This document shows, in pieces, positions 1-64,000 of a stretch of DNA of 64,000 nucleotides; within the stretch, counting starts at the first letter, position 1, and each line of letters begins with the position of its first letter. This stretch comes from Macrostomum lignano (taxonomy: Eukaryota), in assembly GCA_002269645.1 (NCBI GenBank), contig NIVC01001131.1, positions 62,001 through 126,000 on the forward strand, in the 5' to 3' direction. The position numbers and the translations under genes are program-made. The notes under the pieces were generated by a model. It did not search any database. It was not told the DNA's origin and was given only the letters and a program-made list of their open reading frames with translations.

Positions 1-364
1 AGGCACTCATTTTAGCGCCGAAGGCACTCATTTTAGCGCCACAGGCACTCATTTTAGCGCCACAGGCACTCATTTTAGCGCCTCAGGCACTCATTTTAGC
101 GCCGAAGGCACTCATTTTAGCGCCGCAGGCACTCATTTTAGCGCCTCAGGCACTCATTTTAGCGCCGCAGGCACTCATTTTAGCGCCGCAGGCACTCATT
201 TTAGCTCCGCAGGCACTCATTTTAGCGCCGAAGGCACTCATTTTAGCGCCGCAGGCACTCATTTTAGCTCCGCAGGCACTCATTTTAGCGCCGCAGGCAT
301 TCATTTTAGCGCCTCAGGCACTCATTTTAGCGCCGCAGGCACTCATTTTAGCTCCGCAGGCACT
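1..364. repeat. 21-bp minisatellite (AGGCACTCATTTTAGCGCCGC), runs off the window start; intronic to the ERp44-like gene
   Basis: About 17 near-identical tandem copies read directly. Confidence 0.95.
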
Positions 365-779
365 ATGTTTTCTCGCCCGGCAGCAAATTTATTGATTTCC
401 ATAACGGGTCGCAAGGTGGGGTGGGGGAACAAAGCGTTGGCATGTCCCCCCAGATCTTTAACTTTAAAGATCGCCCCCAGTCACCTCGTTGGCGACGCCC
501 CTGACGCTTCTTTATGTTTTACAATAAAGAATGTAATCCAATTTTTTTAATAAACAACATGTAGCTTCTGACCTCAGCCTTTATATCTTAGCAATCCCCC
601 CGTAAGCCTTGCCATCTCAGAAGCAATTCCCCCATAATTTAGATACAAATGTAGAGGCTGGGTCAACAACTCTTTGACTGTAAAATTTATCCTAACCCTA
701 ACCCTAACAGGTTTGCCCTGAACAGGCTAAAACGAATTAACTATAAGTGTACAAATCCATGTACTCCCCCCCTACCCAG

Positions 780-1114
780 ACAAGATCAACTTTTTGTACG
801 GTCCTGGCGCCCTGTTCGTTCGAGCAATTCGTCAAATGGGAAAATCGTTGGACGACCTGCCACTGATTGCCATCGACAGCTTCCAGCACATCTATGCGTT
901 TCCGCACGATGTTAGAGACACGCTTGACGGATTCAATAGCCGTTTGGTGACGTTCATCGAGGACCTGCTGAGCGGCGAGTTGCACCGGCGGTATCACGAG
1001 GCCAAGGAGGGCAGCAGGGCGTCGGCGAGCATGGCCACGGAGCCACCGGTCAGCGTGTTTCGACGATTGGCGCCGAGTGAATCGCGGTACTCCTTTGTCC
1101 GTGAGGAACTGTAG
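780..1114 (+). CDS. ERP44: Last coding exon of an ERp44-like thioredoxin-fold ER protein
   Basis: Acceptor cctacccag|AC at 779/780. Peptide KINFLYG...LPLIAIDSFQHIYAF...FIEDLLSGELHRRYH...PPVSVFRRLAPSESRYSFVREEL* matches the recalled ERp44 C-terminus (INFL, VIAIDSFRHMY, DLHSGKLHREFH, PPESSFQKLAPSEYRY, RDEL). It ends in an ER-retention-like REEL. Confidence 0.85.
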
Positions 1115-1229
1115 CTTGTTAGTCGCTGTGGGACTGGAATTTGTTGTTACCTGGCTGAAACTGGTTGCCTTGGGCTTATTCTTTGTTAGAGGCCTAGTTT
1201 TTGATGGAGTTGTCAAGTTCAGAAAGGTT

Positions 1230-1640
1230 GCTAGGGTGTTATGAGGTTTGCTGGGGTGTCATGATGTTTGCTAGAGTGTCATAAGGTCTGCTAGGGTGTC
1301 ATGAGGTCTGCTAGGGTGTCATAAAATGTGCTGGGGTGTCATGATGTTTGCTAGGGTGTCATGAGGTTTGCTAGAGTGTCATGAGGTCTGCTAGGGTTTC
1401 ATAAAGTGTGCTAGGGTGTCATGAGGTTTGCTAGAGTGTCATGAGGTCTGCTAGGGTGTCATGATGTTTGCTAGGGTGTCATGATGTTTGCTAGGGTGTC
1501 ATGATGTTTGCTAGGGTGTCATGATATTTGCTAGGGTGTCATGAGGTCTGCTGGGGTGTCATGGAGTCTGCTAGGCTGTCACGAGGCTTGCTAGGGTGTC
1601 ATGGGGCTTGCTAGGGTGTCATGAGGTGTGATAGAGTTTC
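1230..1640. repeat. 20-bp minisatellite (CTAGGGTGTCATGAGGTTTG)
   Basis: About 20 tandem copies read directly. Confidence 0.9.
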
Positions 1641-1877
1641 ATGTGACCTGGTTGGGAGTAATATGCATGATTACTATCGGTATGAAATCTAGTTTAGGGA
1701 TTATTCTCATTCGGTTTCACATTTTCTGAATCATAACCAACTGCTGACAAATAAAATTTTAACAATGCAGCACAGTGCTCCACTTCACAACACTACTGTT
1801 ATCAGTAGTTATGATGTCTGCTCTGTGTCAAATAAAAATGCTAAAAAGATTTTAAGAGGCCGAACTTATGGCCGGAA

Positions 1878-2400
1878 TTGGAGGGAGAGAGGGAGAGTGG
1901 GAGAGAGGGGAGAGGGAGAGAGGGATATAGGGATAGTGGGAGAGAGGGGGGAGAGGGAGAGAGGGGGAGAGGGAGAGGGAGAGAGGGAGAGTGGGAGAGC
2001 GGGAGAGAGAGAGGGAGAGAGGTTGAGAGGGAGAGTGGGAGAGAGGGAGAGAGAGAGAGAGGGAGAGTGGGAGAGAGAGAGGGAGAGAGGGGGAGAGAGG
2101 TTGAGGGGGAGAGTGGAAGAGAGAGAGAGAGGGAGAGTGGGATAGAGGGAGAGAGGGAGAGCGGGAGAGAGAGGGAAAGAGAGAGGAAGAGAGGTTGAGA
2201 GGGAGAGTGGGAGAGTGGGAGAGAGGGAGAGAGGGAGAGAAGGAGAGTGGAAGAGAGGGACAGAAGGAGAGTGGGAGACTGGGAGACTGAGAGAGTGAGA
2301 CAGAAGGAGAGAGAGAGGGAGACCGGGAGACTGGGAGACTGGGAGACTGGGAGAGTAGAGAGTGGGAGAGAAGAACATAAGGAGAGAGGGAGAGAGGTAG
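1878..2400. repeat. GA-rich low-complexity tract
   Basis: Polypurine GGGAGAGA-type repeats; the ORFs here are repeat artefacts. Confidence 0.9.
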
Positions 2401-3174
2401 AGATTGAGTTTTCGCTAAGTCGGGTCGGGCAATAATGCCTGGAAATCTGTCATCGCAATCAGTATTCAAGTAAACAGTTACAAAAATGCATACTTTTATT
2501 TGTATTTTTTTACTAAAGAGACCCGGTCATATTTGCAACTCGCAAACGAACTATAGGACCAGGGTAAGAGGATGGAGATTGTGAAAAGGGAGGCTGAACA
2601 GCAGCATCAATAAATGACTGCTCTCTCGAAACGAAGTCAACGAAAAGCCTCGGGAGTCGTCGATGGCACAGAATTGGACGGACGGGCCCGGCCGAACACT
2701 TCAGGCCGACAGGCTGTAAAAGTCGCGGATATTTGATCTAACAGGCGATCAATAAAAAACGAGGAAGCACCCAGAGCTGATTCCGCTTGGTAACAAACGA
2801 ATAATTAATCGAGGGGGAAATCGAATACAGATGGGAATAAATGAGGTGTTAGCAAGTCGAGTCGCAATTAAAATCCTCTGCGAAGCAGCAACCAGTAAGT
2901 TTGCAGCCTCAGAAGTTGATACAGAAAACATTGGATCGGAGAATGGGGGGATTTCGGGGGAAGCCAGGGGCAGGGCTGTAAAATCCGTGTTTTATTTATC
3001 AGCAGAGCAACCCCGTAACCATTTAGAAGTCATAAACTCGCATTATTTTTTTCTGATGACGAATTTGTCAATATCTGCTTTTTTCTTTCACCCAAGATTC
3101 ATGGAGTTCTGGATTTTCAAGGCCTGAATTGACAACTCCATCTATGCTGGGAAAGGCTTTGCACGTTTTTTAGC

Positions 3175-3840
3175 TTTTCTCACCTTCTCTCTCCCTCTCT
3201 CCCTCTCCCTCTCTCCCTCTCCCCCTCTCCCTCTCCCCCTCTCCCTCTCCCTCTCCCCCTCTCCCTCTCCCTCTCCCTCTCCTCTCTCCCTCTCCCTCTC
3301 TCCTCTCCCTCTCTCCCTCTCCCCTCTCCCCCTCCCCCTCCCTCTCCCTCTCCCTCTCTCCCTCTCCCTCTCCCTCTCCCTCTCCCTCTCTCCCTCTCCC
3401 TCTCCCTCTCACTCTCCCTCTCCCTTTTTCCCTCTCCCTCTCCCTCTCACTCTCCCTCTCCCTTTTTCCCTCTCCCTCTTTCCCTCCCCTCTCCCTCTCC
3501 CCTCTCCCTCTCCCTCTCTCCCTCTCCCCTCTCCCTCTCCCCTCTCCCTCTCCCTCTCTCCCTCTCCCTCTCCCTCTCTCCCTCTCTCCCTCTCCCTCTC
3601 CCTCTCACTCTCCCTCTCCCTTTTTCCCTCTCCCTCTTTCCCTCTCCCTCTCCCTCTCCTTCTCCCCCTGTCTCCCTCTCTTCTTATCTCCCTCTCTTCC
3701 CCTTCCTCTTCTATTTCCTATTTATCTCTTCTCTCTCTCCATCTTTCTTCTCTCCATCTCTTCTCTCTCTCCATTTTTTCTATTTCCATTTTTTCTCTCT
3801 CCCTCTCTTCCTATCCCTCGCTCACTCTCTCGCACTTCTC
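3175..3840. repeat. CT-rich low-complexity tract (CTCTCC)n
   Basis: Polypyrimidine repeats, roughly the reverse complement of 1878-2400. Confidence 0.9.
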
Positions 3841-4294
3841 TTTGCTGTCTTTATCATCTAATATTCTCTCATCATGCATATGGAAGCTTTCGCTCTCGCG
3901 TCCAGATTCTAAATTAAAAAATCCACGCAACTTAAAAAACCCTTATACGAGCGCAGGGTTCAGATTAGTCACCAGCTGGGATTTCCGCGCCCCAAACACG
4001 GTAAATCAAAACCGCCGCAGCCGCTTATGGCGTGAAACTGAGGCCGATGCCAGGCCGGTGAACAATTATATGGGGGTGGACGGTTCACGGATGTTCGAGC
4101 GATCGCAAAAATTAAAAGCACTGCTATAGCAGCAATTAATTTTGCGCTGGGGCTGCTATCAGAGCGCGTGCTGCGGTGCCTTTTGGATTGTTTCTTGAAT
4201 CTTGCCAAGTTGCCTGCAATCAAAACAGAGCTGCTTCTCTGGACTGCTGCCGGGTGTGCCGCTACTGTGACTGCAGTTGCTAACTGTCTTCGCC

Positions 4295-5120
4295 TCTAAT
4301 TCTCTCCTCCCACCTCTCTCCTTTCTTCTCTTCTCTCTCCTCTCATATCTTCTCTCTCCTATCATCTCTTCTCTCTCCTCTCATATCTTCTCTCTCCTCT
4401 CATCTCTTCTCTCTCCTTTCTTCTCTTCTCTCTCCTTTCTTCTCTTCTCTCTCCTCTCATCTCTCCTCTCTCCTTTCTTCTCTTCTCTCTCCTCTCATCT
4501 CTTCTCTCTCCTCTCATCTCTTCTCTCTCCTCTCATATTTTCTCTCTCCTCTCTTTTCTTCTCTCTCCTCTCTTCTTTCTCTCCTCTCTCCTCCCTTCTC
4601 TCTCCTTTATTCTCTCATCTCTTCTCTCTCCTCTCATCTCTTCTCTCTCCTCTCATCTCTCCTCTCTCCTCTCATCTCTTCTCTCTCCTCTCATATTTTC
4701 TCTCTCCTCTCTTTTCTTCTCTCTCCTCTCTTCTTTCTCTCCTCTCTCCTCCCTCCTCTCTCCTTTATTCTTCATCTCTTCTCTCTCCTCTCATCTCTTC
4801 TCTCTCCTCTCATCTCTCCTCTCTCCTCTTATCTCTTCTCTCTCCTCTATCCCTCCTCTCTCCTCTCTCCTCTCATCTCTCTCTTCTCATCTCCTCTCTC
4901 CTCTCATCTCTTCTCTCTCCCCTTTCTTCTCTCCTCTCTCCTCTCTCCTCTCTCCTCTCTTCTCTTTTCTCTCTCTCTTTTACCCTCTCTCCTCTTACCT
5001 CTCCTCCCCAATATCTACTCTTTCCGCTCCCTCTCTCCTCTACCCTCTTTACTCTCTCTTTACTAGTGTAGCTACTCTCACCTGTCTACTCTCAACACTC
5101 TCCTGTCTTTTCTCTCCTCT
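4295..5120. repeat. CT-rich low-complexity tract
   Basis: TCTCTTCTCTCTCCTCTCA-type degenerate repeats. Confidence 0.9.
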
Positions 5121-5679
5121 GATCCGTCATTCCTTCAATTTAACTGAAAAAGCCTCTAAAAGCGATTTAAACAAACTTTAATATTGGAATCTGTGTTTAG
5201 GATCTCACCACCGTCTGGTTAGCTGCAGCTCCCAGTTGTGTTACGCAACAATTCCAGCCAAAAAGAAAAATTTAGTCATAGCTCAGCGATAAGAAGATAT
5301 TTTAGGATGCAGAACTCCTCCATTTCGGGGGGATTTCAACATCTGTTGCCCTTTGATTTCCTCTAGCAAAAGAATCGACCCCTGTTTCTTTCAACAGATT
5401 GTCGCCATGATAACCTTTGTTGACCAAAGCAAAGTGGCGCAACTCGCTGCTTTGAGACTCTGGGAATTGCCAAAATGACTCATTATATCTGATCGATTAA
5501 GTAATTTTGCTGCTTGCGTTGCAGAGAATGATCGGGCAGATAAAATTCACAATTCTTGGACAGTATGTGATCCAATCAAAATCAAGATGTGGTGTTTTAG
5601 TGTGTTAGGGAGACTCGAATTGTCGAGTAATGAAAAAGTCGGACACTAATTAGTGGAAACCTGGACAGTATTTGCTGAA

Positions 5680-7640
5680 AACCTGGACAAAAATCACTGA
5701 AAACCTGGACAAAGATCACTGAAAACCCGGGATAAATCAATGAAAAACCGGACACAAGTCAATGAAAACCCGGAAACAAATCAATGAAAACCCGGACACA
5801 AATCAAGGAAAACCCAAATAAAAAACAATGAAAACCCGGAAACAAATCAATGAAAACCCAGAAAAAAATCACTGAAAACCTGGACACAATTCAATAAAAA
5901 CCCGGCCACAAACACTGAAAACCCGGACAAAAATCAATGAAAAACCGGACACAAGTCAATGAAAACCCGGAAACAAATCAATGAAAACCCGGACACAAAT
6001 CAAGGAAAACCCAAATAAAAAACAATGAAAACCCGGAAACAAATCAATGAAAACCCAGAAAAAAATCACTGAAAACCTGGACACAATTCAATAAAAACCC
6101 GGCCACAAACACTGAAAACCCGGACAAAAATCAATGAAAACCCGGAAACAAATCAATGAAAACCCGGACACAAATCAAGGAAAACCCAAATAAAAAACAA
6201 TGAAAACCCGGAAACAAATCAATGAAAACCCAGAAAAAAATCACTGAAAACCTGGACACAATTCAATAAAAACCCGGCCACAAACACTGAAAACCCGGAC
6301 AAAAATCAATGAAAACCCGGACACAATTCAATAAAAACATGGACACATATCAATGAAAGCCCGGACACAAATCAATGAAAACCCGGAAACAAATCAATGA
6401 AAACCCGGACACAAATCAAGGAAAACCCAAATAAAAAACAATGAAAACCCGGAAACAAATCAATGAAAACCCAGAAAAAAATCACTGAAAACCTGGACAC
6501 AATTCAATAAAAACCCGGCCACAAACACTGAAAACCCGGACAAAAATCAATGAAAACCCGGAAACAAATCAATGAAAACCCGGACACAAATCAAGGAAAA
6601 CCCAAATAAAAAACAATGAAAACCCGGAAACAAATCAATGAAAACCCAGAAAAAAATCACTGAAAACCTGGACACAATTCAATAAAAACCCGGCCACAAA
6701 CACTGAAAACCCGGACAAAAATCAATGAAAAACCGGACACAAGTCAATGAAAACCCGGAAACAAATCAATGAAAACCCGGACACAAATCAAGGAAAACCC
6801 AAATAAAAAACAATGAAAACCCGGAAACAAATCAATGAAAACCCAGAAAAAAATCACTGAAAACCTGGACACAATTCAATAAAAACCCGGCCACAAACAC
6901 TGAAAACCCGGACAAAAATCAATGAAAACCCGGAAACAAATCAATGAAAACCCGGACACAAATCAAGGAAAACCCAAATAAAAAACAATGAAAACCCGGA
7001 AACAAATCAATGAAAACCCAGAAAAAAATCACTGAAAACCTGGACACAATTCAATAAAAACCCGGCCACAAACACTGAAAACCCGGACAAAAATCAATGA
7101 AAACCCGGATACAATTCAATAAAAACATGGACACATATCAATGAAAGCCCGGACACAAATCAATGAAAGCCCGGACACAAATCAATGGAAACCCGGACAC
7201 AAATAAATGAAAGCCCGGACACAAATCAATGAAAGCCCGGGCACAAATCAATAAAAACCCGGAAACAAATCAATAAAAACCCGGCCACAAACCGGACAAA
7301 AATCACTGAAAACCCGGACAAAAATCATTGAAAGCCCGGGCAAAAATCATTGAAAACCCTGACAAAAATCATTGAAAACCCGGAAAAAAATCATTGAAAA
7401 ACCGGGCAAAAATCATTGAAAACCCTGACAAAAATCATTGAAAACCCGGGCAAAAATCATTGAAAACCCGGACAAAAATCACTGAAAATCCGGAATAAAT
7501 CAATGAAAACCCGGACAAAAATCACTGAAAATCCGGAATAAATCAATGAAAACCTGAACACAAACCAATGAAAACCCTGACACAAATCAGTAAAACTCGG
7601 AAAAAGTCACTCATTAAGCAAAACCCGGACACAGCAAAAC
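5680..7640. repeat. ~22-bp A-rich minisatellite (AAAACCCGGACACAAATCAATG) with higher-order structure
   Basis: Variant monomer AAGGAAAACCCAAATAAAAAAC recurs at about 5805, 6002, 6177, 6418, 6593, 6790 and 6965. Confidence 0.95.
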
Positions 7641-8124
7641 TATTGTACTCTTTGGATAAAACAGAATGAAAGCTACAAAAACGAAAATGACATATAATGT
7701 TACTAATACTATTAATTAAATATTACAGCATACAAGGGCTGCTTCAAACTACATGCATTCGATCAATATATCAGGTTTCCTTATTTTATATCCTTCAGTG
7801 GATCTGTTAATTAGGCAATTTGTTCCACTGGCGCCACGTACAAATGCAGTCGGAATTTTTTATTGCCTATACTTTTCGCACTGGCGCCATGTGCTCATAA
7901 AAAGTGACCGATTAACAATTGCATAAAGCTAGATATCGTATTTCTAGGGATTAAGGAATTAGCTGGTTCCCTATCTATTTTGCACTGCTCATTTGGTGTG
8001 TTCACAATGCACTGATATGCCAACAGATGCATATGAAGTTGATGTTTAAATGTTCCAGACAAAAGAAGAGTTTAAATATGAAAGATGAGTTGCACCTTGA
8101 ACCAAATTTTCAACACGAGCAATT

Positions 8125-8610
8125 GTGAAAGTGCGCGCTTATCAAACTGCGCGCTTGTCTCAGCCTGTTCTTATCAATCTGCGCGCTTGTCTCAGTGCGC
8201 TCTTATCAAACTTCGCGCTTATCAAACTGTGCGTTTGTCTCAGTGCGCGCTTATCAATCTGCGCGCTTATCAAACTGCGCGTTTGTCTCAGTGCGCGCTT
8301 ATCAATCTGCGCGCTTGTCTCAGTGCGCTCTTATCAAACTGCGCGCTTGTCTCAGTGCGCTCTTATAAAACTGCGCGCTTGTCTCAGTGCGCTCTTATCA
8401 AACTGCGCGCTTGTCTCAGTGCGCTCTTATCAAACTGCGCGCTTATCAAATTGTGCGTTCGTCTCAGTGCACGCTTATAAAACTGCGCGCTTGTCTCAGT
8501 GCACGCTTATCAAACTGCGCGCTTGTCTCAGTGCGCTCTTATCAAACTGCGCGCTTATCAAATTGTGTGTTTGTCTCAGTGCGCGCTTATCAAGCTGCGC
8601 GCTTAAAGCG
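8125..8610. repeat. Composite 16-bp minisatellite (TGCGCGCTTATCAAAC / TGCGCGCTTGTCTCAG)
   Basis: Two interspersed 16-bp monomer types. Confidence 0.9.
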
Positions 8611-8898
8611 GTAAGCGCCTAAAGCACTATCCGTACTAGATTTAAAATACGCGCAAATGCTATGCGCGCTTAACCAGCTGCATCCCAACTGTTAGTGCAG
8701 TCGCCCTTGCAGCCTGATAACCAGAATTTTTCCAACCGAAAAACTTCCGCATGCTTGTCTGGCCTTGCTAATCTTTTAATCGCTTTGTTATATAATAAGC
8801 TCGTGTATGCATATCCCTTTCGCGGGGTATGATTTATACCCGAACAGAATGCGATACGAATCGAAATTGAACAGAGCTAGTTAAGCTTATGAAGTGCA

Positions 8899-8940
<42 letters not shown>

Positions 8941-9189
8941 CTATGCACTAGCATAACCTACAACGGGTTATCCATTGATTTTTTTCGCCAACTATTATGA
9001 GCTGCCTGTGCTCAGGCCGATGTTGTGTGAGCGGTTGAGAAAAGTTTTACTTGACGGCCTGCGGGGTGATTCTGGGGGTCAGGGGGAACTCCCTGCTCTG
9101 TTGCTGGGGGGCATCTGCCTGACATCCATCTGGTTCGGTATGATTTATCACTTCTGGTTTCTCCGCTCCTTAGGCTCCCAGCTCCTCTG

Positions 9190-10330
9190 CCATTCTCTCC
9201 CCTACATCTCTCTAATCTCTTCTCTACATCTCTCTCCTCTCTCCCCTACATCTCTCTCCTCTCTCCCCTACATCTCTCTCCTCTCTCCCCTACATCTCTC
9301 TAATCTCTTCTCTACATCTCTCTCCTCTCTCCCCTACATCTCTCTCCTCTCTCCCCTACATCTCTCTCCTCTCTCCCCTACATCTCTCTCCTCTCTCCCC
9401 TACATCTTTCTCTCCTCTCTCCCCTACATCTCTCTCTCCTCTCTCCCCTACATCTCTCTCTCCTCTCTCCCCAACATTTCTCTCCTCTCCCCACTAGATC
9501 TCTCTCCTCTCCCCACTAGATCTCTCTCCTCTCCCCACTAGATCTCTCTCCTCTCCCCACTAGATCTCTCTCCTCTCTCCCCACTAGATCTCTCTCCTCT
9601 CCCCACTAGATCTCTCTCCTCTCTCCCCACTAGATCTCTCTCCTCTCCCCACTAGATCTCTCTCCTCTCTACACTAGATCTCTCTCCTCTCCCCACTAGA
9701 TCTCTCTCCTCTCCCCACTAGATCTCTCTCCTCTCTGCCCTAGATCTCTCTCCTCTCTACACTAGATCTCTCTCCTCTCTACACTAGATCTCTCTCCTCT
9801 CTACACTAGATCTCTCTCCTCTCTACACTAGATCTCTCTCCTCTCCCCACTAGATCTCTCTCCTCTCTCCCCACTAGATCTCTCTCCTCTCTCCCCTACA
9901 TCTCTCTCCTCTCTCCCCTACATCTCGCTCCTCTCTCCCCTACATCTTTCTCTCCTCTCTCCCCTACATCTCTCTCTCCTCTCTCCCCTACATCTCTCTC
10001 TCCTCTCTCCCCAACATTTCTCTCCTCTCCCCACTAGATCTCTCTCCTCTCCCCACTAGATCTCTCTCCTCTCCCCACTAGATCTCTCTCCTCTCTCCCC
10101 ACTAGATCTCTCTCCTCTCCCCACTAGATCTCTCTCCTCTCCCCACTAGATCTCTCTCCTCTCTCCCCACTAGATCTCTCTCCTCTCCCCACTAGATCTC
10201 TCTCCTCTCTCCCCACTAGATCTCTCTCCTCTCCCCACTAGATCTCTCTCCTCTCTACACTAGATCTCTCTCCTCTCTCACCACTATAAAACGTCGCTCT
10301 TTTCTCCCCTATATCTCTCTCCTCTCTCTC
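9190..10330. repeat. CT-rich minisatellite (CCCCACTAGATCTCTCTCCTCT and CCCCTACATCTCTCTCCTCT variants)
   Basis: Direct reading. Confidence 0.9.
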
Positions 10331-10789
10331 CTACATCTATTCCCTTCAATCGGTCTTCCGGTTCTATTTGAACTACTAGCAAGCATATAATTACCACATT
10401 ATTATCTACACTTATTATACTTAACTTCAAACCAGCGAATGCACTTTTGCGGATTATCGCCGTTAGTCCATGGGCAGAGCGAGCCCCAGCAACCCCAACC
10501 GCCCTCGCCCAGAAGCCGCCCCGGCACCCCTAAATTCATTTGTCAAAGTCTGCTTCTGTCAGAACTCCCCACTGGGTGCTGTGTGGAAGGCGCGCAAAGC
10601 AATTTGTTCGGGTCTGGGAATTTATGAGCGCAAACTTGCAGAACTTGAGCACCAGAGCATGCCACACTGTGCTCGCAAGGGTAACCGCCATTCCAGTCTT
10701 AACTTGTGGCCTGCCTCAGATGAGAGAAATGAAAAACTGAGAAGGAACAAAATTACTCGAAAAATATTTCTTGCGTCCCTAGAGAGAGC

Positions 10790-11170
10790 CAAGAGATCTA
10801 GTGGGGAGAGGAGAGAGATCTAGTGTAGAGAGGAGAGAGATCTAGTGGGGAGAGGAGAGAGATCTAGTGTAGAGAGGAGAGAGATCTAGTGGGGAGAGGA
10901 GAGAGATCTAGTGTAGAGAGGAGAGAGATCTAGTGTAGAGAGGAGAGAGATCTAGTGTAGAGAGGAGAGAGATCTAGTGTAGAGAGGAGAGAGATCTAGG
11001 GAAGAGAGGAGAGATCTAGTAGAGAGGAGAGAGATCTTAGGGAGAGCGAAGAGAGATCTAAGGGAGAGGAAAGAGAGATCTAAGGGAGAGCGAAGAGAAA
11101 TCTAAGGGAGAGCGAAGAGAGATCTAAGAGAGAGGAAAGAGAGATCTAAGGGAGAGGGAAGAGAGATCGG
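10790..11170. repeat. GA-rich minisatellite (AGAGGAGAGAGATCTAGTGGGG), reverse complement of 9500-10280
   Basis: Unit is the reverse complement of the upstream array unit. Confidence 0.9.
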
Positions 11171-11694
11171 GCGATGGCTTTTGGAATTCCAAACCAGCAT
11201 CAACGATATGTCTGTTGTTAAACAAAAGACAAAATCTTACGCATGTATAAACAAGTACTTTATTCAAAGCTGATATACAATACACAGTAGCTCAGGACTG
11301 GTGCTGATAAATGAGAATTTTTTTAATGAAAATTCAAAGCACAAAATTCGATGCTACTTTTAAATACTCGATGACTGAATCCCCCTGTCTAGCCTGAAGT
11401 TCGTGCCAGTATTTACAAAATTGAGTTGAAATATGAGTTGCAATATTCGCATCATAAATCATTCAGGGGCAGATGAGATTGCCAGAAAAATATCCTTTTC
11501 TGGGAAAAAAATTTAGGAAGCTATTTCCGATCAGGCAATACGCTTGTAATTTTAGCCATATCTGTCACTGACAATGCCAACCGACACAAACGTTACATTT
11601 TTACAGACAGCATCAATGATTAAAATATAAAAGTTCTTGAGCATACAAGTTTAGAGAAAATTGTGCAACAAAAAAGCTTAATATTATGTAGAAT

Positions 11695-12700
11695 TCTAAA
11701 ATAAAGTGGCACCCCTCAACAATAAAGTGGCACCCCATCTACAATCAAGTGGCACCCCTCTGCAATAAAGTGGCACCCCATCTACAATAAAGTGGCACCC
11801 CATCTACAATTAAGTGGCACCCCATCTACAATAAAGTGGCACCCCTCAACAATAAAGTGGCACCCCTCTACAATAAAGTGGCACCCAATACAATAAAGTG
11901 GCACCCCATCTACAATTAAGTGGCACCTCATCTACAATAAAGTGGCACCCCATCTAAAATAAAGTGGCACCCCTCTACAATAAAGTGGCACCCCTCTACA
12001 ATAAAGTGGCACCCATTTACAATAAAGTGGCACCCCATCTACAATAAAGTGGCACCCCTCTACAATAAAGTGGCACCCATTTACAATAAAGTGGCACCCA
12101 TTTACAATAAAGTGGCACCCATCTACAATAAAATGGCGCCCCTCTACAATAAAGTGGCACCCAATACAATACAATGGCAGCCCTCTACAATAAAGTGGCA
12201 CCCCATCTACAATAAAGTGGCACCCCATCTACAATAAAGTGGCACCCCATCTACAATTAAGTGGCACCCCATCTACAATAAAGTGGCACCCCTCAACAAT
12301 AAAGTGGCACCCCTCTACAATAAAGTGGCACCCAATACAATAAAGTGGCACCCCATCTACAATTAAGTGGCACCCCATCTACAATAAAGTGGCACCCCAT
12401 CTAAAATAAAGTGGCACCCCTCTACAATAAAGTGGCACCCCATCTAAAATAAAGTGGCACCCCTCTACAATAAAGTGGCACCCCTCTACAATAAAGTGGC
12501 ACCCATTTACAATAAAGTGGCACCCCATCTACAATAAAGTGGCACCCCTCTACAATAAAGTGGCACCCATTTACAATAAAGTGGCACCCATTTACAATAA
12601 AGTGGCACCCATCTACAATAAAATGGCGCCCCTCTACAATAAAGTGGCAGCCCTCTACAATACAATGGCAGCCCTCTACAATACAACGGCCCCTAATACC
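11695..12700. repeat. ~22-bp minisatellite (AATAAAGTGGCACCCCATCTAC)
   Basis: More than 40 tandem copies directly downstream of the LHFPL-like stop codon. Confidence 0.95.
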
Positions 12701-12754
12701 ACAACGAGTTACATGACGAAGCTGATTTGCAGTCCAATTAAACAGCAATCAAAT

Positions 12755-13290
12755 TCACAGATGCGCTACAGGAGCTCCGGTCACTGAGTGCGAGTGCGAG
12801 TGCGAGTTCGATGACTGCTGATGCGAGTGCAGCTGCGACTGAGAGTGCGAGTGCGAGGACAGCGGAGACCAGTTGTTATTGTTGTTGCTGTGCTTGTTGC
12901 CGAATGTGCCTCGACCGCGAGGCGCCGCCGGCACTGCCGAGGACGCGGCTCCTGGAGGCTGCTTGTTCGACGTTGACACAATGGACGGTCGGTGAGAGAT
13001 TCGTTCCACTGATCTCTCCGTGTCTGAGTAGAACCCGCTGGTCGGGCTGCCCTCGCCCGCCGAGCTATCGGCAAGTTGAAGGCAGACGTGGATGTCGTAG
13101 AGGCTGGCCAGGATGGGGCAGAACAGAGCCAGGGAGGTCACCATGGCAGCCAGCAGGTAGCTCCAGCCCAGCTCGCAGATGCCAGTGCGAAACACGCCGC
13201 TGGGTGCAGATTGGCGATGGCAGAAGTGCCGAACTACCGGAGATCCAAAGCCGACAGGATAGGTGAGCAGGCCGCCGATGCAGAGCAGCA
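12755..13290 (-). CDS. LHFPL/TMEM211-like tetraspan protein, exon 2 (terminal)
   Basis: Acceptor atccacccag|TG is phase 1, matching exon 1. Peptide VLLCIGGLLTYPVGFGSPVVRHFC...GICELGWSYLLA fits the LHFPL motif YPxG..SP.v...C....G.C.lGW.Y. It is followed by a low-complexity S/H/Q tail. Confidence 0.85.
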
Positions 13291-13429
13291 CTGGGTGGAT
13301 GGGATTGTGGGTTAGTGTTAGACTGTTTGGCGTTTGTTGTTGTTGTGGTCATTTAAAGCGTCAAGGTTTAAAAACAAACAGGGTAGATAAAGGTCTAGGA
13401 GAATGATGATTGAGGCTGATTGTGAAAAA

Positions 13430-13931
<502 letters not shown>

Positions 13932-14863
13932 AATCTTGGGAAGATGAGGCATTAGAGTTTAGACAGCCAAGTTCCATAGCTGAAAATATCCCAACCATCT
14001 AACCAGAATGCCAAGCCTACTGACTGAAATTTGCAAGCAGACGGCACTTCAAATTCAAGGAGTCTCTTTACTGCGCACTGATGATTTTATTCCCAATACA
14101 AATTTTAGTCCCAATTCACTTCTGCAACATTTACTGTATCTAAAAAAGCTCAATATAAACGCAGAAAACTTTGAAAAGAAACTCGAGAAAAAAGATTTAG
14201 AAATATTTTCCCCGCTATTCGAGATGAGCACATGTTCGCCCATGGCATGCGGACCTTAGAGCCGGCTAATCTGGCAATTTAGCCAACCCCAAATATCTTG
14301 TCAATCACTCGATGCAAGGCAGCACCGAGTATGCATTTTCGTGTTGGATTTTCTATACATAACCAGCTACCCTATAGGCTGATGTTCAGTTATGGAATGG
14401 GCAAAATCGATTTATCAAATGGTGTAATTCCCACCGCCACCCGGGCAGCCAGCAGCTCAAGCCTCATCTCTGTCCACTCTTGGAATTCCGCATGCTTCAT
14501 CCATGTCGATATGAAAAATCCAACAAGCGGATTTTGGGACACAAAAAAGCTAAGAAATTTGCTGTTAAACCCATGAAAATATCAGAAACACTGATTGGGA
14601 ACTGTTGCGTCATAGGGCCTTGGGGCTATGCGATACGCAAATCAAGTTTAGTCTTAGTGACTTTGCTAAGCTTACCAAACTTTGGGAGATAAACGAGGCT
14701 CTCGGAGGGTCAAGTGGAAGTCAAACAGTGGGTTCAGTGTCCGGGATGTGTGGCTTCAATAGAGATATGATCTATGACTGCTGTCTCAGAAAATATCAGT
14801 AACAAATTGATGTTAGTCTGGAGTCTAGTACAGATGTTAATCTGGAGTTTCTGATACGTTATT

Positions 14864-17392
14864 TGGGATCTAGGATCTGGGATCTAGGATCTGGGATCTA
14901 GGATCTGGGATCTAGGATCTGGGATCTAGGATCTGGGATCTAGGATCTGGGATCTAGGATCTGGGATCTAGGATCTGGGATCTAGGATCTGGGATCTAGG
15001 ATCTGGGATCTAGGATCTGGGATCTAGGATCTGGGATCTAGGATCTGGGATCTAGGATCTGGGATCTAGGATCTGGGATCTAGGATCTGGGATCTAGGAT
15101 CTGGGATCTAGGATCTGGGATCTAGGATCTGGGATCTAGGATCTGGGATCTAGGATCTGGGATCTAGGATCTGGGATCTAGGATCTGGGATCTAGGATCT
15201 GGGATCTAGGATCTGGGATCTAGGATCTGGGATCTAGGATCTGGGATCTAGGATCTGGGATCTAGGATCTGGGATCTAGGATCTGGGATCTAGGATCTGG
15301 GATCTAGGATCTGGGATCTAGGATCTGGGATCTAGGATCTGGGATCTAGGATCTGGGATCTAGGATCTGGGATCTAGGATCTGGGATCTAGGATGTGGGA
15401 TCTAGGATCTGGGATCTAGGATCTGGGATCTAGGATCTGGGATCTAGGATCTGGGATCTAGGATCTGGGATCTAGGATCTGGGATCTAGGATCTGGGATC
15501 TAGGATCTGGGATCTAGGATCTGGGATCTAGGATCTGGGATCTAGGATCTGGGATCTAGGATCTGGGATCTAGGATCTGGGATCTAGGATCTGGGATCTA
15601 GGATCTGGGATCTAGGATCTGGGATCTAGGATCTGGGATCTAGGATCTGGGATCTAGGATCTGGGATCTAGGATCTGGGATCTAGGATCTGGGATCTAGG
15701 ATCTGGGATCTAGGATCTGGGATCTAGGATCTGGGATCTAGGATCTGGGATCTAGGATCTGGGATCTAGGATCTGGGATCTAGGATCTGGGATCTAGGAT
15801 CTGGGATCTAGGATGTGGGATCTAGGATGTGGGATCTAGGATCTGGGATCTAGGATCTGGGATCTAGGATCTGGGATCTAGGATCTGGGATCTAGGATCT
15901 GGGATCTAGGATCTGGGATCTAGGATCTGGGATCTAGGATCTGGGATCTAGGATCTGGGATCTAGGATCTGGGATCTAGGATCTGGGATCTAGGATCTGG
16001 GATCTAGGATCTGGGATCTAGGATCTGGGATCTAGGATCTGGGATCTAGGATCTGGGATCTAGGATCTGGGATCTAGGATCTGGGATCTAGGATCTGGGA
16101 TCTAGGATCTGGGATCTAGGATCTGGGATCTAGGATCTGGGATCTAGGATCTGGGATCTAGGATCTGGGATCTAGGATCTGGGATCTAGGATCTGGGATC
16201 TAGGATCTGGGATCTAGGATCTGGGATCTAGGATCTGGGATCTAGGATCTGGGATCTAGGATCTGGGATCTAGGATCTGGGATCTAGGATCTGGGATCTA
16301 GGATCTGGGATCTAGGATCTGGGATCTAGGATCTGGGATCTAGGATCTGGGATCTAGGATCTGGGATCTAGGATCTGGGATCTAGGATCTGGGATCTAGG
16401 ATCTGGGATCTAGGATCTGGGATCTAGGATCTGGGATCTAGGATCTGGGATCTAGGATCTGGGATCTAGGATGTGGGATCTAGGATCTGGGATCTAGGAT
16501 CTGGGATCTAGGATCTGGGATCTAGGATCTGGGATCTAGGATCTGGGATCTAGGATCTGGGATCTAGGATCTGGGATCTAGGATCTGGGATCTAGGATCT
16601 GGGATCTAGGATCTGGGATCTAGGATCTGGGATCTAGGATCTGGGATCTAGGATCTGGGATCTAGGATCTGGGATCTAGGATGTGGGATCTAGGATCTGG
16701 GATCTAGGATCTGGGATCTAGGATCTGGGATCTAGGATCTGGGATCTAGGATCTGGGATCTAGGATCTGGGATCTAGGATCTGGGATCTAGGATCTGGGA
16801 TCTAGGATCTGGGATCTAGGATCTGGGATCTAGGATCTGGGATCTAGGATCTGGGATCTAGGATCTGGGATCTAGGATCTGGGATCTAGGATCTGGGATC
16901 TAGGATCTGGGATCTAGGATCTGGGATCTAGGATCTGGGATCTAGGATCTGGGATCTAGGATCTGGGATCTAGGATCTGGGATCTAGGATCTGGGATCTA
17001 GGATCTGGGATCTAGGATCTGGGATCTAGGATCTGGGATCTAGGATCTGGGATCTAGGATCTGGGATCTAGGATCTGGGATCTAGGATCTGGGATCTAGG
17101 ATCTGGGATCTAGGATCTGGGATCTAGGATCTGGGATCTAGGATCTGGGATCTAGGATCTGGGATCTAGGATCTGGGATCTAGGATCTGGGATCTAGGAT
17201 CTGGGATCTAGGATCTGGGATCTAGGATCTGGGATCTAGGATCTGGGATCTAGGATCTGGGATCTAGGATCTGGGATCTAGGATCTGGGATCTAGGATCT
17301 GGGATCTAGGATCTGGGATCTAGGATCTGGGATCTAGGATCTGGGATCTAGGATCTGGGATCTAGGATCTGGGATCTAGGATCTGGGATCTA
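14864..17392. repeat. 14-bp satellite (GGGATCTAGGATCT)n, about 180 copies
   Basis: Nearly invariant; rare ATGT variants. Confidence 0.98.
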
Positions 17393-17884
17393 AGACTCTT
17401 TCAATGACTACACCAAGTTCCAGACCAGACTACTAATATAGGTTTGCAGTCCATGAACGAGTTACAATGTTACGTGGAATAGAAACTATAGTTAAAGATA
17501 CTCTTAATCTCAGATTCAGACTTAAAAGACTTATTTGCAGGCAAAAACTCAGTTTTAGAAGTACATAAAAATGACGCTCGCAGACGTGCAGCGAAGGCGA
17601 GTTCGAATATTTTGAGAGAAAACCACCTAGGTCAAGAGTGTGTGTTCGTCTACAGCCCAGCTATTCGGTAAATTTGCTGTACAAAATTCGTACCAACTTG
17701 GCTATTGTTTCATATTGGACACAACATACACAGAGCTGAAAACTTGTTTGCATTGGCAATAGTGGCTCAGTGAAGACTGAGCTAGTAGAGAGCACTTAGC
17801 AACTAAATTATAAGTAAAAATGTAGTCTTTGCATAAGAGCTGTTTGCCTATTTCTTGGCTTCCATTCATATTTTGGCTCTGGCT

Positions 17885-18840
17885 TAGGTGCAGGGGGCAC
17901 TGGCTGAGGTGTAGGGGCACTGGCTGAGGTGCAGGGGGCACTGGCTGAGGTGTAGGGGCACTGGCTGAGGTGCAGGGGGCACAGGCTGAGGTGTAGGGGG
18001 CACTGGCTGAGGTGTAGGGGCACTGGCTGAGGTGTAGGGGCACTGGCTGAGGTGCAGGGGGCACAGGCTGAGGTGTAGGGGCACTGGCTGAGGTGCAGGG
18101 GGCACTGGCTGAGGTGTAGGGGGCACTGGCTGAGGTGCAGGGGGCACAGGCTGAGGTGTAGGGGCACTGGCTGAGGTGTAGGGGCACTGGCTGAGGTGTA
18201 GGGGGCACTGGCTGAGGTGCAGGGGGCACAGGCTGAGGTGTAGGGGGCACAGGCTGAGGTGTAGGGGGCACTGGCTGAGGTGTAGGGGGCACTGGCTGAG
18301 GTGTATGGGGCACTGGCTGAGGTGTAGGGGCACTGGCTGAGGTGTAGGGGGCACTGGCTGAGGTGTAGGGGGCACTGGCTGAGGTGTAGGGGCACTGGCT
18401 GAGGTGTAGGGGGCACTGGCTGAGGTGTAGGGGGCACTGGTTGAGTATAGGGGCACTGGCTGAGGTGTAGGGGGCACTGGTTGAGGTGTAGGGGGCACTG
18501 GCTGAGGTGTAGGGGGCACTGGTTGAGTGTAGGGGGCACTGGCTGAGGTGTAGGGGCCACAGGTTGAGGTGTAGGGGGCACTGGTTGAGGTGTAGGGGGC
18601 ACTGGCTGAGGTGTAGGGGCCACAGGTTGAGGTGTAGGGGGCACTGGTTGAGGTGTAGGGGGCACTGGTTGAGTGTAGGGGGCACTGGCTGAGGTGTAGG
18701 GGCCACAGGTTGAGGTGTAGGGGGCACTGGTTGAGGTGTAGGGGGCACTGGCTGAGGTGTAGGGGGCACTGGTTGAGGTGTAGGGGGCACTGGTTGAGGT
18801 GTAGGGGGCACTGGCTGAGGTGTAGGGGGCACAGGTTGAA
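17885..18840. repeat. 21-22-bp G-rich minisatellite (GGCACTGGCTGAGGTGTAGGGG)
   Basis: About 43 copies; explains the PQPVPPT-type ORFs. Confidence 0.95.
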
Positions 18841-19599
18841 GCGAAAGGGGAAACCGCAGTCCCTAGATGCCCAACAAAAACACCTGTGGTTCCCAGCGCC
18901 ACAGCAGGCAGCCGGGCCGGACACAGCACCACCCGCCCAAAATATTATTTTACAATTTTTCAGTTAACCTTCCGTGGCTTCATTTCAGGATAGCAGACAC
19001 CGCCAAAATTACGCGTCAGACAGTGCTAAACGGCTTGAAGGCAAGCAGCTGACTTGTGGCTAAAAAGGCCAGAACAGCAAGAATTTATTGTCGAGCCATT
19101 TCCGAACAGACAAAGACCGGAGTGACTGAATGGTCCGAAGCAAAGTTTAAGAGGCAGGTAGATGAGCGATGGAGGAGGGAAGAGAGGCGTCACGCTCTAA
19201 TGGCTCGCCCCCCCCCCCCGCGGTAAGGAATTATAACAAGCAATCTTATACAGGTAAACAGCCCCATCAATATTCTTTCCTTTCGCAAGCAAATACCCCT
19301 TTTTACCTGCGATAGCCCCATGGTCTTGAAAACATTTCAGAATTTGTCAATTATCCGCGGCGAACAAAGCAATCTGACATTTCTGGCTTTGATGACAACA
19401 TTTTTGTTTGGAAAAAAATTCGGCAGCTGAGTCATCCCCATTGCGAGCCGATTTGTTGCATTTTTCTATTAAAAGCAGACAGTTAAAAGATTAGCTTTAG
19501 TTTCTTCGCAATTTATGCGCATGCTGAAGTATTATAAAAGTTATAAATATACTTGAAGAAGGCATCTTAAGAAGTCCAAATGCCGGAATAGGGAGCCTG

Positions 19600-20350
19600 A
19601 AGATGAAGCCACAAGAAGAAGCCACAAGATGAAGCCACAAGATGAAGCCACAAGATGAAGTCACAAGATGAAGCCACAAGAAGCCAGAAGAAGAAGCCAC
19701 AAGATGAAGCCACAAGAAGAAGCCACAAGATGAAGCCACAAGATGAAGCCACAAATGAAGCCACAAGATGAAGCCACAAGATGAAGCCACAAGATGAAGC
19801 CACAAGATGAAGCCAGAAGAAGAAGCCAGAAGAAGAAGCCACAAGATGAAGCCACAAGAAGAAGCCAGAAGATGAAGCCAGAAGAAGAAGCCAGAAGAAG
19901 AAGCCACAAGATAAAGCCACAAGAAGAAGCCAGAAGATGAAGCCAGAATATGAAGCCACAAGATGAAGCCACAAGATGAAGCCAGAAGATGAAGCCAGAA
20001 GATGAAGCCAGAAGATGAAGCCAGAAGATGAAGCCACAAGAAGAAGCCACAAGAAGAAGCCAGAAGATCAAGCCACAAGAAGAAGCCAGAAGAAGAAGCC
20101 AGAAAAAGAAGCCAGAAGAAGAAGCCAGAAAAAGAAGCCAGAAGAAGAAGCCACAAGATGAAGCCAGAAGGAGAAGCCAGAAGAAAAAGCCAGAAGAAGA
20201 AGCGAGAAGAAGAAGCCAGAAGAAGAAGCTACAAGAAGAACCCAGAAGAAGAAGCCAGAAGAAGAAGCTAGAAGATGAAGGAGCCAGAAGTCGGAGACGA
20301 CGAAAGAAGAAGCCACAAGATGAAGCCACAAGAAGGAGCCAGAAGTCGGA
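19600..20350. repeat. 13-bp purine-rich repeat (GAAGCCACAAGAT / GAAGCCAGAAGAA)
   Basis: Direct reading. Confidence 0.9.
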
Positions 20351-21174
20351 GAAGACGAAAGAAGAAGCCACAAGGCAGCTTAATATTGCCACAACTATAA
20401 AAGCGAGCTGACAAAGCCAGAACTGAAGATCCGCAAACTAAGAAACTCGCGCACACCTGGGCAACATCGGCAAAGTTCAAAGGATTGTAAAAAAACCCCA
20501 CATGGATTCAGAAGGCGGTGCACTATAATTCAATCGAGCCAGGGCACACCTCGCGACCCGAGGGTGGATCCCATTTCGCGTGGCGAGGCAAAGGGCGCAG
20601 ATGCCAAGAAACACGAAATGAAATCCCGCGGTATCATCGGCGGAACCGAAAAGGTGAGAGAAAGTAAAGATGAAGCGCGATGAGGCTGCAGATTCCAATT
20701 AGTTTCGCCCCAGCCTCTGTAATCTGCATTTTTTCGGATTGCACACGGGATCTACTGGAGTCTCGCCGTTTCTCTTTTAGCCTGTCAAGGAGTGAACGGG
20801 TCTGTGTTCTTTTTCTACTGCTCTATTCTCTTCCCTCTGGTGCAAGTGGCAGCACCTGCAGCTTCGCGGGGGAGGGGGGCTTTCATTCATCATCATGTCT
20901 AACAACTTGCAGTCCGTCGAACAATATCCAGGGGCCGAACAGGCAGGATCAGGAAGATTGAAAGTGATGCGATGGGGCATCTCGTCCAGCCTACCATGGC
21001 TGCAGAGGCTTGGGTCAAAGTACAGCAAGTCAGAACTTGTCTGAAAGGGCGAATCTAAAAATTTGTTTACTTTTCTCTGCCGTAAGAGCTTGAAGGGTCT
21101 TTGACACATCTGGACTGTAAACACCTTATTAAACTAAACTGACTATCTTAGCTTCACTAATTGCCTGATTAAAA

Positions 21175-21320
21175 GTCTCCTGACACAGATTGAAGCATCT
21201 GACACAGATTGAAGCATCTGACACAGATTGAAGCATCTGACACAGATTGAAGCATCTGACACAGATTGAAGCATCTGACGCAGATTGAAGCATCTGACAC
21301 AGATTGAAGCATCTGACACA
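21175..21320. repeat. 19-bp tandem repeat (GACACAGATTGAAGCATCT), about 7 copies
   Basis: Direct reading. Confidence 0.9.
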
Positions 21321-22289
21321 GGTAATCTTGTGACAGATTTAAATATCCGAAAGAAATCCTGACAGACATGTGGACTTCAAAGAAATATGATTTTCAATGC
21401 TAGTATCAACACATGTGTATGGATACACTTATGTCTTATACAGTTCTAATTGTGCCCAGTGCATATTAGACTTGTTAACTTTTCCCACTTCGGGAATTTC
21501 GGGAAGAAAGATGCGAGGGGTACAGAGGCAGCACAGGGTCAGAGAGGAGTCCGAATGGACTTGCAAAAATGCGCATGATTAGGTTATAAGAGGCCAGGGA
21601 TATAAGGTGGTTTTGCAAGGTCGGGACCTTGTTAAACTGCCAGCAGGGGAGGTGAACTGAAGGCAGTGAGGTCAGCCACTACAACTAGTTAACTTTTCCT
21701 TCACAATACGGAAACTTTTGCTTGCAGACTTGCATACGCGCGCTGGAACGCTTTGAAAAAAACTTGTAGTTTGAAAAATAATCGCCCACCAGGTCTGGGA
21801 GAGCGAAAGCAGAAGTTGGTTGCCGACGGCGAAAGGCGAGAAGAGAAACAGGGGGATGTCAGGCCGAAAGGTGCGGCTCATTAGCGGGGAAAGAATGCAG
21901 TGAGTCACCGGTGTGTGCGACGGTTTTTTGAAAAGCAAAAAATAACACGATACAACAGAACTGAATTGTAATAAGGAACCACCAGGTAAATTTTCTGTGT
22001 TTCTGAGTGACATCTTGCAGCCTCTAGCTTGAGGTCGCGGAGCTTTGGGAACACTAAAACACCGGGCTTGCTCCAGATTCCTGACCAGAAACTCTCCTCT
22101 TACAGACCACATCCTCTTATGGCCGCTGGTGCCGCCAGAAAGAAATTTTCGAATTCACTCTTCACTTTTGTTATGCTTGTGTAAGTGGGAGCAATTGAAA
22201 CTGCTAAGGCCTCTCTGTTTGCCCCTCGGGTCCTTTGAAACTTCACAAATAGCAATCCGGCCCGCTCAAGGTTTGTGTCTCTGCTCAGC

Positions 22290-22690
22290 TCCCTTCTCTT
22301 CTCCCCCCTCCTCTCTCATCTTGATCTCCCCTCTCTTCCCTCCTCTTACCTCTTCTCTCACCCCTCCTCTTACCTCTCCTCTCTCATCCCCTCTACTCTT
22401 TGTCCCCTCTCATCTCTCATCTCACCTCTCCTCTCACTTCGCCTCTCACCTTTCCTCTCTCATCTCCTCTCCCCTCTCACCCCTACTCTTACCTCTCCTC
22501 TCTCACCCTCCCCTCTACTCTTTGCCCTCCTCTCACCTCTTCTCTCTCATCCCCCTCTCCTCTCACCCCTCCTCTCACCTCTCCTCTCTGATCTCCCCTC
22601 TATCTCACCATACTTCTCACCACTGATCTCCCCTCTCCTGTCAACCCTCCTCTCACCTCTCCTCTTTCGTCTCCCCTTCCTCCTCTCCCT
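22290..22690. repeat. CT-rich low-complexity tract
   Basis: Direct reading. Confidence 0.85.
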
Positions 22691-23201
22691 GTCCCGCGGT
22701 CATGTGCGAGATTCTCTATCTGCCCATTAATTAAAAAATGCCGACCTCAAAGTTACAGTTAAAATGAAGATGCTTATAAAATAATGTATCAAAAAAGCAG
22801 CCTTTTGCAAGCCGCGTAAACAAATCATGGGTAAGTGTTCGATTTTAAAGACATTTTCTAATAACATTTTTCGTTAAATTCCAAATTTTGTTACATTCTA
22901 CAAATTGCTCAAACTATAGGCGTCTCAAAGCGATGCATTTGGCTACAATTGCATGGTTGATGAACTTGGTAGATTGAAGCTATAACCAGCTCTTTGTTTA
23001 GGAAAGTAAATTTCCGGTGTTATTTTATGGGCATGGTTATAACAAAATGGCATCGTTAGGGTTGAAGGGGCTCATTGGGAATTCAAACTCAAAGATGCGG
23101 GCATTAAGATATTGCGCAACCAGCTTGCACAATCGAATTCTAAAATCGAGTCGAACCCCCCCTCTTCAAGCACGAAGTCAAAGTATCACAGGCAGGCATT
23201 G

Positions 23202-23580
23202 TCACGTTAAACCATAGACTATCCTTACTAGCCCAGCAGTCACAATGAGATCACGAAAATTGATAATTTTGATGCGTCTATAGTATAGTCTAGAATTTTC
23301 TATTGCGCATTCAGACCCTTGAACCCTGCGCTCCACTCTGAAAGGGGTTAACAATAGCCTGCATGGCTTGGTTATGAATGCAATGCAAGTCACTTGAGTC
23401 AGACTATACGCACGAGACCCTTCTCGGCTGAGCTTTGAGGTGCTAATCAAATTGGTAGATCTTTCTCCTGCCTGCAGTGACCTGCTGCTCAGTAAAATCT
23501 TATATAATTGACATTTAGAAGGGCCAATTATGGATATGAGACGGAGATCCACGTTCAATAATGCAATATTCACCCGTATT
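23202..23580 (-). pseudogene. Possible decayed non-LTR (L1/Tx1-like) reverse transcriptase fragment
   Basis: NIALLNVDLR resembles the RT motif RPIALLNVDYK; downstream similarity is weak. Confidence 0.25.
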
Positions 23581-23809
23581 TAACTGGTAAATGGAGCACA
23601 CCTGCAATATACTAGTCCTCATGCGAAATTGTTTAGAAGCATTGCATTCGTTTAGGTTTATTTTAGTTTAAAAAATTAAGGATAAAATCATGGCCGACCC
23701 TGTCCTGACACATTTTAACATTCACCAACACTGACTAAACTGATTTAAGAGCATCGCAACAGTAACAACTTCTAGTTATCTACACCTGACACCTAGGTAT
23801 TGAGACACC

Positions 23810-24185
23810 CTCCCTGACAGTTATTCAGCCACCCTCCCTGACACTTATTGAGCCACCCTCCCTGAGACTTATTGAGCCATCCTCCCTGACACTTAGTGAG
23901 ACACCCTATCTGACACTTATTGAGCCACCCTCCCTGAGACTTATTGAGCCATCCTCTCTGACAGTTATTGAGACATCCTCCCTGACACTTATTGAGCCAT
24001 CCTCCCTCACACTTATTGAGCCACCCTATCTGACACTTATTGAGCCACCCTATCTGACACTTATTGAGCCACCCTATCTGACACTTATTGAGCCACCCTA
24101 TCTGACACTTATTGAGCCATCTTCCCTGACACTTAGTGAGCCATCTTCCCTGACACTTAGTGAGTCACCCTCCCTGACACTTATT
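23810..24185. repeat. 24-bp minisatellite (CCACCCTCCCTGACACTTATTGAG) starting just inside the LHFPL-like intron donor
   Basis: About 15 copies. Confidence 0.9.
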
Positions 24186-24206
24186 CAGCCGAGTCAGCAA
24201 ACTCAC

Positions 24207-24732
24207 CGGCCACGCCCTGGACACAGCCGGCCACCCTGGCCGCCAGCCTATCAGCTCCGGGTCGCAGGAACAACGCCGCCACGGCAACCAAAGCGCAGAG
24301 CGACTGCAGCAGGCAGCCGCCTCCGAACAGAACGCAGGTCGCCCTCCAAGCATCTGACGGCAGATTAGCAAACGAGAACTCTCCGGAGTACACGCCGCAC
24401 ACGGTGCCGCCATCCTCGCCGGAGTTCTGCCTGCGCAAATGCGGCAAGTCGATGGCGTTGACGCAGAAGCTGAACACGCCCAGACAGTGCGGCCGGCGCG
24501 GCTCCACAATCCAGAACGGCTGCAGGAAGCAGAAGAACGACACACCGGCGCACAGAATCGACAACAGGCACCAAAGGAAGCTGATTGGACTCAGCATTTT
24601 CTTCACTAGAGGCTGGCGCGGTCTTCTGCTACTAGAAGATCTCCGACTCTGCTCCTGGTGCGCGCCCACCTGCGGCTGCAACTGCTGACTAACAATGGAT
24701 GTCCCAGTTGAAGGCCACTGGGAATCTTTCAT
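24207..24732 (-). CDS. LHFPL/TMEM211-like tetraspan protein, exon 1
   Basis: ATG at 24732 (alternative ATG at MLSPISFLW). Sequence runs TM1 LWCLLSILCAGVSFFCFLQPFW, GVFSFC, C, LPSDAWRATCVLFGGG, TM2/TM3. Donor GCCG|GTGAGT, phase 1; intron about 10.9 kb. Confidence 0.85.
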
Positions 24733-25094
24733 TTGGGCGAACCGGTTGTCTTTGAATGAATTAATAGGATCCGGGATCTGGCATTCTAATCAGTTTCTAG
24801 GGTAGAAGAAATGCCACTCTTGCTGCTTGTGCGCGGGACTGCAGCCTGTCTTCTACTCTGCGCTGGTTTCGTCTGATTGGCTCCTGGGAGAGCCAATGAA
24901 CTGATTTCATCATATAAATGCGTTTACTATACAGTCAGCTGATGATACTACTGATCAGTGCCAGCGTAAGTAGGATAGCTTGAATACAATAAGACGCAAG
25001 CTATAAGATACTTTATTTATACAAATACAGTCGCTGAAGATGAACTGTAAGATGATTTAATAAGCTATCAACAACCAGGTGAAATAGCTTTTAT

Positions 25095-26220
25095 ATGACC
25101 TGTCAGATGACCTACCCAATTATTAAAATGTCACTGGGTCAGATGACCTACCCAATTATTAAAATGTCACTGGGTCAGATGACCTACCCAATTATTAAAA
25201 TGTCACTGGGTCAGATGACCTACCCAATTATTAATAGGTCATTGGGTCAGATGACCAACTATATTTATAGGTCATTGGGTTAGAAGATCAACGAAATTAA
25301 TAGGTCACTGGGTCAGATGACCTACCAAATTATAAGGTTATTGGGTCAGATGAACTACCAAAATTAAAAGGTTATTGGGTCAGATGACCAACTATATTTA
25401 TAGGTCATTGGGTAAGAAGACCAACGAAATTAATAGGTCACTGGGTCAGATGACCTACCCAATCGAATAGGTCACTGGGTCAGATGACCTACCCAATCAA
25501 ATAGGTCACTGGGTCAGATGACCAACGAAATTGATAGGTCATTGGGTTAGATGACCAACTATTGTATATTTATAGGCCATTGGGTCAGATGACCTGCCCA
25601 ACATAATAGGTCATGGGGCCAGATGACCTACTCAACATAATAGGATATTGCGTTAGATTACCTACCAGACATAATAGGTCATGGGGCCAGATGACCTACC
25701 CAACATAATAGGACATGGGGCCAGATGACCTACCCAACATAATAGGACATGGGGCCAGATGACCTACCCAACATAATAGGTCATGGGGCCAGTTGACCTA
25801 CCCAACATAATAGGTCATTGGGTCAGAGGACCTACCAACATAATAGGTCATTGGGTCAGAGGACCTACCCAATTAAATAGGTCATGGGGCCAGATGACCT
25901 ACCCAACATAATAGGTCATGGGGCCAGATGACCTACCCAACATAATAGGTCATGGGGCCAGATGACCTACCCAACATAATAGGTCATGGGGCCAGATGAC
26001 CTACCCAACATAATAGGTCATGGGGCCAGATGACCTACCCAACATAATAGGTCATGGGGCCAGATGACCTACCCAACATAATAGGTCATGGGGCCAGATG
26101 ACCTACCCAACATAATAGGTCATGGGGCCAGATGACCTACCCAACATAATAGGTCATGGGGCCAGATGACCTACCCAACATAATAGGTCATGGGGCCAGA
26201 TGACCTACCCAACATAATAG
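25095..26220. repeat. ~31-bp minisatellite (GGTCATGGGGCCAGATGACCTACCCAACATAATA family)
   Basis: More than 30 copies with blocks of variants. Confidence 0.9.
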
Positions 26221-26977
26221 GACATTATATCTGAATATATACTAAATCAATACGTCAGGTATTGAAAAACACACGACCAATAAGCGAGAACAGACAACAT
26301 ATTACTAATGAAAATTGTTTCTGCCCGAAGCAAATTTTATAAAAATCTCTTTCCAAACATGCTTTTTGTTCTTTAAAAAGCGCGACTGTAAATATATGAC
26401 GAGTATATTATATAGATAGATCGCACTTTAAATTATACATAAATATGCTATCATTTTAATAAATTATAAAAACAAAAATTTGCTTCACAATTAAAAAAAT
26501 AAATGTATACATAACTACATCAATATTACACCATTGTGCAAATTTTAATAAAACACTAAAAAGCTAAAAAGCATGCATGAAAAAATTGAAAGTTTAGTGT
26601 TGAAAAAATTATAACAAACCCAATACGATCCTGAAAGAGGATAGTTAATGATAAAAAAATCAAACTGGTCACTTTGTTAAAACAAAATCGATTAAGATAT
26701 AAGCAAAAATTACAATCATGCAGTCATAAAACACATTAGGACATTATATTCGATCCTAAAGTCTTACTGGAAAACATAAAGTCGGAATGCTAAGCACACT
26801 GATATCGCACGCATGCTTATCAGCTAGCATTTACCTTACTAATTTAATTTATAAAATAAAATTGCCTTAAACGTGTCATAATCAGGATATGTGCAATTAG
26901 TAAGGTTTTCAAGTATAAATGTGATAAAATAAATAAAATGAAAAGTTATTTTTGTTTTGGAGTTCAGGTGTAAGATA

Positions 26978-27600
26978 ATGTACATTGGGGGTAGGATTGC
27001 TCGGAGAGAATGTACATTGGGGTAGGGTTGCTCGGAGAGAATGTACATTGGGGTAGGGTTGCTCGGAGAGAATGTACATTGGGGTAGGGTTGCTCGGAGA
27101 GAATGTACATTGTGGTAGGGTTGCTCGGAGAGAATGTACATTGGGGTAGGGTTGCTCGGAGAGAATGTACATTGGGGTAGGGTTGCTCGGAGAGAATGTA
27201 CATTGGGGTAGGGTTGCTCGGAGAGAATGTACATTGGGGTAGGGTTGCTCGGAGAGAATGTAAATTGGGGTAGGGTTGCTTGGAGAGAATGTACATTGGG
27301 GTAGGGTTGCTCGGAGAGAATGTACATTGGGGTAGGGTTGCTCGGAGAGAATGTACATTGGGGTAGGGTTGCTCGGAGAGAATGTACATTGGGGTAGGGT
27401 TGCTCGGAGAGAATGTACATTGGGGGAAGGGTTAGTCAGAGAGAGAGATTGTACATTGGGGGTAGGGTTAGTCAGAGAGATTGTACATTGGGGGTAGGGT
27501 TAGTCAGAGAGATTGTACATTGGGGTAGGATTAGTCAGAGAGATTGTACATTGGGGTAGGATTAGTCAGAGAGATTGTACATTGGGGATAGAGTTGGTCA
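26978..27600. repeat. 31-bp minisatellite (GAGAATGTACATTGGGGTAGGGTTGCTCGGA)
   Basis: Direct reading. Confidence 0.9.
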
Positions 27601-28369
27601 GAAAGTTTATTTATTTTGAGCTTGGATTTATGAATTGAGCCTGAAGTTAATCGGTTTGATAATAAAAGACACAAAACGCCAAAAGAACACAGAGTCAAAA
27701 AGTGAAATTACAACCGAGTGTAAACGAAAAATATCATTAGATAAAAACATAACCAACAATGACCGTTGATATGCAAATACAAAAAACAATAAATAGTTTT
27801 ACTGGGCAAGGCTTGAATAATTATATTAACAGACTGATATGCTTATTGTACACACAGATAAACAATAAATTTCAACAGCACAGCAAAAAAGTTTTGCTTA
27901 CAAGCTGATTTGAATTAAAAAAACCGGGAAACTAATAAATATGAAAATTCGGAAGATTTTGCAGACCTAAAAAAACTAATTCCACAAAAAATTCTCTTTT
28001 GAACTACTAAAAGTAGTAGAAATTAGTGAAATAATTTAGTCGCAAAAACCAACGTGAAATTTGTATGAAATTGATTTCGCAACATATCGCTAACAAAACA
28101 GAGTTGAGCGGTTAACATACAGCGATTTAATCAAGTGGAAAACTAGGAATGCTGAAGCAAAATAAGCCAGGACAAATAAATTTTGTTAAAACACTGGCGC
28201 TATGATTCTTATGTTCTGTTTTAAGATAAACAAACAAAATTAACATTTGAATCAAATTGGCCAAATCGCTTAGGAAAATGAGCATTTAATTTTAATTTAC
28301 TAATTCAATCAGGGTATGAAATTTGTTTTAGCACTTGAAATACTGGAGACACACGGGGGTAGGCATCAT

Positions 28370-29165
28370 CCAAGGGTATCTGTCATCTCCTAGGGTACCT
28401 TGGGTATCTGTCATCTCCTAGGGTACCTTGGGTATCTGTCATCTCCTAGGGTACCTTGGGTATCTGTCATCGCCTAGGGTACCTTGGGTATCTGTCATCT
28501 CCTAGGGTACCTTGGGTATCTGTCATCTCCTAGGGTACCTTGGGTATCTGTCATCTCCTAGGGTACTTTGGGTATCTGTCATCTCCTAGGGTACCTTGGG
28601 TATCTGTCATCTCCTAGGGTACCTTGGGTATCTGTCATCTCCTAGGGTACCTTGGGTATCTGTCATCGCCTAGGGTACCTTGGGTATCTGTCATCTCCTA
28701 GGGTACCTTGGGTATCTGTCATCTCCTATCTCCTAGGGTACCTTGGGTATCTGTCATCTTCTAGGGTACCTTGGGTATCTGTCATCTCCTAGGGTACCTT
28801 GGGTATCTGTCATCTCCTAGGGTACCTTGTGGGGTATCTGTCATCTCCTAGGGTACCTTGGGTATCTGTCATCTCCTAGGGTACCTTGGGTATCTGTCAT
28901 CTCCTATCTCCTAGGGTACCTTGGGTATCTGTCATCTCCTAGGGTACCTTGGGTATCTGTCATCTCCTAGGGTACCTTGGGTATCTGTCATCGCCTAGGG
29001 TACCTTGGGTATCTGTCATCTCCTAGGGTACCTTGGGTATCTGTCATCTCCTAGGGTACCTTGTGGGGTATCTATCATATCCTAGGGTAACCTCATAGCA
29101 TAGGGTATGTCATCTCCCAGGGTACCTTGTGGGGTATCTGTCATCTCTTAGGGTATCTAAAAGGG
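28370..29165. repeat. 28-bp minisatellite (GGGTATCTGTCATCTCCTAGGGTACCTT)
   Basis: Direct reading. Confidence 0.9.
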
Positions 29166-29380
29166 TACATGGCATTATTAGAGATTACCTCAAGACTGTC
29201 ATTATAACACTCCCCTGGAAGCCAAATGAATGCCCAATTCGTTACAAGGGCAATGATTATGTAATCAAATGAAAATTGATTTAATAGCACAAGAATAACG
29301 ACGCTACGGATGGAAGGCAATGATTAACTACTATTGGTCTTCACAATGCATTGCATTGATACCATGCATTTAAGTCTTAT

Positions 29381-32300
29381 TCACTTAGCCAGTTTAACAG
29401 GCTTGGGTCCAACCTTAGGCGGCGTAGGCCGATGCGCTCGCAGCAGGGTGTCCGCATGGCCCTCCAAAGCGAATTGGTCTGCGGCGGTGGTTGCGCCACC
29501 TTCAGCAATTTCGCCAGACTGCGCAGGATTCGGCAGGTCGGAAACAAGATCCGGAGCTCGCTTTGATGCGGGCAGATGCATCTTGGCGTTCAGCAGCTCC
29601 TGCGGATTGGCGTAGGGCGACTCGGTGTCGTAGGTCAGGGACTCCAGACCGGCGATAACGTCTTGCAACGCTTGGTCGATGCTTTCCGTTGACGCTTCCG
29701 AACCAGCTTTGGCACCGCCAGCTGTAGCATTAGCACTACTACTACTGCTAGTAGTAGTATTTTTATTTAGCTTAGCCGGCATTGATACGGATATATCGCT
29801 TTCATCTAATCCGCGGCTAGACTGAGTTGGCTCAGATTTGGTTGGACTTTCTTTGGCAGCAGCAGTGTTAGCGGCAGCAGTGATGCTGGATATTGACGAT
29901 GGCGACGAGCTGGCTGCAGCTGCATCGCCGGCGCCTTCGTCCACGTCAACTGCAGCCAAGTTTGAGGAGGCAGTTGGCGTTGAGGCGGTGGAGAACACCG
30001 ACATGGATACTTGATCAGCTTCAATAGATTCGGATGATGATGGCAACAGTCTGGTGACGTAAGCGTCGGGCAGGTAGCCCTCTTTGCCAGCTGAGTTGCA
30101 GCCGTGCAGCCACTCGGAGGTGATCCGGCTCAGTATGGTGAGCACGTCGCCTCTGGAGAAGCTCAACTCCCGTGGCGTTCGAGCTTGGAACGAATACTTG
30201 GCGGTGACCATGTAGTTGCACTCGGACAGGTCTGCGGTGTGTGAAGCATTGTAGCACCGGTTTTGAAAATTTAGCTAATTGGATAAACTCGCTCATACAT
30301 CTAGTAGCTCTCAGGTAATGTCACCTTGACTGTCACCGGTAATCCCACCGGACTCTCACAGGTAATCCCACCTGACTCTCACTGGTAATCCTACCTGACT
30401 TTCACCGTTAATCTCACCTGACTCTCACCGGTAATATCACCTGAATCTCAACGGTAATCTTACCTGACTCTAACCGGTAATCCTGACTCTCACCAGTAAT
30501 CCCACCTGATTCTCACCGGTAATCCCACCCGACTCTTACAGGTAATCCAACCTGACTTTCACCGGTAATCCCACCTGACGCTCACCGGTAATCCCACCTG
30601 ACTCTCACAGGTAATCCCACCTGACTTTCACAGGTAATCCCACCTGACTTTCACCGTTAATCTCACCTGACTCTCACCGGTAATATCACCTGAATCTCAA
30701 CGGTAATCCGACCTGACTCTCATCGGTAATCCTACCTGAGTCTCACCGGAAATCCTACCTGAGTCTCACCGGAAATCCTATCTGACTCTAACCGGTAACC
30801 GGACTCTCACCAGTAATCCCACCTGACTCTCACCGGTGTCCGGTAATCCCACCCGACTCTCACAGGTAATCCCAACTGATTCTCACCGGTAATCCCACTT
30901 GACTCTCACAGGATATCCCACTTGACTCTCACCGGTAATCCCACCTGACTCTCACAGGTAATCCAACCTGACTTTCACAGGTAATCCCACCTGACTCTCA
31001 CCGGTAATCCTACCTGACTCTTACCGGTAATCCCACCTGACTCTCACCGGTAATCCTACCTGACTCTTACCGGTAATCCCACCTGACTCTCACCGGTAAT
31101 CCTACCTGACTCTTACCGGTAATCTCACCGGACTCTCACCGGTAATCCTACCTGACTCTCACCGGTAATCCTACCTGACTCTCACAGGTAATCCCATCCG
31201 ACTCTCACAGGTAATCCTACCTGACTTTCACAGGTAATCTCACCTGACTTTCACCGGTAATCTCACCTGACTCTCACAGGTAATCCCACCTGACTCTCAC
31301 CGGTAATCCCACTTGACTCTCACCGGTAATCCCACTTGACTCTCACCGGTAATCTCACCTGACTCCCACCGGTAATCTCACCGGACTCTCACCGGTAATC
31401 CTACCCGACTCTCACAGGTAATCCAACCTGACTTTCACCGGTAATCCTACCTGACTCTAACAGGTAATCGTTATTCAACTACAATTCAAGCGCTCACCAA
31501 TCTCCGAAGACAGCGATTGGTCTTCCTCGTCCTCATTCTCAAAGTCATCGTCCTTCATCTTGTGATACACTGGGCCGGACACGTCCTTCCTATTGAAAAT
31601 CTCGGACTCGTGCTCGATAATTAGCTTCATCAGGTGCGATAGCGAGCTTTGAAACACTACAGGATCGCGGCCCTGAGGCACCGGCATGAAGGACGGAGCT
31701 AAACAGATTGACAGATTGTAAGAGTCCATGAGATTCTCGTCCGAGAATGAGGACAGGTGGTTCAGGAAGGCAAATAGGAATCTGAAAGTGAAATTGTTGG
31801 GAGATTTTTGGGAGACCGGTAGAATTATGATCTTAACCTTAATTTAATCCTAAACCTAATTTTAGAAACTAATATTAAGTGTCGACCATCAACTTGATTC
31901 GACTCTCGCTCGACTTCCAACAGCTAACTCTCACCTCAATCTCACCTGACTCTCACCTCAATCTCACCTGACTCTCACCCCAATCTCACCTGACTCTCAC
32001 CTCAACCTTATCTGACTCTCATCTCAACATCACCTGACTCTCAACTTAACCTCACCTGACTCTCAACTTAACCTCACATGACCCTCACATCAACATCACC
32101 TCAACCTCACCTGACTCTTACCTCAAACTTATCCGACTCTCACCTCAATCTCACCTGACTCTCACCCCAATCTCACCTGACTCTCACCTCAACCTTATCT
32201 GACTCTCATCTCAACATCACCTGACTCTCAACTTAACCTCACCTGACTCTCAACTTAACCTCACATGACCCTCACATCAACATCACCTCAACCTCACCTG

Positions 32301-35300
32301 ACTCTTACCTCAAACTTATCCGACTCTCACCTCAACCTCACCAGACTCTCATCTCAACCTCACCTGACTCTCTTCTCAACTTTACCTGACTGTCACCTCA
32401 ACCTCACTAGACTCTCATCTCAACCTCACCTGACTCTCTTCTCAACTTTACCTGACTGTCACCTCAACCTCACCTAACTCTTATCTCAACTTTACCTGAC
32501 TGTCACATTAACCTCACCTAACTCTTATCTCAACTTTACCTGACTCTCACCCCAACCTCATCACTCTCATTTCAACTTTAACTGACTCTCACCTCAACCT
32601 TATCCGACTCTCACATCAACCTCACCTGACTCTCACCTCAACCGAATCTGACTCCTACTTGATATTTCTGACAGCATTTATTTAACCTGACGTGACATTT
32701 ATCTACTATTGCCAAACGATTTATTTCCTGCTGTTAAACAAACAAGACCATCCAAAAAATCACCTGAGCACTCGATAAACATTCGGACTGAGCTGCTGGA
32801 AAATCTCCCTCAGTCTAACAATAGTATCTGCAATTGAGTCTTTCTTGGTGCATTCCAACATATCGTCAAATAGCCTGGATGGCAGCACGGGCTCCTCCAG
32901 GCCCCGCAGGTAGAATTTGAGCACACCAGCTGCCGCATTCACGTCTCGGCCGTCTGTTGCGTTGGCAAAGGGATCTTCGCCACGTTCGAATGCTTCTTTG
33001 AGTCGGTTGACCTCCGACTGGGAGCCAGGGATTCTGGATTCAGGGAGGTGGCAGAGTGAGATAGGGATTTTTATCCCGAATTAGAGACACTATGTAACTG
33101 GGAGTTTAGCAATCCGATTGAGAGTTGGGATATTTATCCCAAATTAGATACTTAATATATTGAGAGATTAGTGAGCTGACTGAGAATTGGGATATTTATC
33201 CCAAAGCAAGACAAACAGGGGAAGATTAGAGTGAAAAAACAGGAAAAACTCTACCTGAACACTCCCTGATTGTGCAGCCCATACTGATGAATAAGCTTGA
33301 CGCAGGACAGCACAATAGTGGGAAATTCTTGCAGATCGTCAACCGAACCGCCAAATAATTTCGGCTTCCCGCTGCCAATGAGCTGGGCGTTAACTTTGAT
33401 GATGGACTTCTTTCGAGGCTTAGTTGGCAGCGGGGGCGGCGCCATGCCGCTCTCCCTACCGAGTGCTCTGGAGATGGCGGCAGCTCTGGCTCGAGAGCGA
33501 GTCAGCTGGCAGTTCTTGCGCATGTATTCGGCAAATTTGCCCAGGTAGAATTCGCCATTCTCCCAGGCTCGCTTCTTGTCAGTGTCCGCGTTGCGCTGCT
33601 CCGGCTGTTGACTTGAATCCGCGGCAAAGTCACCTGGGGTTTTGCGATAAATAAGAAGCGATTGTACTTTGGGAGTGACGTGTTAGTCTATGCACAAGGG
33701 GAGTGAGGTGGTGGTCTATGTACATGGGGAGTGAGGTGGTAGTCTATGTACATTGAGGAGTGACGTGGTAGTTTATGTACATGGGGAGTGAGGTGGTAGT
33801 CTATGTACATTGGGGAGTGAGGTGGTAGTCTATGTACATTAGAGAGTGAGGTGGTAGTCTATGCTCATTGGAGAGTGAGGTGGTAGTCTATACATTGGAG
33901 AGTGAGGTGGTAGTCTATGTACATTGGGGAGTGAGGTGGTAGTCTATGTACATTAGAGAGTGAGGTGGTAGTCTATGTACATTGGGGAGTGAGGTGGTAG
34001 TCTATGTACATTAGGGAGTGAGGTGGTAGTCTATGTACAATGGGGAGTGAGGTGGTAGTCTATGTGGGCAAGAAGTAACCGCAAGACTCACCAGAGATGC
34101 CAGACTGCGATTCTTTCATAGCCTGACAGAACATCTCGTTCACGTAATAGTCAGAGACGCTGATTTCAGACAGCCAGGACTGTTCAGCAGCTTCCAGAGT
34201 CTTCCACAGTTCGTCAGACTCAAGGCCGGTGTTTTTAATAAGTGTTTGCAAATTGTTGTAACGACTCTCTAGTTCGTTAAGCACGTCAGACTGATTTGCG
34301 CAAACCTGATTTATTGGATCGCCTTTGTGCGCTACGAATTTTAACGCCTTAGGCTCGGTGAATGCTAACTGCGATGTTTGCAAGAAGTGCAGCTTGTCTT
34401 GCCTGTTGAGATTAAGTAGATAAACGGCATCTTAAACAGTCAGACTGTTACTGCATACATTACATACGTGCGTCGATTTGTACATAGACGACCACCTCAC
34501 TCCCCAATGTACATAGACTGCCACCTCTCTTCCCAATGTACATAGACTACCACCTCACTCCCCAATGTACACAGACTACCACCTCATTCCTTAATTTATA
34601 GACTGCCACCTAACTCCCCAATGTACATAGACTACCACCTCACTCCCCAATGTACATAGACTACCACCTCACTCTCCAATGTATAGACTACCACCTCACT
34701 CTCCAATGAGTATAGACTACCACCTCACTCTCTAATGTACATAGACTACCACCCCATCTGCTAACGCACATACATTTAGACTAGCATCTCAGTCCCTCAT
34801 GTACATAGACATAAATGTACGAGTAATTATAATTCAATTCTTTAAAAAATAAAGTCAAGTACTGCATACATAATAAAAAGCATATAATGATGAAGAAAAA
34901 AAATTCCTAGCATACTGAACTAATTGGAAAAGGTTTTTTAATGTATAACGTATAAAATAAAACAAGAGAAACTTATAACTGACTAACAGAATCTTGCTAG
35001 ATACGAATTAAGGGCGTCGAAAAGAATGCTAAAAATACTGCTGATATGTGATAACATGCTGATCCAGTATTTCTAAGGATAAGAAAAGTATAAGATAGTT
35101 CCACTTGCCCAGAAAACTTCAAAATAACATAATACGATTGCTGAAAATAATTTTTATATTTTTGAATTAACAACAGATAACAACAGTCTTGTATCAGTCC
35201 ACCAAGGCTTACTAAAATATGTCTGTTAAATAACATTTCAGGGCGATTCTTAGACCTGTTTGAGAGTGATTCTTAGACCTGTTTGAGGGCGGTTCTTAGA

Positions 35301-37756
35301 CCTGTTTGAGGGCGGTTCTTAGACCTGTTTGAGGGCGGTTCTTAGACCTGTTTGAGGGTGATTCTTAGACCTGTTTGAGAGTGATTCTTAGACCTGTTTG
35401 AGGGTGATTCTTAGACCTGTTTGAGGGTGATTCTTAGACCTGTTTGAGGGTGATTCTTAGACCTGTTTGAGGACGATTCTTAGACCTGTTTGAGGGCGAT
35501 ACTTAGACCTGTTTGAGGGTGATTCTTAGACCTGTTTGAGGGTGATTCTTAGACCTGTTTGAGGGTGATTCTTAGACCTGTTTGAGGGCGATTCTTAGAC
35601 CTGTTTGAGGGCGATACTTAGACCTGTTTGAGGGTGATTCTTAGACCTGTTTGAGAGTGATTCTTAGACCTGTTTGAGGGTGATTCTTAGACCTGTTTGA
35701 GAGTGATTCTTAGACCTGTTTGAAGGCGATTCTTAGACCTGTTTGAGGGTGATTCTTAGACCTGTTTGAGAGTGATTCTTAGACCTGTTTGAGGGTGATT
35801 CTTAGACCTGTTTGAGAGTGATTCTTAGACCTGTTTGATGGCGGTTCTTAGACCTGTTTGAGGGCGGTTCTTAGACCTGTTTGAGGGCGGTTCTTAGACC
35901 TGTTTGAGAGTGATTCTTAGACCTGTTTGATGGCGGTTCTTAGACCTGTTTGAGAGTGATTCTTAGACCTGTTTGAGAGTGATTCTTAGACCTGTTTGAG
36001 GGCGATTCTTAGACCTGTTTGAGAGTGATTCTTAGACCTGCTTGAGAGTGATTCTTAGACCTGTTTGAGGGCGATTCTTAGACCTGTTTGAGGGCGATTC
36101 TTAGACCTGTTTGAGAGTGATTCTTAGACCTGTTTGAGAGTGATTCTTAGACCTGTTTGAGGGCGATTCTTAGACCTGTTTGAGGGCGATTCTTAGACCT
36201 GTTTGAGGGCGGTTTTTAGACCTGTTTGAGAGTGATTCTTAGACCTGTTTGAGGGTGATTCTTAGACCTGTTTGAGGGCGATTCTTAGACCTGTTTGATA
36301 GCGGTTCTTAGACCTGTTTGAGAGTGATTCTTAGACCTGTTTGAGGGTGATTCTTAGACCTGTTTGAGAGTGATTCTTAGACCTGTTTGAGGGTGATTCT
36401 TAGACCTGTTTGAGGGCGGTTCTTAGACCTGTTTGAGGGCGATTCTTAGACCTGTTTGAGGGCGATTCTTAGACCTGTTTGAGAGCAATTCTTAGGTAAC
36501 AATGTTTTTGTTAGCAAGGTGATTAAAAGCAATTACTTTTAATCATCTATCATTGCTGTTAAAGCAATGATAATGAAACCAATAGCAACATTTTCACTCA
36601 CTTGGCATCCAGCTGACTCATGGTGTCCATAAACAGTCTCACAAAGCTCTCCTGTCTCTGCTTCATAGTGTCCTCCGTATTCAAATGCATCATGGCGGCT
36701 CTAGCCAGGGAATTGTGAAAGCCGCAGGCCATGCAGTCTAAAATGTCTGGCATGTCATCAGAGAAGTACTTCCGCAGGCAGGCGTTGGCGCTCTCCAACT
36801 GTAGCAGGTAGTCATTGCGTTCACGCAATGCTTTATGCTTGGTAGAGTCGTACTTTTCTCGGCGCCTCTCCACGGTTTTGTCCAACTGCGGGAGACACCG
36901 GAAGTTGAACATTTAAAAACCGGAAGTCAAGATTAGATATATAAACCCGAAGTGAAGATAAGATTTAGAAACCGGAAGTGAATATACGATTAAAAAACCA
37001 AAACTGACAATAAGATAAATAAACAGGAAGTGAAGACAAGACTTAAAAAACGGAAGTGAAGACAAAATTAAAAAACCGGAAGTATTGTCCCAGCATTGTC
37101 CCAGTTGCTATTGTCCCAGCAACTGAGAATCTGGGAGGCCATTGTCCCAGCAACTGAGAATCTGGGAGGCTATTGTCCCAGCAACTGAGCACAAACCTGC
37201 TTGAGCCGTTTCTCCACACCGCTGGCACTGCCAGACTGGCCAGCCTCTTCCAGTCGTCTTCGATCATCCTTGGCCGCCAGCAGCTTGGCCTCAGCTTGAG
37301 CAGCCTGTCCGTAAGCAATCTGATAAGTTCTCAAACTCTGACCAACTTGCCTGACATTCTCCATCACTTCATCTTGGCCGGCGATGCACATCTCTTTGCA
37401 TTTTTGAAACAATTTAGCAGAATTCTCACGAATATCGGTGAATCTTGGCGCCATCTTGGTGCTAAAAATTTTCGCCACAACTCCATGATTGACACTCTGG
37501 CTGTGAGTGATGCCGAGGACTGTTTTGTAAAATTTAAACAGCGAATAACTGCTGGCACCAGGCACTGAACGATGCCGCTCGAGCATGTGAAGTTTCTCAA
37601 CTCGAGAGCTGAACAGTTTCTTCAAATCCTTCGAATATTGTTCCTCAATTTCGGCTCGGCGGCGGTAAAATTCGTTCAACTCCAATAAGACTGCGCTCTC
37701 CCACTCTAGCCGGGTGTCCATGAGGCGCAGCTGCTCAGTGAATTGAACTCGCAATT
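29381..37756 (-). CDS. SRGAP: srGAP-like F-BAR-RhoGAP-SH3 protein, 5'-partial. Exons 37756-37197, 36885-36602, 34402-34092, 33633-33255, 33033-32764, 31781-31498, 30231-29381
   Basis: All introns GT-AG with consistent phases (1,0,2,1,2,2,1). F-BAR LRVQFTEQL...EFYRRRAEIEEQYSKDL; RhoGAP GLHNQGVFRIPGSQSEVNRLKEAFERGEDP, AGVLKFYLRGLEEP, ENLMDSYNLSICLAP; SH3 AKYSFQARTPRELSFSRGDVL...EWLHG...EGYLPDAYV. First coding exon not identified. Confidence 0.93.
30320..31465. repeat. 23-bp intronic minisatellite (GGTAATCCCACCTGACTCTCACC)
   Basis: Fills the last srGAP intron. Confidence 0.9.
31925..32655. repeat. Intronic minisatellite (CTCACCTGACTCTCACCTCAA)
   Basis: Fills srGAP intron 32763-31782. Confidence 0.9.
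33680..34065. repeat. 29-bp minisatellite (GTGAGGTGGTAGTCTATGTACATTGGGGA)
   Basis: About 13 copies. Confidence 0.9.
34480..34810. repeat. Inverted copy of the 29-bp minisatellite (TCCCCAATGTACATAGACTACCACCTCAC)
   Basis: Reverse complement of the 33680-34065 unit. Confidence 0.9.
35235..36495. repeat. 23-bp intronic minisatellite (TTCTTAGACCTGTTTGAGGGCGA), about 54 copies
   Basis: Direct reading. Confidence 0.95.
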
Positions 37757-37829
37757 CTGTGAGTGTTTTTTATAATTGTAAAATAAAATTACATTTTTAT
37801 TTATATACTATTATTATTATATAAACAAA

Positions 37830-38310
37830 AACAAAAAAATCAACCAAATTATTAGCCAAAAATAGTTTTTTACACAATGCAAAAATGTCATTTATTGTTG
37901 CAACACTGCCCTAGATTTGAGAGAGTGGGTGTGCATTAATTTTTTGGTGTATGTTTGTAACTATTCAATTTTTGTCTGGGCATGCAATTGGCATGATATG
38001 GATTATGCCTGGCTAGAAACCATTGGGATCCACGAATTTATTTGCTGGACTATTTGTTATAGTCATTTTACTGTGTCATGACACAATCCGGACTAAGGGC
38101 AAGCCATAGTCCAGATCATGCTAGGTGCATGCCTGAACACAAATTGAATAACTACAAATGCATGGCAAAAAAATTGAGTGCATGCCCACTCTCAAATCCA
38201 CGCTGGTGTTACAACAATAAATGATCTTTTTTACATTGTGACAATAAATTTCCTTTTTTTTAAATACTAAAAGACCATTTTTGGCTTAATACTCATAATT
38301 TGGTTGACAT
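37830..38310. mobile_element. Degenerate fold-back (MITE-like) element
   Basis: Arms such as CATTTATTGTTGCAACAC / GTGTTACAACAATAAATG and TTGAGAGAGTGGG / CCCACTCTCAA are imperfect inverted repeats; TSD not resolved. Confidence 0.5.
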
Positions 38311-39859
38311 TTTTGCTTTTTCACCAATAAAATTTATAGCCGAAAATTGATGCATGCAGAGATTTCTATAAATGCCCTATTATGAGCTTTAATTAGTTTA
38401 AAAACCTAGAAAGCTTGAAATTTATGCTTAAAAATAAACGTCTTTTATCTTTTTTTCACTTTAAACAAACTCTTCCACAAGATTCCATAAGGCTATGGCT
38501 AGAGTTCTGGCACTGGAACCCATTTTCTAATGGCTATGGATCTGGCAGTGCCATTATAATATAGACCATATATGTGCAACAGTCGGCCTAGTCGGCCGAT
38601 ATGGCCAACCAAGGAAGTCGCAAAAATGCCCACCCGAAAAATACCCAAGTAGTAGCACTAAGTAGCTGACGAGGCATTTTGGCTTAGTAAGACAGTCATA
38701 GTTACTCCTGCTGTTTACCCAAAGTTGCGTTAATTTTCCTTGAGGGTTTTTTACATGTGTCGCATTTTCGGCCAAAAACTATGTCGCATTTTTGTTAAAA
38801 CTAAGTCGCACGGCCAACCGAATTTTCGAGGTTGCGCATATATGATATAGACAGAACATTACGCTTGTTTATTTTTCTTTCTACAGGTGGCTGATGTTGA
38901 GATTTTGTTCTAGATAAGATTCAAGACAATATGATAAGATTTGAAACAAGATGCTTCTAATGTTCATATTTCTAAAGATATGTTCTTAGTAGTCAGGTTT
39001 GTGTATGCCAGGTTTGGACGCATATCATTTTCTTAAAAGTATGGTGCATGCCAACTGCATACACCTACTTTTGGCATGCAAGGCCAATGCACACCCAAAT
39101 TTTTGGGCATATACTATATTACATCTATATGATCTGGAGTGTGGAGGGCAAGGCAATAGTTCTGTCTTATCTATTTTTCTAAATCATGCCACAGTAAAAA
39201 ATGAAAGCCATGAAAAAATTAAATGACTTTTAGATACTGTGCCAATGCAACATTGGCAACACTGGCCAATACAATGAAATCATAGTACACTAGTGGCATA
39301 CACCACCACTATTAAAAAATTCTAAGAAATTATACATTTTCTTTTAAAAAGCCAACTTTTTCTTCATTTTAAAAAATTCTGGATTATAATTGTTTGAAAA
39401 ACATTAGGTGAAAAACATTTTAAAATCCTCTTGATTATTAGCGCAGTACCTCTTGAAAATTTTTAAAACTTTAATTTGGACTAGTACCCTTGGAGGCCTA
39501 TCCAGACTGAGAGCTAATATCTAATATAGGGCCTAATATTTAGTCATAATATAAGTAGCTAAAAATTGGACTTCTTGAACTTTAGGTAGATATAGATAAA
39601 ATAGTTGTAGTTTTGATAGGATCATAATTTTGTCTTTATAGGGGTTTTTGATGGTGCTGATTTCAAATTTGAGTTTCATTTTTTCATAGCTTAAAGCCAA
39701 CCACTGGGACATAGGGAATGGGGGGTTTAAGGGTGGGGAGAATCTTTATAGGGATTGATTTTACCTACTTAAACTTCAATAGAGGCATGGGGATCTATTG
39801 AAGATTAGGTAGGTAAATTCTGAACCCCTTGGAGGTCTGATAAGGCGGGTCTAATGAGG

Positions 39860-40429
39860 GGTGCACATCAAAATGGCCAGGCGCACAATGGCCACACACA
39901 TCAAAATGGCCACAAGCCAAAATGGCCATATATAACAAAGTTGCAGTTTCATTTATTAGAAAAAGACAGAATTTATTGTATTCTATATAATTATATATAT
40001 ATTGTATTCTATTGCATTGCTTGTTTGCATTTCTTTCACTTTTTGGTAATGCTAGCATTCGTCAATGTTGTATGAATACACTGTTACCCCATTCAACACC
40101 ATACTGAATATCTTTGGAGTCCCTACCTGAGCCTTATGTAGTTCCATTTGCAACAAGCAACCATTTGCAACTTAAAGAGACAATTAAAGTTACATTTTTA
40201 AGTTACAAACTACAAACTATATGTGGCCATATATCAGTTGTTTTTTTACCTTACAGATCCATATTTGCATATATGTTTGCAACTATTGTCTTTAAATTCA
40301 AGCTAAATGATGTTGAAGTCTATTTTGCCAACACAAACTATATGTGGCTGTTTTAACATGTAGCCATTTTGGCTTGTGGCCATTTTGACGTGTGGCCATT
40401 CCACATGTGGCCATTTTGACATGGATTCC
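39860..40429. mobile_element. Non-autonomous DNA transposon (MITE, Mutator-like)
   Basis: Subterminal CAAAATGGCC / GGCCATTTTG motifs repeated in inverted orientation; flanking 8-9 bp duplication (C)TAATGAGG at 39851-39859 and 40429-40437. Confidence 0.55.
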
Positions 40430-42067
40430 TAATGAGGAAGGGGGGTGGGCCAATAACTACCAACTACTAGGACATAGGGAATGGGGGGTTTTAGGGTGGG
40501 GAGAATCTTCATGGGGATTGATTTTACCTACCTAAACTTCAATAGAGGCATGGGGGTCTATTGAAGATTAGGTAGGTAAACTCTTAGTGCATTATAACAA
40601 ACTAAGTGAAGAAAATTTAGAATAGACACTCTTTTTTGGAGTTAAAAATCTAACCTCCTAAATGTTTTTTTAGAATGAATTCATTAAACTTTTGAAAATA
40701 TTTACCTTTGAAAGCCATGATTTTAAAAATAGTGTTCAAATACAGTACGGCAAATACAGTAAAATAGGTGCCTATAGCAGCTACGGATACGCCTCTAGTA
40801 GCTAGCTGCTCTTATGGCTACGACTTCAGAAATATGGTAGTTGCTGTCATATTCCATAGATTCCCTTAGCTGTAGTTATTGTGGTAGGTGGGTGTCTCCC
40901 ACTGAACTATTTGAATTTTGTCCTGTTTTTGGTCATTAATTTGTTGTTTGTCCCGGGTTTGGCCCTCCTATGTCCACCTTAAGGTGCTGCCCTGACATCA
41001 CCCTCCCGTCATCTCCCGCTCCCTGGTTCTGGCCTTTGTGCCCCTTTATCTGTTCATTGTTAATTTTGCCCATCTTCTCCATCTTAATTTTTGTTCAGCT
41101 GTAATTATGTCTGCAATGTCCATTTTAATTAACATTTATCCCTTTCTATGTTTATTATATGCCACTGTATGGACTATTCTATAGTATTTATAGCTTGATG
41201 TGGGCACCATCAAAATAGTTTTTCTTTGACTTTGTTTGTTTAGGTTTTGTTGCTATTCCTCTTTTACCTTTGAACCATTAGCTTCTCATACCTTAATACT
41301 TGATTATCCAATTACTTGCAAGTTAATCAACAACTAATAGTGTCTAATAGTTCTCGCGTCTCGTAATATTTGTCACATTGGTAATAATTATCTACAACTT
41401 ATCTTACTTTTATTAATAGGCCCTAAACTAATTCAACTTATTACTTGTTGCTTATTTAAGACCATAGCTTATCTTGAGTCATTTGCTTATGGGGCATAAA
41501 ATAACACAGTCTCATCTCAAAGAAAGCTCTGAGACTTCTACGTTCTATAATACATAAATTATGGTGTTGGCAGCACTACTCTACTGATAGTAATTAGTCA
41601 AACATTTGGAGAACAGTAATTATGGTGTCTGAAGACCTGCACTAAATGCTCGCGCTTAACAAAGACTGCTTGCCTACGACTAAGACTACCCTCCCCCTAG
41701 AATTTGAGAACCCCAGCAGTCGGAGTAAAATAGGAGGAAGATTCCATTGCGATTCATCTGCACAATATTTCTGGATTTAATTCAAAGTAAAACTGCCCTA
41801 CCTTATTAGTGTCAGCAAACTAGCAAAAATAAAATTTATCACCAAATTCCCTATCCCCTTGCCCCTTTATATTTTTCTTTTTCTTCCTCCCACCTTATCA
41901 ATAATGTTAAAAATTGAAAAATATTAGAAACAGGTAGAGTAAAACAAAGATACTTTTAGTAAAATGTATTATCAACCTAGAAACTTATAAAATATACCTA
42001 CCTAAAATAGTATAATAAAACACTAGCAAATTCTAATTTTTATTAATATGAAAAACTTTAGCGTTAG

Positions 42068-42751
42068 TAGAGCTATCACGAGATCTCGACGAGACAAGAT
42101 TCGAGACAAGATCTCGACATTTTTTCTCGTCTCGAGAAATCTCGAATTTTGTCAAGAAATTCGAGACAAGATTCAAGAATTTTTCTGATACCTTTTTTTA
42201 AAAGCTTTTAAGTGATAAGATATAAAAAGGGGAGCAAATTTTCATATAAATACAACTGTTTGTTGTAACACGCTTGATAGGGCAATTTTCAAATGGTAAA
42301 ATCTAGCCAATGTTGAGCAGTTATTTAACAAACGTTATTATATACGAGTTTGCATTGCATATGCACTCTTTTAGTTATCATTTCAGTTCTACAGCAAGGT
42401 GTATCATAGCAGACTTGAAGACAATCTACACAGGTCTTTTGACAAATTAGTAATAGACATAGTAGGGCCAAGGGCTTATATGCTATAAGCATAAATTCTT
42501 ATAAATAAATAGCAAAGAATTTAAACTAGAATTAAGAAAGTATTCTGGAAAATCTATAAAATGTATTTTAGAATTATATCTTATCAAGAAATTTAAGACA
42601 AGATAAGGCAAGATAAGACCAAGACAAGATGCAATTCTGAAATATATTTTTTAGATTTACTTTGTCTTGTCTTGTCTCGAAATTCTCGACTTATAAGCCT
42701 TTCTCGTCTCGAATCCCGTCTCGAATAAAATCTCTAATTTTGACAGCTCTA
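42068..42751. mobile_element. hAT-family MITE, 684 bp
   Basis: TIRs TAGAGCTATCA / TGACAGCTCTA; perfect 8-bp TSD AGCGTTAG at 42060-42067 and 42752-42759; subterminal GAGACAAGA/TCTCGA repeats. Confidence 0.85.
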
Positions 42752-45543
42752 AGCGTTAGTACTTTCAATAACGATTAAGTACTATTGCTCTAAAAAAAAG
42801 ACAAAATATAATCTTCATACATTAAAAAATATAGTCCATTCAGGGTCTTTCGATATAGCCACTGCCGTTTGTAAAGCAGGCCTCCAGCCACCTCAGAAAG
42901 TCTAGCAGGGCTTTGGTAAGTGTCTCAGGCGAAATCTGGGCCAGATATGAACATGCTTTTTGGTGTCAAAAAATCCATTTTCTATATATTTTCTTACGCT
43001 AAAATCTGGTTGGGATCCAAGTATTAATCACAAAGTTATTCGCGAAACAAGTTATAAAGTTACTTATGGAACACCCTGTATATACTATTGCATAGTAAAA
43101 TATGAGTATGTACATAATGCACAGTTGTCAAAGTGACCATGTTTAGAGGTCACTGATTGGCCAGTTGACAAAGTGACCTGAGGGCAATGGCTTCCCAGTT
43201 GATGAAACGCCAGTTGACGATTTGACTAGGATCAGTCTCTTAGACTCTGGCGAAAGTTTTAGAAAAATGGGAAAATCAGAAGTATTTTACATACCTAAAC
43301 GGCTAAAGTTCAAGAAGTCCGAAAAATTTTATTTAGTTACTAGTACAAAAAATGATACTAAAAATGAAATCACTTACCTTTAGTCTTAGATTCAAAGTCA
43401 ATAAGAACATCTTTCTTATTTCGAAAACTTCTATTTAATTGTGGGTTTATTTGTTGCAACATTCTTGAATTTTTATTTAACTTTTAAGATCCAGTTTCTA
43501 TAAAAAGATTAGGCCCACCCAGGCCAAGACAAAACCTAACAATAGCAAGCCAAGCAAAGGAAACAAATTCTTAATAACTTTGTGTTAAATAGGCCAAAAT
43601 AGAAGACAGTGTCTGGCCTAGAACTGTTTGATTGTCCTTGGCCTGGACTTATTCCTTTCAGATGCCTGTGGCTGTAGTAGGCCCTACTTACTTTACTACT
43701 TAGTGAGATAGTGACTGACTAGAGTTAGAAACAAAAACTGCAACAACTGTTGTTTTTTAGACCGCCTAGTTTAAAGGTCCAAAAAATAAGGCGAGGCCTA
43801 GCTATAAAATTTGCTAAAGCCTGACACTCGCGATACAGAAAGATGCTCACATACGTAGATCAAGGCTGAAGCAATACTAAAGTGGAATTCTGTGAGCCGT
43901 GTGCAGACCGGAAAACTCATTTTCTTAGAAATCGTATAGAACCTATTTAGTACAGTTTAACAAATTAATAAAACAAACTACGTAACATTCTTTGAACAAA
44001 GAACGTAAAACTGTTTTTTACAAAAAAGTAAAAAAATTAAACAATTAGGGCACGCTAGCTTTAAAATACAGTACTTGAATCGTTCAGTCAGTCATCAGGG
44101 TGCTTGAATGCATAGTTAGTTGCATGGTCCGATCCTAGTTTTTTATGTTTTTCTAAGTTGCTCTGGTCATTAGTAACAATTTTTATTTTCAGTTAGAACA
44201 TGTAAGTAAATACGCAGCTCTCAGAATGATCAGAATGATATTGTTACGGTATATAAAAGTTACACGTGTGTATAGCCACAAGTGTCTATATAATTAATAA
44301 TGCATGGAACCGTACGGTACACTGCATGTACATGTTCACTCTGCCGCGGAATATAGCTAAGTTGCGCCACTTGCACAGACTGAGAGAGTTTTGAGTTGCA
44401 CTCGCAATGTGGCGACCATATACGAAATTCTCCGTGATGGCGAATTTTCAATGTCATTCTGAGTATATGGTACGTTCTCCAGCTAGGTTTACGAGCATAT
44501 GGTACATACTGCTAGATTATTAGACTTCTCATGAGAGACACAGCAAAATATTTAAATAAATGAATTTGCTCAATTTTGCTGAGGGAAGGCTACCCCTCAG
44601 AATTAAGGGTATAATTTTCTTTCAAGGGGGGGGGGGGGGGGGACACACCCCTAGAGAAAAAAGACTTCAAAAAAAACTTTTTTGGCCGGGGGTACACATC
44701 TCCCGATCCCCCTCCCTATACATGTACGCCTGCACTGATTGTGCTTTCGGATTAAATATCGAGTGGAAACCGCGCTATATTTCTCAGATTCAATTCAGCT
44801 TGCAGCAGGTACTTTTACTACTTGTGTGGGATGATATACATGTACATGTATACTGTATAAAAAAACCATTTTGCCGTCTTCTAAATTAGTAGGCCAGCAG
44901 TAGAATTGTTGTAGTGTCATTTTTGCTAAACATCTGCAGTGAAATTCGGCGTACGATCGTTATCCAATAAGTACTTTTATTATATTTGCATTGACAAAAT
45001 TAATATAACTACTGCATGGCCGCGTCTGCACAGAAGACGAATTTTTCTAGATAATACGCTTGTTAAGCGTGTATAAATATGTATACATGTATATATAGTA
45101 CATGTATACAGATGCACATGTATACGCCGCAAGATTACCTGGGTACGCGTAACTCCCGATTTTTTCTTTTATTTGCCTAAGGCCCTGAGCCAAACACAAT
45201 AATTACATACTCGTATTATGAGGATCAAAGACTGACACAGCAGATGATCCTATATCACGCATTTTAAGCACAAAATATTTTACGCATTTTTACGCATTGT
45301 GTTCGGTGAACTCGATCTCAATCGTAGTAATGTTAAATTACATAATAATTTGTGCTATTTTAAAGTGGAGAACTTCAAGTAGGAAGCTTTCGATTATTTT
45401 GAAATTTCGTGTACAATTAAGGATCTGTTGTAGCTATGTGCGAACTTTGATATTCTGTATGGGGTGAGTCAATTATAATTGTGAGTAAGTTTATCAAACC
45501 AGATCAGTTCAGTTATCAAAAATATTTTCAGTTCAAAGATATA

Positions 45544-46845
45544 ACTACTATGGACGCATTTTTCCGTCGATTTTGGAGGTGGGGTGGGTGTCAACCCTCC
45601 TCGCCTCTCATTGGCTGGCGCCCCGATCACTAGGTGATCGATACCCGTATCGATATCGGCGCTCGGCGCGCGCGCGCCGCAGGCGCATGGCGCCAAGCGC
45701 CGACCAGCCGCAGGCGCACCCTCCCGATATGTACCCCGATATGTATGCCCTCCCTCCAGAGCAGCAGGCGCCCATGCCGCAGGCGCCCCGATGTACACTC
45801 TCCCCAGTACACTCTCCCCAGTACACTCTCCCGATATGTACGATATGTAGTCAATGATATTAGGCTAGTGAAAACTACTTATAGTAGGTGAAATTGTGTA
45901 TATTTACATAAAAAAAGTAGGCAAAACATATTGGTAGGTGTAAAAAATGGTGCATAATGCAAAATAAAATGTACATATTGGTGCATATGAGCAGCAAAAA
46001 ACACACAATGTAGGTGCAAATTATTGATATATTGGCAGACGGTAAAGCAGACATGATAGCAGGTACATATCGCATTATTAGTGTAGTAGGCGCTAATAAA
46101 ACATAGGCGGAAATACACACAGTATAATGCAGGTGCATACATACACACAATGTAGGTGCAAATTGAGTATAATACAGGAAAATTACATAGCATATAATGT
46201 AGGCGCATTTTAAACGATACATTTTGCATATTAACCCGCAGGCACAAAGTATATATCGGTCATAGGCTAAAATACACACACTGCAAATTGAGTATAATGC
46301 AGGAAAATTGTGACATATACAACATATGTATGCAAAATTAAGCATATAATGTAGGTGCAAAGTAACCACCGGCCTCTAGTAATGAGACACGCCCCCAGAG
46401 CCAGGGCCGGGGGATCCTAGCGGAGTACAGTTCAGGTAGGAGCGTTCCTAGTCTGCAACCCATAGCTTCCAAATAGGGTACGAGGGGCCAATGTTTCGAG
46501 AGGGGATCCTCAGTACAGTGCGGGCAGAGAGAAATTCCAATTCCTCCCCAAGCCCCAAATAAGGTTTTTTCAAGGGGATCCCAAGTACAGTGCGCTCCCG
46601 GGTGTCAAATGATGAAGGAATCCCGCCCCCCAATGCACAGTGCGCTCCCGGGTGTCAAATGATGCCCCAATGTACAGTGGAGGTAGAGTAACAGACCGCA
46701 TACAAAGAGAATTCCAGTCAAACTTTACCGCAGCTCCCACCCCAAATGAGGGTTTTAGTGGATCCCCAGAGGGTAGCTCTCCAAGTTGAGGGATCCCCCC
46801 AGTGTGTTGCGAGGCCCAAGTACAGTGCAGGCAGAGAGTAACAGA
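45544..46845 (+). repeat. Left terminal inverted repeat (~1.3 kb)
   Basis: Colinear reverse complement of 52940-54366 with indels, e.g. GTCAACCCTCCTCGCCTCTCATTGGCTGGCGC and GGCCCAAGTACAGTGCAGGCAGAGAGTAA. Confidence 0.9.
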
Positions 46846-47047
46846 GTACAAAGAGAAATTCCCTTATCAGTCAAACTCGAGCGCGATCTTCAGCCAGGGC
46901 AGTCTCCTCCTCATCAGCGCTCTCGAAACATCTGTCAAAGTAAAACATATTCAATGTAGACAGATTATATGTAATTTATATACGATTTATATGAAATTAA
47001 GCTTACCAAAAATCGGGTTCGCGCTGTACGGATGCGGCACGCCTCAA

Positions 47048-47545
47048 TTAGCAACCCTCGTCAAACAGATTTCCCCAAGGGTAGGGTTTGATGCTGTCAA
47101 GGCAGTCCTGCAGATTGTCCTCTGTCTTGACTCGCTTGGCTGGAGGGGGTGCCTCAGGTGCCGGCTTGAAGAGCTTGTCCAAACGGGCGGCAAACATCCT
47201 GCGCCACAGTTCAGGCGTGAATTCGATCGTGTAGCGCCAATTAAACTTTGGGTCCTGATTGAGCCAATTGCGCAGCAAACGGATCCTCCCTCGCGAAGCT
47301 TCAACTGCCTTGAAATTGCCCAACAGGACCCGCTTGTTCACGCGAAGGCGGGCAGCAGCCTCCAGGTCAGGGCGCGCAGCTTCGAGCTTCTTCCACTCTG
47401 GCTCGGCCAAGTAGATTGCAGGGAAGCCGTCCTTCCACACTCCAGCCTCGTTGGTGTAGAGACGCCGAATTTCAATCAAGTTGTGTTCAGTTTCAAATGT
47501 GGGCTTCCGCGCCACAAAGTTTTCGTATAGAGAGATAGAAGACAT
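47048..47545 (-). CDS. 165-aa protein with two PC4-like repeats (putative ssDNA-binding protein) and an NLS-like PPAKRVK
   Basis: IEIRRLYTNEAGVWKDGFPAIYLAEPEWKKL resembles the PC4 consensus vDIRe.y....G..kPg.kGIsL..eqW..L; second weaker repeat IRLLRNW...YTIEFTPELWRRM; TATA-like box about 45 bp upstream. Confidence 0.65.
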   Translation of the reverse strand: MSSISLYENFVARKPTFETEHNLIEIRRLYTNEAGVWKDGFPAIYLAEPEWKKLEAARPDLEAAARLRVNKRVLLGNFKAVEASRGRIRLLRNWLNQDPKFNWRYTIEFTPELWRRMFAARLDKLFKPAPEAPPPAKRVKTEDNLQDCLDSIKPYPWGNLFDEGC

Positions 47546-47787
47546 GATTTAGCAGCAGCAGCAGAGAGCTCTCTGACAGCCGTGCAGCGCCTTATATACC
47601 CCCGGATGGAGGGTGGGGTGGGTGATGATTTTGGGGGTGATTTGTGATGATTTTGGTTGGTTTTTGGCGATTGACCAATAACAGGCGAGCTGAGCAGATT
47701 TTTTAGTATATATACAGACCCCCAGAGCCAGGGTAGAGATATAATCCTTCTCTCTCCGCTCGCTCTCTCACGCTCTCTGTTTGCAAA
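47546..47787. promoter_or_regulatory. Bidirectional Pol II-type promoter of the element
   Basis: Minus-strand TATATAAGG (plus strand CCTTATATA near 47590) before the PC4-like ATG; CCAAT near 47676; TATATATA near 47706; GATATAAT near 47738 before the pPolB ATG at 47788. Confidence 0.55.
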
Positions 47788-50700
47788 ATGGCTAAACGCA
47801 GCGCCACCGCAACTGCTTTCCTGGCTGACAAGAGGCAACGTCTTTATGGTAAGTTTTAATTAATTTCTGTCTAGACTGTAGTTGCTAGGGTGGGGGTAGG
47901 GGCTGAGCAGCAGCAGCAGCTGCAGGGTCTGTGGGACCGCAGAGTAAACAACAAAGACTGGGACTGCTGCGACAGCTGCGGGGGTCTAGACTGGAGTTGC
48001 TAGGGTGGGGTGCTGCGGCAGGGTCTGTAACAGAGAGTTGCAGGGGAGGGCTAGACAAGTTTCAGCCGGGTTAGCAGCAGCAGCAGCTGCAGGGTCTGTG
48101 GGACAGCAGAGTAAACAAAGACTGGGGCCTCGGGTGGGGTGTTGTCTAGACAGGGAGGGGTGTGCGGCAGCTGATAAGAAATTGCTGCAAAAACAGACAG
48201 AGAGTTGCTAGGGTGCTGCGGCAGAGTACTGATAAGAAATTGGCGTGGTCTGTAACAGATAATCGTTGGGGAGGGCTAGACAAGTTTCAGCCGGGTGGGG
48301 GGCAGAGAGTTGCTGGGACTGTGTAGCGCGGGGGCATACTGATAAGAAATTGGCAGGGGCTGTCTAGACAGGCTGCAGCTAGGCGCAGATAAGAAATTGC
48401 TGCAAAAAACAGAGAGTTGCTGTGGGAGGGGTGCTGCAGAGTAAACAACAAAGACTGGGACTGCTGCGACAGAGGGTTGCCGGGGCCGGGAAAATGACAG
48501 ATTCTTCTGGTTTTTTTTATCTCCTTGTGTTTTTTCAGACGCGTTTGTCCCGCCAACACAGCCGGAATCTGTTACCGGACCGGGTGAGTTATCCAGCCCC
48601 ATTCCCCAGACAGACCCGGGCTGACTCACACTCCCCCATTCCCCCATGCAGGTTTTACGGCCCGGCTGGATAATCAGCGCGACCTGCCCAAGTTTAGGGC
48701 AAAGGGTGTCGAGTATGTGGTGCGTATTACCAACACCGAAGATTTGCGGGAGGTGTTTGCTGACATGCTCGAAGTCTTTAAGCAGGATTTGGCTGGTGAT
48801 GACTTTATGGCCGCGAAATTCGAGAGCGACAATATGCTCAAAGCAGCCCACACTCCCCCGGTGCGTGCAGCCCGCATGACGGCTGAATTGTTGTTTAAGC
48901 ACATTGACAAGATTGTGCAGTCAGACGCAAGCGTACTGTCGAGCAACTTTTCTATCCGGTTGCTAAAGGCCTGGGTGCCTCGAGGTGGATGTGCTCTCGA
49001 GAACAAGCATCTAGAAGAGAGGCACGCTTTTTCAAAGCACTATGTCCGCATCACCAACACGGACAAGAGATGCCTGCTGCGAGCGCTTGTTGTCGCATGC
49101 GCCTATCTGCAATTTGTGGCCAAGCGCATCACCGAGGATGTGTGGCGCACGATCAAGGCCAATTCGTCCAAGCAGACTAAGCTGGTGGCTGAGCTACAAA
49201 TCGAAGCGGGTCTCTACACGGTAAGTTTCTAGTATTTTTCTGATAAGAATTTTTACACAGTATCGTGGAATACAAAAATTTTCTGATAAGAATTTTTACG
49301 CAGTATCATGGAATACTAAAAGAATTTTACATAGTATCAGGGAATACTAAAAGAAATATTTTACCCCCACACAGACTCTTCAAACCGTCTCGCAGGCCGG
49401 TCCTTTCGGGGTGGATGCACTGCCCGAAGCGATCCGTGCCCTGAACCGGCTGCATCCAGGGCACGATTTTGGTGTACGCGTGTACCAGGCAGAGGAGGCC
49501 AACAGGTGCATCTTCAACCTGCCTGGCACCGAGATTCTGCACCTGCACCTGGTCGAGCAGCACTTTAATGTGGTCACCAAGCTGCCTGCGTTTTTCGGCA
49601 GCCACCACTACTGCGACAAGTGCGAGATGGCCTATGATAGCGACCCCGCCAAGCACAAGTGCGCTGATGCCTGCAGTACATGCAAGACTCCGGGCTCCAA
49701 CTGCAAGACCAACCGCGCATATGTAAGATGCCATGATTGCGGGCTAAATTGCTATAATGCTCAGTGCCTAGAAAATCACAAGCGCAAGAATAAGGCGGGC
49801 AGATCTCGCTGTGATTCGGTCCACGTTTGCGGCACGTGTGGCTATCTAGAAGAACTAAAAGTAGGCCAGCCCCCTGAGCATCAGTGTGGTTACGCCAAGT
49901 GTCCAGTCTGCAAGCAGTACGACGAAACTGCCACCCACGAGTGCTTTGTCACCCCGCCCAAAGCCAAAGAGTCTAGCGCCCCGTATGTTTACTATGATTT
50001 CGAGACGTACTTGGACTCTGGCAAGCAGCACCGGGTACACTTGGTTACGGCTGCCACCTCCTGCGAGGCGTGTCCCAAACTCTTCCCCAGGCCCCGCTGC
50101 AGCGCGTGCGGGGGACTACACAGCTCAGCCAATCGCATTGCGGGACGCGATTTGGCACTCGATTTCACGAGCTGTGTCTCGCACAATGACTGTGCCTGTG
50201 GGATGCGAGAGTTTGTTTCGGTTGGGCCGCACTCTATCGATGCCTTTTACTGCTGGCTGACTAGTGTGTTCAAGCAGGGGGCAATTGCTATTGCGCACAA
50301 TGGCTCTGCGTATGACGCATTCCTCCTGCTCGGCGCCCTACTCAACGGACTGGCCAAGAAGAAGCCGCAAGTGATCTTCCAGAACAGCCGCCTAATGTAC
50401 ATGAAGTGCGACAAGATCACCTTCAAGGACAGCCTCAATTTCATCCCTATTGGTCTGGCGCAATTCCCAAAGGCGCTTGGTTTGGGCACCCAACTGACCA
50501 AAGGAGATTTCCCGCACGTGTTTAACCAGCCGGAAAACTGGGGGTACGTGGGACCCTACTGTTCAATTGATATGTATGGAGGAAAGAAAAACAAGCAGCA
50601 TGACTCCATCGCAGACTGGCTGGCCAAGCAGGAGGGACAGGTGTTTAATTTCAATAAGGAGTACCTGGACTACTGCCTGCAGGACACGTTAATTTTGCGG

Positions 50701-52773
50701 GAAGGCTGTCTAAAGTACACCCACCTGATTAAGGACATTTGCGGACTGGACGCATTTGTTCAATCCAACACCATTGCGGGCTTGGCTATGGCTGTTTTCA
50801 CCACCAAGTTTATGGAGCCCAACACTCTTGGGGTGATTTCCCGCCGGTCCGATGTACAGTCGCACAAGGCGCGGTGCTGGCTTGCGCATTTGAATGCAAC
50901 CGAGTTTGGCGGCCGGTTGCGGACAGCGGACTCGGGCGGCGAGGCTTTCGCCATGGGCCGTAAGGTCGACGGCTTCGACCCAGAGACCAGGACAGTGCTG
51001 CAGTTTCATGGCTGCTTCTACCATGGCTGTCCCAAGTGCTTCCCCAACGGCGACGTGCTGCACCCGCTCAAGAACCAGCCAATGCGGGCGATTTATGAGG
51101 AGACTGAGCGCTTCACCCGGTTGCTCTCCACTGCCTACAATGTGCGTGTTCTGTGGGAGCACGACTATCAGGACGAGGGAGCGCCAGTCCAGCAGCCTAT
51201 ACGCCTGGAGGAAGCCCTGTTTGGCGGCCGTACCGAGGCTTTTGTCCCGCACGCCGAGGCCACCGAGACTGTTGAGCTGCGCTATCGGGATGTGGTAAGT
51301 TTGTACACTTGTACACACAGTTGACATGCGTTTGAGTTTATCTTATCCTCTAATTCTCTATTATCCTTATACTTATCCCCTAGGTGTCGCTCTACCCGAC
51401 TGTCAACAAGTTTGACAAGTACCCTGTCGGGCACCCGGTTCACCACCCCGAGCCTCATCTACTGGATGAGCAGCAGCTGGCCCGGTATTTTGGCATCGCC
51501 GAGGTGTCGATTCTGCCGCCAACCAATCTCCACATCCCGCTACTGCCCGCCAAGATTAACAAGAAGCTGGTTTTCGGCCTCTGCCGCGTCTGCATGGAGA
51601 CCCAGTGCAGCAGCGAGTGTACACACACTGACGCTGAGAGAATGCTCCGCGGCACGTGGTCGACCCCAGAGCTCCACAAAGCCCTGCAGTTGGGTTACAA
51701 GCTGCAGTCAGTTCATGCCCTGGCCTATTGGACCGAGACTCGCACGGGCCTGTTTGCAGATTATGTAAACACTTTTTTGAAGCTCAAAGCCGAGTCTAGC
51801 GGTTCGCCGGGGATGACTGAGGACGCCAAGGCTGCCTACATGGCCAGCTTTTTCGAGCGCGAAGGCGTCCGGCTGGAAAAGGTGGAAGAAAATCCCGGCC
51901 TGCGCTTTGTTGCCAAGATTTTTCTAAACTCGTAAGTTTTTCTACTTGCAGTGGGGGACCGCGTTTTTCTACTTACAGAAGCCAGATATACAAAAATTTA
52001 TTTTTCCCTGCAGGCTCTGGGGCAAATTCTGCCAGCGCGACGACCTGACCTCCACAGAGATTGTGGACAGCTACGAGGCGTGGCTGCAGCGCCTGACAGA
52101 CCCCTCGATCAAGGTCAAGTCGTGCGAGCCAATTGGGGAGAGCTTCATGATGCTCGAGTACAAGCCCCGATTTGGCGGTGCTGGCGAGCGGGCGTTCAAG
52201 TACGCTAATGTACCTATTGGCGTTTTCACCACCTCCCACGCCCGGCTGCGACTCTACGAGGCTCTGGAGGGTCTAGGAACCCGCGTCATTTACGCCGATA
52301 CCGATTCGTAAGTAATTTTTTCACTGTCTCTGTCTCTCTTTCTCCCCTTAACACTTTTTTATCCTTCTCCTCCTCCCAGGGTCGTATACCGCTGCTCCCC
52401 GGGCGAGTACGAGCCTCCGGGCGGTTCGAGTTTGGGGCAGTGGACTGACGAGGTACCTGCTGGCTGCCGCATGGTACAGTTCACCACGGGAGGCCCCAAG
52501 CTCTACCGGTACGTGGTGGAGAAGCTCGACAGGTCGCTGTACTCGGTACTCAAGTGCAAGGGCATCAGAGTCACGCCCGAGATTTCCGAGCGCGAGGACG
52601 AGCTGCAGGAAATTCTGCGCCACGGCGGGACTGTACGGCTGCCCCAGGCCCAGTTCAGGCGCGACAAGGCCAGCTGTACAATTCGGACCCTGGAGATGGA
52701 TAAGACATTCCAACGTGTAATGACTAAGCGAGTGTATGGGGCCGCTAGCCGCCCGTATGGCTTTCGTGAGTGA
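47788..52773 (+). CDS. Protein-primed family-B DNA polymerase (Polinton type), 1269 aa. Exons 47788-47848, 48539-48583, 48652-49220, 49396-51294, 51384-51931, 52014-52307, 52380-52773
   Basis: Six GT-AG introns with matching phases (1,1,0,0,2,2); spliced length 3810 nt with no internal stop seen. ExoI YDFET, ExoII AHNGSAYD, ExoIII YCLQD, motif A YRDV|VSLYP, motif B KIFLNS|LWGKF, motif C YADTDS|VVY, GPKLY, KCKGI. N-terminal vOTU-like region and Cys-rich Zn-binding cluster; VSR-like insert KVDGF...FHGCFYHGC. Confidence 0.93.
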
Positions 52774-52939
52774 GTGAAAGATAAGGATCTGTCTTTTTAC
52801 GCCTCTCTGCCTGGGATTCCCCTAAACTCACCCCAACTGTGCATTCTGGCGGGGATCATTTGACACCTCCCCGTACATTGGACGGGATCCCTTCAAGTGT
52901 TAAAACTCCCATTTGACACCTATTCCCTCGGGGCGGTCT

Positions 52940-54366
52940 CTATTACTCTCTGCCTGCACTGTACTTGGGCCTCGCAACACACGGGGGGATCCCTCAACTT
53001 GGAGAGCTACCCTCTGGGGATCCACTAAAACCCTCATTTGGGGTGGGAGCTGCGGTAAAGTTTGACTGGAATTCTCTTGGTATGCGGTCTGTTACTCTAC
53101 CTCCACTGTACATTGGGGCATCATTTGACACCCGGGAGCGCACTGTGCATTGGGGGGCGGGATTCCTTCCTCATTTAACACCCCGGAGCGCACTGTACTT
53201 GGGATCCGCTAAAACCCCTATTTGTATGCGGTCTGTTATTCTGCCCGCCCTGTGCAATGTGAGGGGTCCTTGATAACCCCCATTTGGGGAGGATTGGAAT
53301 GCTCTCTGCCTGAACTGTACTTGGGATCCCCATGAAAAAACCTTATTTGGGGCTTGGGGAGGAATTTCTCTATGTTACTCCTCTCTGGCCGCACTGTACT
53401 TGGGATCCCCCGGCCCTGGCTCTGGGGGCGTGTCTGTTTACTAGGGAGCCGGTTGCTTGTATTTTACACCTACATTATATGCTTAATTTTGCATATATAT
53501 GTTGTATATGTCACAATTTTCCTGCATTATACTCAATTTTCAGTGTGTGTATTTTAGCCTATGCACTGAAATTTGTACCTGCGGGTTATTAAGCAAAAAT
53601 GTATTGTTTAAAATGCGCCTACATTATATGCTATGTAATTTTAGTGTATTATACTCAATTTGCACCTACAGTGTGTGTATTTTAGCCTATGCACCTACAT
53701 AATTGGAATCTAGAGTGTGTGCAATATACTGTGTGTATTTCCACCTATGTAGCGCCTACAGTACCTGCTTTGTCTATTTCTGTCAATATATTGATGCGCC
53801 TACATTGTGTGTATTTTGCTGCTCATATGCTCCAATATGTACATTTTAATATGCAATATGCGTCATTATTCACACCTACCAATATGTTTTATCTACTTTT
53901 TATGTAAATATACGCAATTTCATCTACTATAAGTAGTTTTCACTAGCCTAATATCGCTGACTAGATATCTGTGTATGCATACATATCGGGAGAGTGTACT
54001 GGGGAGAGTGTACACCCGTACTGGGGAGAGTGTACACTCAGGGTGCTTGCGGCATGGGAGAGTGTGCACTCGGGGTGCCTGCGGCATGGGGCGCCTGCAG
54101 CATGGGCGCCTGCTGCTCTGGAGGAAGGGTGCGCCTGCGGCATACATATCGGGAGGGAGGGCATACATGTCGGTACATATCGGGAGGGTGGGCATACATA
54201 TCGGGGTACATATCGGGAGGGTGCGCCTGCGGCATGGGCGCCTAATTGGCGCCTGATTGGCGCTTGGCGCCACGCGCCTGCGGCGCGCGCGCCAGCCAAT
54301 GAGAGGCGAGGAGGGTTGACACCCACCTCACCTCCAAAAACCCCGGATTCGGGTGTCCTTAGTAGT
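52940..54366 (-). repeat. Right terminal inverted repeat (~1.4 kb)
   Basis: Reverse complement of the left TIR. Confidence 0.9.
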
Positions 54367-55293
54367 GATATATACCTGGGCAGCTACAGTGCTGCGGTGT
54401 CGCGCAGGGAGACCCGGTGGTGCCGGTGTCCGCAGCGCCGTCCCCTCTTGAGAGTCCAGAAGGTGGATGGTCGCTCACCCGCTGTAGCCCTGAGGTAGTG
54501 TAGACGAGTTGGCTGAATTTTCGGGACTGAAGACGTCGTAATTGCGTCGGGTTTGAGCCGACTTAGATGAGCCTGTCCTGAGTAAAAACGGGTGTTTTTT
54601 TACCGCTGAGTAAAAAAGAGGGCCGATGTCGGGCAAAACAGCAAAGAAACGACGATGTCCCTGCGTTTGAGTCCAAGCAGAGCTCTATGGAAGTCCGGGG
54701 GGATGAACGGGAACAGCCTCGCGGGAAATTTCCGGCAGTCGGGGGGTGTTAGCACAGATACTTACAAGAGAGCGATGCTCTATTTGCGATATCGATCCAT
54801 CAGTCCATCCATCTTTCATTTAAATATCGTGCCAAGGACGACTTAAGTGGAAGGACGGGAAACCTCGTTTCTTAGGCACTTTTTCCCGAAAAAATACACT
54901 GCGGAGATAGGAAGTTTTCATTTTTTCAGCATAAAAATTCCTATAACTTTTGATAGGAGGCAGATCCAGTGTTCATCTTTTGATATGTTGTGCTTTTTTA
55001 TTGCTCTATCGATATTTATAAAGCTTTCCGTTCAGAAAATTAGGATTCTATGTCAATTTTTTTTCTACTTCTCCTTCTACTTAAGTCGTTCTTGTATCGT
55101 GCGTCTACGCCTATTTCTGATCTATTTCTGTCAAAAATGCCCATGTCTATGACCAAACCTACACGCCGCTCTTTCAGGCCAAAGTATTTCGATTTTCAGA
55201 TACACACTTTGATTGCAAGATTAAGCACTGGGAAGTTCAACGGACATTGAAAAAATTCATCACGCTGGTTGGATGAGACTGTTGAGTCTTCGC

Positions 55294-55432
55294 ATGCCAG
55301 GCTTTCTGCTTCTACAACTTCTGTTCCTTCTATTTTTCTGCGAAATCCGTGCAGCAATACTTGATGAGCGTGGTTTATTTTGGTCACGGGAAGAATGTTA
55401 TCGCAGAATTAATCCAGATAACACCAATGAAG
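55294..55432 (+). CDS. Exon 1 of a secreted protein (signal peptide MPGFLLLQLLFLLFFCEIRA)
   Basis: Hydrophobic signal-like N-terminus; donor GAAG|GTAAGA, phase 1; alternative upstream ATG at 55273. Confidence 0.6.
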
Positions 55433-55599
55433 GTAAGATTCCACACTGTGTACGGGCTTTGTTCGAGCTAATTAAATACACATTTCTTATATGTTCCAAT
55501 TTTGGGGCCAATGAGAGCATTTTTCGATACTAAAATTGCTTGTTCAACTGTCTGGTTTATAGCACTCCAGCTCTGTCGCACAATTAGACTTATAAGATC

Positions 55600-56025
55600 C
55601 TCGGTTGGTGAGCCACCCTCAGAGATCCTCAGTTGCGAGGCCACCCTCCCAGATGCTCAGTTGCTGGGCCAGCCAGCCTCCAAGATCCTCAGTTGCTAGG
55701 CTACCCTCCCAGATGCTCACTTGCTGGGCCACCTTCAGAGATCCTCAGTTGCTGGGCAAGGCTCCCAGACCCTCAGTTGCTGGGCCAGCCTCCCAGATTC
55801 TCAGTTGCTGGGCCAGTCGCCCAGATCCTCAGTTGCTGGGCCAGCCTCCCAGATCCTCAGTTGCTGGGCCACCCTCCCAGATCCTCAGTTGCTGGGCCAG
55901 CCTCCCAGATGCTCAGTTTCTGGGCCACCCTCAGAGATCCTCAGTAGCTCGGCCACCCTCTCAGATGCTCAGTTTCTGGGCCACCAGCCTCCCAGATCCT
56001 CAGTTGCTGTGCCGGCTTCCCAGAT
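55600..56025. repeat. ~29-bp intronic minisatellite (CCCAGATCCTCAGTTGCTGGGCCAGCCTC)
   Basis: Direct reading; reverse-complement relative at 37085-37190. Confidence 0.9.
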
Positions 56026-56039
56026 CTTCACTGTTTGCC

Positions 56040-56610
56040 TAAAATACACTACGGAGATAGATGTAGGAAGTTTTCATTTGTTTAGCACAAAAATTTTATT
56101 GCTTTTAATAGGAAGAAGACCCAATGTTCATCTTTCGATATGTTGTGCATTTCTTATGGCTTAATTTATTGATACATTTCATAAAACTTTACTATTAGAA
56201 AATTAGCGAGTCTTTTTTATTAATTTTTTCTTCTACATACATTTTCTGTATCTAAAAATCATAGAAATGCACAGCTCGAATCTTTGGTTAAATGAATCTA
56301 TTTATCATCTCTGTTACACTGATAAGTCAGCTAAGAAGGACAATAGATTCATAAAGTCAATGAGCTGAGCCGCGCCATTTCAATGATTTTTAGGCACATG
56401 AGACATGCAAATGTACGTAGAATAAGAATTGAACATTGAATCCTAAATATCAGAACGAAAAGTTTTATGAATCTCAATGGAGCTATAAGAAAGTCACAAC
56501 ATATCAAAAGATGAACATTGCGTCTTTCTCCTATCGAAAGCAATAAAAATTAATGTACTGAAAAAAAATTGAAACCTGCTATCTCTGTACTGTCTTTTTC
56601 AGCGAAAAGT
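56040..56610. mobile_element. Degenerate fold-back/MITE-like element; related partial copy at 54890-55050
   Basis: AATGTTCATCTTTCGATATGTTG versus inverted CAACATATCAAAAGATGAACATT; direct similarity to 54960-54995. Confidence 0.5.
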
Positions 56611-56768
56611 AGCCTTCAAAACATTTTACATAGATTTCAAGTGTTGCGTCCTTCTACTTTAGTAGTCCTTGGGCTCACCCTTCCAGATCCTTAGTTAAAA
56701 AGTAATGCTTATTTAAAAGTAGTAAATACTTTTTACATGTAGCAACAACACTTGATCGCGCTTCGCAG

Positions 56769-56899
56769 AGCGTCTGTATCTGGAGAATTGCGCTCAGAGC
56801 TCGGACACTGGCCACTGCAATCTCGCTATTGACAACCAGATCATACAAGAGTGGACTCAGTGCTCGTCTACGGCTGTAGAGCCGCATCCGTGGTGGAGG
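56769..56899 (+). CDS. Exon 2 of the secreted protein, fucolectin/FTP (F-type lectin)-like motif
   Basis: Acceptor cttcgcag|AG matches phase 1; peptide LAIDN...CSSTAVEPHPWWR resembles FTP AIDG...CxHT..E..PWWRVDL; donor AGG|GTAATG. Confidence 0.55.
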
Positions 56900-57264
56900 G
56901 TAATGAATTGGATTCATTTATACTAATTTTGTCAAGAATTTTAGCCGAACTGTAACCTATAACTTCCAGGTTGAAACCCAATAGGGGAAGTATCCTTAGC
57001 CAACAGAAGCACAAAAAATGAATAGGACTCCTGGTCCCACACCCTGGCTTTTGTAGACCATGTCTACTGCAGAAGTAAGATTGAGGCTCCGGAAGAGCCA
57101 GTCGCTTCTATATATTTATATTTAGCGAGCACCGTACGCAAGCAACAAAAACCCTCGAGGGTCTCTCATACATGTACGCAAACCGAAAGGGGAAAAGGAA
57201 AGCAAGGAAGGAACAGCAAGCAAGCAATGGGTGACGCATCGCGATAATGAACATTCCTACCCCA

Positions 57265-60200
57265 TGTCGTATCGCGTGACTCAGCGGGTGTACATTGAGT
57301 TCACTCGCTGTTTTATTGTATCGATTGACTGACAATGCTTCATTGAGCGTGACTAGTGTGTGCGTTCTTTTAAAACCCTTGTGCTTTTATGCATCAATCA
57401 TTCTTACGTTCGCTTGTACCAAAAATATAAAAGTCGTCTAGTGAGCTCAGAGCTCAATACTTTTTGATTTCTCGCACTAACCACTATAGAGATGTTTTAG
57501 TGGCGACGAGGAATGTGGCTGAGCAATGCCTAACCACGCAATCGGAGAATATGAGGACTCCGAGGAAACCTGGAATGAGTACCAGGAGCGTCTGGAGCAA
57601 CATTTCCTGGCACAGGACATCACCGACGAAAGTAAAAAGAGGGCCACCCTGCTGAGCGTCTGCGGTAGGAAAACCTTTCAGTTGGCCAGAAGCCTCTGCT
57701 CTCCAGCCAAAGTCGCGGACAAATCCTATGCCGAAATATGCGAGCTGCTGAGCGCTCATTTCAACCCAAGGCCGAGTGAGATCATTCAGAGGTTCCACTT
57801 CAATAACCGAGTTCAGCGCCCTGGAGAGTCGGTGGCAGAGTTCCTTGCGGAGCTGCGGAAGCTGGCGGAGTTCTGCAATTACGGCGGCAGCCTGTCTGAC
57901 AGGCTGCGCGACAGGCTGGTGTGCGGCATCGCGGACCAGCAAATCCAGCGCCGGCTCCTGATGGAGGCCGAGCTGACCCTCGATACTGCCAAACAGATCG
58001 CGCAAGCGGGCGAGTCAGCAGCCAAAAACTGTCAATCGCTGGGCTCAGCAAAACCTGCGGCAACGACATCAGCATCGTCAGCGACAGAGAGCGACTCCGT
58101 GCTTCGAATGGAACGACAGCGACCGCAAGACAGCCGTCAGTCTGGAATAGAAGGCCGGTGGCGCTGTTTCCGCTGCTTGTCGACTCGCCATCCGGCAGCC
58201 AAATGTCCCTTCGCGGACAAACGCTGTTTCAACTGCAGCAAAACCGGACAAACCGCGAAGGCATGCAAGGCGGTGACACAGCAGCAGCAAATGCACCAGC
58301 TGGTTGACCAGCAGCCTTCACACAGCAGCTCAGCTCAGGCCGCCGAGCCGCCCAGCCCAGCCGAGGTCGCTTATCCCTTCTACCATCTGGGTGCTGACCG
58401 ATCGCAGGCCAGGTTTCCTCCAATCGTGACCTCTGTCTTCATCGAGGAGAAGCGATTCGAGATGGAGGTGGACACGGGGGCATCCGTATCGCTGATGTCC
58501 GAACGTACGTTCAAGGAAAACCTGGGAAGCCGGATGTCTCTGTCTGCGTCAACGGTTCAGCTCAGTACGTACACCGGTCAAACCGTCCGTGTCCTCGGTC
58601 AGCTCTTCGTAAGCGTGCGAGCTTCGCAAGGTTCGGCCGAGGAACAGCTGCCGCTGCTGGTTGTTGCCGGTTGTGGTCCGAGCCTCCTTGGTCGAGACTG
58701 GCTACACCGCCTGCGGCTGGACTGGCAATCTATCAAGCGGATGGAAGAAGCTGATGCAGCCAAGGAGTTGCTACAGGAGTTCTCAGAAGTCTCCCAAGGT
58801 CTGGGCGAGTTCAGCGGCAAGCCGGTGTCCATCAGTCTGAAGGAGAACGCCAGACCAAGGTTCTGTAAGGCGCGGCCGGTGCCGTTTGCGCTGCGCGAGA
58901 AGGTTGAGCAGCAGCTGCAGAAGGAAATCGACCAAGGAATCCTGGTGCCGGTCAAAAATTCCGACTGGGCGTCCCCGATCGTGCCGGTAATGAAGTCCGA
59001 CGGCAGCGTGCGCATCTGCGCTGATTTCAAGCAGTCGGTCAACGCAGCTATCCGGCCTGAGGCTTACCCGCTGCCGAACATCGATGAGCTGTTTTCACGC
59101 TTAGCTGGTGGTAAGAAGTTTTCAAAACTGGATCTGAGCCAGGCATTTTCGCAGCTTCCCCTGGATGAGGATGCTCAAGAGCTCTGTACCATCAACACCT
59201 CGCTGGGACTTCTTTGCTACACCCGTCTGCCTTTCGGCGTGTCGATCGCAACCAGCGTGTTTCAGCGGGTGATGGACAGCTTACTGCGAGGAATTTCGCA
59301 CTCTGCATCCTTCATCGATGATGTCATCATCACAGGCGAAGACGACGCCAGTCACCTCCGCAACCTGAGAGCAGTTCTGAAGGTCTTCAAGGAGTCCGGG
59401 CTGACCTGCAAGCTTGAGAAGTGCACCTTTTTTAAGGACGAAGTCACATACCTAGGCCACCGCATCGACGCCGAAGGGCTGCACCCGCTGGACGATAAGG
59501 TCTGAGCTGTGCTGGACGCGCCTGCACCGACTAACACGACTCAACTGAGGAGCTTCTTGGGCCTTATCAACTACTACGTCAAGTTTTTGCCAAATCTCTC
59601 TAGTGTTTTGGCCCCGCTGCACAGGCTGTTGGAGAAGAACTCAAGGTGGCAGTGGGATCGCAGCGAGGCGGACGCGTTCAGCGCGGCAAAGCAGCTGCTC
59701 ACGCACCCCAGCGTCCTAGTCCACTATAACGCTGCAGAAGAGCTCTACCTGGAGTGCGACGCATCGCAGTACGGGCTCGGTGCCGTCATATTCCACCGTC
59801 GGGACGGCATAGACAAGCCGATCGCGTACGCTTCGCGCAGCCTCAGCTCAGCAGAGAAAAAATACTGCCAGCTGGAGAAGGAGGCCTTGGCGCTAGTTTT
59901 CGGTGTGAAAAAATTCCATCACTATCTGTTTGGTCGGGAGTTCAACCTGTTGACCGACCACCGGCCGCTTCTCGGCCTTCTAGGACAAGAGCGACCGCTT
60001 CCAGCCGTGGCTTCCGGCCGAGTCCAACGATGGGCGTTGCTGCTGACCGCGTACCGGTACCGTCTTGTACACCGCAGCGGGGTCTCCATGCTCCGAGCAG
60101 ACGCCTTAAGCCGCCTTCCTGCATCAGCGGGCCCTAAGGAAGTTCCGGTGCCTCCAGAAGTCGTGCAATTAATGGACTGCCTGGACGCCGGGCCGGTGAC

Positions 60201-61802
60201 TTCATCAGACGTGCGCACCTGGTCCCGCCGCGACCCTACATTGTCACGCGTAATTCTTTACTGTCTCTCGGCCTGGCCAGACCGAGATTCCTGGACTTCT
60301 GATTTGGTGCCCTTTAGGAAACGGCACCAGGAATTGTCAGTTCAAGACGGCTGCGTTCTCTGGGGCAGTCGTGTCGTCATTCCTGAAGTCGGCCAAAGCC
60401 GCTTGCTCGACTGCCTGCATGTTGGACACCTGGAGCATCCCGGATGAAGTCGCTTGCCAGAAGTTACATATGGTGGCCGGGCATGGATCGTGACATTGAG
60501 GCCAAGGCAGCAAGCTGCACGGACTGCCAGAAGCACCAGCAAGCCGGACCAGAAGCTCCGCTGCAGCCATGGCCGCTAACGGCAAGGCCTTGGAGAATCC
60601 ACGTCGATTTTGCCGGTCCCGTCCAAGGTCGGATGCTGCTGGTGGTTGTCGACTCCTTCTCAAAGTGGCTCGATGTGTACGTAACGACAGCGATGACGAC
60701 CTTCGCAACAGTTGAAAAGCTGCGACAGAGCTTCAGCACTCATGGCCTACCGGAGACCATCGTCTCGGACAATGGGCCAAGCTTTGCCAGCTTCGAGTTC
60801 GACGCCTTTTGTGCCAAGAACGGAATTCGGCACATCCGCACGCCTCCCTACCACCCGGCTTCCAATGGCCAAGCTGAGCGAGCAGTGCAAACTGTTACGA
60901 ACTCCCTGAAGAAGCAGGCCAACGACGGCAGCTCCCTGGAGACCCAGCTGGCCAGATTCCTGCTCAGCTACCGTACTACACCGCATCCAACGACGGGAGT
61001 GGCACCGTGTGAGCTGCTGATGCACCGGACGCTGCGCAGCCTGCTCGACGTACCGAGGCCAGACATCGCCAAGCGAGTTCTCGAGAGCCAGGAAAAGCAG
61101 AAGCAGCAGCACGACTCGGGCGCGCAAAGACGAGTCTTCGAGGAGGGCGAGGCGGTGTTCGTTCAAGACTTTAGCCGCGGGAACGAGCGAACCTGGACAT
61201 CGACTATGGTGGTCGGCAAGGAGGGCAGCAACTGGTACAAGTGCATTCTGCCGAACAACCGGATGGTGCGGCGGCACACAGAACAGATGCGAATCGACAA
61301 GACTTCCCAGCGGTCTGGGCCGCTGCAGACGAATCCGGAATCCAACGGTGAGCTCAGGCCTCCACTACCGCAACCGTTGGTTCCGCCGCCACCGCCGCTG
61401 CAGCTGCCGCCGCCACCGCCACCGTCGCCGCCGCCGCCGCCGCCAACGCCGCCGCCACCGTCGCAGCCTCGACCGCTGCAACTTCCAGATCAAGGACCAG
61501 CACAGCTCTCAGAAGATCAAGCAGAGCTCGATCGATTCCCGTCCGCCTAAACTACGATGGGAGAGGTGTCGTATCGCGTGACTCAGCGGGTGTACATTGA
61601 GTACACTCGATGTTTTATTTTATCAATTGACTGAAAATGCCTCATTGAGCGTGAATAGTGTGTGCGTTCTTTTAAAACCCTTGTGCTTTTTATGCCTCAA
61701 TTATTCTTACGTTCGCTTGTACCAAAAATATAAAAGTCGTCTAGTGAGCTCAGAGCTCAATACTTTTTGATTTCTCGCACTAACCACTATAGAGTTGTTT
61801 TA
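57265..61802 (+). mobile_element. Ty3/gypsy (Mag-like) LTR retrotransposon, full length
   Basis: LTRs 57265-57499 and 61567-61802; 5-bp TSD CCCCA at 57260-57264 and 61803-61807; PBS TGGCGACGAGGA at 57501, complementary to the 3' end of tRNA-Ser(GCU); PPT GATGGGAGAGG before the 3' LTR. Confidence 0.95.
57526..61550 (+). pseudogene. gag-pol polyprotein (Gag with CCHC knuckles, PR VDTGA, RT, RNase H, IN) with one in-frame TGA (59503-59505) and one frameshift near 60430
   Basis: CFRC...H...C and CFNC..TGQ...C; MEVDTGASVS; WASPIVPV, FSKLDLSQAF, RLPFG, FIDD; CDASQYGLG, TDHRPL; H...WWPGM...C..C, HVDFAGP, SDNGP, ERAV. Confidence 0.9.
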
Positions 61803-61994
61803 CCCCACTTCCCCCAACCACCTCTCACACAACACTCTACACTGTACGTCATCACACTGGCTACAACAAATATCTTTTTAGATAGTACACTAGCAATTCA
61901 CGCCCCCCGTTGGGGAGCCAAAGAAATGCAATACACGTTTTTTAGTAAGCTACATGTAGCCTTGAAATCTTAAAAAATCTCCTTCTGAAATCTT

Positions 61995-62030
61995 CTAACC
62001 ATAACCCTAACCCTAACCATAACCCTAAAT
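61995..62030. repeat. Short (TAACCC)n-like run; a similar run lies at about 690-708
   Basis: CCATAACCCTAACCCTAACCATAACCCTAA. Confidence 0.6.
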
Positions 62031-62069
62031 GTAATATTTTGTACATGCGTTTTTGCATGATGCTTCTAT

Positions 62070-62270
62070 GATACTTTGCATGACGCTTCCATGATTTTTC
62101 ACATGACGCTTCCATGATTTTTACATAACGCTTCTATGATTTTTACATGACGCTTCTATGATTTTTACACAACGCTTCTATGATTTTTACATAACGCTTC
62201 TATGATTTTTTTACATGACGTTTCTATGATTTTTTACATGACGCTTCTATGATTTTTAACATGACGCTTC
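62070..62270. repeat. ~23-bp minisatellite (CATGACGCTTCTATGATTTTTTA)
   Basis: Direct reading. Confidence 0.85.
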
Positions 62271-63149
62271 AGTATCAGTCAGTATCAGTTAACAATATGG
62301 TTACGCAATCTAAATCAAGTCTGGTGCTACGCTTCCACACTGCATTTTCAATACTGTGACGCAATTCAAGTCGGAGTTACAATTCAGTTATGATGCAATC
62401 TATTTCAGAATCAGAATTCAACCAGTCAGTCTTTTCTCTAGCATTCTTACAATGCATTTCAAGTCGAAAATTTTGCTTGACCTTTGCAAAAAAGCACGTT
62501 TTTCGAATATTTAATCCCTTTAGCATCGAGCAATTTCTTAGCCACGATGCATGTACCGTCACGGAAAAATTTCTGATCGAACAGTGCAAGTTCGAAGAAA
62601 ATCTGTCCAGCCGTTCCGTCGGGAGAAAATCGATTTCGTGCAAGCAAGCAAGATTTTCATTTTTAGTATATTAGATTTAGTATATTTAATGGAAAAACTT
62701 TTTCATTTTTAGAATACTAGATTTTTATTATACCCCCCTTAATTGGTTACGCAAGTTAAATAGAGTATTTATCTGGGCAGTGGGGCGCAGTGAGTTTTCT
62801 CATCAGTTAGCGTCGATGCAATCATTAAAATTGGCTGTGAATTCTCTCGCTTCGCACAGGCTGATAAAATCTGCATTAAAAAAGCCCATTTAAAACAGTT
62901 TTTCGAATATTTAATCCCCTTAGCATTGAGCTAGAGCTTAATAAAATTACATGTACCGTCCCGGGCACATTTGACATCTTTTGGCGAAGAAACGGAAAAA
63001 ATCGGTTGAGCCTTTCGGGAGATAATCGATTTCGTACAAGCAAGCAATTTTTTCATTTTTAGTATATTCGACTAGCCAATTCCAACCCCCGTTGGGGCTT
63101 TCCGTCCAAACTCCAATCACAGTTTTCCCACGCAATAAAATTTCACCCC

Positions 63150-64000
63150 ACTGAATCCCCCGTCCAAAGAATCCCTCATCCAAAAAATCCCCCATCTATA
63201 AAATCTCTGATGCAAAGAATCTCACATGCAAAGAATTCTCTATCCAAAGAATCCGCCATCTAAAGAATCTCCATCGATAGAATCCACTCAATTCCCCACT
63301 CCACACAATCCACACAATTCCCCACTAAAGGAATCCTCCTAATCTGAAGAATTCCCCATCCAATGAATCGCCCATCCATAGAATCTCACATGCAAAGAAT
63401 CCTATATCCAAAGAATCCTCCATCCAAAGAACCCCCCATTGATAGAATCCTGATTCGAAGAATCCCCATCCAATGAATTTCCTATCCAAGGAATCCCCCA
63501 TACACAGAATCCCCATCCAAAGAATCTCAAATCCATCCCTATCCAAAGAATCCCCCCATCCTTCCATATCCAAAGAATCCCCATCCATCCCTATCCAAAA
63601 TATCCTCATCCATCCATATCCAAAGAATCCCAAATCCATCCCTATCTAAAGAATCCCCCCATCCATCCCTATCTAAAGAATCCTCCTATCCATCCCTATC
63701 CAGAAAAACCCGGCATCCATTCTTATCTAAAGAATCCCCCAATCCATCCATATCCAAAGAATCCCCATCTAAATAATCGACATCCAAATAATCCCCATCC
63801 ACAAAATCCCCATCTAAATAATCCAAAGATTCTCAAATCCAAATTATCCCTTATTTAAAAATCATTGACAAAATAATCCCCTCATCTAAAGAACCCCCGT
63901 CCAAATAATCCCAATCCAAAGAATCCAAAGAATCCCCCTCCAGAAAACCCCCCTCTAAAGAATCCACATTCAAATAATCCAACGAACCCCCCATCCAAAG
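63150..64000. repeat. Degenerate ATCCCCATCCAAAGA-type minisatellite, runs to the window end
   Basis: Direct reading. Confidence 0.85.

What the first reader, a model, noticed from the sequence alone, without database searches (positions are those of the whole stretch)
45544..54366. Two-gene, integrase-less and capsid-less Polinton-like element with a perfect 6-bp TSD and an intact replicase
Seen: the 8823 bp are essentially accounted for by left TIR (1.3 kb), a 0.2 kb spacer, PC4-like gene, divergent promoter, pPolB gene (5.0 kb) and right TIR (1.4 kb), flanked by GATATA on both sides. Known: canonical Polintons/Mavericks are larger and carry a retroviral-type integrase, packaging ATPase, adenain-like protease and jelly-roll capsids; their integrase makes 5-6 bp TSDs. 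Inference: this is a helper-dependent, satellite- or linear-plasmid-like replicon. It keeps its own protein-primed replication module but borrows integration in trans. A simple decayed deletion derivative would be less expected to keep an intact spliced polymerase.
Basis: partly seen in the sequence, partly recalled or inferred. Interest (0 to 1): 0.93.

Follow-up and report, generated by a model that had tools for sequence, protein, structure and literature searches.

The report
Minimal integrase-less Polinton in a flatworm
An 8.8-kb mobile element in a Macrostomum flatworm genome keeps only the self-priming DNA polymerase of a Polinton/Maverick virus-like transposon plus one small orphan gene; it has no integrase or capsid genes, so it is an unusually stripped-down but multi-copy variant of a known element type.

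Summary
The structure is real. Window 45544-54366 has long imperfect terminal inverted repeats (1303 and 1429 nt) and is flanked by a perfect GATATA duplication. Two divergent genes lie between the repeats. One is a 7-exon, 1276-codon protein-primed family-B polymerase (pPolB) with six canonical introns, no stops, and all exonuclease and polymerase motifs. The other is a 165-aa orphan ORF.

The polymerase is polinton-type. It has an OTU-like protease domain, a Cys/His cluster and a Vsr-like insert. Its relatives on other contigs sit beside rve integrase, A32-type ATPase, adenain-like protease and a probable capsid gene. Profiles of all of these find nothing in the element.

The host is Macrostomum lignano or a close relative. 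At least 41 paralogous polymerase gene models exist. Seven show the same small-gene/polymerase adjacency, and none carries other polinton genes.

"PC4-like" is not supported. Supply of integrase in trans is the most likely reading but could not be tested, because no Macrostomum DNA was reachable.

One puzzle remains: the repeat arms are only about 82% identical, yet the 3.8-kb coding sequence is intact.

Verdict: new variant of a known kind, of moderate interest.

The parts
45538..45543 (.). Left copy of the 6-bp target-site duplication, GATATA
   Evidence: Read directly. Identical to 54367-54372.
45544..46846 (+). Left terminal inverted repeat, 1303 nt. Begins with the reiterated trinucleotide ACTACTA.
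   Evidence: Inverted-repeat blocks. Global alignment to the right arm gives 82.5% identity over aligned pairs; the innermost ~270 nt are 97-98% identical. Reiterated motifs found only in the arms: CCGCAGGCGC x3, CCCGATATGTA x3, AAGTACAGTG x2. Short tandem arrays are present. No Pfam hit for the ORFs inside it.
45583..45618 (+). 36-nt subterminal block that is identical in both arms (positions 40-75 from the end). Candidate recognition site.
   Evidence: Exactly two matches in the window, at 45583-45618 (+) and 54292-54327 (-). None in 100 shuffles. No match in IMG/VR.
46871..47545 (-). Small orphan gene. The unspliced ORF is 165 aa (47048-47545). A short second exon encoding an acidic tail is used in paralogous gene models and is also present here. 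The protein is basic (pI 9.3) and has a basic PPAKRVK motif.
   Evidence: ORF listed. Its codon-position GC pattern (0.57/0.42/0.65) matches that of pPolB (0.58/0.43/0.69), whereas the overlapping plus-strand ORF shows the reverse pattern. The only homologues are Macrostomum proteins P0043-P0047. No hit in Pfam, PHROGs or PDB sequences. The AF2 model has pLDDT 37. hhalign probability is <1% against every conserved polinton gene cluster. Second exon and pI.
47546..47787 (.). Divergent promoter region between the two start codons. TATA-like boxes at 47592-47598 (facing the small gene) and 47707-47714 (facing pPolB).
   Evidence: Read directly. Promoter function is inferred and was not tested.
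47788..52773 (+). pPolB gene with 7 exons: 47788-47848, 48539-48583, 48652-49220, 49375-51294, 51384-51931, 52014-52307, 52380-52773. 1276 codons. Unbroken: 0 stops, 0 frameshifts.
   Evidence: Introns read directly. Splice model checked for frame, stops and motifs. Pfam DNA_pol_B_2 at 4e-18 and 7e-14. A profile of the family hits phi29 polymerase 1XHX at 1e-7. 97% identical to M. lignano P0001.
48993..49599 (+). OTU-like cysteine protease domain of pPolB (approximate bounds; spans intron 3). Cys in DKRCLLRAL (codon 176), His in HFNVV (codon 288). The region upstream of it (47788-48992) is the presumed terminal-protein domain.
   Evidence: Cys and His motifs are conserved across the family. 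An AF2 model of the first 199 aa of paralogue P0001 has pLDDT 71.7. All ten best Foldseek PDB hits are OTU deubiquitinases (best E 1.3e-3, probability 0.96, TM 0.27-0.43). The TP-vOTU-pPolB architecture of polintons is described in PMC11161782. The terminal-protein assignment is inferred from position only.
49597..49959 (+). Cys/His-rich cluster (probable zinc-binding) between the OTU-like and exonuclease domains
   Evidence: About 17 invariant or near-invariant Cys/His columns across distant relatives. Weak zinc-finger matches in PDB sequences.
49972..50799 (+). 3'-5' exonuclease domain. Motifs YYDFE, AHNGSAYD and YCLQDT at codons 431, 532 and 658.
50965..51183 (+). Vsr-like (very-short-patch-repair type) endonuclease-like insert between the exonuclease and palm domains. 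Contains GRKVDGF...QFHGCFYHGCPKCF.
   Evidence: tblastn hit to a Salicola phage ORF at 8e-9. PHROG 'endonuclease' at E 0.01. The family profile hits Vsr structures 1VSR, 1CW0 and 1ODG at E ~0.03. D, G, H, G, C and E columns are invariant in the family. Endonuclease inserts in polinton pPolBs are noted in PMC11161782. The evidence is weak but consistent.
51202..52773 (+). Polymerase palm/fingers/thumb. Motifs DVVSLYP, LNSLWGKF, YADTDS and GGPKLY at codons 864, 1046, 1141 and 1183.
52938..54366 (-). Right terminal inverted repeat, 1429 nt. Ends ...TAGTAGT.
   Evidence: Motif copies: CCGCAGGCGC x3, CCCGATATGTA x5, AAGTACAGTG x3. Contains the 36-nt block at 54292-54327.
54367..54372 (.). Right copy of the 6-bp target-site duplication, GATATA
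   Evidence: Read directly.

Best explanation
This is one copy of a multi-copy family of minimal, non-autonomous Polinton/Maverick derivatives in Macrostomum.

**Shown**
- It is a TIR-bounded, TSD-flanked insertion.
- Its only genes are an intact, intron-bearing polinton-type pPolB and a small lineage-specific ORF, transcribed divergently from a central 242-nt region.
- The pPolB has an N-terminal region, an OTU-like protease, a Cys/His cluster, an exonuclease, a Vsr-like insert and a palm.
- No integrase, packaging ATPase, maturation protease or capsid gene is present.

**Inferred**
- The pPolB polyprotein supplies the primer (terminal-protein domain), its release (OTU-like protease) and the polymerase. 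The element can therefore copy its own DNA from its ends. The reiterated ACTACTA terminus fits the sliding-back or jumping-back step known for protein-primed replication.
- Insertion, with its 6-bp staggered cut, needs an rve-type integrase that the element does not encode. The most likely source is an autonomous polinton in the same genome that recognises the shared terminal heptamer and the identical 36-nt subterminal block.
- The small basic protein, with a nuclear-localisation-like motif and an acidic tail, would be an accessory DNA-binding or replication factor.
For: - **TIRs and TSD:**
- **Intact 7-exon pPolB with all motifs:**
- **Polinton-type architecture:** Pfam DNA_pol_B_2; phi29 polymerase and Vsr hits; OTU fold; architecture as in PMC11161782.
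- **Relatives are canonical polintons:** L004 carries pPolB, rve and Pox_A32. Among 87 related loci, 26 have the ATPase and 14 the integrase by profile search. By all-vs-all clustering, 9 have the adenain-type protease and 9 the ~450-520 aa probable capsid protein.
- **None of these genes is in the element.** In the whole window, the only integrase is that of a separate Ty3/Gypsy element.
- **Family evidence:** at least 41 M. lignano pPolB models. Seven carry the small-gene region directly upstream in the same order. No rve, ATPase, protease or capsid similarity appears in any of the 46 models.
- **Class features:** a 6-bp TSD and long TIRs are hallmarks of the class (PMC3014272; PMC8969392). 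Non-autonomous and capsid-less polintons are already catalogued (PMC4028283 Table S1). Polintons are known in flatworms.
Against: - No autonomous partner with matching termini was found or could be searched for.
- The termini are 5'-AC...GT-3'. They are not the 5'-AG...TC-3' I recall being reported for polintons, nor the TG...CA of retroviral-type ends.
- The two arms are only ~82% identical. That is unexpected for a recently replicated protein-primed linear genome. If it reflected neutral decay in place, it would predict ~13 stops and ~31 indels in the CDS, which has none.
- Transposition, as opposed to host duplication, is not shown. TSDs of other copies are unknown, and the host is a recent polyploid (PMC5704211).
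- The role of the small protein is a guess.
Confidence: 0.55

Rival explanations
1. Host-retained (co-opted) genes. This is an old insertion whose outer TIRs are decaying neutrally. The pPolB, the small ORF and the inner TIR parts that serve as their 3' ends are kept by purifying selection for a host function.
For: The outer arms are 41-89% identical per 150 columns, while the inner ~270 nt are 97-98% identical and the 3.8-kb CDS is unbroken. Six spliceosomal introns with consensus signals show the gene is well adapted to host expression.
Against: There are at least 41 paralogous models at 53-98% identity, with several divergent sublineages. That looks like a proliferating family, not one co-opted locus. 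The terminal heptamer and the 36-nt subterminal block are still identical in both arms, which fits continued selection on the ends.
Confidence: 0.13
2. Dead-end deletion derivative. A full polinton lost its right-hand genes once. The many 'copies' come from whole-genome and segmental duplication of the host, and the ORF is intact only because the event is young.
For: The host lineage is a recent polyploid with large duplications (PMC5704211, PMC10733133). No TSD of any other copy could be examined.
Against: Forty-one models spanning 53-98% identity are too many and too diverse for polyploidy alone. Different host domains (ADAM, C2H2 zinc fingers) are fused to different models, which points to different loci. 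No model carries a remnant of integrase, ATPase, protease or capsid. If the event were young, the arms would be nearly identical, and they are not.
Confidence: 0.12
3. Mobilised by an unrelated cut-and-paste transposase. In this reading it is a TIR transposon of a family that makes 6-bp TSDs and has captured a polinton pPolB cassette.
For: The termini do not match the recalled polinton AG...TC ends. The arms carry reiterated subterminal motifs of the kind used as transposase binding sites. The target is a TA-repeat. Ginger2 elements, whose integrase is close to that of polintons, prefer 6-bp RTATAY targets (PMC2836005).
Against: Ginger2 ends follow TGTNR, and these ends do not. 1.3-kb TIRs and a trinucleotide-reiterated terminus are more typical of protein-primed replicons. 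Capture would not explain retention of an intact 1276-codon polymerase across many copies.
Confidence: 0.1
4. Integrase-independent element. The linear, protein-capped copy made by its own pPolB re-enters chromosomes through the polymerase's Vsr-like nuclease domain or through host end-joining, without any integrase.
For: The Vsr-like insert keeps its conserved D/H/C/E columns. No integrase gene is seen in the element or fused to any family member.
Against: The same insert is present in relatives that do encode integrase, so it is not a replacement for one. End-joining would not give a clean 6-bp duplication at both ends. The endonuclease assignment itself is weak (E 0.01-0.03).
Confidence: 0.08
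5. Assembly artefact that created a false inverted duplication.
For: Long inverted repeats can arise from chimeric long reads.
Against: The arms differ by 221 mismatches and 22 indel events, and they enclose a unique 6-kb centre with coherent genes. The junctions carry a matching TSD.
Confidence: 0.01

Closest known systems
Canonical Polintons/Mavericks (class Polintoviricetes). Examples are the loci recovered here (L004, L011, L042, L045) and the Schmidtea Polinton-1_SM and -2_SM listed in PMC4028283.
   Same: Polinton-type pPolB with an OTU-like domain, Cys/His cluster and endonuclease insert. Long TIRs, a 6-bp TSD and integration in an animal genome.
   Different: No rve integrase, A32-type ATPase, adenain-like protease or capsid gene. 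At 8.8 kb it is smaller than every one of the ~70 elements in that table (10.3-48.9 kb). The termini are AC...GT, and the arms are only ~82% identical.
Catalogued non-autonomous and capsid-less polintons (Polinton-1N1_DR, Polinton-2N1_DR, P_Gi1.1, Polinton-1_TV, Polinton-1_EI; PMC4028283 Table S1)
   Same: Polinton derivatives that lack the whole capsid-morphogenesis module. That paper describes 'concerted loss' and a continuum between virus and transposon states.
   Different: Those elements are 11-20 kb. The table does not score integrase, so whether any is integrase-less yet polymerase-intact is not known from what I could read. Here the loss extends to the integrase while the replicase stays intact, and the family is multi-copy.
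Linear pPolB plasmids of fungal and plant mitochondria and yeast cytoplasm
   Same: Small TIR-bounded replicons built around a protein-primed polymerase with a fused terminal protein. They have no integrase and no capsid (PMC11161782).
   Different: Those plasmids are extrachromosomal and usually also carry an RNA polymerase. This element is chromosomal with a TSD, has spliceosomal introns and carries no RNA polymerase. An extrachromosomal form was not tested.
Adenoviruses and phi29-like phages (mechanistic analogy only)
   Same: Protein-primed replication from inverted terminal repeats whose first bases are a short reiteration, used for sliding-back or jumping-back (my own knowledge of the mechanism). 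The phi29 polymerase is the best solved-structure sequence match.
   Different: Not a member of either group. It has no capsid genes, and its terminal protein is presumed to be fused to the polymerase, as in polintons.
PC4/Sub1 single-stranded-DNA-binding coactivators
   Same: Small size only.
   Different: No Pfam PC4 match, even at E <= 0.1. No match to PDB sequences. The structure model is too poor to compare.

Membership tests
Polinton/Maverick | [quoted passage not shown] | tested here: met
   Pfam DNA_pol_B_2. Profile hit to phi29 polymerase. Exo I-III and polymerase motifs are intact. OTU fold found for the paralogue's N-terminus. Nearest relatives with known context are polintons. The terminal-protein domain itself was not tested.
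Polinton/Maverick | Retroviral-type (rve) integrase gene | tested here: not met
   An integrase profile from 14 related loci finds only the Gypsy integrase at 60387-61547 and nothing in 45544-54366. There is no coding room left in the element.
Polinton/Maverick | FtsK/A32-type packaging ATPase | tested here: not met
   An ATPase profile from the related loci gives no window hit better than E 0.68.
Polinton/Maverick | Adenain/Ulp1-type maturation protease | tested here: not met
   The protease cluster (Pfam Peptidase_C5) was used as a profile and gave no window hit better than E 0.44.
Polinton/Maverick | [quoted passage not shown] | tested here: not met
   A profile of the ~450-520 aa cluster next to the protease in related loci gives no hit. 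Its identity as the capsid protein is inferred from position and size. No penton profile was available. No unassigned coding space remains in the element.
Polinton/Maverick | 6-bp target-site duplication | tested here: met
   GATATA on both sides. Stated as a class feature in PMC3014272 and PMC8969392.
Polinton/Maverick | Terminal inverted repeats of hundreds of nucleotides | tested here: met
   1303 and 1429 nt, but only ~82% identical.
Polinton/Maverick | 5'-AG...TC-3' termini (recalled from the original description; I could not check this in a paper here) | tested here: not met
   The termini are 5'-ACTACTA...TAGTAGT-3'.
Non-autonomous derivative of an autonomous polinton | An autonomous element in the same genome with matching termini that supplies the integrase | not testable with these tools
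   No Macrostomum DNA is in any collection. The integrase-profile search returned 5550 hits, of which only the best 120 were shown, and none was named Macrostomum.
Non-autonomous derivative of an autonomous polinton | Several copies with the same reduced layout at different sites | tested here: inconclusive
   Seven paralogous gene models carry the small-gene region directly upstream of pPolB, and an eighth carries it on the opposite strand. None of the 46 models carries other polinton genes. The flanks and TSDs of those copies are unknown.
Linear pPolB plasmids | Extrachromosomal linear DNA with protein-capped ends | not testable with these tools
   Only the integrated copy is visible.
PC4/Sub1 family (small gene) | Match to the PC4 domain profile or fold | tested here: not met
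   No Pfam hit at E <= 0.1. No PDB sequence hit at E <= 10. The AF2 model has pLDDT 37, so the fold comparison is not meaningful.

The most novel reading that the evidence does not exclude
A replicase-only offshoot of polintons that no longer depends on any integrase. It would persist and spread as a protein-capped linear episome made by its own TP-OTU-pPolB polyprotein. It would re-enter chromosomes through the polymerase's Vsr-like nuclease domain or through host repair. That would make it an animal nuclear counterpart of fungal linear plasmids, caught in its integrated state.
Probability: 0.07. Interest if true: 0.85.

Novelty: new variant of a known kind. Interest (0 to 1): 0.5.

Why it matters
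Polintons are treated as viruses that double as transposons, and known reductions mostly remove the capsid module. Here the reduction goes the other way round. The integration gene is lost, yet a 1276-codon replicase stays intact across a multi-copy family.

If copies prove to sit at different sites, two conclusions would follow:
- Replication in these elements acts preferentially on the DNA that encodes the polymerase, so it must be kept.
- Integration can be borrowed from another element.

That would be a clear division of labour between parasite and hyper-parasite inside an animal genome. It would also give a small, tractable reference case for the steps that lead from polintons to linear plasmids and other reduced pPolB replicons.

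For genome annotation, it explains dozens of 'DNA-directed DNA polymerase' gene models in Macrostomum lignano. It also shows that several of those models wrongly fuse antisense sequence of the neighbouring small gene.

Tried and rejected
1. **PC4-like small gene.** Pfam, PHROGs, PDB-sequence profile, AF2 (pLDDT 37) and hhalign against conserved polinton gene clusters all gave nothing. The label is dropped and the gene is treated as an orphan.
2. **Plus-strand ORF 46802-47530 as the real gene.** This is how several UniRef pPolB models read it. Rejected because the codon-position GC pattern fits the minus strand, and independent minus-strand models exist down to 71% identity.
3. **Frame changes in pPolB as frameshifts.** Rejected. 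All six junctions are consensus GT-AG introns and the spliced frame is open.
4. **The rve integrase 6 kb downstream as the missing integrase.** Rejected. It lies inside a Ty3/Gypsy element with its own LTRs and gag-PR-RT-RNaseH.
5. **Fetching other Macrostomum copies.** Exact-protein look-ups failed. The IMG/VR scan for the 36-nt block found nothing. Contexts of P0038, P0039 and P0042 were too short or had no DNA.
6. **Integrase-profile search for a Macrostomum integrase.** Uninformative, because only 120 of 5550 hits are listed.
7. **Other short TIR-flanked pPolB-only elements.** Seven related loci that lack other core genes were checked, and none had flanking inverted repeats.
8. **tRNA and Rfam scans of the element.** Nothing found.
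9. **Poly(A) hexamers in the TIRs.** None found.
10. **Literature on polintons in Macrostomum.** None found.


Full report
**1. Observation**

Inverted-repeat blocks pair 45539-46846 with 52938-54371. Reading both ends shows the element starts ACTACTATGG at 45544 and ends ...CCTTAGTAGT at 54366. GATATA lies immediately outside on both sides. GATATA is nearly palindromic. It matches 6/6 as a direct repeat but only 4/6 as a continuation of the inverted repeat, so it is a target-site duplication.

The arms are 1303 and 1429 nt. A global alignment gives 1044 matches, 221 mismatches and 22 gap events. That is 82.5% identity over aligned pairs and 71% over all columns. Identity is uneven along the arms:
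- The first 7 nt are identical.
- A 36-nt block at positions 40-75 from each end is identical (45583-45618 and 54292-54327).
- The innermost ~270 nt are 97-98% identical.
- The rest is 41-89% identical per 150 columns and is partly made of short tandem arrays.

The arms carry reiterated motifs that occur nowhere else in the window: CCGCAGGCGC, CCCGATATGTA and AAGTACAGTG. Nothing else in the 64-kb window resembles the element.

**2. Genes**

The polymerase lies on the plus strand. Its apparent frame changes are introns, not damage. Five junctions read GTAAGT...AG and one GTGAGT...AG, with pyrimidine-rich acceptors, and four of the six introns are AT-rich.

The exons are 47788-47848, 48539-48583, 48652-49220, 49375-51294, 51384-51931, 52014-52307 and 52380-52773. 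With them the CDS is 3831 nt, starts with ATG, ends with a stop and has no internal stop, giving 1276 codons. I counted zero breaks in this gene. All diagnostic motifs are present: Exo I-III, DVVSLYP, LNSLWGKF, YADTDS and GGPKLY.

The small gene lies on the minus strand. A 165-aa ORF (47048-47545) starts 242 nt from the polymerase ATG. TATA-like boxes face each gene. Paralogous gene models splice this ORF to a short exon encoding an acidic tail. That exon is also present here and ends at 46871.

The minus strand is the coding one. Its GC by codon position (0.57/0.42/0.65) mirrors that of pPolB (0.58/0.43/0.69), and the overlapping plus-strand ORF shows the reverse pattern. The two genes, the promoter and the arms account for essentially the whole 8823 bp. 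No tRNA or Rfam family is present.

**3. What the polymerase is**

- Pfam DNA_pol_B_2 matches two exons.
- A profile of the family matches phi29 polymerase (1XHX, 1e-7).
- Aligned with distant relatives, the protein shows an N-terminal region, a Cys...His pair (DKRCLLRAL...HFNVV), about 17 conserved Cys/His positions, the exonuclease, an insert, and the palm.
- The N-terminal 199 aa of the 97%-identical paralogue P0001 fold with pLDDT 71.7. All ten best Foldseek PDB matches are OTU deubiquitinases (best E 1.3e-3, probability 0.96), although TM-scores are low at 0.27-0.43.
- The insert matches a phage ORF (8e-9), a PHROG 'endonuclease' (E 0.01) and Vsr endonuclease structures (E ~0.03).

This is the architecture described for polinton pPolBs: terminal protein, vOTU and polymerase, with occasional endonuclease inserts (PMC11161782). 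The terminal-protein assignment here rests on position only.

**4. Relatives and their context**

The exhaustive protein search finds 6354 relatives at E <= 1e-3 and 697 at E <= 1e-30. They include insect proteins and 12-18 kb contigs.

- IMG/VR locus L004 (13.4 kb, E 2e-74) carries pPolB followed by an rve integrase, and also a Pox_A32 ATPase.
- Among the 87 fetched loci, profile searches find the ATPase in 26 and the integrase in 14.
- All-vs-all clustering also gives an adenain-type protease cluster (Pfam Peptidase_C5) and an adjacent ~450-520 aa cluster that is probably the capsid protein, each in 9 loci.
- The clustering under-counts, but of 33 loci with at least 3 kb of flank, at least 16 carry one of these genes.

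The polymerase therefore belongs with canonical polintons.

**5. What is missing**

Profiles of the integrase, ATPase, protease, probable capsid protein and three further conserved small genes were run against the six-frame translation of the whole window. The only hit is the integrase at 60387-61547 (1e-12). It belongs to a separate Ty3/Gypsy retrotransposon with its own LTRs (~57265-57499 and ~61567-61802) and gag-PR-RT-RNaseH. ORFs inside the arms have no Pfam match. The 'integrase-less and capsid-less' claim holds.

**6. Host and family**

The best matches are all Macrostomum lignano proteins, at up to 97-98% identity. With the representative search there are at least 41 paralogous pPolB models at 53-98% identity. 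These are automatic gene models of uneven quality.

- Seven of them (P0006, P0024, P0025, P0026, P0028, P0032, P0035) begin with the antisense translation of the small-gene region, followed by pPolB. Those genomic copies therefore have the same order and orientation as here. An eighth (P0027) carries the small protein in sense, which is either a structural variant or a model error.
- No model has an rve, ATPase, protease or capsid match. The only extra domains are host ones: ADAM and C2H2 zinc fingers.
- The small protein has only Macrostomum homologues, five clusters down to 71% identity.

This argues for a multi-copy two-gene family. It cannot show different insertion sites, because no Macrostomum DNA is in any collection I could reach.

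**7. The small gene**

No Pfam, PHROG or PDB-sequence match exists. The structure model is unusable (pLDDT 37). There is no profile similarity to any conserved polinton gene cluster. It is basic (pI 9.3), has a PPAKRVK motif of the classical nuclear-localisation type, and has an acidic tail in the spliced form. 'PC4-like' is unsupported. An accessory DNA-binding role is only a guess.

**8. Mechanism**

Shown: the anatomy described above.

Inferred from what is established for protein-primed replicons and polintons:
- The polyprotein provides the primer, the protease that frees it, and the polymerase.
- Replication starts at the ends. The reiterated ACT-ACT-A terminus would allow sliding-back or jumping-back.
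- The 6-bp duplication is the footprint of an rve-type integrase, which must come from elsewhere.
- The identical heptamer and 36-nt block are the obvious candidates for what a trans-acting integrase, or the polymerase itself, recognises.

**9. A puzzle**

Suppose the difference between the arms were neutral decay since insertion, at about 8.7% per arm. The CDS has 452 single-base changes that would create a stop. It should then have gained about 13 stops (P of none 2e-6) and about 31 indels at the arms' indel rate. It has none.

Two readings fit. Either the arms were already unequal when this copy was made, as a family trait or through recombination between family members and with no homogenisation of ends. 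Or the genes and inner arm parts are held by selection or conversion in place. The second reading is the co-option rival. Comparing arms between copies would decide between them.

**10. Comparison with what is known**

Polintons are described as 15-25 kb (up to 40 kb) elements with pPolB, integrase, protease, ATPase, 6-bp TSDs and TIRs of hundreds of nucleotides (PMC6431247, PMC3014272, PMC8969392).

A table of about 70 elements spans 10.3-48.9 kb. It includes flatworm (Schmidtea) members, named non-autonomous families, and nine elements that lost the whole capsid module (PMC4028283). Mavericks are expanded in planarians. I found nothing on polintons in Macrostomum.

This element meets the polymerase, TIR and TSD criteria. 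It fails the integrase, ATPase, protease and capsid criteria, and also the recalled AG...TC terminus. It is a polinton derivative, not a full member.

**11. Verdict**

It is a new variant of a known kind: the smallest polinton-type element I could compare it with, and reduced to replicase plus one orphan gene while remaining multi-copy and intact. Interest is moderate (0.5). It would rise if the census shows true transposition with borrowed integration, or free linear copies.

Noticed in passing
window 57265-61802: A separate Ty3/Gypsy LTR retrotransposon on the plus strand. Its LTRs (~235 nt) are 92-94% identical, and it has gag, aspartic protease, RT, RNase H and rve integrase domains. The gag-pol reading frame is interrupted twice: one in-frame stop and one frame change.
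   Followed up: partly
window 45044-45543 versus 54373-54872: The two flanks of the insertion differ sharply in composition: 33% GC on the left and 54% GC on the right. The element therefore sits at a compositional boundary, possibly the edge of another repeat or of an exon.
   Followed up: no
window 47849-48538: Intron 1 of pPolB is 690 nt, GC-rich (0.54) and full of short repeated motifs. The other five introns are 68-154 nt, and four of them are AT-rich. It could hold regulatory sequence or a decayed insertion.
   Followed up: no
window 49236-49364: Intron 3 of pPolB contains a 31/43-nt tandem duplication.
   Followed up: no
window 55595-56014: A tandem array of a 28-nt unit, about 14 copies, just right of the element. 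Short inverted repeats lie at 54921-54997/56490-56566 and 56091-56166/56476-56551.
   Followed up: no
window 63110-63764: Arrays of 16-nt and 27-nt C/A-rich tandem repeats.
   Followed up: no
window 24181-24732, 29381-30211, 37170-37754 (minus strand): Host exons: an LHFPL-like membrane protein, and exons with SH3 and FCH/F-BAR domains that probably belong to one gene. The element lies about 8 kb from the nearest of them.
   Followed up: no
window 1-5000, 9000-10000, 13000-19000: Blocks with extreme strand skew (GC skew up to +/-0.77) that suggest low-complexity or satellite-like DNA. One 1-kb block near 18 kb reaches 63% GC.
   Followed up: no
M. lignano proteins P0006, P0024-P0028, P0032, P0035 (UniRef gene models): Several public 'DNA-directed DNA polymerase' models of M. 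lignano start with the antisense translation of the neighbouring small gene, and many skip parts of the polymerase. They are mis-annotated transposon genes. P0027 fuses the small protein in sense, which hints at a structural variant of the element.
   Followed up: partly
window 45538-45543 / 54367-54378: The pre-insertion target TTCAAA-GATATA-TACCTG is a TA-repeat. Ginger2 transposons, whose integrase groups with polinton integrases, are reported to prefer 6-bp RTATAY targets (PMC2836005).
   Followed up: no

Follow-up and report, generated by a model that had tools for sequence, protein, structure and literature searches.

Two-plasmid dependence is known from the yeast linear plasmids pGKL1 and pGKL2, which are cytoplasmic, carry their own polymerase each, and are not known to integrate or splice. 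Polintons (Mavericks, including adintoviruses and eupolintoviruses) are defined by the joint presence of a polymerase and an integrase, the pair for which genome surveys screen; their end motifs are (AGT)2, (AG)3, or (AC)3A (PMC8097293, excerpt). Polinton core genes are reported as intronless in PMC8097293 and 10.1101/2022.07.12.499685. Bidnaviruses are segmented Polinton descendants (PMC4061559), and the bidnavirus-type vOTU is inactive (PMC11161782). A two-piece Polinton like the one described below was not found in the literature searched, Repbase entries lying outside that search.

The window analysed here is the whole stretch of 64,000 nucleotides from Macrostomum lignano contig NIVC01001131.1. 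It contains an 8.8-kb element, R1, whose gene content is a protein-primed DNA polymerase (pPolB) and a PC4-like open reading frame. Two lineages are found in the genome, each with its own polymerase piece (R1 or R2), structural piece (S1 or S2), and end sequence. Judged from their sequences, R and S probably constitute a bipartite Polinton, the two halves of which complement each other (probability about 0.75). The features of R1, in window positions, are the following.

45538..45543, no strand: left 6-bp target-site duplication, GATATA
45544..54366, no strand: whole replication segment R1, 8,823 bp, ends ACTACT...AGTAGT
45544..46846, no strand: left terminal inverted repeat, about 1.3 kb, repetitive inside
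45544..45574, plus strand: terminal 31 nt, fixed ACTACTA followed by variable blocks at nt 8-27
46932..47006, minus strand: 75-nt GT-AG intron 3' of the small gene's stop codon (joint in runs X1 and X6)
47048..47545, minus strand: PC4-like gene, 165 aa (Pfam, Atlas, and homologue match)
47546..47787, no strand: 242-bp gap separating the divergently oriented genes, each strand with TATA-like words (putative promoter)
47788..47848, plus strand: pPolB exon 1, with the ATG
47849..48538, plus strand: intron 1, 690 nt, phase 1
48539..48583, plus strand: exon 2
48584..48651, plus strand: intron 2, 68 nt, phase 1
48652..49220, plus strand: exon 3, presumed terminal-protein region and putative vOTU protease Cys motif
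49221..49374, plus strand: intron 3, 154 nt, phase 0
49395/49396, plus strand: second, in-frame acceptor of intron 3
49375..51294, plus strand: exon 4 (PF03175, E 3e-15)
51295..51383, plus strand: intron 4, 89 nt, phase 0, within polymerase motif A (DV|VSLYP)
51384..51931, plus strand: exon 5 (PF03175, E 2e-13)
51932..52013, plus strand: intron 5, 82 nt, phase 2, within motif B (Ser codon of NSLWGK)
52014..52307, plus strand: exon 6, terminating at YADTD
52308..52379, plus strand: intron 6, 72 nt, phase 2, splitting the Ser codon that follows motif C (DTD)
52380..52773, plus strand: exon 7, including the stop codon
52938..54366, no strand: right terminal inverted repeat
54367..54372, no strand: right 6-bp target-site duplication, GATATA

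The pPolB gene consists of seven exons and six genuine GT-AG introns, as the initial annotation had proposed. Each exon is stop-free in the phase given by the preceding exon, and retention of any one intron creates an in-frame stop. The exons sum to 1277 codons and encode a main product of 1276 aa rather than the 1269 aa originally given; the shorter form fits the in-frame acceptor 21 nt downstream (49396), and run X5 uses both acceptors. Exons 1 and 2 and introns 1-3 are placed by frame check, run joints, and comparison of copies; the second acceptor by run joints, exon 3 by its motif, exon 6 by frame check and motif search, and exon 7 by frame check. The gene span contains seven GTRAGT words, a number reached by 20 of 2000 shuffles and thus a weak test by chance alone. 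Exon 4 holds the vOTU His motif, a Cys-rich region, Exo I-III, a VSR-like insert, and the start of polymerase motif A. Three introns are located in catalytic motifs. The domain label of exon 3 is adopted from PMC11161782 and is putative, resting on a sequence motif; the VSR label is given by likeness to PMC10748475.

The predicted junctions are borne out by contigs from three runs of three studies, X1, X5, and X6, which are presumed to be RNA from an automatic label. Intron 1 is absent from the contigs of two of the three runs and introns 2-5 from those of all three. Intron 6 is spliced out within one X5 contig and is missing among the joints listed; run X16 (kind of library not given) has no pPolB joints among those listed. 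The introns thus have the marks of the spliceosomal U2 type: GT-AG ends, a pyrimidine-rich acceptor, and removal from likely-RNA transcripts. In 35 other copies from two families, introns 3-6 occupy unchanged codon positions with lengths of 60 to 320 nt, and 129 of 130 junctions are GT..AG, the remaining one being GC..AG. Introns 1 and 2 are GT..AG in all 18 copies with mapped exons (21 examined), and their lengths span all three mod-3 classes. Exons 4-7 align end to end with single-chain relatives, such as P0016, and with the unbroken polymerase of metagenome contig L119.

Because introns 3-6 are shared by two families that are saturated at synonymous sites, the pPolB introns are old, which agrees with the long-lived lineage first envisaged. 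Introns at the same position in lineages 1 and 2 do not resemble each other in sequence (z from -1.3 to 1.7). An introner origin is unsupported, as no clear likeness among introns was found (best z 3.7, two AT-rich introns). Dinoflagellate eupolintoviral elements likewise have spliceosomal introns inside Polinton-like elements, but these are recent transposon copies (introners; PMC12166617, excerpt), whereas the R introns are old and fixed. Introns in Polinton-like elements thus have a precedent. The claim that mining of open reading frames would see fragments only is partly wrong: Pfam PF03175 is above cut-off on exons 4 and 5, exon 4 alone sufficing, and among 52 UniRef gene models for this host, 10 already continue across introns 4, 5, and 6. 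The neglect of these elements is more likely explained by the usual filter, which takes integrase and polymerase within 4-40 kb (PMC8097293, excerpt).

The left and right terminal inverted repeats of R1 are 74% identical over a gapped alignment, with inner blocks of up to 98%. All 11 two-ended R1 copies are flanked by perfect 6-bp duplications, each different, and so are all three two-ended R2 copies; the ten R1 copies other than that in the window measure 8.7-9.1 kb. The polymerase is thus mobile and carries spliceosomal introns, as was proposed. Polymerases occupy at least about 56 places in lineage 1 and 40 in lineage 2, and many copies are broken. The small R1 gene likely encodes a PC4-like single-strand DNA-binding protein, to judge from sequence likeness. 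Its product scores under the Pfam PC4 cut-off (E=0.18), and its best Atlas matches are PC4-bearing viral clusters (0.86-0.87, a lead only). The lineage-2 homologue matches at 36% (E 1e-6) an open reading frame that belongs to a complete-type Polinton and scores above the PC4 cut-off. The single-sequence fold of the R1 protein has a pLDDT of 35. As a point against the bipartite reading, the gene is missing from 13 of 14 R2 loci.

No gene for a capsid protein, ATPase, or protease is recognised within R1. The partner's integrase has no match in the window or in any of 36 polymerase loci, and integrase and capsid together have none in the window or in 35 of the 36; the exception is a distant capsid gene that flanks the element and lies outside it. 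The initial annotation overlooked that R1 is without integrase and capsid genes and that both are on a separate element with matching ends. These separate elements, of ~10.5 kb, carry the integrase, both capsid proteins, the protease, and the ATPase, and are bounded by ends and 6-bp duplications like those of R (perfect in six of seven two-ended S1 copies and four of five S2 copies). Polymerase exons are absent from 12 of 12 structural elements. A polymerase exon-5 match lies within 25 kb of none of 62 capsid loci, and the reverse test gives 0 of 96. The genome searches scored the best candidates only (98 of 448 for capsid), so that counts are lower bounds, and in an assembly of 5,269 contigs a rare complete copy could be missed.

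The S integrase passes Pfam rve, with a weak chromodomain match. The S major capsid protein is assigned by fold as a double jelly-roll, its predicted model matching PBCV-1 Vp54 and Sputnik (E about 1e-17). The ATPase and protease are assigned by their resemblance to complete elements and by visually recognised motifs, and the minor capsid protein by position and weak likeness only. The gene order from integrase to ATPase is that of the complete element L119. Pfam, PHROGs, and PDB sequence searches gave no name to the S capsid, protease, or ATPase; no helicase or parvovirus family appeared among the 15 S-piece open reading frames scanned, and a comparison of the S capsid with viral contigs found no relative. 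The genome search with Pfam Pox_A32 was empty, a false negative, as S-type elements and complete Polintons carry ATPases. End-pairs measure 10.2-10.7 kb in 17 of 21 cases for S1 and 9.5-11 kb in 18 of 26 for S2. The longest structural-type end-pairs are 18.4 kb (C56) and 14.3 kb. As a complete ancestor, C56 is ruled out by having no polymerase or structural marker match, and the second large end-pair checked, C106, by being an AGTAGT-type Polinton nested in another repeat. Gene-less palindromes with similar length and ends are also present.

R and S of one lineage resemble each other at their ends. Mean identity over the first 27 nt is 0.59 for R1-S1 and 0.68 for R2-S2, compared with 0.40-0.44 across lineages. 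Identical 24-mers between R and S number two and one within lineages and none across. In the first variable block, all five S1 alleles also occur in R1, compared with 0-1 across lineages; the variable blocks of R1 (nt 8-27) come from a pool common to R1 and the structural segment. The terminal 31 nt of R1 are likely the replication origin and integrase end. Just inside nt 31 the R1 sequence is common with S2, not S1, and the pairing of R and S is perhaps more tangled for that reason. Element ends of R and S are hypervariable. The 12-nt end pattern is too short for element counts, with 228 matches against 216 in a reversed control.

In trees, the R1 polymerase groups with Polinton-type polymerases. 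R1 and R2 form one clade and S1 and S2 another, each apart from the genome's complete Polintons. The trees are unable to show a single common ancestor because no sampled complete Polinton lies near both pieces. A search with the polymerase alignment yielded seven distant loci, and a metagenome scan yielded one complete intronless Polinton (L119), about 30-40% identical to the R and S pieces. In all 11 genes or exons tested, from both pieces, pN is far below pS, indicating purifying selection, and pS between lineages is near saturation for R and S alike. The split and introns 3-6 are likely older than the divergence of the two lineages.

R and S together hold the full Polinton core: polymerase, integrase, major and minor capsid proteins, ATPase, and protease. 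Like Polintons, R has a protein-primed PolB, vOTU-like Cys and His motifs, terminal inverted repeats, plus duplications of 6 bp, and S has an rve integrase, a double jelly-roll capsid, a likely minor capsid protein, an adenain-like protease, and a packaging ATPase. Unlike in Polintons, where a single element of about 17 kb has them all, the genes are divided between two elements of 9-11 kb that integrate separately; six spliceosomal introns interrupt the polymerase gene, and the ends read ACTACT or ACTACG. Segmentation is also found in bidnaviruses and Drosophila Vesanto virus, whose segments have matching ends and of which one encodes a pPolB derived from Polintons (PMC4061559, PMC8502044, PMC8363768), but these viruses have ssDNA, a parvovirus-type capsid, and an NS1 helicase. 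R and S differ from bidnaviruses in their double jelly-roll capsid, integrase, integration into the host genome, and vOTU with both Cys and His motifs; they represent segmentation with the Polinton capsid and integrase kept. Like pGKL1 and pGKL2, R is a capsid-less linear replicon with a TP-vOTU-Exo-Pol polymerase (PMC11161782) in a two-element system; unlike them, it is nuclear, spliced, and integrated at many sites with target duplications, though it may have a free phase as well.

In the bipartite Polinton, nuclear splicing by the host spliceosome would yield the polymerase mRNA. The polymerase, aided by the PC4-like protein, would prime at the common ACTAC ends and replicate R and S as free linear molecules, and the terminal 31 nt would be exchanged between pieces during this co-replication. 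The S integrase would insert R and S alike, leaving 6-bp duplications. The S capsid proteins may package a single piece of ~9-11 kb per particle, a step that we favour slightly if the pieces complement each other. Palindromes that lack genes but equal the pieces in length and ends would accompany them as satellites. Carried to its end, this suggests, tentatively and at a little under even odds, a segmented integrating double-jelly-roll dsDNA virus of an animal, with a replicase segment that is spliced and an integrase-capsid segment free of introns, each about half as long as a usual Polinton genome and packaged separately. Equally tentative are its two additions, an end code of 31 nt that is common to the segments of each lineage and rapidly reshuffled, and the exploitation of the segments by palindromic satellites equal in size and without genes. 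If such a virus exists, searches requiring adjacent polymerase and integrase would miss its like in other genomes. The stable division into two pieces that probably depend on each other, present in two old lineages, suggests a segmented Polinton form that present screens discard, and a natural case for the origin of multipartite viruses in which complete Polintons of the same genome serve as controls.

R and S could instead be a two-part transposon that complements within the nucleus and makes no particles, its capsid genes serving another step or being recent leftovers. This overlaps the bipartite Polinton and differs in the packaging step only. Replicase introns suggest long nuclear residence, and Maverick particles had not been observed according to an excerpt of PMC8097293. 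We consider it rather unlikely, since S capsid, protease, and ATPase are constrained to the same degree as the integrase (between-lineage pN 0.065-0.13, with pS saturated), and since polymerase pieces, structural pieces, and palindromes are all ~9-11 kb, as a packaging limit predicts; the common size hints that Polinton particles are actually made.

Improbable is the proposal that R and S are mutually independent deletion derivatives of a complete helper Polinton that is absent from the assembly or arrives as an external virus. Mobile polymerase-less Polintons do occur beside complete ones in Pieris butterflies and, like S, have inverted repeats, integrase, and capsid and no polB (10.1101/2025.02.07.637071, excerpt). 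The searches here give lower bounds, and capsid relatives at 79-81% occur in public samples. However, the Pieris case, in that excerpt, keeps very similar complete elements, whereas no complete relative was found here and both lineages have a polymerase-only counterpart whose ends match. Derivatives need not retain genes, yet R and S are under strong purifying selection, and the identical split is seen in two lineages saturated at synonymous sites. Moreover, co-location is zero among 158 scored loci, and no end-pair of complete size has genes.

More improbable still, the genome's ordinary complete Polintons might mobilise R and S each on its own, the matching ends reflecting common descent only. 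This genome has many complete Polintons, which combine integrase, capsid, and polymerase and whose polymerases are single-ORF and intronless, and intact Polintons are also reported with a 6-bp duplication (PMC8097293, excerpt). Those with read ends begin AGTAGT, not ACTAC, however, and their proteins are 27-43% identical to S proteins. The variable terminal blocks common to R and S of one lineage point to ongoing exchange, and S retains its own integrase under selection.

That the polymerase is a domesticated host gene, with introns acquired once mobility had ended, is scarcely credible: intron gain often accompanies domestication, as raised for algal viral elements (PMC10675990, excerpt), and the gene is transcribed and spliced in likely-RNA runs, but the distinct insertion sites, with their different perfect duplications, and the many broken copies largely refute it already.

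Some loci are probably duplicated regions of the assembly, and one duplication is common to two S1 copies. Against the bipartite reading, diversity is higher among R copies than among S copies, with a within-family pS of 0.08-0.24 versus 0.013-0.05 (lineage 1).

The element that carries the protein-primed DNA polymerase (pPolB) gene is likely half of a two-piece Polinton, with replication pieces (R) and structural pieces (S) each occurring in two families (R1 and S1, lineage 1; R2 and S2, lineage 2). This extends the interpretation in the initial annotation, a long-lived nuclear lineage that stayed mobile, which is supported in part.

The pPolB gene (47788..52773) comprises seven exons and six introns at the positions first proposed. 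All six introns are GT..AG, and each introduces a stop codon when retained. The exons total 1277 codons and encode 1276 aa; the 1269 aa originally predicted result from an in-frame acceptor 21 nt downstream. Exons 4 and 5 match Pfam PF03175 (E 3e-15 and 2e-13), and exons 4-7 align contiguously on single-chain relatives; on one of these, P0016, exon 5 extends to residue 1080, exon 6 covers 1082-1176, and exon 7 starts from 1178. Three likely-RNA runs, each from a different study, yield contigs with introns 1-5 spliced out, and intron 6 is spliced out in one contig; the contigs do not assign the transcripts to a source copy. The downstream in-frame acceptor is also used in run X5, and run X16, of uncertain kind, lists no joint at these junctions. 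Introns 3-6 occupy identical codon positions at 130 junctions in 35 other copies (20 close and 15 at ~70% protein identity), with lengths of 60 to 320 nt; 129 junctions are GT..AG and one is GC..AG. Of 21 copies examined for introns 1 and 2, 18 could be mapped, and all 18 have GT..AG at both. The acceptor preceding exon 3 is damaged in a single lineage-2 copy. The nearest UniRef relatives are Macrostomum lignano proteins (up to 98% identity); the remaining database relatives are at most 39% identical, except for a 185-aa fragment at 59%.

Introns 4, 5, and 6 lie inside polymerase motifs A, B, and C; for conservation among 82 relatives, the 8-residue windows at these sites rank within the highest 0.7%, 0.8%, and 5.9%, respectively. 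In the same test, intron 3 is outside the most conserved windows. The probability for three of six introns so placed is ~0.004, in a test picked post hoc with the pattern already seen. In other polymerases of the B family, inteins and group I introns lie within 1-2 codons of the intron 4-6 sites, a likeness of position alone.

The window element has the following limits and ends:

45544-54366: R1 element, starting ACTACT and ending AGTAGT, flanked on both sides by GATATA
45544-45574 and 54336-54366: terminal variable ends

The pPolB gene is bracketed by inverted repeats of ~1.3-1.4 kb each. The sole other gene, on the strand opposite to the polymerase, encodes 165 aa, and three weak, concordant signs hint at a PC4-like protein. 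A genome search with exon 5 returned 127 rows, which, once second pieces were removed along with matches that were short or distant, correspond to at least 56 R1 and at least 40 R2 places. Both ends are present in the fetched stretch at 11 of 22 R1 loci examined, and all 11 have perfect, differing 6-bp duplications. Two-ended R1 copies measure 8.7-9.1 kb, and two full R2 copies 9.5 and 9.7 kb. The 6-bp duplication implies that an integrase is needed, and a search with the S-type integrase found no integrase gene in the R element. Taken alone, the window element does not qualify as a Polinton; it works like half of one. The PC4-like gene is present in 1 of 14 R2 loci (among L051-L069), and several copies are on contigs where polymerase exon 5 has no match (C1753, C1176, and C1090 of assembly G000). 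An additional piece bearing this gene is possible. One R1 copy (stretch L045) sits beside or inside a capsid gene that belongs to a distant Polinton.

A search with the end sequences recovered elements on contigs lacking a polymerase match, represented by:

G000:C976:136034-146601: S element, 10.6 kb, all genes on the same strand

The gene order is a Fic-domain gene, several ORFs including a TBP-like one, integrase, likely minor capsid, small basic protein, major capsid, protease, and ATPase. The predicted capsid model (pLDDT 77) resembles the capsids of PBCV-1 (Vp54), Sputnik, and mavirus. Capsid places number at least 27 for S1 and at least 35 for S2 (85 of 101 rows kept after merging split matches; 16 distant matches excluded), and S2 is 87% identical to S1 in capsid and 80% in integrase. 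Each S core gene reads as one uninterrupted ORF, and the three elements checked contain 0-2 GTRAGT words apiece. Polymerase exons are absent from all 12 fetched S elements, 10 of which have a perfect 6-bp duplication. Genome-wide, end pairs are spaced 10.2-10.7 kb in 17 of 21 S1 cases and 9.5-11 kb in 18 of 26 S2 cases. Among the matches listed, no polymerase lies within 25 kb of any of 62 capsid places, the closest being 48 kb away. Three ORFs are located in fetched S stretches:

L073:2888-3703: Argonaute-like ORF
L073:3719-4111: TBP-like ORF
L071:1238-2041: Fic ORF

These are possible counter-silencing or transcription genes. A 272-aa S ORF has a weak Atlas likeness (0.86) to Argonaute N/PAZ regions, a putative lead; the TBP-like ORF has a Pfam E of 4e-4, under the cut-off; the Fic-domain gene is confined to lineage 1 S pieces. 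One S1 copy contains an intact THAP/P-element transposase ORF of 981 codons (L072:2756-5701), which accounts for its 14-kb size.

R and S share their ends by lineage. R1 and S1 start with ACTACTA (33/33 and 12/14 ends), and R2 and S2 with ACTACGT or ACTACAT (16/16 and 10/10 ends). A 31-nt frame closing in TTTT is common to all R and S, and the repeats beyond differ by piece. The mean difference is 0.44 in R1 and 0.45 in S1 over the hypervariable nucleotides 8-27, compared with 0.05 and 0.00 over the almost invariant nucleotides 32-51; R2 is variable across both stretches (0.39 and 0.33). The end variants are mosaics of interchangeable short blocks in many combinations, and 99 of 120 column pairs in lineage 1 fail the four-gamete test. 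All five first-block alleles of S1 are also found in R1, compared with 0-1 across lineages. Since blocks are common within a lineage, R and S of one lineage probably trade end sequence, which is consistent with a single polymerase copying both pieces. The hypervariable ends could reflect exchange of ends, evasion of small-RNA silencing, or a code that marks partners. The next repeat stretch is common to R1 and S2, unlike S1, which counts against a tidy pairing.

Among nine gene-less elements bearing these ends, six are palindromes, nearly perfect and 8.7-9.6 kb long (L133, L134, L135, L136, L075, and L076). They occur in both lineages with lineage-matched ends, and five of the six have a perfect 6-bp duplication. 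The palindromes are likely satellites, an assembly artefact being the less likely alternative. End counts (214 R1-type repeats and 151 R2) suggest that gene-less elements are common. Three unrelated contents all at 9-11 kb would be expected under a packaging limit.

Between lineages, pS is near saturation (0.64-0.76 for polymerase exons and 0.59-0.82 for S genes), and pN is 0.17-0.34 and 0.065-0.13, respectively; within families, nearly every comparison also gives pN clearly under pS (at most 8 open copies of each class; 4 x 4 between lineages). Quick trees of single exons place R1 and R2 together among Polinton-type polymerases (clade support 99-100), distant from the polymerases of the complete Polintons in the genome. 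S1 and S2 are likewise united as a clade by the trees of capsid, integrase, and ATPase, and the capsid tree groups them with three environmental capsids at 79-81%. The ENA/Logan proteins P0040, P0041, P0042, and P0134 (79-81% identical to the capsid of S, or 59% to exon 4) suggest that other samples contain relatives. As the sampling includes no complete element close to both pieces, the trees leave one R and S ancestor unproven. The complete Polintons of this genome (16.8 and 17.5 kb) start with AGTAGT, and each encodes its polymerase in a single ORF (1125 and 1478 codons). Ordinary intronless Polintons with AGTAGT ends fall into at least two families (C114, C4619, C1680, C297, and C106 of G000), one with an endonuclease VII domain within its polymerase. 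A broken polymerase relative on C234 (L070:5598-7357), 35-45% identical, is without intron 4, and the 30 kb examined there showed no structural genes.

The analysis shows the splicing, the gene content, the integration signatures, the pairing of ends by lineage, and the selection. In the proposed mechanism, the spliced polymerase would copy R and S by protein priming, the S integrase would insert both, and the two would probably be packaged separately. We put mutual complementation of R and S at about three in four; the full segmented-virus reading is tentative, its odds somewhat short of even. The TP-vOTU-Exo-Palm layout of the polymerase and the function assigned to repeated end motifs follow PMC11161782 and PMC8097293. 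Searchable full texts, a set without Repbase or most subscription journals, yielded no earlier description of this element, nor of any bipartite Polinton. The nearest precedents are butterfly polymerase-less Polintons alongside complete ones (10.1101/2025.02.07.637071), introners within dinoflagellate Polinton-like elements (PMC12166617), and the segmented bidnaviruses (PMC4061559).

Elsewhere in the window, 57250-61800 holds a Gypsy-like LTR retrotransposon (family assigned by eye); it has two LTRs, its pol is interrupted by a stop, and the frame changes ahead of the integrase. A long tandem array of a 14-nt unit occupies 14700-17500, and many other minisatellites fill 1-37 kb.

Follow-up and report, generated by a model that had tools for sequence, protein, structure and literature searches.

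Why do introns of a protein-primed DNA polymerase (pPolB) gene interrupt the catalytic motifs of the enzyme? The window, by which we mean the whole 64,000-nucleotide stretch of Macrostomum lignano DNA that was analysed and whose coordinates are used here, carries a gene in which three consecutive introns split polymerase motifs A, B and C. The original prediction, made from the sequence, was that the introns are targeted to or selected at these sites, for example because splicing controls the polymerase, or that they descend from mobile introns.

The polymerase gene and the element that carries it

The gene has seven exons and lies in a Polinton-derived element with the following features (a slash marks an intron position).

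45544..54366, no strand: Polinton-derived element, 8.8 kb, termini ACTACTA...TAGTAGT, 6-bp duplication GATATA on both sides
45544..46850, plus strand: left terminal inverted repeat, ~1.3 kb, degenerate, with internal repeats
46932..47006, minus strand: GT-AG intron of 75 bp, located past the stop of the minus-strand gene, joined in 3/4 runs
47048..47545, minus strand: 165-aa gene, likely a PC4-like single-strand DNA-binding protein (weak match)
47546..47787, no strand: putative divergent promoter region, two TATATA boxes at 47593 and 47707
47788..52773, plus strand: pPolB gene, 7 exons, 1276 codons in frame, matching PF03175; in order, N-terminal region, Cys-rich region, exonuclease, VSR-like insert, polymerase
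47849..48538, plus strand: intron 1, 690 bp, phase 1, in an N-terminus without conservation
48584..48651, plus strand: intron 2, 68 bp, phase 1, in unconserved sequence
49221..49374, plus strand: intron 3, 154 bp, phase 0, in sequence of low conservation
51295..51383, plus strand: intron 4, 89 bp, phase 0, motif A, YRDV/VSLYP
51932..52013, plus strand: intron 5, 82 bp, phase 2, motif-B Ser codon TC/G (N-S), then LWGKF
52014..52307, plus strand: exon 6, 294 nt, symmetric (phase 2-2), so that the frame survives its skipping
52308..52379, plus strand: intron 6, 72 bp, phase 2, motif-C Ser codon TC/G (DTD-S), then VVY
52938..54366, minus strand: right terminal inverted repeat

Re-derivation of limits, phases and donors, with the seven-exon frame open, bears out the predicted splitting of motifs A, B and C and the predicted intron sizes of 72-89 bp. 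Introns 4, 5 and 6 all begin with GTAAGT and end with YAG, and the introns have U2-type features (GT...AG ends, a GTRAGT donor and a pyrimidine tract). Among fetched copies of the element, GT..AG ends occur at 35/36, 36/39 and 40/41 junctions. Introns 5 and 6 do share phase 2, a TC/G codon and the GTAAGT donor, as had been described, but this carries no special meaning, since GTGAGT stands at intron 6 in 9/20 family-A copies (see below) and at intron 4 in family B. TC/G reflects an invariant Ser together with the G that commonly follows an acceptor, and the donor GTAAGT is an ordinary one. Introns 4-6 are ordinary host-type spliceosomal GT-AG introns.

The junctions are used in transcript-like contigs. 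These are assembled contigs only, which cannot measure retention, from sequencing runs whose RNA nature is in every case a guess. Intron 4 is joined out in three and intron 5 in all of the four runs of a first set, guessed to be RNA, and both are joined out in 2/4 runs of a second set; the runs that contribute joins come from five studies. Record 26 of run X6 bridges introns 4, 5 and 6 with contiguous record coordinates, and in record 13 of run X13 the listed pieces are separated by precisely the 294 letters that make up exon 6. Runs X15 and X17, of unknown kind, cover introns without any joint, and intron-containing contigs, which may be DNA or pre-mRNA, are also present in some RNA-like runs. 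With run kinds as guessed, the element is transcribed and its introns are spliced by the host.

The polymerase is of the protein-primed type found in Polintons/Mavericks (PF03175 and motifs). Its HGCFYHGCP motif aligns with homologues, among them P0077, which is named VSR-like; there is no match to a VSR profile. Closest in the databases are relatives labelled Macrostomum lignano, followed by pPolBs 27-30% identical (Pinctada and others), and outside flatworms the best matches are pPolBs of molluscs and other marine animals. The 165-aa gene is assigned weakly (Atlas 0.87 to PC4 clusters; Pfam PC4 E=0.18), and its frame is kept in 6/6 printed copies. Lacking is an integrase, for which there is no frame in the element and no tblastn match, nor do other repeat-bounded copies hold one except within nested foreign elements. 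By inspection of frames, the element also has no room or open frame for a capsid, packaging ATPase or protease. The 6-bp duplication is present at 55 of the 61 loci with both ends present, and the ends read 5'-ACTACTA (family A) or 5'-ACTACGT (family B), not 5'-(AG)3 or (AGT)2. The definition of Polintons/Mavericks includes a retrovirus-like integrase (PMC5499653, available text). The element is a Polinton variant that departs from the family in integrase and end motifs, and not a standard member.

Compared with Polintons/Mavericks bearing VSR-type pPolB2, as portrayed in the accessible text of 10.1101/2023.08.22.554363 and PMC8097293, the element is alike in exonuclease, motifs A/B/C, KxY, putative VSR-like insert, long inverted repeats at the termini and target duplications of 6 bp. 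It differs in being 8.8-9.5 kb, in lacking the integrase and any capsid, ATPase or protease frame, in having 5'-ACTAC termini in place of AG or AGT repeats, and in carrying six introns where intact vertebrate Mavericks are intron-less. Literature searches (exclusive of most subscription papers, supplements and Repbase) returned neither a description of the element nor motif-centred spliceosomal introns in pPolB. Thus, this transcribed, multi-copy, six-intron Polinton derivative appears to be undescribed, though repeat tables or Repbase may list it.

The genome G000 is rich in canonical Polintons that carry an integrase, with at least 150 integrase matches of Polinton type. Among 80 stretches fetched at repeat ends (60 of family A and 20 of family B, drawn from 214 and 149 end matches, respectively), none was a helper with ACTAC ends. 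Elsewhere in the window, a tandem array with a ~30-bp unit (55600-56040) adjoins the element, and Ty3/Gypsy-type gag-protease-RT-RNase H-integrase frames, broken by a stop and a frame change, occupy 57523-61550.

Copies, relatives and the age of the introns

G000 contains 105 matches to exon 6, which fall into tiers near 93-100%, 66-76% and 63%, and of these we fetched 40 copies (20 of family A and 20 of family B). Family-A elements are 8.8-9.7 kb long and family-B elements ~9.5 kb, the latter with ACTACGT ends and 6-bp duplications as in A; exons 3-7 are each open in 5/20 A and 3/20 B copies. Introns 3-6 are at identical positions in the two families, intron 2 aligns between them, and intron 1 has the same phase in both and comes after a basic peptide that is similar. 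None of the 36, 39 and 41 junctions found in the 40 fetched copies is intron-less. The A and B proteins are 64-76% identical, only 113/306 four-fold sites (37%) are identical, and the intron sequences have diverged to near chance. Since positions are identical across this divergence, the introns are old. P0135 and P0136, from other samples and 61-65% identical, are gene calls with exactly the limits of exon 5. Families A and B, P0135 and P0136 form one clade (100/99), and the three motif sites therefore count as one historical draw.

Deletion copies and fold-back copies are common. L033, L034, L045 and L084 are fold-back copies in which two inverted partial polymerase genes lie between intact ends. 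Both families have non-coding, near-perfect palindromic companions (L067-L101 and L143-L162, G000), many of them 8.5-9.6 kb and so matching the coding element in size, which carry the same termini and 6-bp duplications as the coding elements; their arms have no coding similarity in either A or B. Other variants include a family-A form with an extra frame of ~350 aa, without a Pfam match, behind the PC4-like gene (L105:1266-2330, L117, L118), and a family-A copy with a canonical AGTAGT...ACTACT Polinton nested in intron 1 (G000:C271:277000-317500; L021, L056, L104), complete with integrase and a 6-bp duplication. Intron 4 of L037 (family B) opens with the palindrome AGTAGT-GAT-ACTACT, like canonical Polinton ends, which may be chance.

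To look beyond this clade, we collected 79 metagenome loci by conserved peptide patterns, without selecting for introns. In the parts covered, 78 have no intron-sized gap, and L218 is the sole exception. It has three GT-AG introns, all at sites other than those of the window gene: at the Gly of the VSR-like motif, at an Arg three codons before the motif-A Asp, and at the motif-B Gly, 8 nt from the motif-B site of the window gene. Motif C of L218 is unbroken. In the tree of pPolB relatives it groups with P0103 (100/99), apart from the A/B/P0135/P0136 clade; because of this grouping and its different sites, its gains are independent. In another tree the row of L065 was out of frame and is disregarded. 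The L218 motif-B intron (L218:1407-1538) holds a tRNA-Tyr gene (1441-1515).

Further candidates come from protein records. In P0152, P0160 and P0163 the motif-B Asn is followed by T-rich sequence and then by a shifted reading of the motif end; P0138, P0140 and P0212 terminate at N-R or N-S. By their sequences these proteins would fit a phase-2 intron in the identical motif-B Ser codon; they surfaced via a length-limited exon-5 query, which favours genes that end there. A search for the DNA of P0135, P0160, P0212 and viral relatives did not find it. In the tree, the five motif-B proteins that include motif A group with 12 loci lacking introns (97/95), yet the data do not reject (p-AU 0.31) a single clade of motif-B proteins with the window lineage. 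The motifs are uninterrupted in the other pPolB families of G000, among them a decayed relative of VSR type, and intact vertebrate Mavericks are intron-less (PMC8097293, accessible portion). Among the intron-less families, L051-L054 and L062-L064 carry an endonuclease VII domain, and one of these families has dUTPase, deoxynucleoside kinase and A32-like neighbours. Polinton polymerases were probably intron-less ancestrally, with at least two intron gains.

Intron placement and sequence conservation

We scored conservation on a profile of 121 fairly close homologues (P0111 left out), with each exon added to the alignment separately. Introns 4-6 rank among the top 0.3-4% of coding positions and sit on three of the four highest conservation peaks; introns 1-3 lie in unconserved or low-conservation sequence, and no intron interrupts the exonuclease motifs or KxY. 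The predicted enrichment at conserved columns is present for all six introns taken together (Fisher's combined test, P=0.007-0.012), but a test on the mean of the six gives P ~0.5. Post hoc tests give 1e-4 to 1e-3, and motif-based ones 9e-5 (A/B/C) to 8e-4 (eight motifs), for a pattern that concerns one lineage and was noticed in hindsight. The introns of L218 alone give P=0.013-0.076 (Fisher), driven by motif B, two of the three being at moderately conserved sites (tails 0.12-0.49). The enrichment is real but modest when tested fairly. The proposal of targeted or selected placement thus stands insofar as the conservation tests support non-random positions and the pattern recurs in other pPolB lineages; for its mechanism there are rivals, weighed below.

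Descent from mobile introns is not supported. A group I or II self-splicing origin is rejected given no Rfam match and the 72-89 bp size. An intein origin fails on the in-frame stops and on the position of intron 6, which lies 8 nt from the pol-c site YGD/TDS. An introner origin is rejected by a genome search with intron 5, in which 40/40 scored matches are inside element copies. Compared with each other, the introns show no likeness beyond chance (5/55 pairs at p<0.05, lowest 0.01), and they contain neither terminal repeats >5 bp nor a nuclease frame or relic. We also rejected transfer from host polymerases, motifs A/B/C being unbroken in three fetched host PolB genes (by their motifs presumably delta-, alpha- and zeta-like), and an origin of intron 4 by tandem duplication: its start reads VSLY like exon 5, but this is absent in family B and in L028/L029 and is put down to chance.

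Interruptions of polymerase genes are known elsewhere. PolB inteins at sites I-III, pol-c YGD/TDS included (PMC549080, text available to us), and the SPO1 group I intron (PMC2814812, likewise) are also clustered in the active site, but the introns here are non-coding spliceosomal ones of 66-121 bp, lie off pol-c and have no homing nuclease. The chlorovirus DNA polymerase intron (101 or 86 nt) is short, nuclear-type, in a viral family-B gene and patchy among relatives; in the available text of PMC7019647, however, there is one intron, and the gene is that of an algal virus whose PolB is not protein-primed. Dinoflagellate introners that lie in Maverick-Polinton-like proviruses (10.1101/2025.03.18.643946, accessible part) indicate that integrated Polinton-like elements likewise acquire host introns, there as young repeat families, whereas the introns of the present element are old, bear no relation to one another and, going by the genome search with intron 5, occur only inside it.

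Possible routes to introns in catalytic motifs

The explanation that we favour, tentatively and at somewhat less than even confidence, is that host-type introns in an integrase-less Polinton derivative last longest at sites that tolerate nothing but exact removal. The ancestor would have been intron-less, and its descendants would have acquired introns in the ways usual for nuclear genes. Where deletions and fold-backs are frequent, as in this element, sloppy deletion could then purge introns in tolerant loops but could not do so in catalytic motifs, and introns 1-3 may have been kept for 5' expression reasons. The element would be copied by its own polymerase, likely with protein priming from the ACTAC ends, which fits the fold-back companions, and would integrate via an integrase supplied in trans. 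This account builds on the observed splicing, on positions that are fixed in two old subfamilies, on enrichment at conserved sites and on a motif-B intron at a different site in L218. An argument from exact removal has been published for inteins as well as group I introns, in a study that reports spliceosomal introns without a preference for conserved sites (PMC2814812, available text). The account is weakened because no trace of lost introns was found: among the fetched copies there is no loss, exact or sloppy, since the A/B split, and intron 3, which lies in a variable region, survives in A and B alike. The account also leaves the reuse of the identical motif-B nucleotide unexplained.

Chance and hindsight, in which all six introns date from one gain and three fell by luck in motifs of the conserved C-terminal domain with slight help from G/G sites, we regard as a doubtful alternative. 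It accommodates the fair-test P of only ~0.01, the mean-of-six result, the uninterrupted exonuclease motifs and KxY, and the spotting of the pattern after the fact in one lineage. In 14 intron-less relatives G/G is 1.8-fold commoner inside conserved stretches, and the motif-B Ser is encoded as AGY, a ready donor context, in 5/14. However, AG/G is equally common inside and outside conserved stretches, AG/ is not enriched in them, and TC/G is no proto-splice site; proto-splice bias was rejected as an explanation, being at most 1.8-fold. Chance also has to account for hits on three of the four top conservation peaks and for a second hit on motif B in L218, a locus found without selecting for introns.

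Repeated striking of motif B would be expected if nucleases of rival Polintons cut motif DNA and break repair made introns there, each intron conferring immunity as in collaborative homing, though with introns of the spliceosomal kind. pPolBs bear inserted nucleases of VSR or HNH type (10.1101/2023.08.22.554363, accessible text), PolB inteins use three active-site positions (PMC549080, accessible text), endonuclease VII domains occur in two other families of G000, and the integrase matches point to many co-resident elements. Nevertheless, the motif-B sites of the two lineages are 8 nt apart, pol-c is as far from intron 6, and the introns contain no nuclease frame or relic, and we consider this route unlikely. 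The broader proposition that animal Polinton polymerases repeatedly gain motif introns since rival nucleases cut there is improbable to the same degree; if true, it would amount to intein-like site targeting without a mobile intron, extreme in spliced, integrase-less mini-Polintons with palindromic satellites.

A splicing switch, with introns 4-6 retained or exon 6 skipped in some tissues and the active polymerase thereby blocked, has a precedent in the P element, in which germline-limited splicing blocks activity elsewhere. Retention of intron 4, 5 or 6 leads to a stop within 1-9 codons, exon 6 is symmetric, and intron-bearing contigs occur in some RNA-like runs (in X2, a depth of 47.7 in intron 5 against 51.1 at the joint). 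But these contigs may be DNA or pre-mRNA, X6 has no cover inside intron 4, the splice sites are strong consensus ones, and no skipping of exon 6 appears in 8 runs. That retention creates stops is to be expected, because a phase-2 donor GTAA that follows TC is invariably read as a stop, and it does not explain the motif positions, since any unspliced upstream intron would be equally effective. We judge such a switch very unlikely. Escape from small RNAs, in which introns break DNA stretches common to Polinton families and so hide the nascent transcript, would suit the many co-resident pPolB families and the long palindromic satellite copies that could yield double-stranded RNA, but mature mRNA restores the motif sequence and the other G000 families are distant, and it is highly improbable.

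Under the tentatively favoured account of persistence where only exact removal is tolerated, the element integrates without an integrase of its own, which would be supplied in trans. More generally, spliceosomal introns have been reported to lack the preference for conserved sites seen in inteins and group I introns (PMC2814812, in the text available), and pPolB genes, probably intron-less ancestrally and with at least two gains, provide a clean test of survival versus targeting in shaping intron positions.
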